From Leptogorgia sarmentosa (lineage: Eukaryota): a stretch of 64,000 nucleotides of DNA. Each line of letters opens with the position of its first letter. Position 1 is the stretch's first letter. A program made the translations under genes and the position numbers. The DNA is taken from positions 14,508,001 to 14,572,000 of the forward strand of contig OZ210885.1 in NCBI GenBank assembly GCA_964658305.1, written 5' to 3'. The notes under the pieces are model-generated. The model was not told the DNA's origin, did not search any database, and saw only the letters and a program-made list of their open reading frames with translations. Positions 1 to 64,000 of the stretch are shown here, one piece after another.

Positions 1-312
1 ACGCTAAATCGCCATTGATGGATTCCAGATTTCAAAATTTTCCCGGGGAGAGAATCCCCCCGGACCCCCCTAGATACCATCGCGCCTTCACCGTTTGCTT
101 CGCCCCCCCCCCCCCAAAAAGAATGCAGAAGGTCTGGCTTCGCCACTGGGGACGACATATTTCTCTTTATATCAATTTTCAAAGGAAAGCTTTTCATTTA
201 TAGTATTCTCAGATTATATAATATTATGATGACGTCACGAAATCTATGACGTCATGTAATTCGGGAAAATTCAGCCCAGCCCCCCCAAAAAAAATGTGCC
301 CGTACGCCTATG
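1..312. mobile_element. Two consecutive right termini of probable hAT-like non-autonomous elements (ends ...CTGGCTTCGCCACTG at 148 and ...CGTACGCCTATG at 312)
   Basis: C-run-rich subterminal sequence ending in the reverse complements of CAGTGGCGAAGCCAG and CATAGGCGTACG, typical hAT/MITE terminal motifs. The partner ends are outside the window, so TSDs cannot be checked. Confidence 0.45.
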
Positions 313-1420
313 AAGAAGACCCACAAATTCTTTTAGTTTGGGATTTTGACGTGGATGAAATACTGTCGAAGAATACAAGTGGAGTGGCTGCAGTTATCCC
401 AGATACGGATGACATTGGTGTTACGCCCTTGCTAAATGTTGATGCGGTAAGTTGTAATTGTTCAAATTTTCCAGCTACTGATAAAGTTTTATTACCCCCT
501 GTAGATGAAACTCCTGAGGAAGGTAATTCTCCAAAATCACCAGCAAGAAATGAAGATATTTTTGATGCCACAAGTGTAAATAACGTATGTAATGCAGATG
601 AGGATCATTGGTTCTCAGATGAATCAGAAGGTGTGATGATTGTAATTTTATTATATTGCATAATTTCGTTGTACAAGCAATGTTTAGGTTTGACTTATCA
701 ATTTTATAGTGTGTAATAATATTTATATTTATATGCAATGTGTCTACATAATGTGCATGGTACTGTGTGCTCTCTTATTTTTAGACATATATGAGTCTAT
801 GGTACTGTGTGCTCTCTTATTTTTAGACATGACTCTATGACAATAGTTTTTAGATATTACATAACATGTTTACCATGTTGTCTTACTTTTAAAGATTACT
901 TGTTAAACTTTAATGATCTAATTATATCTTTGTAGAGAGGGACATTCTTGGCTGTTTTTCCAAACTGGATAACAATGGTGATAGTGACCTGGATAATGAT
1001 GAGGATAATGATGATAGTGATGAGGATCAAGAGATAACCCATTCTGTACCATTCAAGTGCATTGGTGCTGCTCATGAAAGTAACTACCAACATCATTTGG
1101 AACAAGCATACCTTGCTCTTCAAGAAAATACGTTAGTGAAAGTTCGGTTGAGGGCGGAGCCTTTAAATCCTATGGACCCAAATGCAATTGCTGTTGACCT
1201 GGACTATGGAATTGGTTGGTCTCATGTTGGATATATTGCTTCAGAACTTTGCAAGTATCTGCACCCCGTTATGACTAGAGGAGATATTATTGATGTTGAC
1301 CTTCAGCATATCAAGTATAGAGTGGACTTTTTAAAAATAGGTTTCTACCCCAAAATCTGGATTAAAAGGCGTGGTGAGTGGGAGCCAGAGGTGGTAAGGA
1401 AAAGTAGGAGTGTGCGTTAA
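313..1420 (+). CDS. 3' part of a spliced gene with acidic linker and C-terminal HIRAN domain (exons about 313-630 and about 935-1420)
   Basis: The frame of ORF 1097-1420 extends upstream as ...HSVPFKCIGAAHESNYQHHLEQ..., then VRLRAEPLNPMDPNAIAV...HVGYI, matching the HIRAN pattern (L.REP.N..D.NAI.V...VGY). An AT-rich intron-like gap lies at about 631-934. Confidence 0.7.
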
Positions 1421-2335
1421 TGTTCTTTGTGCTTGATATTATTAATTTGTATTGTGGATAAGGTGTTGACATATCTCTGAGAAATCATGTAACTTGCATG
1501 ATTTTTATTTTAACAACTGGAAAATTCATGTCCAAATTCACCTTGGCATGTGAATTGATGTAATCTCAGAGCCATGCCTACATCTAATCAACTGACTTAA
1601 TGTCTAATGACAGATATCTTTTATGTTGTTAGTTGTCAAGCATGCAAAGTAGTCTTTATCTTTCTCAATTGACTGACTTTAGATTTTTTTCAAACAGCCT
1701 AGGATAGTCACAAAAAATTTGTGCTTTATGCTAGTTCTACTGCAGTATATTCGTAAAAGATATCTGGGCATTAGAATTTAATTTAACATTTGCATATAAT
1801 ATTTGCACAATTAGAAACTTTAAAACAATTGCATTTATTACCTGTAATATAATGTAAAATGCAATACAATTTACAATATATATAAGACAATGTAATAAAT
1901 TTATTTTATAATAAATTTATTTTATAATAAATTGAAAATTTTGGGTTTTTTGAAAGTCAATTTTTATTCATATATATAATTATATAACATACCATACCAA
2001 TTTGACACACACACACACATTCACTGTATATTGGTGTAGGTAATAAAAATAAGAATTATTCTCATGAAAAAAGCAAATTTTTAAGCATAATGGTACATAT
2101 ACATTTTTGTTGCATAAAAAGCATGGAAAATGGACAAGATTTTTTGCAAAGAAAATCATTTTTACAGACTTGTAACGAATATGTACATGGATAAAATTGG
2201 TATGTGTCACTTGAACATAATTAGGTTTTTAAATACAAAATTTCAATGTTCAATGAATATCAACAATAAATATCAACAACTATGTTACACAATTAGTCCA
2301 TACCACAATGTACAATGTTCAAGAATGTCAGAACT

Positions 2336-5300
2336 TTATGATGGTGGTGGTGGTGGTAGGCTCTCAGCAGGTTTGAAATGGGCTGTACGTACACTTAACT
2401 GACCACGTTGAGGGATCACAGCACGATTTGCAACAAAAACACCAGGGTCAGCCCTCCGAGAAATACGGACACGATCTAGGCATTCTTCCCCAGTATTTGA
2501 TGGATCATTGAAGGGTGCTATTGCACCATCGTTAAATCGGTCATTTGAGCCAGTGTAATAATAAAATGGCAGGTCAGGATCACATTTCTTGGTGTACTCG
2601 CTGATGACTTTTGGAAACACGTCATGAAAGGCCTTTTCATCAAAGATTGGTCCTAACAGTCCATGCAAGAAAGCAAAAATGCCTTCAACATCATCGGTTG
2701 ATCCAGCTCTTGGGTGTTCTGGAGGAAGTCCTTTCTCAACCCCATATCGCCGTCTGAACTCCTGTAAATAAAGAATATAGTAATTAATATTGTTCATTCA
2801 TATGAGATATATTTGTATTGTATCACTTTTCATTAAGGTCTCAACAAGTAGTATGCATTCAAAACCATACCTGACTTTCTATATTTGTTGTCAATGCAAC
2901 CACAACTTCTCGGGTAAAGCCTCGAATTCCCTGAATAGGTCTAAAGGTAATTAGGTAATTAGGTAATTGTTCTTTTTGGAAGGAAATATTTTTATATAAA
3001 GTACATAATCTCATTGTACATACCTGTTAACATCTAATGTCGAGTAGTCTCGAGCTTCTTCGTTCTTGAACCACGGCATCCAGTCTTCCAGAAGATACTC
3101 CAGCATTTCCAGGTTGTACTTCTCACGTTCGGCTTCACTCAGACCACGGCCATCACTTGCTTTGTGCCAGTTGGAAACAACCTCTACAAACCTAGCTTCA
3201 CTCAAGAAATCGTTAGCTCTTAACCACTTACCTACTGCAGGTGACAACAGTTTTTCTGCATCACCTACACTTTGCTTTCTCTTACCTGTCAAAGCAGTGT
3301 ATGTCAAACCAGCATTGGGATCATGCATAGCCTTAACAAAAGCTTGGACATCAACATCTGGAATATGCCCTTTCCTGAGACTACCAGCAATCCTCTTCAG
3401 CACATGGTTATGGTCTTCACGTTCGTGTTGTGGTTCCCCAGTACTTTCACTTACCTCAGGTACATACAAATACTCTCTAAAGTTAACACCTTGACTACAG
3501 TACACACTTACTTTCTGCTTGAAGATATACATGGCCATCAATGACTTTAGGCAATCAGACTTTGACTCAGTTTTTCCTTCAACATAATAATACACATTGG
3601 TTACCAGGTGCATATTTAAAAATGATAAAGATTCTGGATGACCATAAAGGTTTAACAGCTTACCAGCAATCCAAGGGTGAGGATTATAAAAAAATGGAAA
3701 GTGCTTTCTACGGAGTATTGACAGTCCATGAACAAACGGTATTTTAGTTTCACCATTCATGAATTCTGCTAGCCAGAGGACATCTTCTAATGGAATTGCA
3801 TCATGTTCCTTGACAGGCTGAATTACTCCATCTAAATTTTGTAAGAAAATATGTACAACTATTGTAGGTAATGGGAGTCTGATTAAGATGATAAATGGTG
3901 AATTCAAGTGTAGTGGCAAAGCATTGTTTAAGATTATTAGATAATTAATATCAATATTAATAGATATACATTACCTTTATTCACAGTCTTGAAGAATTTT
4001 TCAATCTCCTTTGATCGCATAGCTCGTGCTTCGTTCTTTGCATCCATTATAAGCTGAATCACTGAAATGGGTCTTTTTAAACCTTGCGTTCGCAACGAGT
4101 TGAACTCACCATCAGTAACAAAACCTATGAATTACATTATATATACATAGATTATAAGTTAGTAGACATAAACAAAACGGATTATACAAATTGAACATAC
4201 CTACAGTCACCATGCCCATCTCTTCCATTGCACTTTTCAACTCATCTTTCAAATCGCGAGCATTCTTGTCTGTTAAGCTGGTGTACTTCAGGACACGAAC
4301 AGGAATAGCATATGGTTTAAAATTTCTTAATTCATCACTTACCATAAATATAAGGATGTGAGAAGCTGCTACTCTTGTCTTTGTTGTAATACCTTAAAGA
4401 ACAAAATCATGGGTTTTAAACAAACAGCACTCTAATGTATAGTATGATATGGTTGCTATGTATATGTTGAAACAATATTATTGAACATAAGTCAAAAGGA
4501 CTGCATTTTGAGTATGATAATATGCCATTAATTAAGTATTATACCTTTAACATACTCCAGCAATTCTTTACGCAGATTAGCAAGAATCAAACCAATGTTG
4601 ATGGACTGGGTCTTTCCACTGTCAATGATATTCATGACGTTCTTCATTGTCTGTGTCAGGGCTACGTTCTTCTCCAATAACCGCTTGTACTCTTCAGCTT
4701 CCCAAGCACTGGCAAACAATGACTTCTCCGGAGCATTAGCAAGTCTTTGAAGATTCTGGTATTCCTTCTGGGCATCTGCCTGACCATTTACTAGAAATTC
4801 CTTTTCCGTTATCATAGTTGAGGTTTGCTTGTGAAGATCTTCTTTGATGTTGTTAAGAGATGACCTATCCTTCAGACCTATGCTACAGACAAATTTGAGA
4901 TACTTTGCATACCGTGAATATTTATCTTGCAACTTACCATCTCCCAAATCTACATCACCTGACCATTCATTTCTCATGGATTCCCTGAGTCCCTGCTGGA
5001 TATCAGTACCATCGGCCTTTAACCACCACCTTCCATCAGGATGTGATTCACGAAGGAATTCCAAAGCAGATGTCTACCGTATATAGAAATAATCAAATTA
5101 ATCGACATATTATTTCCTACTTGCAATATATGAATATGCAAAATTATTGCATAATACAGTTTCACATTTAAAGTAGTACTGGCACTGGATATATACTGTA
5201 TGTAAAGCATGTACACCTGAATTTCAGTTCCTTTGGTAAATTCACTGTCCTGGTTCATTCTTCGGACTGTGCGAGAAGATGGACCGGCAATATTGATTTT

Positions 5301-6807
5301 GGCCTTGAGGAATGAGAAATAATAGGGAGAAGTATGTTGACAAGTCATAATTTTGTAACTAAACATAACTTTTGTAACTATAGAGGCTTCAATTGATAAA
5401 CCCTACTTTTAGTGGGTCTCCTTTAATTGTCCTACCTGATTGTACAACATCACTGGTATCCTTGACATTCTCCAACATTGGCAAAGAGTTTGCAGGACCC
5501 ACCAAGGGCATTTCATCCCCAAATGTCTCTTGCAGTGCTTGGCTTAAAATATCTAAACTAAAAGATGACTCATTAGCACCAGTTGTAATAGATGTATTCT
5601 TACTCACCTCATAAGACCACATAGGACCTAAGTGCATTGACGCCCACTTGTTACCAAACAGCGTGTACATAGATTGACACCATGATTTGTAGTCATCTGG
5701 AGCTTGTAGATTGGCAACATTATCAGAGGCAAAAAACTTTAGATTGTGTGCAACTAGACCGAAAGGCATTCTGTCCAATGGCATTCGTGGACCAGTATCT
5801 TCTTGTCTTTGTTCTCCAAAGCAACGGGCAGCATGATAAATGAGGTTGTCTTTACCATTAGCGTGAAGTACAGCCATAGCCTTTGCAACAAGTCCTAAAA
5901 AATTGGAAGGCAGAAATTTACTGTCAAAATTCATTCCTTGATTCATATCACTTACCATCCATTGTTTAAATAAGTGTTGAAGTAGTTGTTCACGCTGTCG
6001 AAAAGTTAAATTGGTAAAGCCAGATGAAATCACATCAAGAATACACCCAGGAAGTTTGGTAACATCTGTATGACGTAACGGAGAAAATCCAAGCATTGGG
6101 GATCTTGAAGAGGTAGCTGCACCAGACATAACAGGAGTGGATGGAACAGTTTGGCCAATACATTGCAACTCCTTTTCACCAAAATAGCAAATGCCATAAG
6201 CTTCTTCAGCAGCAGCAACTGTTGGGTATTTTTGTTTAAGAAACTGCATCACTCTGCTTCTGCATGCAATACCTGTATAAAAAATAGTGAGCTTTACATG
6301 AGCTTTACATATCAAGATGAAAAAAAATCCGAAGTTTAATGAATGATTAAATGTCAATACTTGCCAACTGTGAAAATTAATTATGTATTTTATGTAATTT
6401 ACCAGTTCGCTTCTTGTCACCATTATAACAGTTTACCGCATCAGCGCATTTCCCCCAGAATTCCTCATTCTTAAAAGTTGGCCATGTACCAGAAGGATCT
6501 TCATCTGATGAATGGTAAAGGGCTACATACTCAACCAATGCTGCTGTTTCCTCATCACACCATGCATGAACATTTACCAGCTGTCGATTATATAGGCATA
6601 TTTAATACAAATTAAACTGTGGTAATGCATGATGGCATTGCTTACCTTTTGATCCTTTTCTAGTGCAACATCATTCTCATTAGACTCTGCACTCGAAAAC
6701 AATGATCTTTTTGAAAATTTCCCAGAAGCAGATCTTCGTTTTGGTTGTTTTTTCCCAGGTGTATGACCAGTTGGAGGATCATGTACCCTTTTGGGAGCTT
6801 CAGCCAT
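2336..6807 (-). CDS. Multi-exon P-element-like DDE transposase with N-terminal Myb/SANT-like domain
   Basis: GT-AG exons traced in phase at 6807-6646, 6580-6403, 6272-5407, 5303-5217, about 5073-4545 and onward to 2336. Motifs WWLKADGTD, ASHILIFMVS..KPYAIPV, GFVTDGEFN, DHNHVLKRI, KQSVGDAEKLLS and STDDVEGIF follow the order of P/THAP9-type transposase motifs. The segment WCDEETAALV...FWGKCADAV...KRTGIACRSR looks Myb/SANT-like. Confidence 0.6.
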
Positions 6808-7865
6808 CTTAAACTATAAGATAAACGACAATAATTTAGTTCTATACAAATATGGGTTGGGCCCTCTTACCTTGAAGCCACCTCGTGCGTCACCATATAA
6901 CAAACAAACAACAGCGTGAGTCACAACCCAAAATAGAAATCTATATAAAATACAGAAAATCCTCTGTTGTATTTCAAATCTGCCTGTAAAACAAAATTTA
7001 ACATATCGTGTAACAGTTAAATTTAGAATAAAGCTACTCAACTCAACAAATTAATGAACAAGATAATTTTTATAGTACCATGTCGTTCATAGTATTAGCG
7101 CACAATGCGAAACAGGTCATTTCGATTCAAAGTGAAATTTCTATATCGCGCAGCTGGGACTTTTGGGGTCTGAAACCATAGGTTTTTAGTTCACATATTT
7201 GTCTTCATATATACAAAAAATCAAAAAAATCTAACCACAGGAATTCCAGATTTTGCAGTTTAAAAATTGTAAACAGAAATAAAATTAGGCAGTCGTCTTG
7301 AAATGACCCTCCAAGCTTTGACTATAAAAATAAAGCAGTAATTAACGCTTACCTCACTCAATATTTCAGATATTGGAACTTTAACTCTTTTTCTTATTGA
7401 ATCCTGGCAAATCCAGCATTAAATTTGAAGAAAAATACTCAAAATTTGAATAGATTTGTGCGCTATGCAAATTTTTATGTCAAAAATCCTCACAAAAGCA
7501 ATGTGAAAATGACACGATTTGATTGGTCGAAAAATTCACGTGACAGCTGTCCAACCTCCTCTGATTCTACACTTTATTTCCAAAATTTAACTAATTCTAT
7601 TTCCTTGTACTGCACGTCACAAGGAAATCACATGAGATTGCGTAGCAAGCACCCAGCATTCATTCAGTGCGTGCTTAACCTAGCCTTTAGCGTGGTCACA
7701 GACAATTCTGTGCCCTTCAAAACTATAAATATTCATTGGAAAAATCGCTTTGTAAAGGCTGCCAACAATTTGGCGCCTTTCATAACAGGTGGGGGCGACA
7801 ATTCGACCGCTTGTTTGCTAATTTTGGACATCATTTGACGAACACCGAGGGCTTTTGTGGTGAAC

Positions 7866-8951
7866 ATGAGCGCCTCGGATGATGAGTCGCGATTGCTGGC
7901 CGACGAAGGCCCAGAGAACGCTCATCCCGAAGACCTCCCGGTGGCTTTAGTTAAAACGGTACAGTCCAGCATTGAGGGACAATTCTCTAAGCTGGCGACA
8001 AGCCTGGAAGAAGGCTTTCTAAAGCTTGGGACAATACTAAACAATGGGATGAAGACTTCCCGCCAAAACCCGATTTCGTCGAGTGGCTCTGATTCCGGGT
8101 CCGATTCAGACACGGAAGACAAACAGCCATCGGTCAAACGCAAAAAACAGCAGCTGTCTGATGATGACGTGACTAACGAAGTCAATGCACTCCTCAGTAC
8201 TGGTGCTTCGAAAAAACAAACTGCTCAGCCTGCCGACAATGTGTCACAATCGACAGTTTTGGCAATGGTGGCTGATGAGTTGAACGAGGAGAACTGTGGC
8301 CCAGAGGTAGCGGAAAACCTCGCCAAGGTTGTGGATAAACTTCTTCGCACAAGGTTGGCGGATGAAAAACTAAAGGAGAAGCAAAGCTTGTACTCCCGGC
8401 CAAAAAATTGTGAGGCGATGGTTCCCACCCGAGTCAACTCCGAAATTTGGCAGCAGCTGCAACCCCATACTCGTTCACAAGATATACGCATGCAAAAAGT
8501 GCAGAATTCTCTACTGAAAGGGCTAATGCCATTAACTCAGTTGACCAATACTCTCCTTCAGCTGCCAGATGTGGTATCAGCTGAAAACCGAGAATCAATT
8601 GTGAAAAAGGCACTGGATGCCCTCACCCTGATTGCACAGGCAAATGGAGAGTTGAACCAGAGACGACGAGAAATAATTAAGCCTGACCTCAACCATCAGT
8701 ATCAGCAACTCTGCAATGATCAGGTGCCTATAACCAGTTGGCTGTTTGGCGATGAATTAGCAAAGACTTGTCAAGACATAACCAACACCAACCGCGTAAG
8801 CCAAAGAGTCTCTGGGCTTGGGTCACACAGGCCCCATCGTCAGCAGAAATATCGCAGACATTACCGCCACCCAAAAAACGAGCAGGGGAAGTCTCGGCCC
8901 CAGAGCAACTTACCACGGAAACAGGGGGGCAACAGAAAGCTGCAACAGTAA
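7866..8951 (+). CDS. DIRS gag-like ORF1
   Basis: Open frame of about 360 aa with YSRPKNCE..VPTRVNSEIW and LNQRRREIIKP...LFG motifs, first ORF inside the DIRS ITRs. Confidence 0.85.
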   Translation: MSASDDESRLLADEGPENAHPEDLPVALVKTVQSSIEGQFSKLATSLEEGFLKLGTILNNGMKTSRQNPISSSGSDSGSDSDTEDKQPSVKRKKQQLSDDDVTNEVNALLSTGASKKQTAQPADNVSQSTVLAMVADELNEENCGPEVAENLAKVVDKLLRTRLADEKLKEKQSLYSRPKNCEAMVPTRVNSEIWQQLQPHTRSQDIRMQKVQNSLLKGLMPLTQLTNTLLQLPDVVSAENRESIVKKALDALTLIAQANGELNQRRREIIKPDLNHQYQQLCNDQVPITSWLFGDELAKTCQDITNTNRVSQRVSGLGSHRPHRQQKYRRHYRHPKNEQGKSRPQSNLPRKQGGNRKLQQ

Positions 8952-11032
8952 TTGAACAACCTCAAAATAAGGTTAGTGCTTTACACTTGATAACGAAATC
9001 TGACAACAAATGCTTTCAGGCTGGTCAGATAAAACATTTCAAAGCTGCTTGGGAAAAGCTAACCTCTGACCCATGGATATTTGATGCAATTCAGGGGGTA
9101 ACTATTGAGTTCACTGAATTACCCTACCAACACTATATCCCAAGGGAACCAGTCTTGGGACATACTGAAGCTCAAGCAGTGGATAATGAAGTTCAAAAAC
9201 TTTTGGACAAGGGGGTAATTTTAGCTTCCCAGCAGGAGGAGGGGCAGTTTGTTTCCAACATTTTTCTGAGACCCAAACCCAATGGGACTTACCGACTTAT
9301 ACTCAATTTGAAACGTCTCAATGAATTTGTTGTGTATCATCATTTTAAGATGGACTCAGTACACACAGCAGTCCATCTCATGAAGCAGAACTGTTTCATG
9401 GCATCAATTGACCTCCAAGATGCATATTATTCGGTCCCAGTCTCGGAGGCTTATCAAAAGTACTTAAAGTTTGCTTGGAAGGGCAATTTATACCAATTCA
9501 CTTGCCTGCCTAATGGTTTGGCATCCGCCCCACGCATTTTCACAAAATTATTGAAGCCAGTGTATGCTTCTCTTCGCAGTTTGGGGCATATAGTGTTTGG
9601 GTACATTGATGACTCTTACCTCCAGGGTGATGATGTTCAAAGCTGCAAAGAAAATGTGTCAGCTACCCTTTCCACATTTACAAACCTGGGGTTTTTGCCA
9701 CACGCAGAAAAGTCAGTGGTTGAACCAACTCAACAATTGACCCTGTTAGGGTTCACTTTGAACTCATTAACCATGACCATCTCACTGACACCGTTACGGG
9801 CACAAAAGCTTGTAAGTGCATGCTCTATGCTGTTACAAAGGGAAAACCCATCTATTCGTACAGTAGCCCAAGTGATTGGGCTAATGGTTGCTAGTTTTCC
9901 AGCGATTCCCCATGCCCAGCTGTTTTATCGAGCTTTGGAAAGGGATAAAACAAAAGCTGAGCGACAGAAAAAGGGGGATTTTGAGGCAACAATGTCATAT
10001 TCACCAGATGCTAAAGCGGACCTACACTGGTGGGTGAGCAATGCTCCTACAGCAGCAAAGCATGTGTTAATGCCTTCTCCCAATTTAACAATTCAGTCGG
10101 ATGCCTCAATGCTTGGTTGGGGAGCACACTGCAATACTAAGCATGCTGGAGGTCAATGGTCTATTGCAGAGGCAACCTACCATATAAATTACCTGGAAAC
10201 CACAGCTGCCTTTTTTGCCCTTCAGGCCTTCTGCAAACAAATGTCTAACATACATGTTAGACTTGAACTTGACAACACAACAGCTGTCAGCTATATCAAT
10301 AACATGGGGGGAAATAAGTCCAATGACTGTAACAAGGCAGTGCGCCAGTTGTGGCTGTGGTGTATTGAACATACCATTTGGGTGTCAGCTGTGCACATAC
10401 CAGGCATTGAAAACACGGAGGCTGACAGACATTCCAGAGTTTTTGATGAGCACACAGAATGGGCTCTGAATGATAGCATATTTAGCCAAATCTGTGAAAA
10501 ATTTTTTACACCAGCCATAGATCTTTTCGCATCCCGTTTAAACCATAAAGTTGCTCGCTATGTGTCGTGGCACCCGGATCCAGGTGCCTCAGCAGTTGAT
10601 GCATTCACCCAAAACTGGGCTAATCAACTATTTTATGCTTTTCCTCCTTTCAGCTTGATAACACGCATGTTACAGAAAGTCAGGGAGGACCAGGCAGAGG
10701 GCATTGTTATAGTACCACTATGGTCAACACAGGCCTGGTATCCTGTGCTCATGACCATGCTAGTGAGAAAACCTTGTCTGTTGCCGAAAGGCCCTCAGTT
10801 ACTCTACCTGAACCACCAGCCAACGAAGCGGCATTCGTTGCACAAGAAACTACAGCTCCTGGCCTGTCACTTGTCTGGCAATCCCTCAAAATCCAAGGAG
10901 TTTCAGACAAAGCTGCCCGCATTATCACAAACTCATGGCGAATGGGAACAAAACGACAGTATCAAACTTGCCTTAAGAAATGGGAAGAGTTCTGTTGTAA
11001 ACAAGAAACTGATCCGGTTCGACCAACTCTAA
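8768..11032 (+). CDS. DIRS pol: reverse transcriptase, RNase H and DNA adenine methyltransferase-like domain
   Basis: RT motifs IDLQDAY, LPNGLASAP, YIDD. RNase H motifs SDAS, INYLE, LDN, EADRHSR. C-terminal IDLFASRLN...YAFPPF is the DIRS methyltransferase-like domain. Confidence 0.92.
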   Translation: MSRHNQHQPRKPKSLWAWVTQAPSSAEISQTLPPPKKRAGEVSAPEQLTTETGGQQKAATVIEQPQNKVSALHLITKSDNKCFQAGQIKHFKAAWEKLTSDPWIFDAIQGVTIEFTELPYQHYIPREPVLGHTEAQAVDNEVQKLLDKGVILASQQEEGQFVSNIFLRPKPNGTYRLILNLKRLNEFVVYHHFKMDSVHTAVHLMKQNCFMASIDLQDAYYSVPVSEAYQKYLKFAWKGNLYQFTCLPNGLASAPRIFTKLLKPVYASLRSLGHIVFGYIDDSYLQGDDVQSCKENVSATLSTFTNLGFLPHAEKSVVEPTQQLTLLGFTLNSLTMTISLTPLRAQKLVSACSMLLQRENPSIRTVAQVIGLMVASFPAIPHAQLFYRALERDKTKAERQKKGDFEATMSYSPDAKADLHWWVSNAPTAAKHVLMPSPNLTIQSDASMLGWGAHCNTKHAGGQWSIAEATYHINYLETTAAFFALQAFCKQMSNIHVRLELDNTTAVSYINNMGGNKSNDCNKAVRQLWLWCIEHTIWVSAVHIPGIENTEADRHSRVFDEHTEWALNDSIFSQICEKFFTPAIDLFASRLNHKVARYVSWHPDPGASAVDAFTQNWANQLFYAFPPFSLITRMLQKVREDQAEGIVIVPLWSTQAWYPVLMTMLVRKPCLLPKGPQLLYLNHQPTKRHSLHKKLQLLACHLSGNPSKSKEFQTKLPALSQTHGEWEQNDSIKLALRNGKSSVVNKKLIRFDQL

Positions 11033-11831
11033 CAGCAATATTGGATTTTCTGACTGAACTTTATGAGCAAGGACAACAATATAGCTCATTGAACACTGCC
11101 CGATCTGCGTTGTCTTCTGTAATTGTGCTCTCTGGGGATGTGCCAGCTGGGAAACACCCTTTAGTATGCCGTTTCCTTAAGGGTGTGTTTCAAGAACGCC
11201 CTGCTCTACCGCGATACGTGGATACGTGGGACGTCAGTTTGGTGTTGAATTACCTTAAAGCTCAATATCCCCTACAAGAACTTGGACTCAAGGAACTGAC
11301 ACTAAAACTGGCCATGTTAATGGCTCTTCTATCTGGCCAACGTTCACAAACATTACAGCAGTTGTGCACTACAGATATCATTATGACGGATACGGGTTGT
11401 ACGATTCACATCGCAGCTCCCCTTAAACACACACGGCCAGGAACTCATCAGGCACCTATCCGATTGCCAAAATATAATGACAGCAGTCTGTGTGTGGTCG
11501 ATACATTACGTTGTTATTTGGAACGAACATTGGAAAAAAGGGTTTCTGAAACTCAACTATTTATAAGTTTTTGCAAACCACATAAGAGGGTAGCTTCAGA
11601 TACTGTTAGTCGCTGGATAAAGCTGCAGGCATTGACACTACACGTTACAAACCACACAGCACCAGGTCGGCCTCCACCTCCGCGGCAGCAAGAGTTGGAG
11701 TTACGATTGATAATATACTATCATGCGCTGGTTGGTCTAATTGTGAAACATTCGCTCGATTTTACAACAAACCGTTATCGGAATATCCGGAACATGCGTT
11801 CGCCAGGTCTATATTAGCGGCCGCAACTTAG
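10720..11831 (+). pseudogene. DIRS tyrosine recombinase with one frameshift near 11620
   Basis: SGQRSQTL (first Arg) and LKHTRPG in the listed frame. After about 11620 another frame reads AAGIDTTRYKPHSTRSAS...AGW...FARFYNKP, giving the H-x-x-R motif and catalytic Tyr. Confidence 0.88.
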
Positions 11832-12295
11832 CTACAGTTAAACCGTAAAAATCTGACAATGGGGATTGTGTTGTTATATACCTATTCGTGTTATAAAGTT
11901 CCGTTACATTTTGATGGTGGATACTTACAATAAAACTTATTTTCTGTTATATTGTCCAAACTCTGCGCTTTAAAATCTCATGTGATTTCCTTGTGACGTG
12001 CAGTACAAGGAAATAGAATTCAAAAATTAAACGAGACATACCTGTATGTTGAAGTTTGATGTGAATTCTATGACTTGTAATGCAGGAACAAGGGGATCAC
12101 ATCCCGCCACAAACGATATAAGTGGTTTGGATTTCCCTCCCTGGACAACGGGCATCGTTTGTCCAATATGCTTTTAAGACTGAATGCTGGGTGCTTGCTA
12201 CGCAATCTCATGTGATCCCCTTGTTCCTGCATTACAAGTCATAGAATTCACATCAAACTTCAACATACAGGTATGTCTCGTTTAATTTTTGAATT

Positions 12296-12441
12296 TTAAG
12301 ATATTTTTGTATTTTCCTTCAACTTTCCTTTATTTTTCTAGAATTTCCTTCAAATTTCCTTCAAAAATTATTTCCTTTTTATTTCCTTCATTTTGCCAAA
12401 ACATCCTTTCAAAAGGAAATTTCCTTCAAAATGGAAGCACT
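12296..12441 (-). mobile_element. Left end of a second hAT-family copy in reverse orientation, interrupted by the DIRS element
   Basis: Reverse complement reads CAGTGCTTCCATTTTGAAGGAAATTTCC... with repeated GAAGGAAA motifs, collinear with 12494-12635. Confidence 0.75.
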
Positions 12442-12493
12442 GTTAATAGTTCAATGGTCACAATACTCTTAATCTTCTCATATGCATCTATTT

Positions 12494-15400
12494 CAGCGCT
12501 TCCACTTTGAAGGAAATTTCCTTTTGAAAGGAAATTTTCGAAGAATGAAGGAAATTTGAAGGAAATAAATTTTGAGGGAAATATGAAGGAAATTTTGGAA
12601 GAACAAAGGAAATTCGAAGGAAAATGTAAAATATCGCGAAAATTAACGATATTCAGTATATTTTCAAAAATAAACGTGAAATGAGCCTCAATCTGATTAG
12701 AATTTAAACAAAAGTAGAAATTGTAGAATCTATATTCAGTGATCTTGCTAGAAAAAGCCCCCAAACCATAGAATTTATTAATTTAGTCTGAAGACTGGGG
12801 CTGATACTTCGTGCAGTGTCAATATTATGAAAATAATTGCATAAATCATTATTCCTTCCACGCTTCATCAATTATAAACTGTGTTCGTTCTAACAATTAA
12901 AAACAAAGTGATTCTTCGGATTTTCCTTACGGACAAAAAAAATGTGAAAATAAACACGCAAGCATTACAGCACGGGCATTATGGCTTGACCGAGCAAATT
13001 TTCAAAAAGTAAGACATGGATAGCGACGATTTATTGTCTTCCGAAAATAGTGACCTGGATGAGGTAGAAAGCTATGGCCGAATGGGCGAAAAAGCAACAA
13101 CGTCAACGACAATGTCTAGAAAACGTAAATGTCCACCTCGGGATCAACCCTTTATGGACAATTGGCTAACGATTCCTGAGTTTAAAGGTTGGCTAGTGAA
13201 GAAACTGCACAGTAAAAAAATGAAACCGTATTGTAGCCTTTGAGAAAGTACTGACCTGCTCGAAAACTGGAATCAAACGCCATGAAATTAGTAAACGGCA
13301 CCAAGATAAGGCCAAAACAACAAAAACAACGACCACACTCCGCCAAGTGTTCAATCAAATGACAACTGATGATGCGACAACCACTATAGAATTAAAACTG
13401 TGTGCATTCATTGCACAGCACAATCTCCCATTGTCCCTTTCTGACGACATGGTTGAATTGCTTCGATCCCTTTTTCCTAATGATGCCACACTAAAAAGAG
13501 TCAAACTTGGAAAACAGAAAGCGACGAACATTGTCCGTCAAGTTCTTGGATTTGACTATTTGAAGGAATTGGTTTCGTTGTTGCGTAGTCGCTTTTTTAG
13601 CGTGATTATCGATGAAGCCACCGACCAAAGCACTAAAAAGCAGCTTGCGATTGTTGCCACCTTCTTTGATATGGGGAGATTCGAAATGCAATACTGGTTG
13701 GTCGACATGCTGGAAACGGATGATGGAAGTGCAAAGGGCATTTACTCTAAGATGAAAGAGGCATTTAGCAACATGAATATTCCAATGAGTAACATCATTG
13801 GTTACTCGTCTGACACAACCAACGTTATGTTTGGACAGTACAACTCAGTCGTACAGCTCCTAAAATCTGAATTTAGCTACGTTCAAGCAGTAAAATGTTC
13901 TTGCCATTTGATCCATCTGGTATCCTCTCACGCAGCATCCAAATTACCGAAAAGCGCCGAAGATCTGTGCAGAGATGTATATGCACATTTTCATCGTTCT
14001 TCGAAAAGGCAGGATGTTTATCGAGAATTCCAGGCTTTTTACGGTACTGAGCCACTTAAGCTGTTATCTCCTGCACAAACACGTTGGCTTTCCTTACAAG
14101 AATGCGTAAATCGTATCCTTGAGCAATACGTTGCCTTGAAGAATTATTTTATCTTAACAGCAAATGAAGATCCGTCGCACACCAACGACCGTATTTTGGC
14201 ATCGCTTCAAAATCCTTTCTTTCAAGCTTATTTGGAATTTCTTAGTTTCCAGCTTGAACGATTCAACGCCTTCAATCGGCTATTTCAGAGTGAAAGACCA
14301 CTCCTTCACAATTTAAAAATTGAGGTGGAGGGTCTTTTGAAAGCAATTGCTAGCGACTTCATGCAGCTCTCAATTGTGAAGAAGACGAAAGCAGAAGATT
14401 TGGATCCAACAGATGTTCAACAACACGTCCCTCTACGCCAGACGTATCTTGGAATGGGAGCCACGACTTCTCTTCGTGAGATCGAAGCCAGTGCACAAGA
14501 AGAGGAGGTCAACAAGTTCTTAACAACCTGCAAAGACTTTCTCATTGAAAGCATACTGCAGATCAAAAGCAAGTTTGATTTAAACGCGGAATACCACGAC
14601 ATAGTGCAATGCCTTCATCCTTCCAACGCTGCTAATCTCAACCCTCGTTCACTGGCAATCATTTGCCAGAAGCTGCCTTATCTGAGCAACGCGGTTGACA
14701 CAAACAACCTGGATGTAGAATGGAGATTACACGCACTGGATGAGAAAGTCAGCGAAGCTCTTCCCTTCAATGAGTACTGGTTAGCCATACGTAATGCCAA
14801 AATACCAACAGGAGAAGCCAAGTACCCCAATCTCATCAAATTCATCACCATTCTTTTCTCTTTGCCCTTCGCTAATGCTGCAGTGGAAAGAGTTTTCAGC
14901 CAGTTAAAATTAGTGAAAACAGATCACAGAAACTCGTTGAAGTCGACATCTTTGGTCTCATTGCTCCAAAGTAAAATGAGCTTGGAAAATCGGCACGTTA
15001 CTGGAGCTAGCTTGAAGCCTAGCAAGGACGTATTGCAACTTGCCAAAGATATGCAATCCAATGCTACTGAGAATCAAGTGATAGAGCTAAGAAAGGACTT
15101 TCTTAGCAAACTCTCTTGATTACGTGCGTCAAGATAAATACACTTTTTCTGTCCGCCCAGTAAAGGATAATAAACTCACTATTTACTGAAAAGGAATTTT
15201 GGTCTCATGAAAACACAGTATCGTGGACTCATTCATGTAGCTAACTACTAGCCACGCAGTATTTCAGTTTGTGTTGCATTTTCCAAACAACAGAAAAGTT
15301 TCATATTTTTCAAAAATATCATGTTTTGTTATGTTCATATTGATTATTGTAATTCTTACTGGAGATATAAGGTAATTCCAATGACGTCATTCTGTTTGTT

Positions 15401-15648
15401 GGTCTTTGGTTTGTCTAGCTTATTGGCAGGGAAATAAAGTCATAGTCTGTCTTTAATGGGCAGTGATAAAATCATAAAATTAAATTGAACATCCACATGA
15501 ATATTCTGCTCAGGTAAGACTACTTTGGAGAATATTCAACATGATTTCATTAAATTATTTGAAGGAAATTTCACAATTTTTTGAAGGAAATTTTCGTAAA
15601 AATAAGGAGAAAAAAAGGATTTTTCGGTTTTTGAAAGTGGAAGCACTG
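12494..15648 (+). mobile_element. Complete hAT DNA transposon with 8-bp TSD
   Basis: TIRs CAGCGCTTCCACTTT / AAAGTGGAAGCACTG. Identical 8-bp TSD ATCTATTT at 12486-12493 and 15649-15656. GAAGGAAAT subterminal repeats at both ends. Confidence 0.95.
13016..15119 (+). pseudogene. hAT transposase (BED-like zinc finger, DDE core, dimerisation domain) with a single frameshift near 13241
   Basis: YCSL / KVLTCSKTGIKRHEISKRH spans the frameshift. IIDEATD, SSDTT, CSCHLIHL, TRWLS and NAAVERVFSQL are hAT motifs in the 590-aa frame. Confidence 0.9.
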
Positions 15649-18215
15649 ATCTATTTGCAGCCGGTCCCGTTGTAACTCATTGGCATGTTGTGCAAGTAGC
15701 TTACATAGAGGGTTAGTCACCTCAGATAGATTTGGTGGAAACTTAGACAAATATGTGACCATTCCTAAAAAAGTTTCAAGCTCACCTCTAACTGTGGGTA
15801 ATTTCATGAATTGTACTGCTCTAATCTTAAAGGGGTCTGGTTTTAATCCTTTGTCAGTCAAGAGATGACAAAAATATTTCACCTCTGTAACTGCTACTTC
15901 TAATTTGTCCTTGTTAAATTTAATTCCCCTTTCTTTGGCCCTGATCAGGAGCTCATGTAATCTCTGATCATGTTCTTGCCTAGTTCTTCCGTGAACCACA
16001 ATATTATCAGCTATCAAAACCACACCTTTGAGATCTTCTGGACTCTGATCAAGTTTCATTTGAAACTCATCCCAAGAAGATTTTAACTCAAAAGCTAACC
16101 TTAAATACCTATATCTACCAAAAAGTGTATTAAATGTAGTAAGGACGACTGGTCAGTAAGCTCACAAGTCCAATAACCTGACTTGGCATCCAACTTTGTA
16201 AAAAAAATTGCATACTACAAACTCAGGTAAAATTTCTTGCAATGTTCTAGAGGGGTAATGGGGCCTCAAAATTGCAGCATTAAGATCTTTTGGATCTAGA
16301 CAGACTCTCAATTTATTTGAATCTGGCTTCTGTATTATAACTAACGAACTAACCCATTCAGTGGGTTCTGTAACCTTTATAATAATTCCAAGGGATTCCA
16401 TTCTTCCAGTCTTCCTTTAATCTACCTCTTAAGGCTATTGGGACTTTGCGCAGAGGATGTACAACTGGAGCCACTCTAGGGTCAGTTTGAATGCTACACT
16501 TCCCTTCAAATAATTCTATACCATTAAAAACATCTTTGTATTGATCTAAGATTAATTCCCTCGTTAATGACTTATGTTGGATATTTGTCTCAGTTCATGT
16601 GTATACAAGCTTAATCAATCCCTTAATCTGAGTATCTACTACATAAAATACAAGCGTAAGTATGCAAATGATTGCATACTTACCCTTTTGATGTACACAC
16701 TTTAAGTGGCAACACCCTAGTGATTCCAACTTATTGTTGTTATATGCTGTCAATATTTCTGTTCAAGGGAATCTATTTGCCCACCTAGGGACTTGGGCAT
16801 AATATTAACCTGTGATCCGGTATCTAATTTGAATTTAACTGATTTCTGCTTGGAACCTATTAAAAGTATGCAAAAGGCTTGATTATCAGGCTATTTGTGT
16901 CACATTGTATACAATCTATAATGAACTCATCATGGGATTGTAGTTCATTTTCGTTATAACATTCTACATCATGACCTTTTTAGAAAGGCATTTACTTGAA
17001 AAATGATTATATTTATTACACTGTTTCCCCTGTGCAGGGCATTAATCTGTTTTGGAATGCTTTCTACCATATCTCGAGCAATCTTGATTGCTTTGATTCC
17101 TCTGAATCTTCGATCTTCTGTTTTCATCTTAAATTCTTCTATCATCGCTCCTATTTTCATGTCTGGTTCTTTGTTGATGACGGTAGGGTTGTCCAGGTCG
17201 ATTAAGTTTTACTTTATTTATTCCAAGCACCTCTTGCTGTGACATCGTCTTCAACTGTTGCTGTGAATACTCGTACATCAGCTATCTGAACTGCTTTTTC
17301 GAGGGTGAGTTCGTCCCCTTTCAGACGATGTCCCGAACACTATACAGTCGTGTATCATTTTGTTAGCATTTGTGTACTCAGTCTTTTACTAAATTTTGTA
17401 GCTTAGTTATGAACTGTTTAATTGTTCCCCCAGCCTGAGTCTCTGTATTAAACTTATATCGAGCAAAGATAGGGTTGAGCTTCAGCTGAACATGCGCCTG
17501 ATATCGATCGTAATACTTTTGGAGTTTCTTCCAGGCCATCGCTATTTCTGCACCACTGCCATCTAAGTCTGTCCATGTTCCACATATTTCTCGGCCTTTA
17601 TTGCCTATCCAAAGCAACAGGTAGTTAACCTTTACTTCTTCGGATTTCTCTTTAAGGGGCCTGTCAAATATCAGCTCGACATGACTTTTGAATTTTTGCC
17701 ATTGCTCTGGCAAGTTCGTTGATTCCCAGTCGAAATTTGGCGTAGGGATTTTTTTTTAGGTTTTGTGATCCCAATCCTGACACCATTTATTATTTCTTGC
17801 ACCTAGCGACTTACTCTTGGCCAGATATTTATTCAAGTGCATAAATACAAAAAATAGGTACACAAAGTGTACATGTATCTGCACTCAGTGGTTGACTTGA
17901 CTAGGGTGGTGAGATTTGAATGTTTCTTGTTAAAGTATGTGCACAATCTAAAAACATTCAGACCATTCCGTACAACGAGCTGCTATTTACCTATCATTTC
18001 GTCTGAATACTTCGTAAACATGGTTTTTTATGTAATCGGTGAAACTCTTACTTTACCTAAATGAAACAAAGACGGGATGCTTATGTCGTTTACGCATGGC
18101 GTAGGATTTATTAAAATGGATTCTTTCCGAGATTGAAGATTGTTTGAATGTGAGACTATAGTGTAGTGATGAGATAACAGATTGAAGAAGGACAACAGAG
18201 AGAGATTGACAGTTT

Positions 18216-21200
18216 TGTTGTAAATCAGCCCCCAATTTTACTCACAACACAAATTCAGTGTACGAATATGAATATTATTCTTTCACAGTAATTTTCACGG
18301 TAGTTTTAACATAATGTTAACGTTTTCAACATGGTTTCACGTGCTTGCTCTCTGTTTTTTTTCCGACCCCCCACCGGTATATGCCGGACCATCCCGACCT
18401 AACTTTAACTGAACTAAATATATATAACAATGGTAATGTTAGGACATTTCCTACATTCTCCCCCATGTACATTGCGTGCAATGAATATGTTCCTTTAAAC
18501 CGTCAACTGTTTCCCGTAACCCAATTGCTAATAGTCCTCTATTTCTCGAATTCTTTCGCATGCTGCAACGGCTGCGTCCCTGGTTGGTCTGAAGACGTGC
18601 GCGTCTGGATTTAAATTTACCGACTGACTTGATACCGACTCGCCGCGATAGTTCCAGGGGATGCAAGTGATTTACCGCCCGTTCTAAAAAGGTCTTCCCA
18701 GCACGCAACTTCACTGCTCGCACGACGCCGTCTCGTCCCTGATACAACTCCTCGACAACACCGAGTGGCCATTTCCCTCTATTTCGCTCGTCGGACTGAA
18801 TTACCACGTCACCCTCCACTACGGTGAATGAACCCTTCTTGTGTTTCTGATTGTGTCGTTCTCTCGGGCCGTGTAGGTATTCATTAGACCACCTGCGCCA
18901 CATGGCGTCTTTACATTTGAGTAAATATCTCGCACGTTTCTGTAGGTCGACGTCTTGTAAGTGATGTGCCTCGAGTTCTGGCGCGAACGTTGTTCCCACG
19001 AATAGCATTGCATTGGGCTCTAGCAACCCTTCGCCGTTGATTTGCAGGTTTAGACACATCCGATCTTCTTCGATGTCACAATTGGATTGCGCTCGCCGTA
19101 TCCAGAAATTACGTTGCTTGTCAAGCTCAGCTGTAGTCAAATGCCCTTTTACCCGTTGGTCTCGATTCTGGACATTGTGTAGGAAACGCGACACCCACGC
19201 GCCGACTCTCGTGGTCTTGCTCAGGTTAAACTTGGTTAGGAGGTCATCGAAATTGTCATCCTTTTCTACGGCTGCGGCGAAGACGTTCCGAATAGCCTTC
19301 GCTTCTGCATCACTTTCCTTAGTGCCTCTAGTCGTAATGTCTGGAGGCCACTGCTTCTTGTCAGATAACCACTCTGGTCCGTCCCACCAAAGCTTGTTCT
19401 TTACTCCGCCACCTCTGCTCCCAAGGTCAGCAGGATTCTCATTCGTAGGCACGTGGTGCCACTGGATCTGCGGAAGGCTCTGGATCTTGCCAACCCGATT
19501 CGCCACAAACTGCTTGTACTCTCCTGCACCTCTTATCCAGTGGAGGGCGACGGTACTATCCAACCAACCATGGGAACTCATCACTGGGAATCCATCCAAG
19601 GCTTCGTGCACGTTACTCACTAGGTTTACGGCCATATGGGCGGACACGAGTTCCAACCGCGGAATCGTCAATCCTTGTTTGGCTAACCTGGACTTCGCTG
19701 CCACCAGACCCTGTGTCACCCCGGATGCTTGTCTAACAACGGCATAAACAACGCTTGACACGCCTCTGATGCTTGCGTCGCCGAAAGTGTGGAGCTCTAT
19801 CGAGTCGATATCTTCTTGATGCTTAGCCAATGTCCGTGCTGTTTATATTTTGCTCGGAAGTAGTCGCTCCCACCGAGACCACTTCGCCATCAGTTCCGTT
19901 GGCACAGGGACATCCCACGCAATCTTCCTTTCACACACTTCCTGATAAATGAATTTCCCTTGTAAGGTCTGCGGCGATGCAAAGCTTAAGGGGTCGTACG
20001 TCTTTGCTAGTGTTCGCAATATCCCTCGCTTAGTATCTGTAGTTCTCTCTTCAGGTACAACAACGCTTATCTCGTCATCACGTTTGTTCCAAAAGAGACC
20101 CAGAATACTCGAATCTCCTCCGTCTGGCGTCCCCAACTGCTGTTTGGCGAACGATTTCTCCCCCGTCGAGTTCACTGATGGTTCTTCAAGCTCAACGGCG
20201 TTAGAATGCCATTTATGTAAAGTAAAACCGGCATCTTTGAAGATCTGTGTAGCTTCTTGTTTCAACTGCCCTGCCTTTCGCACCGTCGACATACATGCTC
20301 TTACGAATCTCAGCCACTACATCAGGAGTACAGTCTTGCCACGATTCGAGATGCTTTTCAATCACCCCTCCCAACAAGAAGGGCGACGGCGCAAGGCTGA
20401 ATAAGGCTCTGGTGAATCTCAACGTTTCGACTTTTGACTCAATGCGTCTCGCTCTGCTTTCTCAATCCGGACTTGTAGAAATGCCTGCTTTAAATCCTCC
20501 ATCAGAGCTATTGGGTGGAATCGCATCCGCACCAGCACACTCCACAGTCGATTTTGAAGGGACGGTCCTGCGTTCAAACAATCGTTCAGACTAGGAGGAT
20601 TTGGATGCGCACGGGCTGACGCGTCGTATACAATACGAACTTTAGTCGTCTCAGCTGTATCTTTGACAACAGCCTTGTGTGGTATATAGAATTCGACACC
20701 ATCAGCTTCCTGATCAGCAACTTGAACAATGCCATCTGCCCTTTCTCAGAGTAGCTCTCGGCATTTCAGTTTGTCTCAGTTTTCGTTGTAGGTTTGCGAG
20801 TCATCTCAAACAACTGTTTCGATTGTTTGGAAGTGGCGGGTGGCTGCCCTTCCAAGGGAGGCCGGTCTCATACCAACCCTCGTCACTCCTGACCAGCTGT
20901 TCACGGAATTCGGCGTATACCTCTTGTTGGTCATATTTGGGTCTATCTTCCAGCCCTAATACATCGAGCCGACACAGGTCTTCGTAGTCTGTACAACTCG
21001 TCTGAGTTAGCAACATTTTCGAATGATCCAATTCTTTCCCTGGTGACATTATGGTCGACCCGAATTTAGTTTTCTCTGCAACAGGTTCTCCCGGTTTCCC
21101 AATACGAGGTGGTTCAGTTGTCTTGATCGCTGCGTAGTCGCTCGCTCCAAGGATCAGGTGGACAGGCAGAAAGGGCTTGGGATCATTATCTATCATGGTA

Positions 21201-23063
21201 ATTCTTTCCAGATGCTTAAATGACTGAATTAACTTTGTATACTGTGGATTGTCGACCGTAAACAGATTTCCGCGTTCGACTTTAGTAACCTCCACTCGCA
21301 ACTTCTCCTTTCCGTCGATAGACGCAACGCCCATTGTGGACAGAGTCACTTCCCGTGTTGTGGAACCGAGCATCATCTCAATCTTTCTCACTTCCTTTGT
21401 CTGTGATCGTTTCGGTAGTCTATCCAACAGGCCTGCCGAGGCGTAGGAGCTGCCCGCTCCAGTGTCCAGCAGGGCGCGACATTCAACACCTTCAACATTC
21501 ACATTCACTATTGGGTATATACCACGGAGTTGCTCCCTTGCTCAGGAGCTAATAGTTTCTCTCTTCATGTGCAAATTGATGTGTGATGCCTCTGATTGCA
21601 TCGTTGACAACCAGAGTTGCTCTTACATTCAGAAGCTCGATGCTTCGCTCCTGTGCAGTTGAAACAACCGTTTTGTTGCCAGAATCTTCTTTCTCTCGTT
21701 CACTTCTGCCACACTTGTACAGTCTCGAGATTTGTGATTGGTGTCATCACAATAAACACACCCATGCTTCTTTACACCAGTGTTAAAGACCTTGTCCTTT
21801 CGTCTCTTCTCTTTGCCACTCTCCTCAGTGCACGGATTAATGTCTCGCCATGTTCTCAATGCTTTAACCAACTGTGCCAAGCCCCAATCTTGCCATCCCT
21901 CTTGTCCCCTCACAATATTGCTCTTTATGCCAGGTAGTTTATCCAGAACGCTTCTTGCCATTCCGTTAACGCGCTCTAACTTGCCTAGAGTCTCTAGTGA
22001 TTGTACGTTATACAATAGAGTTTTGTAGAATTTATCTACTTCAATCGAGTTGGAATCCTTGACAACTGGTAACTGCAAGATATTCTGGACGTATGCATTT
22101 ACAATTTCACTTACTTTGCCATATTCACCTTCCAATATTGCTTTTGCTTGGGCATAACCTTCGGTCGTAAGGCGTAATCCGTCAATATCCGACCTTATTT
22201 TAGGCTCTACGAGTTCTTTCAAGTATGCAAACTTTGTAACCGGAGAAAGTTCAGCGCTGTCGATTTCCGCTATGAACTTATTCCAAAATGGCAGCCAATT
22301 TTCATATTTCCCATCGAAATTAGTAATAGCAAGTTTGGGTAGCTTTGTTGATACAGCTTTAGCATGACTCTGATTCCCTGCTTCCAATACCTTTTGAAAC
22401 TTTAATTTTTGTTCAAATAACTCTTGTTCTTGCCGCAGTTTTCGTTCGTGTTTTTCTTGTTCAAAGCGCAGTTCCCTTTTGTAAGTTTCATCTTTCTCAG
22501 ACGCCCGTGATTCCTTCTTAATTTCGCCTTTCACTTGCTGTAATTCTTGGACCGTTTGGTCGGCAGCTTTCAATTTTTCCTCGATACTACTTGCCCAGTT
22601 GGTAACTTCATCCTCCGATTCTTCTCCCTCAATTCTTTCTTCCTCACTTGCATTCTTCAATGTGTGACAAGCTTGTATTTTGGCAACTATCGCATTCTCG
22701 TGCCGGCATATCGCATCGCTGCTGTTCGATACAATTATTTCTTGGCTTCGTTTGACGGCAAATTCCAGTACACGCAACTTCCGATCAAGTTCCTTAACTC
22801 TAGCTTCCATAATCTCAATAAATCACAAGTTTTATTGTTAAATAATCACCTGTTTCAAGAGGGTTTTGTTCCCGTCTCGTTCGTAGCGTTGCCAGGTTCT
22901 TGCTCTTGTACGAGCGAATATCACGTAAATCCTGTGGTCGGAGGTGCCACTGTGTTGTAAATCAGCCCCCAATTTTACTCACAACACAAATTCAGTGTAC
23001 GAATATGAATATTATTCTTTCACAGTAATTTTCACGGTAGTTTTAACATAATGTTAACGTTTT
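18216..23063 (-). mobile_element. BEL/Pao LTR retrotransposon, internally deleted, 5' LTR truncated
   Basis: 3' LTR 18216-18455 preceded on the minus strand by a GGGGGAGAA polypurine tract. About 110 bp of the same LTR recur at 22953-23063, followed by a PBS-like TGGCACC. Gag (KLPKLAITNFDG), protease LLDTGAGSSY, RNase H LHTFGDAS...TIPRLEL and a C-terminal WPLGVVEEL..GRDG domain are present. Confidence 0.9.
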
Positions 23064-23365
23064 TACAAAAAACGTTATATGTTATGTTTAACAGATATAT
23101 ATTGTATTACGTATTGAGGAGCATGCAAGATATATAAGACAAGTTTACACTTGTTGTCATAATAGTGGTGGCTAATTTTTTTGAGCGAGTGGCTGTGAAA
23201 TGATAAATCGAAAATTTGTTTTGTTATCAATGTTGGTGGCTTTGAGAGAACAAAAACTATGTTTTTACACAATTGCTTTAACCATGGCAATCCATTTGTC
23301 CATATTGTGATTGGGTGACTTTGAAAAACAATGTGAGTCCAGATTTTTAAAAATTTTTTTGTCCA

Positions 23366-23796
23366 CAAATTTAAGAGGTAGTGTAGAAGCTGAAATTTGT
23401 ATACACAATATTGTATGCAGTAACAATGAGACAGTTGGTACTGAAATTGGTCACTGAAGTGAGTCAACTTTTTGCATGGGTACATTGATGATTCCTGGTG
23501 GACGTTGGGTGGATAATATATGAATTTGAAAGTATACTTCTAAATAATTTCTTTTATTCTGAAATAAAAAAGGGCAATTAATTTTTGAAAGACGTATTTT
23601 TTAGGGGAATCTCTTAAAATGCAAAATTATGGGGCATCTAGTCCTTATTACAATAATATAGCTAAGTAGTGAGGTTATTAGTTTTGCGATCATTATTCAA
23701 ATGTTTGATTTTTTTGCACACTGTCTCATTGTTACTGCATACAATAACGTACATACAAATTTCAAACTTCTAGAAAACACTATCTCTTAATTTTTT
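23366..23796. repeat. Degenerate inverted repeat (MITE relic)
   Basis: GTATGCAGTAACAATGAGACAGT near 23413-23435 is inverted as ACTGTCTCATTGTTACTGCATAC near 23720-23742, with weaker similarity extending outward. Confidence 0.6.
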
Positions 23797-24935
23797 GGGC
23801 AAAAAGAAATAAAAAAGATTTCATTTTTTCGTCATTTTTTCCTTTTTGCAGTACTTTTGAAGTTAATTAATCTTTTTGCCATGAAACGTTTCTCGCTTCT
23901 TTTGTGGTTTTTGGGATAGTATTTTCTTTAATCATTAGCTACTGGTCATATTCATCACTGCGTTCATATAACACGCATGAGAGCCTGAGGAAGATTCGGC
24001 TTTAAATCACATGCTCACGTGGTATGAACTATAATCACTGTGATTCTACAATTCAAATTTATAATAATTGTATAACATCACTTGAAACATTGATAGTCTC
24101 GAACACTAATAAAGGGAGATTATTCTGTTGTTTTGTTGATTAGTCAGTAATATTATATAGAAAAATATCAAAGAGATGCTTACTGCACATTCAAATTTCG
24201 CCACACGATAATCCTGTTCGACACTCACCATAATATAGCGACACTCACCAAATTTCTCTAATATCGCATGCGCCAACGCCATCTACTTTTCTATTTCCCA
24301 GCGGCAACTCATTGCTTCTTGCTTGTACAGCATCCATGTTGCGCAGCAGTATTCTTTCCAATACCACAGCACTATCCAGCATCCTGGTGCATGACGCATT
24401 TTCCAAGCGTTTGAGGGATTTTGCGAAATCAAACTGACCAGTCTGAGTGTAGGATCAGCACAGATACTCTTCTCGCAGGTTTCGCAGAACTTTGAAATCT
24501 TTTACGGACAGGCTCTCGCACTCAGCAAGTTGAAAGCTTTTTATAAGCGTGCCTCATGAGTCATTATAATAATTCTATAGAAATTGGCAACAAAAACAAA
24601 ATTCAGTGCTAATCCCCTTAGAAAGTACTTCCGCAAAGTGAGAAATCTCAGATAATATTTTTATTGGCTGTCATGATTAGAAAGATGAATACCAACATGC
24701 GAAAAGACCATGAGCATTAAACCTGTGTGTGAGGTCATGTTTTCCATAAAATCACCGAAGCCCTGGGCGAACTGGGAAACATTGTTGCGGAAACATTGTT
24801 TTCCAGTGCAGGCAAACCAGGATACAATGTTTCTGCAACAAATGTTTCCAAGGAGTAAACAGCGAAACATTTACAAACATAATTTTCATACTATAATAAC
24901 GCACAACACGAATTAATTTGTCAAGCCACCTATGC

Positions 24936-25426
24936 TGTTTGTTTCAAGGAAATTAATGCAAACAACAGGATTAACTGACAAAAGATGCGCTTGGACAATA
25001 GATCTATTTATGTTTTTTAAACTTTATATAATAACACTATATGACTCATTGCTCGGAAATATGGCTAAGTAACTATAATGTATAATAATACAGCTAATTC
25101 AAAATTTGGGGTTTGTTTTTCTATATTCTATATACCGGGCATATCTCGGGCATATCCAGCAAAACTGGAAATGAAAAAATACGTTTAGCTCCCCCTCAAG
25201 TCAAAACTGCCCTGTGTGATGCATGATATGCCCGAGGAATGATGACACGCTTACTTAAAATAGCCCATTTAATTTGGATTTTATTATTCTGTTAATTTTT
25301 CAAGCTATTTATGTTGTTTGTTTCAAGGCAATTAATGCAAACAACAGTCACAACAGGATTAACCGACAAAAGTGCGCTTGGACAATCGATCTATTTATGT
25401 TTTTGAAACCTTAAATAATAACACTA
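24936..25426 (+). repeat. Imperfect direct repeat of about 110 bp (about 24936-25048 and 25315-25426)
   Basis: TGTTTGTTTCAAGG.AATTAATGCAAACAACAG...GCGCTTGGACAAT.GATCTATTTATGTTTTT...AATAACACTA occurs twice. Confidence 0.8.
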
Positions 25427-26195
25427 CAGGGTGTATCAAAAAAAAGTTTACTGATGAAAAACATTCTCTAAACTAATGAGCGCTCAAAATTTCAAAAAAC
25501 TTGCGGTTAACCTGGGTAGTTTAACACCCTCAGGTATATCTAGCACCAAGTTTATTTTAAAAACAAACTTTTTTAGAATGGGAAATGTGGTTACTGAAAG
25601 GCCATTAAAAACGGCTTGCGCAGAAAAAATAAGTTTTCTTCCCACAATTTGATGTAATCGGATGAAAATATGGAGTATGATATACAAGCTATTCAAGTTT
25701 TGAGAAATTTGGTGGACGCTGAGACGAACGGGCAATGTCTGAAAACTGGATTTTGCGTTCTTTCCTGCGTGATTACGGATTAATTTATGCATAATTGGAT
25801 ATTTGCATAATTACCAATGCAAATTGCAAGCTAATTCCCAAAGGTCCGTAATTACGCGAAGAAATGGCAGAAAATCCAGTTTTTGGATGTCGCACATTCC
25901 TCTCAGCGTGCATCAAATTTCTCAAAACTGAATAGCTTGTATATCATACTCCATATTTTCATCCGATTAAATCAAATTGTGTGAAGAAAACTTATTTTTT
26001 CTGCGCAAGCCGTTTTTAATGTGCCTTTAAGTAACCACATTTCCCATTCTAATAAAGTTTGTTTTTAAAATAAAGTTAGTGCTAGATATACCAGAGGGTG
26101 TTAAACTACCCATGCTAACCGAAAGTTTTTGGAAATTTTGAGTGCTCGTTAGTTTAGAGAATGTTTTCATCAGTAAACTTTTTTTATACACCCTG
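25427..26195. mobile_element. Tc1/mariner-type foldback MITE with very long TIRs and TA TSD
   Basis: TA|CAGGGTGTAT...ATACACCCTG|TA. The two halves are reverse complements over roughly 350 bp and there is no coding capacity. Confidence 0.9.
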
Positions 26196-26645
26196 TATTA
26201 CTTGACCATGATCACAAAAAGAGCTTAGAAATGTTGTCAAACATCTTTCAACATTACTCCTCTGTTCTGGATAGAGAAGAACAAAATGAGAGAATTTTAT
26301 GTCCAACGGTGGACAGAACTGGTGGACGAGGACGACCTAGGTAACTATCTATACCTTTATCACAAACATCCTGGCCACCAACCTTAAGGGCCAATTTATT
26401 ATCATAGTAATAAATTGGGATTAATAAGAAGCAAATTCTTTCACATACGTAAAGACATAAAGTATAGACAGCTTAAAAGAAATAAGTATCTTAGGAAGTT
26501 TTAATCTCTAAGCCTTCGTGGCAACTAATTTTGTCACTGATTGGGTTTCGGTTAAGCCGTCATTCCTGAGTTTGTTTAACGGATATAAATAGCTATCAAA
26601 GCCTCCGTAGTCCATACTGGTCTTAACTGCCATTCAGTAGACACA

Positions 26646-28880
26646 TTGGAAAAATTGAAAAAACCAAACGAGACCGTTAAGTCCTACCTCCACAACCTTC
26701 ATCCCATCACACCAGTTAATGTAACCTACTTGCAACATGAATTAAAAAATCATCCTAACGCCCTATTTGTGTCTAATTTGGTCCAAGGATTCCGGGCCGG
26801 TTTTTCTATTGGTTTTGAGGGGCCCCGAGCGCCACGTTTTTCACGCAACCTGAAGTCTGCGGACGACCACCCTGATCTAGTCACAAAAAACTTGCTACAT
26901 GAAGTTAGGTTAGGCCGCACCGCCGGGCCGTTCCTTTCCCCAATTTCCAAATTTATCCAATCGGCGTAGTACCCAAAAAGTATTCGTCTGACTGGCGAAC
27001 AATTTTTCACCTATCGCATCCAAAAACATCCGGCAACAGCGTTAACGATTACATTTCCAGAGAAAACTACTCTCTTCAATACGTAAAAATCGATGATGCG
27101 ATTAATCTGATTATCCAGCTTGGCCGCGGCTCTGTTATGGCGAAAACGGACATTTGTTCTGCCTTCTGTAATGTTCCTGTTCATCCTAACGACTGGGAAT
27201 TATTAGGCATGCATTGGCAGGGCCTATATTTTTTCGATAAAGTATTACCATTTGGCCTTCGTAGCGCGCCTTTCATTTTTAATCAGCTTTCCGATGCCCT
27301 CGAATGGATCGCAAAAACCAATTACGGCATTAAACATGTTTTACATATTTTAGATGATTTTTTCCTGATTGAACCACCTCCTAGGTCAAACTGCATGACA
27401 TCCTTATGCAAATTGCTTACACTTATGACGAATCTTAACATTCCTATCACGCACAAAAAGACCTATCCGGCGTCTACCGAATTAGAATTCCTTGGGGTAC
27501 TCTTAGACTCGGAAAAGATGATCGCCTGCTTGCCCGCGGATAAACTAACGCGAGCAAAACAGTCATTATTAGTGTGGCTTTCCAAAAAACCGTGCACTCT
27601 AAAAGAGCTTCAGTCCTTAATCGGCACGCTACAATTTGCATGCCGCGTCGTTGTGCCCGGTCGCGCTTTTCTCCAACGCATGATAAATCTTACGCGCTGC
27701 GTTACAAAACCACACCACCACGTAAAGCTAAATTCATCCTTTCGCAAGGACGTCGCCATGTGGCTCATTTTCCTGGAGCAATGGAATGGCTCCAATATTT
27801 TCCTCGATATTTCGCCCACAAATTCACTCGAACTCAAGTTTTCCACCGACGCATCGGGCTCGTTAGGCTATGGCGTGTTTTTCAACAATCTCTGGTTTCA
27901 GGGCAAGTGGTCAAAACAGTTTCATGCGCACAAGGAGCAGCATGGAAAGAGCTTTTTCCCGTCTATCTTGCCCTGCTCAGTTTGGGGCCACCTATGGTCC
28001 GGCAAACGCATTATACTCTGGTGCGACAATGTCTCTGTCACTCAGATTCTAAATTCAAAATCTTCGAAAATCATCAAAATAATGGACCTAGTTAGAAAGA
28101 TTACCGTTCAAACACTCATTCACAATGCATGCCAAGCATGTCCCCGGCTTAGACAACCCAATCGCTGACGCATTATCACGGTTTCAGACACACCGATTCC
28201 ATCAACTAGCTCCCACTGCCTACCCACATCCTACCGTCATCCCCGAATCCTTGATTCAGGTCTAACTCAAAAAGTCAACACACTGCTCGGCCAAGCCATT
28301 TCCTCTTCCACGCGAACTACATATTCCTATGGGGTCCGCCAATACTTGGACTTTTGTTTTGCTCACAACCTTGCCTCACCAAGCAGCCCTCTTCCACCTC
28401 CAACAGAAGAAAATTTGGTGTATTTTGTTGCGTCGCTCCACGGTAAAGTCAAGTACCAAACAGTCAAGCTGTACCTCGCTGCAATTTCCAACTTCTATGT
28501 AGAGCACAACCAACCTTTACGCTCCACTACCATGCTCCAACTCCACGGCATCTTAAAGGGAATCAAGCGGACTTCCAATCCTCAAAAACAGCCTCGTCAC
28601 CCCATAACCATACACCTTCTGTCCCAGATTTCAACACTACTGCGTCCCGCGTTTTCCGAGGACCTCGATACTGTCATGCTCTGGGCAGCCTTCACATTGG
28701 CTTTCTTCGGATTCCTGCACGTCAGCGAGTTTACCTACTCCAGTGCAAAGACTTTCCTCGCTGTTCACGACATCACATTCGTCCCTAACATCGCCACTCC
28801 AACATCCATCCAAGTTCGCATCAAACAATCAAAGACCGATCCATTCCGCCACGGAACTACGCTCGTCATCGCTCCCGGTC
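26646..28880 (+). mobile_element. Truncated, frameshifted Ngaro-like YR retrotransposon (RT-RNaseH-YR)
   Basis: PITPVNV...GFRAGFSIG, MAKTDI, LPFGLRSAP, ILDDFF, TDASGSLGYG, WCDN, then YR with AFTLAFFGFLHVSE and IKQSKTDPFRHG. The YR breaks off near 28880 and no terminal repeats are seen. Confidence 0.85.
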
Positions 28881-29104
28881 ACTTCACCAGGGGGAAGCCC
28901 GGCTTGGACATGAGATTCAACGTCCACAACGGTGAGGGCCCTTACCCTCACCCTGATGTTGTTTTCTCCAGCTTCTCCGGGGGCCCTTACTCCCAGAAAC
29001 CGCACTTTCCGTCACCCACAAATCGCCAAAAAACGAATTGCGTGTTTTATTAATTCTCTCTATATATGGGATTCCAGATGTTTTTGTACACTTTCCAACA
29101 TGTA

Positions 29105-30698
29105 GGTATAGCATAACCGATCATCAACTGGAGCAGTTGCGAAGTACTGGAATGTCGTGGTCAGCTATTTCTGAAACCCTTGGTGTTGATAGAACAACAA
29201 TTTATAGACGACGATTATTGTTTGGGATGAATGCACATGAAGCCTACAGATTTTCAGACATTCCAGATGCTGATCTTGACACTGTCATCACATCACTATT
29301 ACATAAAAGTCCCAATGCTGGAGAAACCTATGTGCAAGGAAGTCTTAGGGCAAGAGGGATAAAAGTTCAAAGATGGCAACTACGGGAAAGGCTACAGGTA
29401 ATTTATGTAAATGTTGCTTTTTGAATACTGAATTGTACCCGGGATGCCAGATGACTGGGTTGTCACCTAACACCCAGGATAACCCACGCCTCTGGTACCC
29501 GGGGTAACCCAGTTGGGGAGTAGTAAAAAAATACACTGAACATGTCAGTGTAGAATCATGCAATAAGAACTATATAGCTAATGTGTTGCAATTAGTTAAT
29601 TGTCTTTGCCAGTACAGAATTGATTAACACTGTTAGTATCTTATCTTGGGTATATGCTTCATAGTGAATATAGTATCCAAAATAGTTTTGATTACAAGTG
29701 GGAATAGAGTTACTTTTGTCATTTTGCAAGATATTCTTCTGACTAGTGCTTGTTCGCAAAGATTCTAGATCCAGTTGTTCATGCACTCAGAAGACGACAG
29801 TGCATCAGAAGGAGGGTTTATAAAATCACTCATCCCAATCGATTATGGTATGAAATATGTTAAATAGATTTGTTGTTTTATATAGCCAGTAACGTAACAG
29901 TATCTCTTTAACAGTAGTGAAAAAAATATTGAAGATTTGTTATTAACCACAGGCATATGGATGGGAATCACAAACTCATTTCATGGAGGTTTGTACATCA
30001 TAGCTGTATTGATGTTACAGCCGAGCCATAATCATCTCAAGTGCTGTCTGAATAATAAAGCAACAACTGTCCTGGAATTGTTCCAAGAAGGCGTGGAGAG
30101 ATTTGGTCTACCGTCCAGAGTCCGGGGAGATCGTGGTGTTGAGAATGTAGATGTTGCCCGTAATATGATTGTCAACAGGGGTACAAATCGGGGTAGCTTC
30201 ATATGTGGGCGCAGTGTGCATAACCAGAGAATTGAAAGGTAATGGAGTGAAGTAAACAGAGTTCTCAATTTGCCATTCAAAAACCTATTTACGTATATGG
30301 AGAATTGTGATATTCTAGATTCCATGAATGAAGTACATTTGTGGGCACTTCATTTTGTTTTTCTACAAAGAATAAACCAATGCCTATCAGAGTTCATTTC
30401 TCAATGGAATAATCACAACCTAAGTACAGTTCAAGGTAGAACACCAATGCAGCTCCGGCACTCTGGTATGATACAGAATGTTGGTAGGCATGATTGTGGT
30501 ATGATAGATATGCAACCTAACAATTTGGCAGATTATGGCATTGATGATTTCACACTAGCTGATTTTTCAAACATAGACAATAATGTGAATGTTCCAGAAA
30601 ATGAATTTCAATTGGATGAACCTACAGACGATGATGGCAACCATGCTATTAACCATTTCATAAATGTTGTTAACTTTATACACACAGTGGGTCCTTAA
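29105..30698 (+). pseudogene. Spliced integrase-core (IS3EU-like) DDE transposase relic
   Basis: HTH segment WSAISETLGVDRTTIYRRR, then [43 protein letters not shown] and WNNH. It has introns, frameshifts and a stop. Confidence 0.75.
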
Positions 30699-30840
30699 TA
30701 AATGAACCAATGTGTGAAGCAATGTTTTGAATACCCTCTTATAAGAAGGAAAGAATAACACAAAAATAATACAAATCTTCTAACATACAACAAATGTAAA
30801 CACTAAATTAAGAAAACTAATTTAAGAAACACTTCAGAGT

Positions 30841-31030
30841 TCATGATTTATCAAAACCACAAAATCCGAAAACTGATTCCATCATCATCGCTTCAAATTT
30901 CCCAGGATCTTCAAAACCTCGTGGTAAAAAAAGCAGCAGAGCACAGCTTGAGCAATATGGAAACCGTTTACCACCCTCTTGTGAATCTTGGTTATAAAAC
31001 CCAACGACTGGGATCAGAGCCGGACCTACA
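30841..31030 (-). pseudogene. C-terminal tip of a HECT-type E3 ligase domain
   Basis: KRFPYCSSCALLLFLP...FEAMMMESVFGFCGFDKS* resembles the HECT C-lobe (LP.ASTC...L.LP ... GF near the C terminus). Confidence 0.55.
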
Positions 31031-32914
31031 CAGTAACACCTATGACCCATTTGTTTATGAATACAGCGATTACAAAGCAAATGTGTATCCCATCAAATCT
31101 CTCATTACATAACTTGGATGTAACCTTGCCAAATTCAGACACAGTAATTCATGTCTCTCGCTCTGGCAAAGCTGTCACGCTTCTGAATCCGTCGTGACAG
31201 ATTGTCGACAACGGACCAGCAGAGCAACCATCATCTCCTCTAGTTCAGATGTTCTTAATACAATTACTACGGCTCTTGAACCTCGATAAGGTCACACAGG
31301 TTTCATTCGCGGAGTACCATAGTAAGCGTAACTTTGTTGAACGAGTGCATGCAATTGAAGATGAAGTTTTGTCACGACATGGGCCTTTTACAGCGAACAA
31401 ACTTTTTCATGGATTGCGAACATGGAGGAAATGTTAAAAGATGTATCATCTTGTTTACAACAAGCAAAGTTTGGAAGGAAAAACCTCGAAGCTTACAGGG
31501 GTATAAAACAATCTGATTACATTTTTTCTGATGAAAGCAAACTCAAACAGTTCCTGTCACTATCGGAGGAACAAAAAGAACTATGTGATTGGACATACGA
31601 ATTGAATGATAGTTTTGTGTGGCATGACATGGAAACTGTCTGGAATTTGTCTCACAATGAACAATTTTCATACTCTGAAGATTATAATTTATTAATGAAT
31701 AAATTGGAAAACAGGACAGCATGGATAGACAAGTATCATGTGACATTCTATAGGCCAGATAATAAGTGGATAACTGACATCATTGCAAGGCAGGAGCTAC
31801 AACCAATACCGGACTATGTGAGATGGGTTACTACTGGTGGTGAGCTGCATTATCTATCACATGAGCGAATTCTTACGATGAAAGGAAAATGGAACGAATA
31901 TCCGGGAATGTTCAGACTGGATAGATTGTTAGATATTCTGATCTCTTTGAATTCGGATCCTCCGTCTTATATCTTTCCCACAATAGCAGCACTTGTTTGG
32001 CTACCTGAGAACGAAGTGAAACAGTATTATGAAGGTCAGCATGAGAAGTTTAAGGCCAAGTTATATGAAGATTTAGAAAGGGAAAAGTGGAGGGCGCATG
32101 AATTATTTGCAGGATCTGTGTAAGAACGGACCTTCCCCAAAAGGTCAAAAGCATCATCTCATCGAACGAATTGTAAAGTCTCAAATGCAAGACCAACCTT
32201 GTAATGATCAGTCAGGGTTTTCATACGATGGAAACTTTCACGAGGTCCCAAAGTCGGTTTCACTGTTGCGAAAACTACCAATGGCAAAATTGAGATATAT
32301 TTTGAATTACCACGGCATCCCTGCTCAGGGGACGAAGGAGTAACTTTGCTTGCATATTGTGCTAGTCAAGCAAAACTACTGCAGGATCAAGAAGATGAAT
32401 TGAAAAGGATGCTGGCAGTGGTGTCAGGAATTATTTTAGAACAAAGACGAATTTCAATACTGAATCCAAGTGATACCTTCAAAAGGAGGACATTCCAAAA
32501 ATACAAAGGAAAAAAATCTTTCTTGCCAGTACCACAGGATCTGACACTAGAAAACATACACGCAGACATGCTGAAACCATTAAAGAATACTTACAAATCC
32601 TGGAACTTCAGAGAAGACAAAGAAATGAAGAAATCCTACAGGGTGGACGGCAGAGAGAAAACAACAGTGATCTGGAAGTCAGTGATTGTACGCACTGTGA
32701 AGAATTCATGATCGTTGGTAAACGAGTAAAAATAAAATGGTCTAAAGATGAAATTGGAGATAGTGGTTGGAGATGTGGTTGGTATACAGCGGTAACTCAA
32801 AGTTTTTCAGAGGAAAATGACACTATTGACGTAGTATATTTTACCGAACAGGAGTGTGTTTACACTTTGTGTGTTTCCAAGTACATTGCAAAAGGGAAGC
32901 TTGTGTCAGCTTAA
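31030..32914 (+). pseudogene. Decayed DDE transposase-like gene (Zator-like core) with helical SAP-like and Tudor-like C-terminal segments
   Basis: IVDNGPAEQP...SFAEYHSKRNFVERVHA resembles the Zator D..P / N.VER spacing. KLPMAKLRYILNYHGIPAQGTKE is SAP-like. VGKRVKIKW...WYTAV is Tudor-like. Several frameshifts. Confidence 0.45.
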
Positions 32915-33716
32915 CTCAGTGTCATAAAGTATTGGGGGCGTCATATTTCTGGTTGTAAGCTGGGCAGCGCTATCCACCGGATTGTGATTTTTTCAAACTA
33001 TCCGATTTGTTCATTTGTTAGTATAACCTAGTATAACCCAGATGAAAGTTCACTAGTTTTGGGTTAAAATTTCATTGTATTGATGTATTGATTATGACTT
33101 CCGCATCTATAATTTTGTGCATTTTCAAGAATTTTCACAACAGTTGAAAAATACCCGCATCTGGGGGATAGAGTTATTATTGAATTATGGCAATTTACAA
33201 AAATACCTCAAAATATGGAGTTTGCAATCGAGAACAAACCAAACTTGACTAGTTCTTCTCGTCATATGTGTAGCCATGACAGTTCTGCTGTTCTGTCGCA
33301 TTTACAATGTAAAAACTGTAGATATATATATCTTGAACATATAATCGTACATATGAATGAAAACATCGTTTCTTGCTTATAACTTATAAGCTTAAAAAAT
33401 GAACAAATTATCGATCTGTTTTGTTTTTTTCGGGGTTTTCCTTTATCAAAACAAATCGAAATGGTTGCGTAAAAAACGCACGCGAATTTAGTATTCATCC
33501 GCGTTTGACGTCACAAATTTATTTATTCTTGCTGACGCCAGACTTATAAGACTTATAAGAGGGTCTATTCCATTGAAATATTTTGAGCTACCCCATGGAA
33601 TTCCGGTTGCCACCTTTGGGGGCTCTGTGTGGAAATTCCACATTTTTTTGAACAGGGGGGGTTGGAAATTCCGCATGTCCTCAACAGGGGGGGGTGCAGA
33701 TAAATGATGCAATCAG

Positions 33717-36700
33717 CCATTACTGTGGAAGGTTTGCTATGAACCCAGAATATCTTTTCTTTGCACAGTTTGTTGTGGAACAAAAAAAAGTAATGGCATT
33801 AACATAGCATTGAGAAAGTACACAGGCAGTCTGTAACTGCATCACAAGTAAAATCAGACGTAAACCGACTAAAAGGTTTAATTTGTCAAGATCAGGCATA
33901 TTTGTTCTTGAGACAAATTCCAGGAACACCACCATACTGGCAAAAATTTATGTATGAAGTAGTAGCCATGGTAAAACAGCTTGGTATTCCAACATGGTTT
34001 ATGACATTATCATGTGCTGATCTTAGATGGCCTAAGTTGTTTCAGATTATTGCAAGGACACAGGGTAAAAATATGACTGACGAGGAAATTGAAGCTTTAT
34101 CTTACACTGAACGATGTTCATGTAACAACCTTAATCCTGTCATTGCTGCAAAACACTTTCAGCATAGAGTAAAAACCTTTTTCACTGAGGTTTTGCTCAG
34201 TCCTGTAAACCCAATTGGTAAAATAATATATTATGAGCTTCGCATTGAATTTCAGATGAGAGGTTCACCAAATTTACATGCATTAATATGGACATCTGAT
34301 TGTCCTAAACTTGATTCAGACAACAAAGAAGCATATATACAATTTATTGATAGCCATGTCCAAGCTGAGCTACCAGATCAAAAATCAAAACCACACTTAC
34401 ATGATTTAGTCAAAATGTACCAAAAGCATAGTCATTCTAAAACTTTCCGCAAATACAAAAATGTCAGTTGCAGATTTAATTTTGGCCAGTTTTTTACAAA
34501 CAGAACAATAGTAGCAGAACCTTTGAGTAGGGATTTAACTGAAGAGCTCAGGTGTAACATACTTGATCATAGAACAAAAATTTGATGAAGTATTAAATCC
34601 GCCAAACTCAGATTATAATGAGACATTCTGTGAAACAGATATCCTAAATATGGTCAATATTACTGAGGGTGGGGGTTGCTGGGCTCTTTCCATATCACCA
34701 GATTCATATTTTGACTTGCACCTTAAGAGGCCTATTGACAGCTGCTTTATTAACAACTATTTTGTTGCTGGTATTAAAGGTTTTGAAGCCAATGTTGACT
34801 TACAACCTGTATTCAATCATTACAAGTGCATAACATACGTCTGTTCATATTTTACTGAAGATGAAACCGAATGTTCTCAAGCTATTGTAAATGCAGCAAA
34901 AGAAGCCAAGGCTACAAACCTCAGTACTAGAGATGGTCTGAAAAAAATTGGTGCTGCTTTTCTCTCCACAAGAGAAGTGAGTTCTCAAGAATGTGTGTAT
35001 AGATCAATGCCAGAACTTTGGCTTTTCCTAAAACTGTTTACATTGCCACATATTTCCCAGAAAAAAGGTTGCATGTTACTAAAACCCAAGATGAACTTGA
35101 TGACAGTACTGACATTTTTAAGTCAAACATAGAACGTTACACTATCAGACCAGCAAATATACCTGTTGTCAATAAGTTATGCTTAGCTAAATTTGCTGCA
35201 TATTACTATAAAGACTATAAAACAGATTCTAATAATATGACTGACTCACAGCCAGAGGTCTTGACAGATGATTTAATTGAATCACAAGGTGTAGAGACTG
35301 GCATGTCTGAATGTCGTCCAAAAAAAATAAGGTTAAACAACACTAATGAACACATGAAATGTCGCAAAATTAAAGCTGTTGTAAGACACTATAGACCAAA
35401 TAAAATGAAAGAACCAGAAGCTTATTTTCACCATTTACTTATGCTGTACTACCCTTGGCGAAATGAAGGTAATTTAATGGCACACGACAAAACGTATAGA
35501 TTAAAATTCCACAAACCTGACATTCAGGCTATAGTTGCACACAACAGAGCAATATTTGAACCTGATACAGATGCCATTGATCATGCCTTTGAAACATTTA
35601 CATCTAACCCAGGTAATATGAATTCATATGACCCAATAAATGATCAAGAAAATGAAGAGTTGCAAAATGAAATGCAAGATGATACTTTTCCAAATGAAGT
35701 TTTTAATGAACAAGTGCCATCACATCTAGACCAAGTGCAAAATTCACATACTTCTTCTGGGGCAATTACTTCTTACAACCAACCAACAGAAATGTCTGAT
35801 GATACATTACATAAAAATATTAGGTCATTAAACACTGAACAACGTCATGCATATGATATATTTCTCACTTAGTGTCGCAGTAAAATGAAAAGTTTAAATA
35901 GCTTAAAACCTGTTGAAGTATTCGGGATTTCTTGGCCCCCCAAAAGAATAGTATCCCAAACAAATCACAATAGAATATCGTTTCTCTTTTATTCTCACAT
36001 GCTCGTTTACAACTACACAACAACAACAACCCTCGTGTCCTACGTCATTGTACGATGACGTATGCCCAAATGTACTTCCGGATTTCCATTTCCAGACAGA
36101 AGTAGACCCAATTTATCTATTTATTACTGGAGGTGGTGGTGCTGGGAAAAGCCACTTGATTAAAACTATATATAACACAGCTATTAAAACATTTAGACAT
36201 CCACCTAATAACCCAGAATTACCAACGGTCCTTCTAATTGCACCAACAGGTGTAGCTGCAATAAATATTGATGGCACAACAGTTAATACAGCTCTTGCAA
36301 TTCTTAAAGAAACTGGTGATAATTTGCCACCTATGTCAGACCAAAAGAAAACTCAGTTAAGATTAACACTGTGTGACTTAAAGCTAATCATAATAGATGA
36401 AATTTCTATGGTTGGCAATACAACATTCATGTAACCAACGACTGAAAGGGAATTTGGTGAAATTGCAGGAATTTCTATTATAGTTGTTGGTGATTTATGC
36501 CAACTTCCACCTATACGCAAAAGATTTGTATTTGATTCCTACAAAAATAACCTATTGAACCTTTGCCATCCTTGGAAAGTATTCAAAATGATAGAATTGA
36601 CCAAAAGCATGAGACAAATTTTGTTGACCTTCTTAATAGAGTTAGGATTGCCGCTCAAACAGATGATGATATTAGAATAATACAGTCAAGATCAATTCAC

Positions 36701-38347
36701 CCAGGTGATCCAAATTATCCCTCAGATGCACTTCATATCTGGGCAGAAAATAAACCTGTTGATGAATATAACAAAAAGAAACGTGAACAACTTTGTACAC
36801 CTTTATTTATTCTTAAAGCTAAAGATCAATATCCAACTAATGTGACAAAACAAGATATTGACAGAGTTTTAGCAAGAGGCAGGTCTGAAACTGCTGGGCT
36901 TGATTATGAAATTCATATAAAAGGTGCTAGAGTAACAAGGGTGAATTTCGTTCTCGACCAAGCAGCGCATTTGTTGACATTTTTGCGCTAAGCCAATCAG
37001 AACGCGTAAATCGCTATTTTGTAAACAAAGATGGGTACAGATATATACTTTACTCTTCGGCTTTGTTGCCATTGGAATCTTGATATTTTATTCTGAAATT
37101 AGAATATGTTGTTTAGGAAAGATTTTCCTACAATATTACCGTGGCAATTTGTAAATAATGGCGATTTTGGGGAGATATGCACGTCCAAACTTTGCCTTGC
37201 GCAAGCATAAATAATGCCCTTCAAATCCACCAATCTTTTGATATCTTAACTTATTAACTCGTTAATTTCCCGTGTCTAAACATGGATCTATTCACGATCA
37301 CAGTGTCATGAGTCATGATATGCACTACATGACTAACGGATGCTTTTGCGAACGTTTCAATCGCTTTTATTTTGTGATGGAAAGTGAACGATATTCTGAA
37401 ACTCACCGAACTTCAGGACATCGAATCTCAAAGTCTCAAACCTATGCCAAGTTTTCACCCACGATATCAAATTGAAGACATGAGGAATTCTTAGCAAATC
37501 ATGCACACGTTTATGCCTGGAAGGTTGCACTGGAGATGAAACGAATTCCCACAGCCAAGAAAGACGCGCCATAATGTGCTTGTGTGAGTGCAATGGACGG
37601 CATCACACACTCTGGTTTAAATCACAGAGTAAGAATAAGGTAAGAATTGATGTATATATTTTTATTGTACTATTTTAGAGACAAGGAAAGAACAGTGCAG
37701 TTGTCATTCAGTTATAGAAAGTATATATTAGTAAAATTTCAGTTTCAGTCATCATTTGTCCCACCCAGAATGGTGCATGTACTATTCACAAAGTTCAGGG
37801 CCTAACACTAGAAAGAGTAGTGATAACTTCAGAATTGATTAAACAGCGAGTTTTTAACTATGGCCAGATTTATGTTGCACTCAGTTGTGCAACATCTTTA
37901 CAAGGTCTCTACATACTGGGCAAAATTGAAAGTAAACATGTCAAAACTAACCCTAAGGTAATAGAAGAATATGAAAGACTACGAAATGAATGCATGGTCC
38001 CTCATTTAATGAGAGAATTGGCAGATGATGTCAATATTTTCACTTTTAAACATAAGATCACTCAAGAAGCATAGCATTGATCTCAAATTTGATTCAAGGC
38101 TTTCTAATAGTGACATCATCGCACTAACTGAAACCCAACTTCTCTCTCAGGATTGTGATACTGAAATAACTAATAATCTCTTTCCTTTCAAGCTCCAACG
38201 ACAAGATCATGATTTTCATAAATACTCTAGTATGGCACTTTGTTCAAAAAATGCAGTAGAAATTAGTGACTGTGTTTATTACCCTACAATCAATGGACAA
38301 AAATTTAACCTAAACAAATGTCAATCTGAAGAAAAAAAATCTTTCTA
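33717..38347 (+). mobile_element. Helentron (Helitron2-type) Rep-PIF1 helicase-endonuclease pseudogene, 5' part
   Basis: Rep motifs PTWFMTLSCAD, IEFQMRGSPNLHALIW, YVCSYFTE. PIF1 motifs TGGGGAGKS, APTGVAA, IIIDEISMV, GDLCQLPP, TIHKVQGLTL, YVALS. Endonuclease N terminus LLNIRSL...IALTETQL. Many lesions and an insertion at about 36935-37770. Confidence 0.9.
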
Positions 38348-38781
38348 CGGCGATTTCAGCGGCAAATGACAACGAATTAGTGTTTGTTTCACCTGTAGTT
38401 AATGACCAAAATCACTACTAAAATAGAATATTTGCTAGCGAATAGGAGTTTTATGCATTCCGGTCTTGTGTCTAATGGATAAAAATAGTGTTGGGCAAAG
38501 GCGTTAAGAAAGTGTTAAGAATTACGATAAGAGTATTAAATAGAGGTGTAAAGATGGAAAAGAATGGTGTTAGAATACTTAGATGTTCCGCAAAGCCGGA
38601 CAAAGAGGAGGAGCCTTGAGAATTGCACTGATATTATAAGGCAACGTGCTTGCCAAATGAAGACAGTCGCTGAAGTCGAACAACGAGGATCTTTGAAAGT
38701 CAATTTTTCGCAATTATTTTCGTAAGGTAGGATATTTTCTTTATTTCACTATTTTCCTCTTATTTCGCGTTGCTCCGATCA

Positions 38782-39387
38782 ATGGCTTTGGCAACCACCA
38801 CTACTGTGCCCAAAGTGTTAATTCTGGGCCATTCGTTTGTGCGCCGCCTCAAGAGCGACTTGCGCGCAGGTTTCGATGCGCGCGCTGCGTCGGATTTCGG
38901 CTTAGGCGGTACAATCGAACTACGCATGTATGGGGTTGGAGGGCGTACTGTCCAGAAAGTCACCGAGTTCGATCTACCCACGGTAACTGCATTCGCACCC
39001 GACGTCGTCCTGTTAGAATTAGGCACAAACGACTTGGCGAGTTTAGCCCCAGAAGTCGTAGGGTCCAATATAGACGATCTTGTGCAGCTTTTGCTCTCAA
39101 AGTACTCGGTGCGCCTGGTTATTTGGTGCCAAGTTACACCACGTGCGACAGTGAAACGCCACGCATACCATAGCGCAGATTTCAACAAGAATGCGGTGCT
39201 ACTTAACCAATATATGCGCGTAGTGCTGGAACCTTTGCCTCGCGCGATTTGTTGGAAGCACAAAGGTTTTTCTGTACCAGCTGTATCCCCCTTTCTCCCG
39301 GACGGGGTGCATTTCAATCGCCGGGGCCAATATAGTCTGTATCGCAGCTATCGAGGAGCTATATTGCACGCGCTACACATGCTATAA
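38782..39387 (+). CDS. SGNH/GDSL-family hydrolase carried by the Ngaro-type element
   Basis: Block I ILGHSFV, block II GVGG, block III ELGTND, block V DGVHF. Frame is open. Confidence 0.88.
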   Translation: MALATTTTVPKVLILGHSFVRRLKSDLRAGFDARAASDFGLGGTIELRMYGVGGRTVQKVTEFDLPTVTAFAPDVVLLELGTNDLASLAPEVVGSNIDDLVQLLLSKYSVRLVIWCQVTPRATVKRHAYHSADFNKNAVLLNQYMRVVLEPLPRAICWKHKGFSVPAVSPFLPDGVHFNRRGQYSLYRSYRGAILHALHML

Positions 39388-39802
39388 ATTCTCGATGTAA
39401 TATCGTTTTAGAACTCTACCTTACTGTTTATTGTATTGCTGTTGTCCCAGCATTATGCTGGGTTTCTATAGTCCTCGTTTGAGGTTTATCCCAATTGATG
39501 GGATTTTTGTTATCCTCTTCGGAGGTTTTTTATTTTGCTGTCCTCATGTGAGGCTGTTGTCCCAACCTTCGTTGGGTTGTAGTTTAGTCTGTTTGGCCAC
39601 TCAGGGCAGGATACGCGGCGACATCAACCTGTCTGCCATTGCCTGTCCCTGTGAAAAATTTAACTGTTAAATTTTAAGTAATATTATAACGACGATAACG
39701 CTATCTGGTTCGAAAATCCTTCGTATATACGAGGGAACTACGGTTCTCTCACATGTACAACTATCTTCTATCTGCCCCTCGCCTCAGTTTTTTCATTGTA
39801 GC

Positions 39803-40930
39803 ATGCCACCAAAAAGATCTTCGACGCGTAAGCGTGGGCGAGCCACTTCTTCAGGTCCATCTGTTACGGACGAAAGCCCATCTATCCGTCGCAGCCGACG
39901 TTCCTCCACGCGCAATGCAACCATAGCTTCCCAAGGGACTACGACCGCTCAGACACCACGTGCTGTCGACATACCAGTGGTTCCACAACAACAGCCCGCT
40001 GTAATTCTACCACCTGACTTGATGGAATCCATCGCTTCCACCGTTGCAGCTGAGGTTAACAAACAGCTGGCCGCCATACACCATCCAGAAGTTCCCCAGC
40101 GTTCTACATTGCTACCCGAAATCAGCACGACGCGAGTGGTAAACGATGCAATAAGTGAGGCTCATTCTCGTATTACAGGTGAACCCCATTTATTGCCTAC
40201 TTGTAACGTAACTCCGCCCGTCGTTCCCAACCAAGTTTTTCTTTCTTCCAATCTGCCGATTGATTCTCGCGTCTCGGCCAAAATCAAAGGAAAAATTTGG
40301 AACGAGGAGTATCTCGATTTCGGTGTTTTACTGAGCAATCCTCTTACTGACAAATATCAGCTTTCCTTCCAAAACACCGGCGCCGGGCTTCCGGCTTCCC
40401 TTTGTCTTGAGCCAGTTTCTAAGCCTAAAAGAATTCTCAACATCGAGACATGGCAACAGGCATTTTATATCTTTGTTGGAGTTTACACCCAAAAATACCC
40501 GCATGAGGCCCCCGCACTCATGAAATACGGGCAAACTATTCGTGATTTGGCTGCCCGCGGTCAGAATTGGATTTTCTATGACGAAAACTTCCGCTATTTG
40601 CGCCAAACTGAAACAAGTCGTTTGCCGTGGGGGGCAATTCACGGGGAATTGTGGCTTCGTGCCCAATCGGCCCCCAAGGCAGCGCCACCCAGTCCAAACC
40701 AGGGTAATTCAAGAACAGGGCTGCCTTCAATTCCCTCAGGCTTTTGTTTTAAATTCCATCGCGGACAGTTTTGCTCGGGTAATTGCGGTTTTCACCATAC
40801 TTGTTTCAAATGCAAGGGTGCTCACCGTCACACTCAGTGTAATTTTCGTCCCCCTACCCATAAAAATCTCAAGTCTGACCGCCCAGCCAAACCCACTGCC
40901 AACGCCAGTCAAACTCCCGCCTCTCGTTAA
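39803..40930 (+). CDS. Ngaro gag-like ORF with C-terminal Cys/His knuckles
   Basis: KIWNEEYLDF, W..AF.IF..VY, WIFYDENFR and CFKFHRGQFC..C.FHHTCFKC..AH...C. Confidence 0.85.
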   Translation: MPPKRSSTRKRGRATSSGPSVTDESPSIRRSRRSSTRNATIASQGTTTAQTPRAVDIPVVPQQQPAVILPPDLMESIASTVAAEVNKQLAAIHHPEVPQRSTLLPEISTTRVVNDAISEAHSRITGEPHLLPTCNVTPPVVPNQVFLSSNLPIDSRVSAKIKGKIWNEEYLDFGVLLSNPLTDKYQLSFQNTGAGLPASLCLEPVSKPKRILNIETWQQAFYIFVGVYTQKYPHEAPALMKYGQTIRDLAARGQNWIFYDENFRYLRQTETSRLPWGAIHGELWLRAQSAPKAAPPSPNQGNSRTGLPSIPSGFCFKFHRGQFCSGNCGFHHTCFKCKGAHRHTQCNFRPPTHKNLKSDRPAKPTANASQTPASR

Positions 40931-42460
40931 ATTTCTTTCGGGTTATGACCCCGATGCTGTTCGAATTTTAATTTCCGGATTTTCGCATGGTTTTCCTATT
41001 CATTTTGATAAAACTCGATCGTCTTTAACGGCGAATAATTTGCTTTCGGCGTTGCAAAACCCGCAAGCTGTCGACATGAAACTGGAACAGGAATTGGCTG
41101 CTAAACGTTTAGCGGGTCCTTTTAAGTCACCCCCGTTTCAAACCTTTTGCGTCTCGCCGCTTGGTCTGGTGCCCAAAAAGACACCAGGTGAGTTTCGGCT
41201 AATTCATCATCTATCGCATCCCCAAGGATTTTCGATAAATGATGGAATAGACGCGGCAAACACGCAAGTACACTATGCTACAGTCGCTGACGCCATCCGT
41301 CTCATTAAGCGCGCAGGACCGGGCTGTTTTTTAGCTAAAACCGACATTCAAAGTGCATTTCGCATCATCCCTATCCACCCCAATGACTACCCGCTTCTGG
41401 GTATGCATTGGCGTGGGGTTTATTATTACGACAAGTGTATGCCAATGGGCTGTTCCAGTTCATGCAAAACTTTCGAGCTTTTTAGTACATCAATTGAATG
41501 GATTGCTCGCCACAAGCTCGAAATCGAGGAGCTCCTCCATTTGTTGGACGATTTTCTTTTTGTATCTTCTACACATGATCAGTGTCAACGTAATTTAAAT
41601 CGATTTATTTCCTTGTGCAGCCAACTTGGCGTCCCCATAGCACCAAATAAAACATTCGGTCCATCTACCACTCTTACATTTGCCGGAATCGAGTTAGACT
41701 CGATTCGCTCTGAGGCGCGTCTACCTCGTGATAAAATCACCAAGTGTGTCGAGATTATAAACGGTTTTTTACCTCGCAAGAAGGTTCAACTTAAAGAACT
41801 TCAATCTTTAATTGGTCTTTTAAATTTTGCTACTACAGTCGTGACGCCAGGAATTGCTTTCCTGCGGCGCCTCTACGATCTTACGCAGGGCGTGAACCGG
41901 CCTTCTCATTTCATTAGATTGCGTTCCGAAGTGAAGGCCGATTTGCGTGTCTGGCTCAGTTTTTTGTCTTCTTTCAACGGCATTTCTTTCTTTCGTAATG
42001 AAGAGTGGTGTAATTCAACAAAGTTGAATTTATATACGGATGCGTCGGGCTCTATTGGCTTTGGCGCCGTTTTCGGGAATTCATGGTGTTATGGCCGCTG
42101 GCCGGCTAGTTGGCTGCATCGCAATTTTTTCCGATTGTACTTAGTTTATGTTTATGGGGTGATAAAATGCGCAATCATTCAATTTTGTTTTTTACTGACA
42201 ATGAGGCTCTCGTGCATGTCATCAATAAACAATCATGCCGCGATAAGACCTTAATGGTATTTGTTCGTAAGCTGGTCCTTGTGTGCCTTGACAATAATAT
42301 CCTTTTCAAAGCTAAGCACATTCCGGGTGTCAAGAACAAGTTAGCTGATTGTTTATCTCGCTTTCAGGTTCAAACTTTCAAGCAACTGGCACCAGCGAAC
42401 ACGAATCCTTTTCCTACGGACATCCCCCCGCATCTGCAGCCTCAAAGCTGGCCGATATAA
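40890..42460 (+). pseudogene. Ngaro RT-RNase H with one frameshift near 42122
   Basis: PLPTPV, FRLIHHLS, AKTDIQSAF, MPMGCSSSC, LLDDF, YTDASG, then FTDNEAL and NKLADCLSR in the next frame. Confidence 0.9.
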
Positions 42461-43368
42461 TTACACATCTCACAACATCCAGCTTACAACCATCCTCAAT
42501 TCCAACTTATACTCGGGCGTGGAAATTGTTTACGCAATTCCACAGTACATTGTTTCAGACAGCTCGTTTCAGCTTGCCAATCACGCCGGCTACATTGGCG
42601 CTTTTCATAGCCTATTTATTCGAACGCGGCTACGCTGCGTCTACGGTTAATACCTATACTTCCGCCTTAGGTTACTCTCACAAACTATCCGGTCTATCTG
42701 ACCCAACGTGAGTTTTCTATATTATTCAGATGCTCAAAGGCTACGGCAAAACTGGCACGCGCTTAGACAGTCGCCTGCCGATAACATTACCAATCCTCAG
42801 GAACTTAATCGAGGTAGCACCTCGCACTACCGGATCGCATTATCAGATCCACCAGTTCCAAGCCATGTGTGCATTGGCATTTTTTGCCTTTTTGAGGATT
42901 GGCGAAATTACAACCCATACGAGGGGTGGCTGTGAGCCGTTACAAATGCATCAACTCGCTTATATTCGTGACTCGAGTAACCAGGTGGATGGTATACAAT
43001 TAACCTTCACAAATTTTAAACATAGTTACAATGAACGACCTTTTATTTTGACGATAAAACGTCAGCCGTCGTGTTGTCCTATCGAGCTACTTCTCGATTA
43101 TCTTGCCCTCCGGGGTACTCGGCAAGGTGCGCTGTTTTTGACGCAACAAGGCACTGCCGTTTCACGAGAGGCGTTTGCTGGTCGGCTGTCTGAGGCAATT
43201 AACCTGTGCGGCCTTGATCCATCACGTTATAAAGGCCATAGTTTCCGTATCGGTGCCGCTTCGTATGCTGCAGTGCAAGGGATGTCCGACTCTCAAATTC
43301 GTATTCTTGGTCGTTGGAAATCGAATGCTTTCCATAAATATATTCGAGTTCCCTCCTTGTCAGCATGA
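42449..43368 (+). pseudogene. Ngaro tyrosine recombinase with one in-frame TGA at 42709-42711
   Basis: ORFs 42349-42711 and 42730-43368 share a frame. Motifs AFFAFLRIGE, FKHS, GHSFRIGAAS and LGRWKSNAFHKYIR. Confidence 0.92.
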
Positions 43369-44747
43369 TTGCCCGTTTTACCGCGCCATTTATTCTTGTC
43401 TCGCACGGCCGGTCACTGGCGGGGAGTGACTTGGCCATGTTACGGAATTCTACGACTTGTTGGCAGGGGCGACAAGATCGGCACGATTCCACCACTTGGT
43501 TAGACAGGCGCAAACTCATTTGCACGGGCGATGTCTTTGCGCCTGTTTCCCCACTTACTGACACTGACTATGTGTGGACAACTTATCATGCATGGAAACT
43601 CCTACGCCGGTCTATCTCAAACAGTTTGCAAGGGCGACCGTTTGCGTTGGACTGTTTATTGTGTTTCATTGGGAGAGGGGGGATAATGATCCATTTCTTT
43701 TTCGTTTAAGCTTGATTCACTCGCACGGGCAGTTTATCGAGCCTTTCCAATGTCAGTTTTTAGGCTGCCTCGGCGTTGCATTTTCCTTGGGGCGCATCTC
43801 GGCTGCGCTAAGATGCTGTGGCGTAATTTGTGCCCTCACCTTACTGGGCAAAACAATTTTTATATATACGAACAATAATTAGTTAAATAATCTTTGTACA
43901 GTTAATAATTTTATAATAAAATGGCTAGGGGAATTTACCCCTAGCCCAAATTATCCCAAACCTGGGTAAAGAATCCTATTATCAACATTGCATGCCCAGT
44001 AAACGAGCTGCGGAAATGCAACACCTATACGTAATCTTCTAGTTCAGCAAGACGGAATGCATAAATAGAATATTTGCTAGCGAATAGGAGTTTTATGCAT
44101 TCCGGTCTTGTGTCTAATGGATAAAAATAGTGTTGGGCAAAGGCGTTAAGAAAGTGTTAAGAATTACGATAAGAGTATTAAATAGAGGTGTAAAGATGGA
44201 AAAGAATGGTGTTAGAATACTTAGATGTTCCGCAAAGCCGGACAAAGAGGAGGAGCCTTGAGAATTGCACTGATATTATAAGGCAACGTGCTTGCCAAAT
44301 GAAGACAGTCGCTGAAGTCGAACAACGAGGATCTTTGAAAGCCCACCTCCTCCCCAGTGTGCATCAGTTAAACCTTTTGGCATCATGGCGTAATTTGTGC
44401 CCTCACCTTACTGGGCAAAACAATTTTTATATATACGAACAATAATTAGTTAAATAATCTTTGTAGAGTTAATAATTTTATAATAAAATGGCTAGGGGAA
44501 TTTACCCCTAGCCCAAATTATCCCAAACCTGGGTAAAGAATCCTATTATCAACATTGCATGCCCAGTAAACGAGCTGCGGAAATGCAACACCTATACGTA
44601 ATCTTCTAGTTCAGCAAGACGGAATGCATAAATAAAGTAAATACACGAGGCAAAAATATCTTCAAATGTCTGTAATGTCAATAAATGCATGTCTGTAGTT
44701 AGGGATATAAATATGTTATATATATTTCCTCTGTCTATATGACTACA

Positions 44748-46850
44748 TCATAACTCATAAGCATTATAAAAAATGTATATAAAAGGGTTAATGAAACTAA
44801 ACGTAAATTCCATTCTTCTTTCTTTCACACAAAACTTTTTTATAACATTGTCATAAAACTCTGGTTTCCCCTGCAAACAAGTCAAAAGTTCTTTCTCAAT
44901 AGTGATGGTAGCCAATGCTGACACAACCGATCTTGTCCTTGGGTGCTTCGAAGGTATGTCTTGATGCGCTTGAGCGCTGAAATTGGCATTGTTAGGATAA
45001 GTTGACATAAACGATAAACTTCCGGAAAGCAATTGTGTAGGTCAAGTTCGACAATTTTTTTAATCATGGCAAAAACAGGTTTCGATTTAAGTTCAGCAGA
45101 TGCATAAACAACGGTTAGTTCACCTTTTAAGGCAAGGATATTGAAAAATGAGCATTAGGTGGCTTCCAAGGAATTTAATTCTTCTTCTGGGAAATCTGTA
45201 CTATACAACTCGTGTTTTGAGTGGTCAAGCAAGGAAACAAATTTCATGCTGTTCAGACTTTCGAACCTGACATCAATCTGCATGACCGCGGTGTCAACGA
45301 CAGAGAAAAACATTCGACAGAATGACGCTTTACCTTGTTGTTCAGTTTGCCCTCGTCTCTTCGGTATATCCGCAACTTCTAAAGTAGAATTCCAATACGA
45401 TTCAAAATTGTCCTGTAATTCTTGAATTCTGCTTTTCGTTTCGATATCGTAGAGAATAGTTGTGAGTCCGAACAAAGGTGAAAATATGTTTAGGCAGAAC
45501 ACAAACTGGAAATCTGTGACAATATTGCGGTAGCCACAAGCTTCGTTTAGCACAGTACCTTCGAATTCATCGTCGTGCTCCAGGATGTATTCGAAAACTT
45601 CCACCAGCTTCTCCCGCGTCTCCAGTATTGCATGGATTAGTCTTGCGTGATAATGCCATCGGACAGCAGTACCAGTGGGAATTCGTCTACCAACAATCGT
45701 GTCTAACAAATGCGTTCTCTTGGATGAGATGTGGAAAAAGGATGAAAGGCCACTGACAGTCTTGAAAAATACTCTGCACTCTTTGGTTGACGACACTGCT
45801 TGGACCAACACTAAATTCAAGGCATGTCCACAACAGTGGATAAACAAGGCATGTGGATAGTCCTCTCTAACACGAGCTTGCAAACCGGTTAGTTGCCCCG
45901 ACATAACGCTCGCTCCATCATATGTTTGCGCAATCAATTTTCCACCACATCCGTACTCCTCCAAAGTACCGTCAACCTCTTGTTTCAATCTCGCTGCTGT
46001 TCTGTCCTCGCTTACGTCGGTGAATCCGAGAAAACGCTCCACAGGTTTGCCATCAGAGTTTACATAACGAATAATAGTGGTTAACTGAGACAAAGTTTTA
46101 ATGTCGGAGGTTTCAACCATGGAAATCGCGACGAATGGGCTGCTAAACACTTCGTCCATAATTGCTTTGGTTATGACATTTATAACAGAAATGATCAAAT
46201 CGTTCTGAATATGATTCGACATTCCAGAAAACACAGTAGCCGTCTGAAGATGTTGCTCCAGCGAGGAATCGTATATACTGACCAGCTTCACCATTGCCAC
46301 GGTTGGCTGATTCTTGGACCTCCACCCGTCCTCTAAAGGAAAGTTCCTGTTTGCCAAGGAAACAAACAACATTGATAAAACGGCGAAGTATCTCTCTATT
46401 CTTATGCACTGCCAGATTATGCGCTGATATATGCTGACATGTTTGCTCGTCTAGTTGCAAATCGATGCGGGCTCGACCAAAAGTAGCATTCATCAAACAA
46501 CTTGACAAATGACTTTTGGTTTTCTCGTGTCTACTGATAGCATTAGACAAATTCCCCAAATCGCTGTATCCTTTCTTATTCCATACAGGATTGTCTGTGG
46601 GATTGAACAAAAGGCATGGCCAGCAAAATAGTTCATTGAGTTTAGTAAAACCAGCAAGCCACTTGTACTTTTCATAATTTGATGTCTGAAAACTTCGAAC
46701 AAAAACTTTCCTGCCACGTTTTGATGTTGTGTGTAATTCTGGGATCTCGGGAGTAGGGCGTCCTCTTTCAACAATTTCTTTTTTCTCTGAGAATGGTCGG
46801 GATCCAAAAGGACGAGAAAGCAACGATTCCACGAGACAGGCGTTCATTTC
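44748..46850 (-). pseudogene. hAT transposase, frameshifted
   Basis: YKWL...LFCWPCLLF...RHEKTKSH, QELSFRG, AQTYDGASVMSG, FIHCCGHALNL, VRW, and ALKRIKTYLRSTQGQDRL. Confidence 0.88.
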
Positions 46851-46963
46851 ATATATTTTGGGTATACGACGGTAATCACACTTTGCACTACTAGTTTTTT
46901 TTACATGTGAAGAAGTGGAAATTTTGTCCGTTATATATCTTTGCCGCTCAGGAGTGGCTTGTA

Positions 46964-47549
46964 CAGTGTGTCTCAAAAAAAAGGTAATCCAACTTTGGCA
47001 TGCCATTGTGCGTTAATTACGGGGTGTACGAACGTGAGTTTTGCATGGTCATAAAGATCAAGGTCTTAGCAGTTGAATGACATATTTGTTGTACGATATG
47101 GAAGAAAATTAGGCAAATGCGAGCGTGTTGAAAAATCTCGGTGAAAAACGCATTCTTTCACCTCTGAGAATTGCAGCTAAACTTATTCAAAATTAACTCC
47201 CTCTGGGACTCGAAGATGACGACCTTCCCTTCAACAATCGACCTGATTATGCATAATTATTAATAATCCTGATAAAATCTTTGTTACCATGACACATTCG
47301 TGATGAATTGCATTTTTCTTTTGTTATGCACTGCTTTAATTAGGCACAGAGGTGAAAGAATGCGTTTTTCACCGAGATTTTTCAACACGCTCGCATTTGC
47401 CTGATTTTCTTCCATATGGTACAAGAAATATGTCATTCAACTGCTAAGACCTTGATCTTTATGACCATGCAAAAATCACGTTCGTACACCCAGTAATTAA
47501 CGCACAATGGCATGCCAAAGTTCGATTACCTTTTTTTTGAGACACCCTG
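46964..47549. mobile_element. Tc1/mariner-type foldback MITE with TA TSD
   Basis: TA|CAGTGTGTCTCAAAAAAAAGGTAATC...GATTACCTTTTTTTTGAGACACCCTG|TA with TIRs of about 200 bp. Confidence 0.9.
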
Positions 47550-48749
47550 TATAGGAGCGGTTCTACTTACGTAAATTACCTACTCCTTACCACATACTCG
47601 TCTTTTCTAAACATGTCATCGGACTTTTCTAGCAATGCATTAAATTGGCACTACCCTATTTTGCGACCGCTATTTTGAACATTTGATATCATAGTGCATT
47701 AGCACTTCGTACATATATCACGCAATATATGACGCACATATAGGTAAATGATGTCATCAAATATGCGCGCCAATTTTCTGTTGTATTATTGTAAATGCGC
47801 GAACTATACTGCTACTCTCTACTTCCGCAGTTTGCATGCCAGTACCCGAAGATTGTTTAGGTGTTTACTATATAGTAGATAGTATATATAATGTTAGATT
47901 TACTTGTAAATATCAGTTGGGCTTGGGCAGTTAGCGAATATTTCAGGTTACAAGAGCTCTAGAATACAATTATACAAGTATACAATTTGTATGCGCGTTT
48001 GAGATGCAAATAAATGACGTGCATATATGTATATTCGAATACACTAGAGAATGATGCCCTAAAGCTTAAATACAAACCTTATCTTCTGATTCAAAATGCT
48101 TTCATAAAATTCAGTAATACATGAAGGCAACAACTACTGCAAGTTAATACACACAATATGCAAAGATCAGAGTCAATACCATTAATTGGTATTTGAACTG
48201 CAAAAGCTAGTACTGAAAGTATCATATAACAAACATGTTAGGATTGATAGTTGACCAATTGGCAATGGAGCGGCGTTCCTTAGAAGCGCCGCTTGCAGTT
48301 CGCCTATATTCCTTGAATAGCAGACCGTGAAAGTTGACTTAGCGCGTGCGCAATAGCTGAATTATCATCGTCAAGGCAAGCGTGCTTGCCTTGGTTAATA
48401 ATGAAGAAATAACCGGAATTTTTGTGAAGGGCACAGCATAACAACAACCAATACGCGTTCAAAGATATAGATAAGCCCTATTAACCGACTTCCTACGTTT
48501 TTCTTCTGACGAAACGTCTAGAAGTAATTGACAGACCACGAAAAATATAGAAACTTGAAACCTCGAGCTCGCAATGAGATATATAGATGCTAACATCACG
48601 TATTCTGGCTTAAACAAGCGCTGTAATAAACAATGTTGTTAACCTGCTTTATCAGCAAAGATTCTAACATTGTTGATTTCGAAATTATCTTCGAATATTT
48701 TTTTGAGATCTAAATGTTAGGGCAAGCGGTGCTGGACCGCACGCCACTG

Positions 48750-49072
48750 TTTCTATTACTCTACCGAAAACATGCCTCTAACATCCAACAATTTGTAGAA
48801 TGTTTGACATATGTTCTTAATACTACTACAGTGGACATGATTTTAACATTGATTATCTAAATGACAGCCAAGTTGCAATACTAAAATCTTCAATGAACTC
48901 TTTGAATTTCAATCAGATTGTGTCAAAACCTACATTTATTTCTTCTGGTAGGTTATTAGATCATGTCTATGTCAAATCCACATTGTTGAAAATAATTGAA
49001 AACTGTGTAATTACTGTGTATTATTCTGATCATGACGCTGTTCAATTTACAGTCCAATTTAACAAAAAATGA
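48750..49072 (+). pseudogene. C-terminal half of the Helentron AP-type endonuclease
   Basis: FLLLYRKH...FNIDYL...QIVSKPTF...LLDHVYV...YYSDHDAV, the conserved C-terminal APE/EEP motifs. Confidence 0.85.
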
Positions 49073-49724
49073 CTATAAAACTGCATACTTATATCCATAT
49101 TGTAAATAAGTCCATTTAATGTCACAAGCTAATCATAATTGAAAAAATCGTTAGTCACATCACTAAATTGTGACACTGTTACAGTTGCCATTGCCACATG
49201 CTGCCAATCCAAAACCATATACCATGCAGAATATTTTTCAATGCAAATACTGAACTGTCCAAGATAACAAGAGGAGACCAGAGGTTTTGCATTTTTTGCA
49301 CAACACACAAGTTCCGGTACTTTCTATATTTACATCACAAGGCAAAGTGCGGTGGGATTTCAATAACTCGCTCAAGTCTCAACCTTGCCCGGTCCCAATT
49401 AAATTCTTCTCTTTAGGGCACTTGCTGAGTGACGAATCGTGACGAATATAGCTTACAAAACACATACGGGAGACATCCTCGCCCCCACCCCCCCCGGATC
49501 TGTAGCACCTTCTCGGAAGAGTGATTTTCATCGGTTAGGGTCAGGAACCAATCAACCCATGAGAATACTTTGTTCTTTAAAAATCTTTATCCAATCGGGA
49601 CAGAGCTTCCGAGGAGCTGCTACAACACCCGGGGCATAAAGGAAGAAACAAATCTCCCTTCGCCGTTATTTCGCACGTGTTGGACAGCAACTGCACAAGT
49701 TCCGCCTCGTTCTATAGTGAAAAA

Positions 49725-50885
49725 AATGTCTTCAAACTCCTTTGCATCTGGTTCCAAATCCGCTGATGCTGAAGTTGATGGATATATTCATCACGTATCT
49801 GACATTCGCGTAGCCAAGTCAGGGACTTAATACTTTGACTTCAGCGTCCAACAAAACGAACGACAAACACGTGTTGTTTGCTTCTCCCCGGAAAAAAGAT
49901 CCACGCTGAAGGAAAGAGAGCATTCGCGATCACCAGTAACCTTGGCGAATATCAGCCCCCAAAAGCACAAGTATGATCTGAGTCGACGGAATATTCTATG
50001 AACAAATACTCCAGGGTGATCAACAAGAAAAACTTGTCGTTTCCGTGGAAGCCCTTCGAAGCACAAGCTACCAGTAGCGCTGTGATAGCTATTTCGGAAA
50101 TCGTCGGTGGTGATCAACCAACTGGTAGCCTTGTTGCTGTGAAAGGAAATGTTGTTTCAAAATCACCGCTCGAGACTAATTATTCCCCTACCATGCGCAA
50201 GTTGTTGAACAAGGTTGATGCCATTGTCGCAGATTCAACATCAGCTATCCGTTTGACTCTGTGGCAAAATAACATCGATGAGGTCGAAAAAGATGCCTGT
50301 TATCTTTTCCAAAACCTACGTGTCAGTTTCTACCAGAGAAATTATCTCGCTACTACCATGACAACAACAATTAATAAAATTGAAGAAACCGTCGAACTTT
50401 CAGAGGAGAGCAACCTCGCGGTGAAAGCTTTGATGCCTGATACATCCGAAATCGAAACCTTCTTTGGAAAAGTAATTGGCGCCGAGGTGATCTGCAAAAT
50501 TGTTTGCCTGAACTGCAGATTCCGGACGGACGAACGAAACAGTGACGGAACCGTGTTAAAATGCTCTTCCTGTAAAGTTAGCATGCTAAAACAAAACATG
50601 CCGACTCACGTCAACACCAACATCATTGTCACAAAAGCAACAGGCGAATACGTGGGAAGATTAATGTGCCCAGGGAAAGTTTTGGACTCCCTGTTCAGCA
50701 AATTGGCAGCTGATGAGAACTATAACATTTCAGAAAAACAGGTGGACAAACTGTCTTCCGAACTAATAACAAAAACAATTCTTCGGCTTGACAACGTCCT
50801 ATTTTCAACGCTAAAGGATGAACAAGTCATGCATTCAATCGACCTGATAGATTCGACACTCGCAGAACTCCCTGATGCAGAGTAA
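49725..50885 (+). pseudogene. RPA1-like tandem OB-fold ssDNA-binding protein with C4 zinc ribbon (stop at about 49828, frameshift near 49990)
   Basis: GYIHHVS...YFDF.VQ...RVVCFSPEK, VAVKGNVV...IVADSTSAIRLTLWQ...YLFQNLRV, then CLNC-x13-CSSC. No introns. Confidence 0.65.
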
Positions 50886-51336
50886 GAACTAGCCAGGTAC
50901 CTTTTAATAACTAAAAAAGTTGGAACATGTTCATGACAATTTACCGTTAAAACGCTTTAGTTCATATTGTTTTGTTTAGTATATATTGTTTTGTTAATTT
51001 GTTTTGTTTACAGGCACAGTTAAACACAGCAACAAAAACTAACCTTACATTATTAAAGGGGAGGTCATTGTTTGTAACAATTTAGGTTCAAATGAAAGAT
51101 AATATACTTCTTATCGTCTGTACCAAATCTTAGGTCCCCATAGTTAATACAACTCGAGAAATAGAAAAATAAAAAAGTGAATTTTGCCATATTTCGCGGC
51201 AGCCATGAATACATGCGAGCGAACATGCGATCAAACAGCGGTTTTACCTTGTGACGTCACTGCGCTGTTCATGCTAAAATGCAAACATACATATTGCATT
51301 TCGTACGCTTCACAACACGATATAAGGACCGAATAA

Positions 51337-51502
51337 ATGGATTTTTCAAACGAATTTTCGAGCGAAAGTTCTTCAAGTTCTGGTTTAGAAGACAGCAGAG
51401 AAGACGTTGTAGGAATGATTCAACCGTACTCGTTTGAACCTGTTGAAGAAACAGATTCTGAGGGAGATGACATGTTGATCGATCATGAATCTTACACTGA
51501 GG
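51337..51502 (+). pseudogene. First exon of the Kolobok accessory gene (KolX-like); the rest is deleted
   Basis: MDFSNEFSSESSSSSGLEDSREDVVGMIQPYSFEPVEE... ends at a G|GTGAGT donor and faces the transposase. Confidence 0.5.
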
Positions 51503-51510
51503 GTGAGTGT

Positions 51511-53397
51511 TTATGACACGTTATCAACTGTGGCTTTCCTCATACGTGATCTGTGTGCTGCAATCACCTCAACTTTATTAGCGCTTGGCGTTGGTGCAAT
51601 GTTCTTTGGAATGCTTACAAGTGCTGTTTGGACCTTGTTGTTCTGGAATGACATTACATCTTCCATTAAGTTCTGGATGAATGCAAATGACTTTCTCTCC
51701 AACACTGGTTTTGCTACCCAGCTCTGGCGCCCTTTTGGAAATACTACCTTGTATTTCTTCTCACCCTTGGCTTTCCCTTGTTTGACAGTGGCATGCATTC
51801 TTCCAGTATTGAAGTTATTGTCAATCACCGCTAACTGCGTTCTAGCTAACATTCCATTGTAAGAAAAGTGTGTGCGTTTTGGGACATACTTCAGCAGCAA
51901 GGAATGGAATACTTCAAGATTACCTGTGTGGTGTAACTCTGTAATTTTGGCAATATCCTTTAATAATTTTCTGTTTAGTACCACCTCCTCCAAAGCTACA
52001 TGTGGCGCAGATCCAGCCTCTAACCATTTGGTTTTCCGTTCTTTACTTCTAGACAAACGACCATGCCCACACATGAGAAAGTGCTTGCCATTCTTCCAGC
52101 TGTGTTTATTTACATGATGTAAGATTGATATCCACATTTCATGAAGTACTTCAGCATTGCCATTGCATGCCTGTGCACAATACCACAGATGGTTAGAGAC
52201 AGACTTTACCCATTTCATTAGCTCCTCATTCCCTTTTTTCTTGGCTTTATTGGTCAATTTTTTTGTCACCCACTTGGCCAGATGCCAGACATCATATTGG
52301 TGGACTGTTGACGGGTACTTCTTCCTCATCGCTGCTGTAATTTGTGTGTGACGATCTGTTTTTTAAGATCTAACATTAATCCCCTGATCAAGTATTTTAT
52401 TTAGTGACCGTTGGCAGCCTTCGTTCTCCATCGCATTGGAAGATGAAACTTCAGAGACTTGAACAAGAGAGAAATCAACAATTTTCCCTGACGTTTCATC
52501 CATTAACGAGTAAGTACCATACTTGGCACTATGACCAGGACTGTCCGATCGACCATCACCGCACAACTCAATTGGTTTCTTCCACAATTTCATTCTGTTG
52601 CTTTTTGTAGGCACTGTCAATTACTGGAAAAACAATCTCTTTTTGCACATTATAAAAATGTTCCTTATTGACAAAGTTCAAATTGAGAGCATTAGCAAAC
52701 TGTTTGGTAGATTCATAGGTACCTCCGGTAATAACAGTTGCTGCTGGAATCAAAATGTTACCTGCTGGCTTGTTGTTTAACTCTGGTTGTGAATTCCACT
52801 GGAAGGTGTGATTGTTGTAGCATGTTGCTTTAACTGTTACCATGCTACCATTAATAGTCTTTTCAATCTCACAGAATGAATGACATGTTTTACATGAAAT
52901 AAACAATTGGTCTAGCATGCTCTCAAACACAATAAATTTTCTTTCATTTTCTAGATCTTCACCCTCAGATTCGTCATTGGTATCTGGTTCTGGACAGACA
53001 TAATCATCACCACTATCTGAACAGTCATCACTACTACTTGAACTGTATTCCATTTCCACATCTGTGAACTGTTCAGATTCAGAGTTAGAAGTAGTACTGG
53101 TTTCAGGAGTGACTGGGAGAATAACTGGTGTTGTAGGGGGAGTGGCAATGGGACTTTTAGTGATCTCTTGAGCAGGTGGCAACCTTCGGTTTAGTGGATT
53201 TCTTTTTCAGAGGGGCAAGCGTTTGTACTCCAATAGTCCTCTGCATTGGCTTATCGCACTGACTATCCGCATCAATCAAGACTATCTGATCACACTGTGT
53301 TTCTGCATCCCGAAGTGAAATTCCTGCAGGTTCATGTTCAAGACATATATCAGTGACATCTTCATGTTCTGCATGATTCAGCAAGGTTTCTACCTCC
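51511..53397 (-). pseudogene. Kolobok-type DDE transposase, frameshifted
   Basis: CKTC...C..NH zinc motif, LCGDGRSDSPGHSAKYGTY, TDRH, YDVWHLAK, SNHLWYC and HTGNLEVFHSLLLKY. Confidence 0.8.
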
Positions 53398-56300
53398 TGT
53401 AAAACAGCTTAATTTATGAATTGTGAATAGTAGACTATCTGTGTGATATGCTCATATCTACTAATGAGCCAGCCACCCTGCCTAACCAAAACTAGAAATT
53501 GTTTACCGTCAACTAGAATTAACTGAAAATACATTAAAAATTTGACTACTACTATAAAGAGATTGGTATACATATTACAACAGATATCTAGCGGAACAGT
53601 AAAATATATTTTTCAAGTACCTCAACTCTTCTAATTTTCTCTCTGATTATTTCTCTCCTCTGCGAGAATATCCGCTCTGGTTTTCGATGTACAAAAACAG
53701 GTGGGAAATTTGTCGGCGCTGACCAAAAAATCGCGGGCACATTGTGTTTACATTCCAAAACATGGCAGAAAGTTAGCAAACGACTATTTTAGCTGACGAA
53801 TTTTTGCTTTTTATTCCAATGATGTCTAACTTAGTGCTTAATCTTTTAAAACCGATCATGAATTCCTTGTTTTGCGGTGGTTTTTTTTGCAATCGAGTGC
53901 GTGGAAGAAGTAAATATGGCGACGTTAAAATAGGACCAAATGAGTGGCAAATACCGTAAATGTCGAGATGTGGCTTGTTTAAACCGTAATCGAGGAAAAC
54001 GTGATATGAGAATGAAATGAAAGTTGAAATTATTCTTTTTATTTCTCAAATTTCCCATAATTTGTTTGTTAGTGTAACTTGTGCGATTTATACTCGAAGT
54101 ACTAGCTCGCGAAATTTGACGAATTTTGAAAATTTGTGAAAATAGCTTGACTTTGAACTGTATTTTTGTAAAAATCGCCGGTGGCCTCAATTTCAAATAT
54201 AGCTAAATGAAAAGAAACACTTCTTTGGCGTTTAGTGGTACCAAACCTATCAACAGGAAAATAGGGCCTCATGATGCTTTAGTTAAGTGTTTGAGACCCA
54301 CTTGCTTCACACGTGTTGTGGTCAAATTCTGGCCAAGAATCAAAGGCCCAAAAGTGAATTTGCATCATCAAATCTGCTTCGAGAAAGGTCTAGTTTAAAA
54401 ATATAGCTTTTAATTTAGATTTCGTGAGCATAATTTGGTTAGAAATGAAATATTTTTGTATTTGATGAGATTCAAAATTTTGTGTTTATTCAAGTCAGGC
54501 TTTAGTGTAATTATAATGATAACCGGCAATGAAATGAAGATATTTCAAAAACTGGCGGTGGCCTCACGATGAAACATTCCCAAAATACTCTCCACTTCAT
54601 GTATTTTCTTGTGATACTTTACTTGTAAGCGTCAAAATAGGGCCCTGAACAGCCCCGGGGTTTGTATTTTAGCCTTCGGTAGAAGTGAAATCTCACGCCT
54701 CATCACAAGTTATCTTGCTCCGCCGTGATTTGTGCTCTGTTGCTGATATTTAAACCTTTACGACATAAATATTGTCATCCTCGTTACGATACGAACATTT
54801 CACAGAAGATTCTAATTATTGCAGATTAACTTTTGACTGTAAACAGTAGGTAGAAGTATGCCATTTAGAATCGACACAAGATTTGTTTTGATTGTTCGTG
54901 AAATGTACATTTCTTCTTCCCGCAAAATACACGCACGTCTCGTGGGGATTTCCCGCGCATGCTCAGTCAATTTTCCCACCTGTTATGTACAAATGGGAAT
55001 ATAGAGGGTACACTTCCAGCTTTTAATGTTTTTTTCGTTTTAAGACCAAACATCTCTTTAAGAGAGCCGTCAAAACATTCAGAGGCGAAATGCACGCTAC
55101 AAACATAGCATGAATTTGCTTTCGGCAGGTTCTCACGACGAATCCTTATGAGCCATGTAAGGCCTAAAGATTATTAACCTAAGATTTGGTATGGACGATA
55201 AGAAGTTTACTATCTTTCATTTGAACCTAAATTGTTATTATTACATTTATGTAATATTACAACTCTGCACGATTGAATTCCTTGGTTTATTTTCCCCATT
55301 TTGTGTTTTATTAGGTTATATTTTGTAGTTTTAGTTGTGTCCCTGCGTCCTACGTCTTCGGATATAATATACTGTCTGCATTGGACACGTTTATCCATGT
55401 CAAGCATTGAAACTAAAGTTCTTTTGAACCTAAATTGTTCCGAACAATGACTTCCCCTTTAACTGTGCTGACATGAGCATATTGTATATTATATAATATA
55501 TAGAACATTAAAAGTCCAACCATAGACGACTCATAGACAAGTAAATGGAGATATTTATTGTATTGATATTATTCATTTATTCTGATAGTTGTATAGATTT
55601 TGTTAATGGTAAAAAATGTTCATTTGATACAAAGTGGCTGTTCAATATTTGTATCTGTATTATTTCTCGGGGGTAAATTCTTGACACGTAATCCCAACGT
55701 GATATTTTCCTGATCTCGATATTTTGCTGATCTCAATAGACAAATTGTTTTTGGTTGTATTATTGTAACATTCTTGTTTCTCTCGAGACTTTGAAGGTGT
55801 GGTAGCATCCAAGGGTGCTGAGTCCGAACAGACCCCCAGACTGTGAGAACTCCTAAAATTACAGACACCCTTTAAATACTTTGATCATACATATGTTTTT
55901 GCCAAGTTTACATCCAAAACAAAAAATATATTTTAAATCCAAACAATCCAACAACCCACATTATAAGAATTAAAAACTAGGCAGATGCGAATCATCATGG
56001 GGCAACCCTCAGCACAAGTAATAGATAGGAGGCTTAAAAACACTGCAAATTTACCAAAGATTTGGGAGAGATGCCAACTTACATTAAAATAGTTACTATT
56101 TATTTTAGAATCTGTAAATGGATATGTAGCCTTCGTAACTAATTATAAGGATCATGAAGAATCAAGTTGCAGTCAATTACAATAAAAATTTGTGAAGTTT
56201 CACAAACTTTTGTTTATAGTATAGTTTCCCGTGTATGCACTCACTCATGCATGTCATTTTGCAATTCTCACGCGATCTAAAAATAGCAGATGTCTGAAAT

Positions 56301-57589
56301 GTAAACAACACATTTGATTATGAGATTCTATGTTCTGTGTATTACATGTAATGCTTGAAGAACAATAACTAAACCAAACTGATGGATAGGGCATTGCCGG
56401 AATTACAATCACAACGGCTTTGAAAGTTAAATTTCGATAAATTATAGATAAATTACAAAATATTGATCAATTGTATGTGCTTTTTATTTGCAATCTATTA
56501 CAACATTTTATGTTGAACTTTCACAAACTTTTTAATAGCTACCATGCATGCATGCATGCATGTCAATTTTTGATCTGTGTATTAATACTAAAAGAACAAT
56601 ATTTATTAAACCAAATTGAAGGATAGGGTCATTGCCCAAATTAGAATCATAAATTACTCTGAAACCTGCTAGACTTTGCGGTAATGCACTGTTGTTCACA
56701 CTATTCTGCATGCACTGGTTCACACATAATACAAAATATACATATTACCGACATATGAATAAAAGAAACTCTTTTGAAAATATTTTTCAACGCAAATACT
56801 GACCGACCTATGTACGTACATGCATACAAGGCATGTTTCACGGTATGACCACGAAACGAGGGGCTCGCCCCAATAATGGCATTTTTGCATGACGAGGCAA
56901 AGTGCGGCGGCATTTCAATACCTGGCAATGCAAACGTTCCAGGGCAAACAAACGAACATATGAACCATAATACACCGCGGCCGCTCTTCATGATAGTCCA
57001 CCATATTTTTGAGATCAGTGATGACCACCCATACACCATGACCCAAAATGGCTGCCAATTTGGTGAACTTCAGACTCCGCTTTGCTTTTCTTTACCCACA
57101 CGTAAATAGCCGAGCGAAATTACTACCCTCGCCTCTGGCGGTGCTTTGCGCCGTCCGCTTGGGGATCAATCATGAATTCAATGAAAAAATATAATAGCAA
57201 AATATAATCAAACCCCAAGTAGCCCGAGTGAACGCCTGATAGGCGTCTTGTTAACTGATAATTGCATGTTGCATTTATGACGAATGTAACTAATAAATTA
57301 TCCAGCTGTAAATCATTTAAAACTAAAATAAAATATTTGGAACAAATAGAGTTTTTATGATTTTTGTTTGTATTCTGACCCATAATTGTATATTAGTTAG
57401 TGCTCATTGAAAAATGTGAAAGGAAGGAGCGGGGGACTGGTGAGGAAACAGTCACAATGCTCGGGTTGAATACTTAACGAGGTGGCCCATGTGATACCGA
57501 ACTCATCTACTGCTCGTTGATGTTAGCTGATACAGCAACATAACAATTGTGATTCCACATTTACAATCCCTGTCAATCGTGTACGAAAC

Positions 57590-59807
57590 TAGGTAGGTAA
57601 GGTGTCGCTATTTATTATATTTATGTAATATTACAACTCTGCACGATTGTCTTCCTTGGTTAATTTTCGCCATTTTGTGTTTTATTAGGTTATATTTTGT
57701 AGTTTTAGTTGTGTCCCTGCGTCTTACGTCTTCAGATATAATATTATACTGTCTGCATTGGACATGTTTATCCATGTCAAGCATTGAAACTAAAGTTCTT
57801 ATTCTTGGTCACTCATTTGTGAGACGTTTTAAACATGATTTGAATTCATATTTCGATCCAAGGGCACGAAAAGACTTTAACCTGAGCAGCACAGCTTTGG
57901 TTTGCCTTCATGGTGTCGGGGGCAGAACTGTGGATAAGTTGTGGTGCTCTGGTTTGACTGCTGTCAAAGACACGTGCCCAGAGATACTTATTTTAGAAAT
58001 AGGAACTAACGATCTTTCGTATGGGAAGCCTGAAACTGTTGGATCCTCCTTTGACGATTTCGTTCTATTTATTTTGAACGAAATTGCAAGCTTCTGGGTA
58101 ATCGGCATTTGCCATGTGATTCCTCAAGGCATAAATTCGTTTCTTGATGCTAAGGAATGTGCGTGTTGTGTTGGCACAATATTCGAACGTTTTCTGCTGG
58201 GAACACAAACAGTTCAATAGTGTTTTTATTTATATTTATCGGATGGCGTCCATCTCAATAATTTGGGCCAATATTTTTTATACCAAAGCTATTGTGGTGC
58301 GATATTGAAAGGTTTAACCATGTTGTAGTTAAATGTCTTCAATATCTTCTTACTGGATTACCCCAGTTGTCCAAGGTGAACTATAGCCGTAGCGTCAACC
58401 TTGTGTTTGACAGGGCTAGTCCTTGAGACAAACTTGTGCAATATACCTTTAATATAATCATTGCTTACTCGTTAATTTACATTCAGTGTACCAGTGAGGT
58501 TTGTTACTTTACCTTTTGGCATTTGTTTGTTTGTATTTGTTTGCCAGTGTGGTTTGTAACCATTTGGCTTGTTTCATATTCGTTAGAAACAGTGCAACCA
58601 GTGAGGTTTATTGACCTTTTGGTCCAATTATATAAACATGTAATAATTTTATCTCAAAATAAACACCAGGGGAATTACATTCCCTTCTTCGCATATTCTT
58701 GTTTGCTGTGCCAGCAATGATCTGTCTAGTTTTGATTATCCCTAACAGTCACAATGCCCCCAAAGAAAAGTTTGCGGTCTAAAAGTAAGAATGATGGGGC
58801 CAACTGCCCAGCCAAACGACCACGGCAAGCCTTTACAGTTTCAAAACGGAAGCCACAGGCAGCTCCCTGCTATTCCGCAGCGCAGTCTGAAAGTGCCCCA
58901 TGTTCTGCAGCTCTATCAGAACCACCAGTGGGTCCAGCAGCGGAACTGCGAACATTCCCACTGGACTTCCTTGACCAACTAGTAACCCGAGTAGCAGACA
59001 AGGTCACACAACGTATTACCAGTGCAAATGAGGAAGCTACTGGCCCCACTTTATCCACCTCCACTTCCTCCGAGGGCGCGAGCCGACAATGGTATGGATG
59101 CAGTCGGCCAACATTCCATCAAGTCCACCAATGCCGTTGGTTCTCTGGTCGAAGAAGCAGTGGTATCTTCCCAACTGTCAATTGCAGGTATACCTTACAC
59201 TGATACGCTTGCCTTCCCTGGCCATCAATTGCAGTCCACCAGTATGGATATCGATGCTCATGTGCCTGATAAACTGAAGGCAAAAATTTGGAAGAATGAG
59301 TTTGTAGATTTTAGTTCGCTTTTGTCCAATCAAGTTTCAATTAGCAGTTAGTAATTTAGATGGGAGCAACTATTTGCCTGGAGCCAATTAGCCGCAACCA
59401 AAAGATTGTCCATATCGTGGAAGTTTACACTCGCCGATTCCCTGCAGAGGCCCCCAATTTAATGAAATATGGCGAAATTGTTCAAGATTTAGCATCCAGG
59501 GGTTTTCACTGGCAACTCTCTGATGAAAATTTGCAGTTCCTCCGGCAGAGCTCGGCCTCAACTTTGCCTTAGGGGAAGTATGCACTGGGAGCTATGGTTA
59601 CGTGCTCAGCCATCATCTTCTGCATTTAATAGGCGTTTTCAGGCCGTTGCTAATCTAAATCCATTGGGATTTGGCATGTGTTGGTTGTGCCTTTAAACAT
59701 ACTTGTTTTCAGTGTCAACACCAGCATCGCGTAAGCCAGTGTACTTTTCGTCCCCAATTTCAAATTTCAAAGCAGCTCGCTATTCTTTTTAGTATCCATT
59801 GTCAAAC
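57590..59807 (+). mobile_element. Decayed relative of the SGNH-carrying Ngaro element (SGNH and gag, cut at the start of RT)
   Basis: KVLILGHSFVRRFK, GVGGRTV, LEIGTNDL and DGVHL, then MPPKK..., KAKIWKNEFVDF, EAPNLMKYGEIVQDLASRG and C.FKHTCFQC. Collinear with 38782-40930. Confidence 0.88.
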
Positions 59808-59816
59808 GTATTTACT

Positions 59817-61226
59817 ATGGAAAATAACGACTTCGAAATCGATTTTGATCGGGAGCTCAATGTAAGGCAAACTCGCCGTGTATATCTCATCACTTATTCC
59901 CAAGCAGATCTTGGTAAAATACCAAATTGCCAGGCGTTTGTTGATTGTATACTTGAGGCATTTTCACAAAGAAACGAGAACCAGGCGAGTCATCCAGAAC
60001 ACTGGTCGTGCTGCATGGAGGATCATCGAGATGGGGGTAAGCATTATCACTTGGCTATCAAACTGAGTGGACCAAAGCGGTGGAATGCGGCGAAGAACTA
60101 TGTAAGACAAAAACACGGAATTACCCTGCATTTCTCCGACCAATCCTATGGGTACCATGTTGCCTACAAGTATGTTTGCAAGAGCAAGCCACTCACCGAC
60201 GTTCTCCACAGTCCTGCTCACCCCAATTTACAGGATATTGGCTCTCCAAAAACCAAACATGCCTTTACACAATTTTCCAATAACGCGAAGAAAAGGAAAA
60301 TCGCATCATCAACAACCAATGCGGAAGTAAATGAAAACGTTGCAGAGAGTTCTTCGAAAGCCAGCAAGAAGTTATCGAACATGGACGTTTCAGAATTTAT
60401 CGTTGCGAATGGTATTAGAAGCGATAATGAGTTAATGGCCGTCGCAAAAAGTCGACATTGTGAAGGTGAAAAGGATTTGTACAAATTCATCATAAACAAG
60501 TCTTCAAAATCGCTGTCAGAACTCATTGACATGACATGGAAAATGAATGACGCCTCAAAGAATGTTCAAAGGACAAGGGCGTCAAGAATGTCAATCCTCA
60601 GAGCCCATCTCGAAAAACAATGTTCACCTGCTTGCGAGGGACAGTGGTTGATGTGTGCAAAGCAAGTACTCCAGCAAAATGGAATTAATTTGTATTGTTT
60701 TGCTTCAGCCCTGCGCCAGCTTCTCGAGAAGGGGAGACAGAAGCGATTGAATGTCCTGCTCGTTGGCCCGACAAATTGCGGAAAATCATTTCTTCTCAAT
60801 CCACTGGAGTTAATATACAAAACGTTCATTAATCCGGCTACCGGAAAGTATGCTTGGGTCGGCTTAGATGAATGTGAAGTAGCATACTTGAATGATTTTC
60901 GATGGTCACCAGAATTAATCAGATGGAGTGACTTTCTGTTGCTCTTGGAAGGGCAGACAGTCCATCTTCCAAGGCCAAAGAATATGTTTGCCACCGATTT
61001 GTGTATTCCACGAGAAAACACCATCCCAATTTTCGCAACCAGTAAGGGTCCGATTGAGTTTTTCGGGAAATACAACAGCCGTGACGAGCGTGAGAATGAT
61101 ATGATGTCATCCAGATGGAATATATTCACATTCTGCGTCCAGATTCCGCCAAATGATTGCAAGGATATGAATCCATGTGCTCGTTGCTTCAGTAGTCTAG
61201 TCATGTCTGGAAGTGATGTTGAGTGA
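59817..61226 (+). CDS. Rolling-circle Rep: HUH endonuclease fused to a superfamily 3 helicase (CRESS/parvovirus NS1-like)
   Basis: Uninterrupted frame of about 470 aa. RCR motif I YLITYS, motif II KHYHLAI, motif III YKYVCK. Walker A GPTNCGKS, Walker B-like AYLNDF, motif C-like IFATS, Arg-finger-like SRW. Confidence 0.9.
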   Translation: MENNDFEIDFDRELNVRQTRRVYLITYSQADLGKIPNCQAFVDCILEAFSQRNENQASHPEHWSCCMEDHRDGGKHYHLAIKLSGPKRWNAAKNYVRQKHGITLHFSDQSYGYHVAYKYVCKSKPLTDVLHSPAHPNLQDIGSPKTKHAFTQFSNNAKKRKIASSTTNAEVNENVAESSSKASKKLSNMDVSEFIVANGIRSDNELMAVAKSRHCEGEKDLYKFIINKSSKSLSELIDMTWKMNDASKNVQRTRASRMSILRAHLEKQCSPACEGQWLMCAKQVLQQNGINLYCFASALRQLLEKGRQKRLNVLLVGPTNCGKSFLLNPLELIYKTFINPATGKYAWVGLDECEVAYLNDFRWSPELIRWSDFLLLLEGQTVHLPRPKNMFATDLCIPRENTIPIFATSKGPIEFFGKYNSRDERENDMMSSRWNIFTFCVQIPPNDCKDMNPCARCFSSLVMSGSDVE

Positions 61227-61288
61227 AAGTGTGCACGTGAAACGTTTTGAATTTTTTTAAACATTTAAAGCCAGGCAATACTATTTTA

Positions 61289-61513
61289 TGACACGTTACC
61301 ACACACGTTACCATTAAAATACTATACTAATTTAAAGGATACAACACGTTACCACACGTTACCATCATTTTTTAAAGAAGTATTATACTTCTTTTTAAAT
61401 AATTGTGGTAACGTGTGGTAACGTGTCACAAAAGATTAATTTTATGCTCTTACCTAAAGATAGCGTTTGGTAACGTGTTGGTAACATGTTGGTAACGTGG
61501 TGGTAACGTGTCA
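61289..61513. repeat. Palindromic iteron-like array with central hairpin (candidate replication origin)
   Basis: CACGTTACCA at 61292, 61304, 61345 and 61355. Inverted copies at 61406, 61416, 61468, 61479 (one mismatch), 61490 and 61501. Hairpin AAAGAAG-TATTATA-CTTCTTT at 61374-61394. Confidence 0.9.
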
Positions 61514-61610
61514 ACTTAGACTGTACATAGTTGAGTTTTGAGTAATATTTATTTACTTTGAGACTACAACATGCATTTGAGGTATATCTAGGTACAATAC
61601 GTTAAGTAAT

Positions 61611-62330
61611 TTAATACTTTGTTCTGTTACCATTTCCTGCAACAATAAGCTGCATTCGTTTGTTCATTGAAAGAATTGTTTTATTAATTGTTTCGACTGG
61701 AACGTTCTTCATGGTGTATTTTATCCGCTCTGAAAATGCAGCGAAAGACTCTTTCGTGATTTTGTTTCTTAAAGCGTCGTCTTGAAGCTGTTTGCGCACA
61801 AGATGAAATATATTTTCAATCGGATTGATATCTGGAGACCGTGGAGGAATGGCGAACATTCTACACCCTAAATTTTCCATTGCTTTACGAGCAACTCTGG
61901 AACACTGTCGTGGATCTCCGTCCTGAAGAAACAGTTTTCCACGAGGATTAGCACTGTTATCAAAGACTGAACTGAAATGCTCTGCAACGAATTCGGCGAA
62001 CATTTTTCCGGTAAGTTTGGAATGATATTGTTCGCAACTTATTACACCCTTGCCGAAAGCAATTGCTACAAAAAAGTTTGCTGTTTTCCCACCGCTCCCC
62101 TCTTTTTTCCCTTTAGACGTATACACTAAACCCTCTCCAGCCTTTCGCCAATTTCGTGCTCCACTTGATCTGGCTTCATTGTGGGGATTCGTTTTGTGTA
62201 CAAATCCAACACCGTCAAAGTAAAAGCTAATCCCTTCCGTCCAGAATTCCTCTTTAAGCTGTTTCAAAACTTTCTTTGCAAAATTTGCTCGTTTGTTTTT
62301 ATCGGCTTCGGTAAGAAGACCCTTCTTTAT
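61611..62330 (-). CDS. Tc1-family DD34E transposase catalytic domain, 5' truncated
   Basis: SFYFDGVGF, FLQDGDP, then 34 residues to the E of SPDINPIE; C terminus GNRTKY*. The N-terminal HTH domain is missing. Confidence 0.9.
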   Translation of the reverse strand: MKKGLLTEADKNKRANFAKKVLKQLKEEFWTEGISFYFDGVGFVHKTNPHNEARSSGARNWRKAGEGLVYTSKGKKEGSGGKTANFFVAIAFGKGVISCEQYHSKLTGKMFAEFVAEHFSSVFDNSANPRGKLFLQDGDPRQCSRVARKAMENLGCRMFAIPPRSPDINPIENIFHLVRKQLQDDALRNKITKESFAAFSERIKYTMKNVPVETINKTILSMNKRMQLIVAGNGNRTKY

Positions 62331-63470
62331 AACGTACATACTGATTTCAAGTTAAACCATTAACTTTACAACTGTTATGGACTTGGCTTGTTTCCTATCC
62401 GATTATTTTAGTTATCCATGTGGAAATTTCCGGGGAAAATCTGACTGTGCACTCTGCTTAGACTAAGTATAACTGGCGGCGTATATGAACTCTCCCTTAC
62501 TTCGTTCAATGTAGTTTGTATTTTCTTTAAATTTATAAGAATATGATTCGATTATGAGTTAGTGTCCTTATATATACAAATATTAAGAATATAATTTTCT
62601 ATTCACATTAATTATTATATAACTACAATAAAATCAAAGTCAAAGACACTCGCGCAAACATTTGAGGCTAAACCATTTTGAAGCCATCCATCAGAAAACT
62701 CGGTCAAAGCATCAGGATGCCCCGCTACCCACCTCCCTCCCCCCCCCCCAACTGCCAATGTCGATCAGTTCGAGATGTCTCCGATTGTTGTGGTTGCTTG
62801 TTTTTATCTATTTCAAAAGATTGCTACGAAAAGAAAATAGCCACAGCACACTTGATACCTTAGGGGAAAACCCGCCTTTCTATCGACTGTAAATTCATTG
62901 TTTCTTTGCTAATTGACAATAGTTGAATGTTATTTTATGTTCACAAGAGTGACTGCTTATGCTAAATAAACTACAACAATAAATATATTTGATAAAGTTT
63001 GATGAATATATCGAAAATATGTAGAATGATTTTCGTGATTGCAATTATACCATGATCGGGGACGCTGGTTTTATCTATTTCAAAAGACTGCTTGGAAAGG
63101 AAAAGAGCTGCATGCATGAAATATTGTTGTTTTTCTTTGCAAATACCAAATAGACATGATAAAATGTTTTAAACATATGATTTAAGTTGTTTGTTCAATG
63201 TCATAGTGAGACGATAGTTTCTAAGTACTAATTAATGTCGCGTCAAATTTGCAAATATTTCATTGAAATTTAGAGCGCATTGGATTGTGTCCCCAAAAAA
63301 AAAATTTTTCATTTGTTATATATTAGTTTCGAATGACCGAGATGCAGTATCGAGTTACATGTGTTCGTGAAACACGAGGCCAGTGTGAAGAACACATAGA
63401 ATTGTGTTCACATCATTCACAGTGAACAGATGTGTGCTTTTCCGCTCTGACAGAATTAAAGAGCATTTAC

Positions 63471-64000
63471 AATGGAGAATAAAGAGAAGACTGCGGGAAT
63501 TAGCCTGCTACATGGTCTAGGTATTAGTCATAAAGGAAAGATTGTATGGACTTCGTCATTCGAAGCGTTACAGAGTTTGTTCAGGGAAGCTTTAAATTTG
63601 TAAAACAGAGATTGGTCGGCGGGAGGGCAGGCGAGTTTTTATGAAAACAACGATGTAGCTCTTAGGTGGTACACAGATACTAAGTCAATCACACTTGGTG
63701 GCAAACTCGCGAAAGAATTGGAGAAGAAGCTCGATGGCTTCTATATCACAGAACTTAGTAAATGAAGGCATGCCTAATTCTGTCAACGAAGCTGCCAAAG
63801 GTATTCAAATTGCATCAAGCAAGTCTAAGGATCAAAATCTGCATACGGAAGACAATAATGCATTGTTTGAAAACGTAATTAACTCGAAAGCCACTCAATG
63901 CTCTCAAGAAGACAATGCCATCTCCAACTCTGATGATTTCAAACTTACCATAATGACCTGTGTCGAAAATATGAACAGTAAAATGGATTTTCTTATCAAC
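63471..64000 (+). pseudogene. Possible decayed ORF1 of a CR1/L2-type LINE (runs off the window)
   Basis: Fragments KIVWTSSFEALQ, VALRWYTDTKSITLGG and ELEKKL resemble invertebrate LINE ORF1 N termini as I recall them. Stops are present and no RT is in the window. Confidence 0.35.

Follow-up and report, generated by a model that had tools for sequence, protein, structure and literature searches.

The window, a 64,000-nt stretch of the Leptogorgia sarmentosa genome (contig OZ210885.1, positions 14,508,001 to 14,572,000), contains a gene for a Rep protein with HUH endonuclease and SF3 helicase domains, lying tail-to-tail with a Tc1-type transposase gene across a structured spacer (Table 1). This arrangement raises the question of whether the three parts form one mobile element and how such an element would propagate. 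A first-pass annotation had proposed a single unit that could integrate through its DDE enzyme. We find that the locus belongs to a family of two-gene DNA transposons and is a damaged copy; the relatives that carry a name are in cnidarians, a host range drawn from few names.

Table 1. Features of the Rep-transposase locus and its flanks (window coordinates; Rep motifs by residue)
Feature	Position	Strand	Details
Decayed retroelement, presumably Ngaro/DIRS-like, left flank, outside element	57753..59754	+	GDSL-like ORF, gag remnant
Rep 5′ leader remnant	59762..59816	+	left terminal module absent
Rep ORF	59817..61226	+	ATG 59817 to stop 61226, 469 aa, unbroken
Rep HUH endonuclease domain			motif I residues 23-28, H76-x-H78, Y113, Y119-x-x-K122
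Rep linker			helical, conserved CxxxC
Rep SF3 helicase			Walker A 317-324, Walker B N359-D360, Arg finger R433
Rep C-terminal end			CxxC
Spacer	61227-61610		384 bp, inverted short repeats
Spacer array, candidate Rep-bound origin	61279..61513	.	inverted CGTTAC repeats, AT-rich palindrome
CGTTAC repeats, four	61294, 61306, 61347, 61357	forward	
CGTTAC repeats, five	61408, 61418, 61470, 61492, 61503	reverse	
AT-rich palindrome in spacer	arms 61344-61376 / 61394-61426		between opposed CGTTAC sets
Tc1-type DD34E transposase, catalytic part	61611..62327	-	residues 125-362 of nearest full-length relative, 91% identical
High-depth repeat(s) interrupting transposase gene, outside element	62328..63400	.	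depth, joint at 62328

The Rep frame is as uninterrupted as the first-pass annotation had reported, and 200 shuffles of positions 57001-64000 yielded no ORF of at least 238 codons. Its Pfam match is to PPV_E1_C (E 2e-6), with weak matches to Rep-catalytic families. Alignment with relatives shows the catalytic residues conserved in 115-119 of 115-120 sequences, and the dN/dS between the window copy and locus L002 is 0.13. A structure model resembles AAV Rep68, parvoviral NS1 and papillomavirus E1, at 10-18% identity to all of them. The predicted fold is intermediate between parvoviral NS1 and papillomavirus E1, with the nicking residues kept; these and not CRESS Reps are the best fold matches, and the Rep is not CRESS-typical. 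SF3 helicases usually carry DD or DE at Walker B and TSN at motif C; this one has ND and TSK, which counts against the mechanism favored below. Among proteins of 883-2520 aa we saw neither a longer Rep nor a fused one (weak evidence).

The open frame on the opposite strand spans 61611-62351, of which only 61611-62327 is transposase. It matches DDE_3 (E 2e-9) and has the triad D38, D136 and E171 with a spacing of 34, the three residues being conserved, respectively, in 119, 120 and 119 of the 120 relatives; the best match of the family profile among solved structures is SB100X (E 2e-17). The catalytic domain is thus uninterrupted, as claimed, within a 5′-truncated gene. Because the match starts only from residue 125 of the nearest relative, which is 362 aa long, the window transposase lacks the DNA-binding N-terminus, and an N-terminal HTH (PF01498, Tc3-type) is present in relatives P0306 and L019.

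Both ends of the window copy are broken, in agreement with the earlier note. We place the left break at approximately 59755-59762, as contigs branch at 59762-59791 and the gag remnant of the flanking retroelement stops at 59754. This retroelement, whose Ngaro/DIRS-like label we assume from its motifs, was matched by tblastn with an intact sister at 38731-40930; its GDSL Pfam match is weak. On the right, the sequence that interrupts the transposase gene has a read depth mostly 20- to more than 100-fold over the flank and shows no match to the element loci. No match to a terminal module was found near the element, and 62640-62900 was rejected as a right module (E 0.5 only). Read depth, which was approximately twice that of the flank in two runs from the same sample, was also rejected as a measure of copy number. 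With both modules and the N-terminal part of its transposase gone, the window copy is unable to move itself.

To establish linkage, we counted as informative the loci with at least 900 bp downstream of Rep. Rep and transposase lie tail-to-tail in 26 of these 27 loci; across all 79 Rep loci a transposase match is present in 35, on the strand opposite Rep in every case. Over 23 families, with identities of 23-70% for Rep and 32-67% for transposase, the distances of the two proteins correlate (Mantel r 0.52, p 1e-4). Recurrence and co-divergence, the checks suggested at the outset, both speak against a chance pairing. Several small clades are common to the Rep tree and a quick version of the transposase tree, and the deep branches of both are poorly supported. 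Contig-size matching stands in for a linkage test that starts from the transposase: the Rep and transposase clusters nearest to the window copy have 8 contig sizes in common (11 and 12 distinct sizes), and the best-120 lists for each protein share 11 contig sizes versus 1.8 in a jitter control. Looking for Rep from the transposase side yielded only L081 and L082, both of which end too soon after the gene. One locus, L078, has Rep and a module without a transposase, which we count against the best explanation.

The dN/dS values are 0.11-0.34 in 8 of 9 measurable pairs, which shows, as far as substitution patterns tell, purifying selection on both genes; the remaining pair (0.84, a segment from a broken copy) weighs against the best explanation. 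In line with the absence of a capsid ORF noted for the window copy, no third gene or capsid recurs among the 143 other ORFs from the loci, and the unit measures 3.6-4.5 kb.

The relatives' ends consist of a 150-306-bp module that is present as a direct repeat at both termini and has its own inverted ends. At the sequence level, the loci show a unit laid out as module-Rep-spacer-transposase-module. In L019, for example, the module at 1034-1296 recurs at 4733-4995, and direct terminal repeats are also found in L051, L058, L045 and L047. Left and right modules within one copy agree at 263/263, 149/150, 58/59, 172/180 and 154/166 positions, versus 180/218 between sister families. The module contains a near-invariant CAATGTTG motif, and its inner motif pair is present in 26/26 families examined. 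An inverted repeat in L034 (228-476 / 4576-4789) was rejected as element ends, as it is without the module motifs.

The flanks distinguish outer from inner module ends. TA precedes 15/24 outer-or-unknown ends versus 5/50 inner ends, and C precedes the TA in 12 of the 15 (mostly CTAG, outside). GA is found at 40/50 inner ends, mostly as CAGA; the five inner ends that carry TA count against the best explanation. In the two whole copies, L019 and L051, each outer end is flanked by TA, which supports the proposed integration through the DDE enzyme, and L018 and L019 are 99.9% alike with different right flanks. Of the expected TIRs and TA duplications, the TA flanks are thus found in relatives; simple TIRs are not, the ends being direct modules with inverted ends of their own. 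Linkage, co-divergence, shared modules and TA flanks together strongly support Rep, spacer and transposase as one mobile unit.

The spacer is 1 bp shorter than the 385 bp first given, and its structured array is borne out by a folding z of -8.1, with equally good folds in 0/100 shuffles. Comparable inverted arrays are found in 16/22 family spacers, with family-specific repeats and, in most, an AT-rich centre. Judged by eye with respect to the CRESS-type nonanucleotide stem-loop, these AT-rich centres differ between families. The spacer looks origin-like across families, as had been suggested for the window palindrome. A significant inverted array is absent from 6/22 spacers, and folding is no better than z -4 in 9/24; we count both against the best explanation. 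We rejected the palindrome as an independent MITE, since its repeat unit varies with the Rep clade and it always occupies the same position. The palindrome has a higher read depth than Rep does, and there may accordingly be related palindromes at other sites.

Evidence on propagation comes from a possible multimer. On a 21,975-bp Paramuricea clavata contig, which bears CAB4013260-267, Rep accessions (…260, 262, 264, 266) alternate with transposase accessions (…263, 265, 267), and the copies are 93-99.5% alike. An integrated multimer is suggested by the order of the accession numbers and not by the DNA itself, a limit that we count against the best explanation. Cyclic and permuted contigs were also found (L004, L012, L015, L026, L040, L061). 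We rejected these as proof of circles, since an assembler yields the same from direct terminal repeats, and we observed neither circular nor single-stranded forms, which counts against the best explanation.

We hypothesize that circles with one module are amplified by Rep to give multimers, and that the transposase excises module-to-module units from these for insertion at TA (probability roughly 0.55). Amplification would be by rolling circle or rolling hairpin. A one-module circle would first arise by recombination between modules or by Rep-driven release. Rep would then bind the inverted spacer repeats, melt the AT-rich centre and nick via its intact HUH site, either in the spacer or at the module's CAATGTTG motif, after which a host polymerase would make multimers. 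The transposase would require two modules, which would restrict the lifting of a full unit to multimers and integrated copies. Insertion would duplicate TA, and both modules would be renewed from one template. Further points count against this model: identical left and right modules could also result from assembly collapse, and in a multimer the transposase would have to cut at GA-flanked ends, whereas Tc1 donors are normally TA-flanked. Unequal crossover, as proposed for KolobokP, can be an alternative source of multimers.

The multimer model has to be weighed against copying within the chromosome, in which Rep would re-replicate or nick an integrated copy, unequal crossover between modules would create multimers, and ordinary cut-and-paste would proceed from the TA-flanked outer ends. 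This process needs TA-flanked ends only, accounts for the Paramuricea array and fits the contrast between GA inside and TA outside, where the inner GA would keep a module from leaving by itself; KolobokP, in the available part of its description (PMC9587614), has the same layout and model. However, any non-TA flank would block excision, yet GA (mostly CAGA) specifically is conserved inside. Retention of a full SF3 helicase and the match of modules within a copy as opposed to their difference between families are also less well explained, and we consider in-chromosome copying possible but rather unlikely.

It is improbable that the element is a virus segment or satellite with its capsid encoded elsewhere and a transposase that provides a provirus stage. 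Its Rep fold resembles those of parvoviral NS1/Rep and papillomavirus E1, the unit is virus-like in size, and many relatives are on 4-5 kb contigs; however, no third ORF recurs, and members, often fragments, lie within contigs of hundreds of kb. Scans of IMG/VR found no close relative of Rep and none of the transposase; the one distant match, to the HUH domain only (L001, 26%), was left out of all counts. Still less credible is a Rep that the transposase merely carries along as passive cargo, enclosed by two MITE-like modules and dispensable for propagation. A single module does resemble a small TIR element, and in L054 the module has TA at either end, a hint of a solo module. Against this reading, purifying selection acts on Rep, whose catalytic residues are all conserved; 23 deep families have retained it, and family-specific inverted repeats lie beside it. 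A chance pairing of an endogenous virus Rep with an unrelated Tc1 element, which the window copy alone, without ends, would permit, is refuted by the linkage, fixed orientation, co-divergence and shared ends.

In the openly accessible literature, we found no description of an element combining Tc1 and HUH-SF3 genes. The closest layout is that of KolobokP, which, in the available part of its description, has direct terminal repeats with short inverted ends, a DDD/E transposase with a second nuclease, and multimers (Kojima and Bao 2022, PMC9587614). The present element shares repeats of this kind and the pairing of a transposase with a second nuclease. It differs in its enzymes (Tc1 DD34E and HUH-SF3 Rep versus Kolobok transposase and His-Me nuclease), in its shorter repeats (450 or 660 bp in KolobokP) and in its TA target, convergent genes and iteron-like spacer. 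For Teratorn, a review proposes that a unit is excised from a concatemer made by rolling circle and then integrates (PMC10175614). Both systems join a viral replication module to a DDE transposon, and the concatemer-plus-DDE logic proposed there is that of our model, but Teratorn is a 180-kb herpesvirus-piggyBac fusion in fish, whereas our element has two genes and no virion genes. The geminivirus-like transposon of Tuber melanosporum combines a Rep-like ORF with transposase ORFs within a single repeated unit, as described by Liu et al. 2011 (PMC3198968); as far as that account extends, it is one fungal family whose ORFs are interrupted, with 37-bp TIRs, a geminivirus-type Rep and no obvious TSD, and direct terminal modules are not mentioned. 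The same source describes Hydra DENSOV_HM (Repbase) as an integrated virus and mentions no transposase in the part available; compared by description only, it may be a member of the present family.

Helitrons and Replitrons are also eukaryotic transposons with an HUH Rep, joined to an SF1B helicase in the former and without a helicase in the latter (Craig 2023, PMC10288648, in part). They insert through the HUH enzyme, whereas the present element encodes a DDE enzyme apart from its Rep and has TA flanks, and its Rep carries an SF3 helicase instead of an SF1B/PIF1 one or none. With Tc1/mariner DD34E elements it shares the triad, the Tc3-type HTH of full-length relatives, TA flanks and inverted outer ends, but it has a second conserved gene and direct modules instead of simple TIRs. 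Like CRESS DNA viruses it encodes an HUH-SF3 Rep, but it has no recurrent capsid gene; it differs from Parvoviridae in this respect too, and in having TA-flanked modules instead of terminal hairpins.

At a little short of an even chance, these elements represent an old, undescribed class of animal replicative DNA transposon: a rolling-circle replicon that has no capsid but encodes a DDE integrase of its own, and that renews its direct terminal repeats each cycle like LTR retrotransposons, via a DNA multimer and not RNA. If true, eukaryotes would have, besides Helitrons/Replitrons and Polintons, a third copy-and-paste route of DNA transposition, with an SF3 Rep replicating and a Tc1 enzyme integrating. 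The element provides a small two-gene system for testing the concatemer-integration model proposed for Teratorn, and one that bears on the open question of how KolobokP maintains its direct repeats. Some "endogenous ssDNA virus" Rep matches in invertebrate genomes are transposon genes, and short cyclic Rep contigs in marine metagenomes are not necessarily viruses. A Rep fold intermediate between NS1 and E1 that retains nicking residues bears on the origin of parvoviral and papillomavirus initiators.

The window contains an unbroken Rep ORF and, on the opposite strand, a transposase open frame (see the table below). Shuffling the region around the gene pair 200 times never produced a frame of at least 238 codons. 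In Pfam, the Rep ORF matched PPV_E1_C (E 2e-6), with weak matches to two Rep catalytic families, and the transposase frame matched DDE_3 (E 2e-9). The intervening spacer folds with a z-score of -8.1, equaled by none of 100 shuffles, and contains an AT-rich palindrome flanked by CGTTAC repeats, four in forward and five in reverse orientation. On this evidence, the gene pair and structured spacer reported in the first-pass annotation stand.

The same annotation considered the copy truncated at both ends, and indeed no terminal module was found near it and foreign sequence abuts it left and right. The left side has the remains of a Ngaro/DIRS-like gag, which stop at 59754, and contigs that branch at 59762-59791; the right side meets a high-depth repeat that begins at ~62328. 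Compared with its nearest full-length relative, the window transposase is 91% identical over that protein's residues 125-362 and lacks the N-terminus. High-depth repeats occupy 62328-63400, and three runs show an opposite-strand joint linking 62328 to 62852. Because copies in other runs bear frame-breaking indels (window 60646, 61805 and 62070), the family is judged to be decaying in this host. The window copy is a dead fragment of a family that is low-copy here.

Features of the window copy and other mobile DNA in the window
Feature	Position	Strand	Description
Rep ORF	59817-61226	+	469 codons, unbroken
Transposase open frame	61611-62351	-	384 bp from Rep ORF
DIRS/Ngaro-like retroelements	38731-43368, 7839-11817, 26909-29053		gag, RT-RNase H, tyrosine recombinase (by eye from motifs); one of the three with a GDSL-like ORF (by eye)
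Fragments like Helitron Rep and PIF1 helicase	33803-36991		by eye
hAT-like transposase ORFs and BEL/Pao-like remnant	13224-15119, 45155-47012, 18451-22822		by eye
Lone module-end-like stretch	26508-26543		matrix score 19.3, profile E 0.09; neither module nor TA nearby

One metagenome scan returned 137 Rep-coding stretches, the best 80 of which gave 79 loci. A transposase relative was present in 35 of these, every time on the strand opposite Rep, and was tail-to-tail with it in 26 of the 27 loci with at least 900 bp beyond Rep (31/39 at a 500-bp threshold), across gaps of 330-904 bp. The exception, locus L078, has a distant Rep (962-2611, 550 aa) and a module at 3934-4184 with GA outside both ends, without a transposase; it may represent a form with Rep alone or one that has suffered a deletion. 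When loci were collapsed at 80% Rep identity, 23 families were left, in which Rep and transposase identities were correlated (Mantel r 0.52, p 1e-4). Small clades common to both trees include loci L018+L023, L041+L057, L029/L038/L051 and L060+L062, in trees with unresolved deep branches, a quick version for the transposase and two Rep rows less than half filled. The clusters nearest the window's Rep and transposase share 8 source-contig sizes (of 11 and 12 distinct), and the two top-120 lists share 11, versus an average of 1.8 (at most 7) in the control.

Among the best 120 of 397 Rep relatives, H76, H78, Y113, Y119, K122, the Walker A K323, D360, R433 and four cysteines are nearly invariant. 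The cysteines (269-273 and 454-457) may form a zinc site; Walker B (359-360) reads ND and motif C (408-410) TSK across the 120. For an AlphaFold2 model (pLDDT 87.5, pTM 0.58), the best PDB match was AAV2 Rep68, and BFVD gave papillomavirus E1 and parvoviral NS1; identities were 10-18%. Given the conserved residues and these distant fold matches, Rep is an HUH-SF3 initiator that keeps its nicking residues and lacks a close viral family. A search with the transposase profile, whose best match is SB100X, found 599 relatives, and D-D-34-E is retained in 119-120 of the best 120. Two relatives on bacterial MAG contigs, probably carried-over host DNA, have a module with outer TA (L082) and CGTTAC-type repeats in the spacer (L081). 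Named hosts among the relatives listed are few: Paramuricea clavata (Rep and transposase) and Sanderia malayensis (Rep). Together with the transposon content of the window, these names suggest a cnidarian origin for it.

In 16/22 families, a short, family-specific word was enriched in both orientations over shuffles (p 0.02 or less); its copies usually stand forward on one side of an AT-rich center of ~50-70 bp and reversed on the other. Folds of z -4 or better occurred in 15/24 spacers versus 1/24 coding controls, a contrast that favors spacers, as the best spacer window was chosen. Initiator-bound origins with this anatomy are known from polyoma-, papilloma- and parvoviruses, making the first-pass guess of an origin a reasonable one for this candidate.

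In relatives, a 150-306-bp module upstream of Rep is repeated in direct orientation past the transposase 5′ end. Its ends are inverted CAAT-xxxx-GACAAAA-type sequences, and its interior reads C-tract-CAATGTTG, 23-73 variable bases, then CAACATTG-G-tract; this motif pair was present in 26/26 families examined at up to 2 mismatches (43/52 motifs exact). TA lies outside 15/24 outer-or-unknown ends versus 5/50 inner ends (Fisher p 5e-6, overstated because some loci are kin), and GA outside 40/50 inner ends. The nine non-TA outer calls comprise three on cyclic contigs (really inner), two in L078, three undetermined and one miscall. C precedes TA at 12 of the 15 outer ends, giving C-TA-G (loci L018, L019, L023, L025, L028, L029, L035, L047, L051, L054 and L064); IS630 prefers CTAG. 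At two loci, L019 and L051, the whole element is integrated and abuts TA on either side. The flanks of L019 contain an F-box ORF and remnants of DDE_Tnp_4 transposase, and its right flank differs from that of L018, of the same family; L051 sits inside a tandem-repeat array (3960-3995, 8270-8310). At L054, the module upstream of Rep (805-1059) has TA at both ends; it may be a solo insertion, or else inner flanks in this family may be TA, as they are in L039/L060. Module identity is 93-100% within a copy, the top values possibly inflated by assembly collapse, versus 83% between sister families. The single mobile unit first proposed is thus borne out by linkage, tail-to-tail order, correlated identities and TA-flanked ends: the element is one unit, inserted DDE-fashion at TA, with both genes under selection.

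We propose, with a probability of roughly 0.55, that a one-module circle would be amplified by Rep into multimers, from which the transposase, able to mobilize a complete unit only where two modules are present, would excise and insert one unit. This model would account for Rep retention, the within-copy module match, the conserved inner flank and what looks like an array: on a 21,975-bp contig of Paramuricea, the two genes alternate, judging from accession order alone. No circles of the element were observed, and cyclic contigs do not prove them, because direct repeats alone yield such contigs. Tc1 enzymes normally cut TA-flanked ends, which counts against the circle-multimer model; a less likely alternative is that re-replication or unequal crossover takes place within the chromosome and the transposase performs ordinary cut-and-paste. 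That the element is a virus segment is improbable: the 3.6-4.5-kb units of relatives contain no capsid, matching the absence first noted, and among 143 other ORFs no third gene recurs across families, bar module-overlapping frames. Rep as passive cargo is more improbable still; dN/dS, another comparison first suggested alongside phylogenies, was 0.11-0.34 in 8/9 measurable pairs (the ninth, one segment of a broken copy, gave 0.84; five more were saturated). With linkage this regular, chance neighbors can be dismissed.

In the available portions of the source papers, KolobokP (PMC9587614) is alike in repeat layout and multimers but differs in its enzymes; Teratorn (PMC10175614) shares the concatemer-plus-DDE logic but is 180 kb; and Helitrons and Replitrons (PMC10288648) differ in helicase status and insertion route. 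The accessible part of Liu et al. 2011 (PMC3198968) describes, from a truffle, an element whose TIRs enclose ORFs for Rep and transposase and, from Hydra, DENSOV_HM, which has an E1-like protein; compared by description alone, the latter may belong to this family under a virus label. We found no description of the Rep-transposase element in the open-access literature. It is more structured than the first-pass annotation could see, and belongs to an already known kind, virus-replicon and DDE fusions; that it constitutes a new class of replicative transposon is a tentative proposal, slightly short of even odds. The element acts like Tc1 at insertion and resembles KolobokP at its ends, and its replication is probably like that of a small DNA virus; it belongs to none of these groups.

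Follow-up and report, generated by a model that had tools for sequence, protein, structure and literature searches.

The window, by which we mean the whole 64,000-nucleotide stretch of Leptogorgia sarmentosa DNA that was analysed, is transposon-rich animal sequence containing a Rep gene, a compact array of short repeats downstream of it (site A), and a truncated gene for a Tc1-like transposase on the opposite strand. Coordinates are collected in Table 1. The original prediction described the Rep gene and the array and overlooked the transposase, whose presence introduces a rival use for the site A repeats. The window copy of the element is cut short on both sides and is probably dead.

Table 1. 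Features of the element copy in the window
Feature	Position	Strand	Remarks
Left edge of element copy	59762..59791		Other same-species copies have different DNA upstream
Rep, 469-aa open frame	59817..61226	+	HUH nuclease, helical collar and SF3 helicase
Site A, left outer block	61292..61313	+	Two repeats 12 bp apart
Site A, left inner pair	61345..61364	+	Two repeats 10 bp apart, 41 bp past outer block
Site A, AT-rich centre	61365..61405		Foldable hairpin with 3-nt loop at 61383-61385; likely region of unwinding and nicking
Nonamer-like sequence of the original prediction	61378..61386	+	Mostly stem; unconserved in the family
Site A, right inner pair	61406..61425	-	Exact mirror of left inner pair
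Site A, right outer block	61468..61510	-	Four repeats with 11-bp period, 52 bp past inner pair
Tc1-like DD34E transposase	61611..62327	-	Catalytic two thirds only; DDE_3 match
High-depth repeat cutting the transposase gene	62328..63300		Arranged differently, partly inverted, in other copies
Possible decayed single site B arm	62739..62763	+	Oriented as expected; weak (nearly matched in score by a plain G run elsewhere)

The catalytic motifs of the Rep protein are intact. Its nuclease part carries motif I (YLITY at residue 23), HYH at 76-78 and Y119-x-x-K122, and its SF3 helicase has Walker A at 317-324, Walker B with D360, motif C with T408, and R433; there are also four conserved Cys/CxxC positions and a match to the Pfam family PPV_E1_C. 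H76, Y119, K122, G317, T408 and R433 are invariant in all 53 aligned Rep sequences, and H78, K323 and D360 are kept in 52 of them. Alignment and structure model (pLDDT 89) both place HUH motifs I-III, with the catalytic tyrosine, in one protein with an SF3 helicase. The modelled nuclease domain, which was also compared by Foldseek, lies nearest to the Reps of geminiviruses and other CRESS viruses (Z 10.8, rmsd 2.6, 107 residues), and the collar and helicase lie nearest to AAV Rep, B19 NS1 and papillomavirus E1 (Z 16-18). For the whole protein the best structural matches are AAV Rep68 and NS1, and sequence identity to the group of AAV Rep68, papillomavirus E1 and SV40 large T is 10-18%. Against the related locus L001, dN/dS is 0.11 over 467 codons; the corresponding values for L012/L019 and L005/L007 cover just 60 and 74 codons and are uninformative.

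A word search returned 397 Rep homologs and a profile search 830 clusters at 50% identity (E up to 1e-30). The closest named relative is from the octocoral Paramuricea clavata (81%), and the Atlas neighbours are unnamed clusters of Cnidaria and Perkinsozoa, followed by parvovirus NS1 (Parvo_NS1 clusters). No Rep relatives were found in scans of IMG/VR, and the plasmid and phage collections gave no match. The only prokaryotic match, L051, comes from a cyanobacterial bin, where a contig of 502 bp and high coverage holds part of a Rep gene; it is probably animal contamination. Related Rep domains also occur inside proteins of 850-1900 aa in the dinoflagellate Polarella glacialis (cluster P0606), with at least 7 records on a single 144,849-bp contig.

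The transposase in the window lacks its first ~124 residues, the DNA-binding part, and a search for the missing 5′ portion throughout the window, which included a 91%-identical query, did not find it. Its closest named relative is again from Paramuricea clavata (91%), and the nearest solved relative of a full-length homolog is Sleeping Beauty. The three residues of the DD34E triad (D, D and E) are kept in 119, 118 and 118 of 120 homologs and are also present in the window fragment. Most homologs have the HTH domain PF01498 (HTH_Tnp_Tc3_2), which is absent from the truncated window copy, and the GRP linker is well preserved (G66 in 120/120, R67 in 116/120). In four pairs of transposases the silent sites have reached saturation (pN 0.28-0.29, pS 0.82-0.87).

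Rep and transposase belong to one two-gene element. Both genes are present in 20 of the 22 related loci longer than 2.8 kb, unlike the single-gene layout of Tc1/mariner elements. Across all 51 related loci a transposase was found in 20, invariably on the strand opposite Rep; the two genes converge, with their 3′ ends facing site A, and their promoters flank a second structure, site B. Units measure ~3.6-5.5 kb. A search for a third gene or a capsid gene in seven complete or near-complete units found none; in each of the seven, the only other ATG frames of at least 100 aa overlap Rep on the opposite strand. Four of the 51 loci have terminal overlaps of 55 or 123 bases, defining units of 4510, 3592, 4061 and 4088 bp, and these contigs may be circles, tandems or collapsed direct repeats. 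A 21,975-bp contig of Paramuricea clavata holds four Rep genes (99% alike) alternating with three identical transposase calls. In three pairs of clusters, Rep contig sizes recur among the transposase records (8/11, 10/11 and 2/4), an indirect sign of dispersed two-gene copies. The Rep and transposase trees are correlated (Mantel r 0.65 for 33 pairs, of which 11 are direct and 22 inferred from matching contig sizes) and share 5 of 30 splits, versus 0.22 when shuffled, which indicates long co-inheritance with exchange or poor resolution. Upstream of site B in L031, at the place expected for the transposase, lies a 647-aa frame of unassigned kind (L031:1-1941).

Site A comprises ten 10-bp repeats, nine of them exact, in two inverted arms that flank an AT-rich hairpin. 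The forward repeats start at 61292, 61304, 61345 and 61355 and the inverted ones at 61406, 61416, 61468, 61479 (with one mismatch), 61490 and 61501, which bears out the predicted four forward and six inverted copies, the last four 11 bp apart. The segments 61344-61364 and 61406-61426 are exact reverse complements, as had been claimed. When the whole window was scanned at up to one mismatch, 13 matches to the repeat were found, versus 3.18 +/- 1.67 expected (0/100 shuffles reach 13); ten of the 13 fall inside 219 bp, and there is only one array. The segment 61270-61530 folds at -62.5 kcal/mol (z = -9.78), and none of 200 shuffles did equally well or better.

The array is a regular feature of the family. 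Among the 24 loci whose sequence runs on for 330 bp or more past the Rep match, 20 (four near-duplicates included) carry a two-armed array in the same place, as the proposed linkage to Rep predicts; downstream of Rep in L006, L039 and L043 the array was sought and not found, and L041 has a different layout. The downstream placement that had been called unusual is in fact the fixed position in the family, between the 3′ ends of two convergent genes. Wherever it was seen, the array is internal or at a broken contig end. The repeat sequence is family-specific, built around a loose AC..GT.AC frame. The geometry is consistent: inner pairs are spaced at 9-10 bp and outer repeats at 10-12 bp, the gaps between blocks are 30-31, 41-43 or 51-53 bp, corresponding to ~3, 4 or 5 helical turns, and the centres of 18 arrays measure 44-62 bp (sd 3.7) with 77-94% AT. 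Sixteen of these 18 contain TATA, and some consist purely of (TA)n. Between sister copies the array grows or shrinks by entire units of 10, 11 or 22 bp. Eight contigs from four runs show the centre complete and free of indels, and related families have a similar one; we therefore regard it as inherited and not as a fresh scar. One high-depth contig shares only the inner arm of site A. At L049:941-2334, two tandem site A arrays lie between Rep and transposase.

The original prediction also placed a circovirus-like nonamer in the hairpin. The sequence, AAGTATTAT, is present with its 8/9 match and within a stable hairpin; a nonamer exposed in the loop, as in CRESS origins, is not supported, since the predicted loop leaves six of its nine bases paired in the stem. 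The match carries little weight because the window contains 27 matches to the circovirus nonamer at up to one mismatch. In 18 related centres (where the row for L044 represents an inter-block gap, the true L044 centre likewise lacking the nonamer), NANTATTAC is found in none, TATTAC in one, and the window-type nonamer only in the window's own, being absent from all 17 others. A sister copy differs from the window at 61385, inside the nonamer-like sequence. Across copies, the site and the geometry of the array are kept and the loop nonamer is not. No conserved nick motif was found in a search of the same 18 centres.

The second structure, site B, is also a mirror arrangement, in which an outer box starting CAGACAATC, a C run and an octamer are followed by a free spacer of 24-113 bp and then by the mirror image. 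Its motif is 25 bp long and two-part, with a sharp edge at the spacer and a box starting CAG. Site B occurs in 11 of the 12 loci that have 800 bp or more in front of Rep, and none was found in L045; loci that have it are L003, L004, L005, L010/L014, L015, L016, L021/L022, L023, L030 and L031, as well as L033, L036, L041, L042, L048 and L049. It is more strongly conserved than site A. Neither candidate edge of site B has a TA, and the site B pair was not found in the IMG/VR scan. The 25-bp two-part layout and CAG-led box presumably resemble Tc1 ends, and site B is a better candidate than site A for the transposase ends; it may also be a bidirectional promoter. L041, a distant relative within the family (Rep 39%), has another arrangement of repeats between its genes. 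Its unit is bounded by two whole copies of site B in direct orientation (L041:1-140 and 5865-6150), which suggests long terminal direct repeats and solo copies.

On balance, we interpret site A as a cis-acting site conserved in a mobile element that has two genes, for an HUH-SF3 Rep and a Tc1-like transposase, and no capsid, and probably as a putative replication origin bound by Rep. Viral initiators with HUH and SF3 folds bind short tandem repeats beside an AT-rich region that is melted. In this reading, the 10-bp repeats would be occupied by the nuclease domains of Rep, in two sets placed head to head along the same face of the helix; the SF3 helicase would open the AT-rich centre of ~50 bp, and a TA-rich site within it would be nicked by Tyr119. 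A circular form could then be amplified to give circles and concatemers, and the transposase, acting at site B, would integrate units into host DNA, singly or as tandems. Assignment of site A to Rep is favoured by the linkage of the array to Rep, its helically phased geometry, the intact Rep motifs and the inherited centre, and also by site B, which provides the transposase with another candidate site. It is weakened by TA-rich centres resembling Tc1 targets, by high-depth contigs whose inner arm continues as (TA)n, by site B edges that have no TA, by the lack of a conserved nick motif and by mixed covariation.

The covariation results compare distances between repeats with distances between protein domains. 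For the Rep HUH domain the correlation with repeat distance is weak (r 0.25, p 0.048, n 17), and for the transposase HTH there is none (r 0.03, p 0.41, n 13); with 15 loci, repeat distance does track the catalytic domain of the transposase (r 0.27, p 0.034) and does not track the Rep collar and helicase (r 0.18, p 0.14). Grouping five loci with ACG-type repeats as one clade, chosen for the test after a tree had been seen, is allowed on the Rep tree (p-AU 0.625) and rejected on the transposase tree (p-AU 0.0005). L037 and L014, outside that clade, have G at the same repeat position. Parsimony separates the two trees by a single step (9 versus 10). Judged from these sequence comparisons, covariation of the repeat with the two proteins appears mixed and leans to Rep.

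The main alternative, which we consider possible and distinctly less probable, is that site A consists of two Tc1-type transposon ends joined tail to head; Rep would be carried as cargo and would start replication at another place, such as site B. Each arm would then serve as a terminal inverted repeat containing an inner and an outer block for transposase binding, and the centre would be what is left of TA target sites in a circle or tandem junction. The TA-rich centres, some of them pure (TA)n, are in keeping with this, as are the long, near-perfect inverted-repeat arms of L010/L014, L015, L026 and L033 and the correlation of repeat distance with the transposase catalytic domain. No terminal bases beside the centre are common to the families, however, and a repeat spacing of 9-12 bp is too short for the two-part Tc1 transposase footprint, which is ~25 bp and which site B does fit; the HTH domain, moreover, shows no correlation with the repeats. 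Contigs at 10-25 times local depth match 61339-61373 or 61339-61383 and then run into (TA)n, as expected of an end, but the same DNA follows the TA run in contigs of two species and may not be host flank. Similarly, L036 is a decayed unit in the order transposase-site B-Rep with (TA)n at both contig ends, yet it has no array beside its TA runs. All same-family copies that were compared span the centre.

It is improbable that site A is both origin and end in the manner of a parvovirus, each arm being a terminal repeat of a linear form bound and resolved by Rep, the joined form a dimer or circle junction, and the capsid gene replaced by the transposase. The structural matches of whole Rep to AAV Rep68 and NS1 and the Parvo_NS1 clusters among its Atlas neighbours point in this direction, whereas the nuclease domain is CRESS-like with a YxxK motif. 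The genes of ambisense densoviruses point away from the terminal repeats, whereas those of the element point toward the array, and a single arm does not form a hairpin. One element appears with its array in two arrangements (L021:5003-5521 versus L022:4949-5433), and in L021 the array is followed by the Rep flank in reverse, so that it is flanked by Rep on both sides. This resembles a flip isomer and would represent either an inversion isomer or an assembly chimera. Finally, a CRESS-type stem-loop origin nicked in the circovirus-like nonamer has the 8/9 match, the stable hairpin of the window copy and the CRESS-like nuclease domain to recommend it, and an independent MITE that landed beside the Rep gene would be a further account, but we consider both very improbable, as the nonamer is mostly paired, commonplace in the window and missing from the other centres, and the array, far from being dispersed, recurs beside Rep with differing repeat sequences.

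Returning to the interpretation of site A as a Rep-bound origin, a broader proposal, to which we assign a little less than an even chance, is that these elements represent a new class of eukaryotic DNA transposon which leaves the chromosome, amplifies as a circle from the Rep origin at site A and re-inserts via the Tc1 transposase at site B. There would be hundreds of families in marine genomes, and Rep, combining an active CRESS-type nuclease with a papillomavirus/parvovirus-type helicase, would lie near the expected intermediate of those virus groups.

Tc1/mariner elements, the textbook example of cut-and-paste transposons, have a single gene and lack a way to replicate. The element resembles them in its HTH_Tnp_Tc3_2 and DDE_3 domains, its DD34E triad and its proximity to Sleeping Beauty, and differs in its co-inherited Rep gene, two internal inverted structures and units of 3.6-5.5 kb; no TA-flanked end was found in the contigs compared. 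With CRESS DNA viruses (circo- and geminiviruses) it shares HUH motifs I-III, the catalytic tyrosine, the SF3 helicase and short repeats by a hairpin; because it has neither a capsid gene nor a loop nonamer, it is not a CRESS virus, and its helicase and collar are of parvovirus/papillomavirus type. In its working it is akin to a small replicon that has an integrating enzyme and no capsid, and within Tc1 it would be an atypical lineage at most. An origin-binding domain, a helical collar and an SF3 ring are also the plan of AAV Rep68, papillomavirus E1 and SV40 large T, whose origins have inverted binding sites and an AT-rich melt region. Loss of all three nuclease motifs is described for E1 and large T (PMC6668415), whereas Rep of the element keeps them. 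A nuclease retained alongside an E1/large T-like helicase architecture offers a testable model for the passage from nicking to melting origins.

A DDE enzyme is joined to a viral replication module in Polintons. The same is reported of Teratorn in the available portion of its description (PMC10175614); these elements are 15-180 kb long with capsid and polymerase genes, whereas the Rep-Tc1 element has two genes. Replitrons and Helitrons are, like it, eukaryotic transposons with an HUH nuclease. To our knowledge, neither carries a DDE transposase. Replitrons come from green plants and have no inverted ends, as described in the text at hand (PMC10741241), and HvSm, which we compare by its partial description only, is DD34E but single-gene and 1.7-2.8 kb in length (PMC7325037). 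The geminivirus-like transposon of Tuber melanosporum is a dispersed eukaryotic repeat with a Rep-like gene and transposase genes; it is fungal, with a geminivirus-type Rep, broken frames and 37-bp terminal repeats, and the accessible part of the account names no transposase type and gives no array or circular form (PMC3198968). The same partial source includes DENSOV_HM of Hydra, a cnidarian repeat whose second protein falls basal to the helicases of papillomaviruses and whose figure legend names PPV_E1_C; it is portrayed as an integrated virus-like element, in text that makes no mention of a transposase, and it is known here by name and tree position (PMC3198968). DENSOV_HM may be an earlier sighting of the Rep-Tc1 family. 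The literature searched, with thin coverage of subscription journals and without Repbase, held no account of a Rep plus Tc1 element, and the main text of bioRxiv 10.1101/2024.03.25.586562 has none of the transposon terms sought. The Rep-Tc1 element is apparently widespread and undescribed.

A large Tc1 clade in stable association with a rolling-circle initiator and a helicase would give eukaryotic DNA transposons a further strategy, replicate-and-paste with two genes, and if site A is indeed a Rep origin, the element would be a transposon whose copying resembles that of a small DNA virus. The family is large (830 clusters) and mostly unnamed, and its varying repeat sequence at fixed geometry makes a natural series in which to map specificity.

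In the surroundings of the window copy, the repeat at 62328-63300 has a depth close to that of the contigs that match site A in its inner arm alone, and could be a non-autonomous relative. At 57597-59760 the Rep gene is abutted by decayed GDSL-hydrolase and gag-like frames; these are like the element at 38731-43368, which we take to be of DIRS/Ngaro type. Other transposon remains lie at 7839-11817, 13224-15119, 18451-22822, 26909-29053, 33803-36434 and 45155-47012, and are presumably DIRS-like, hAT-like, BEL/Pao-like and Helitron-like frames.
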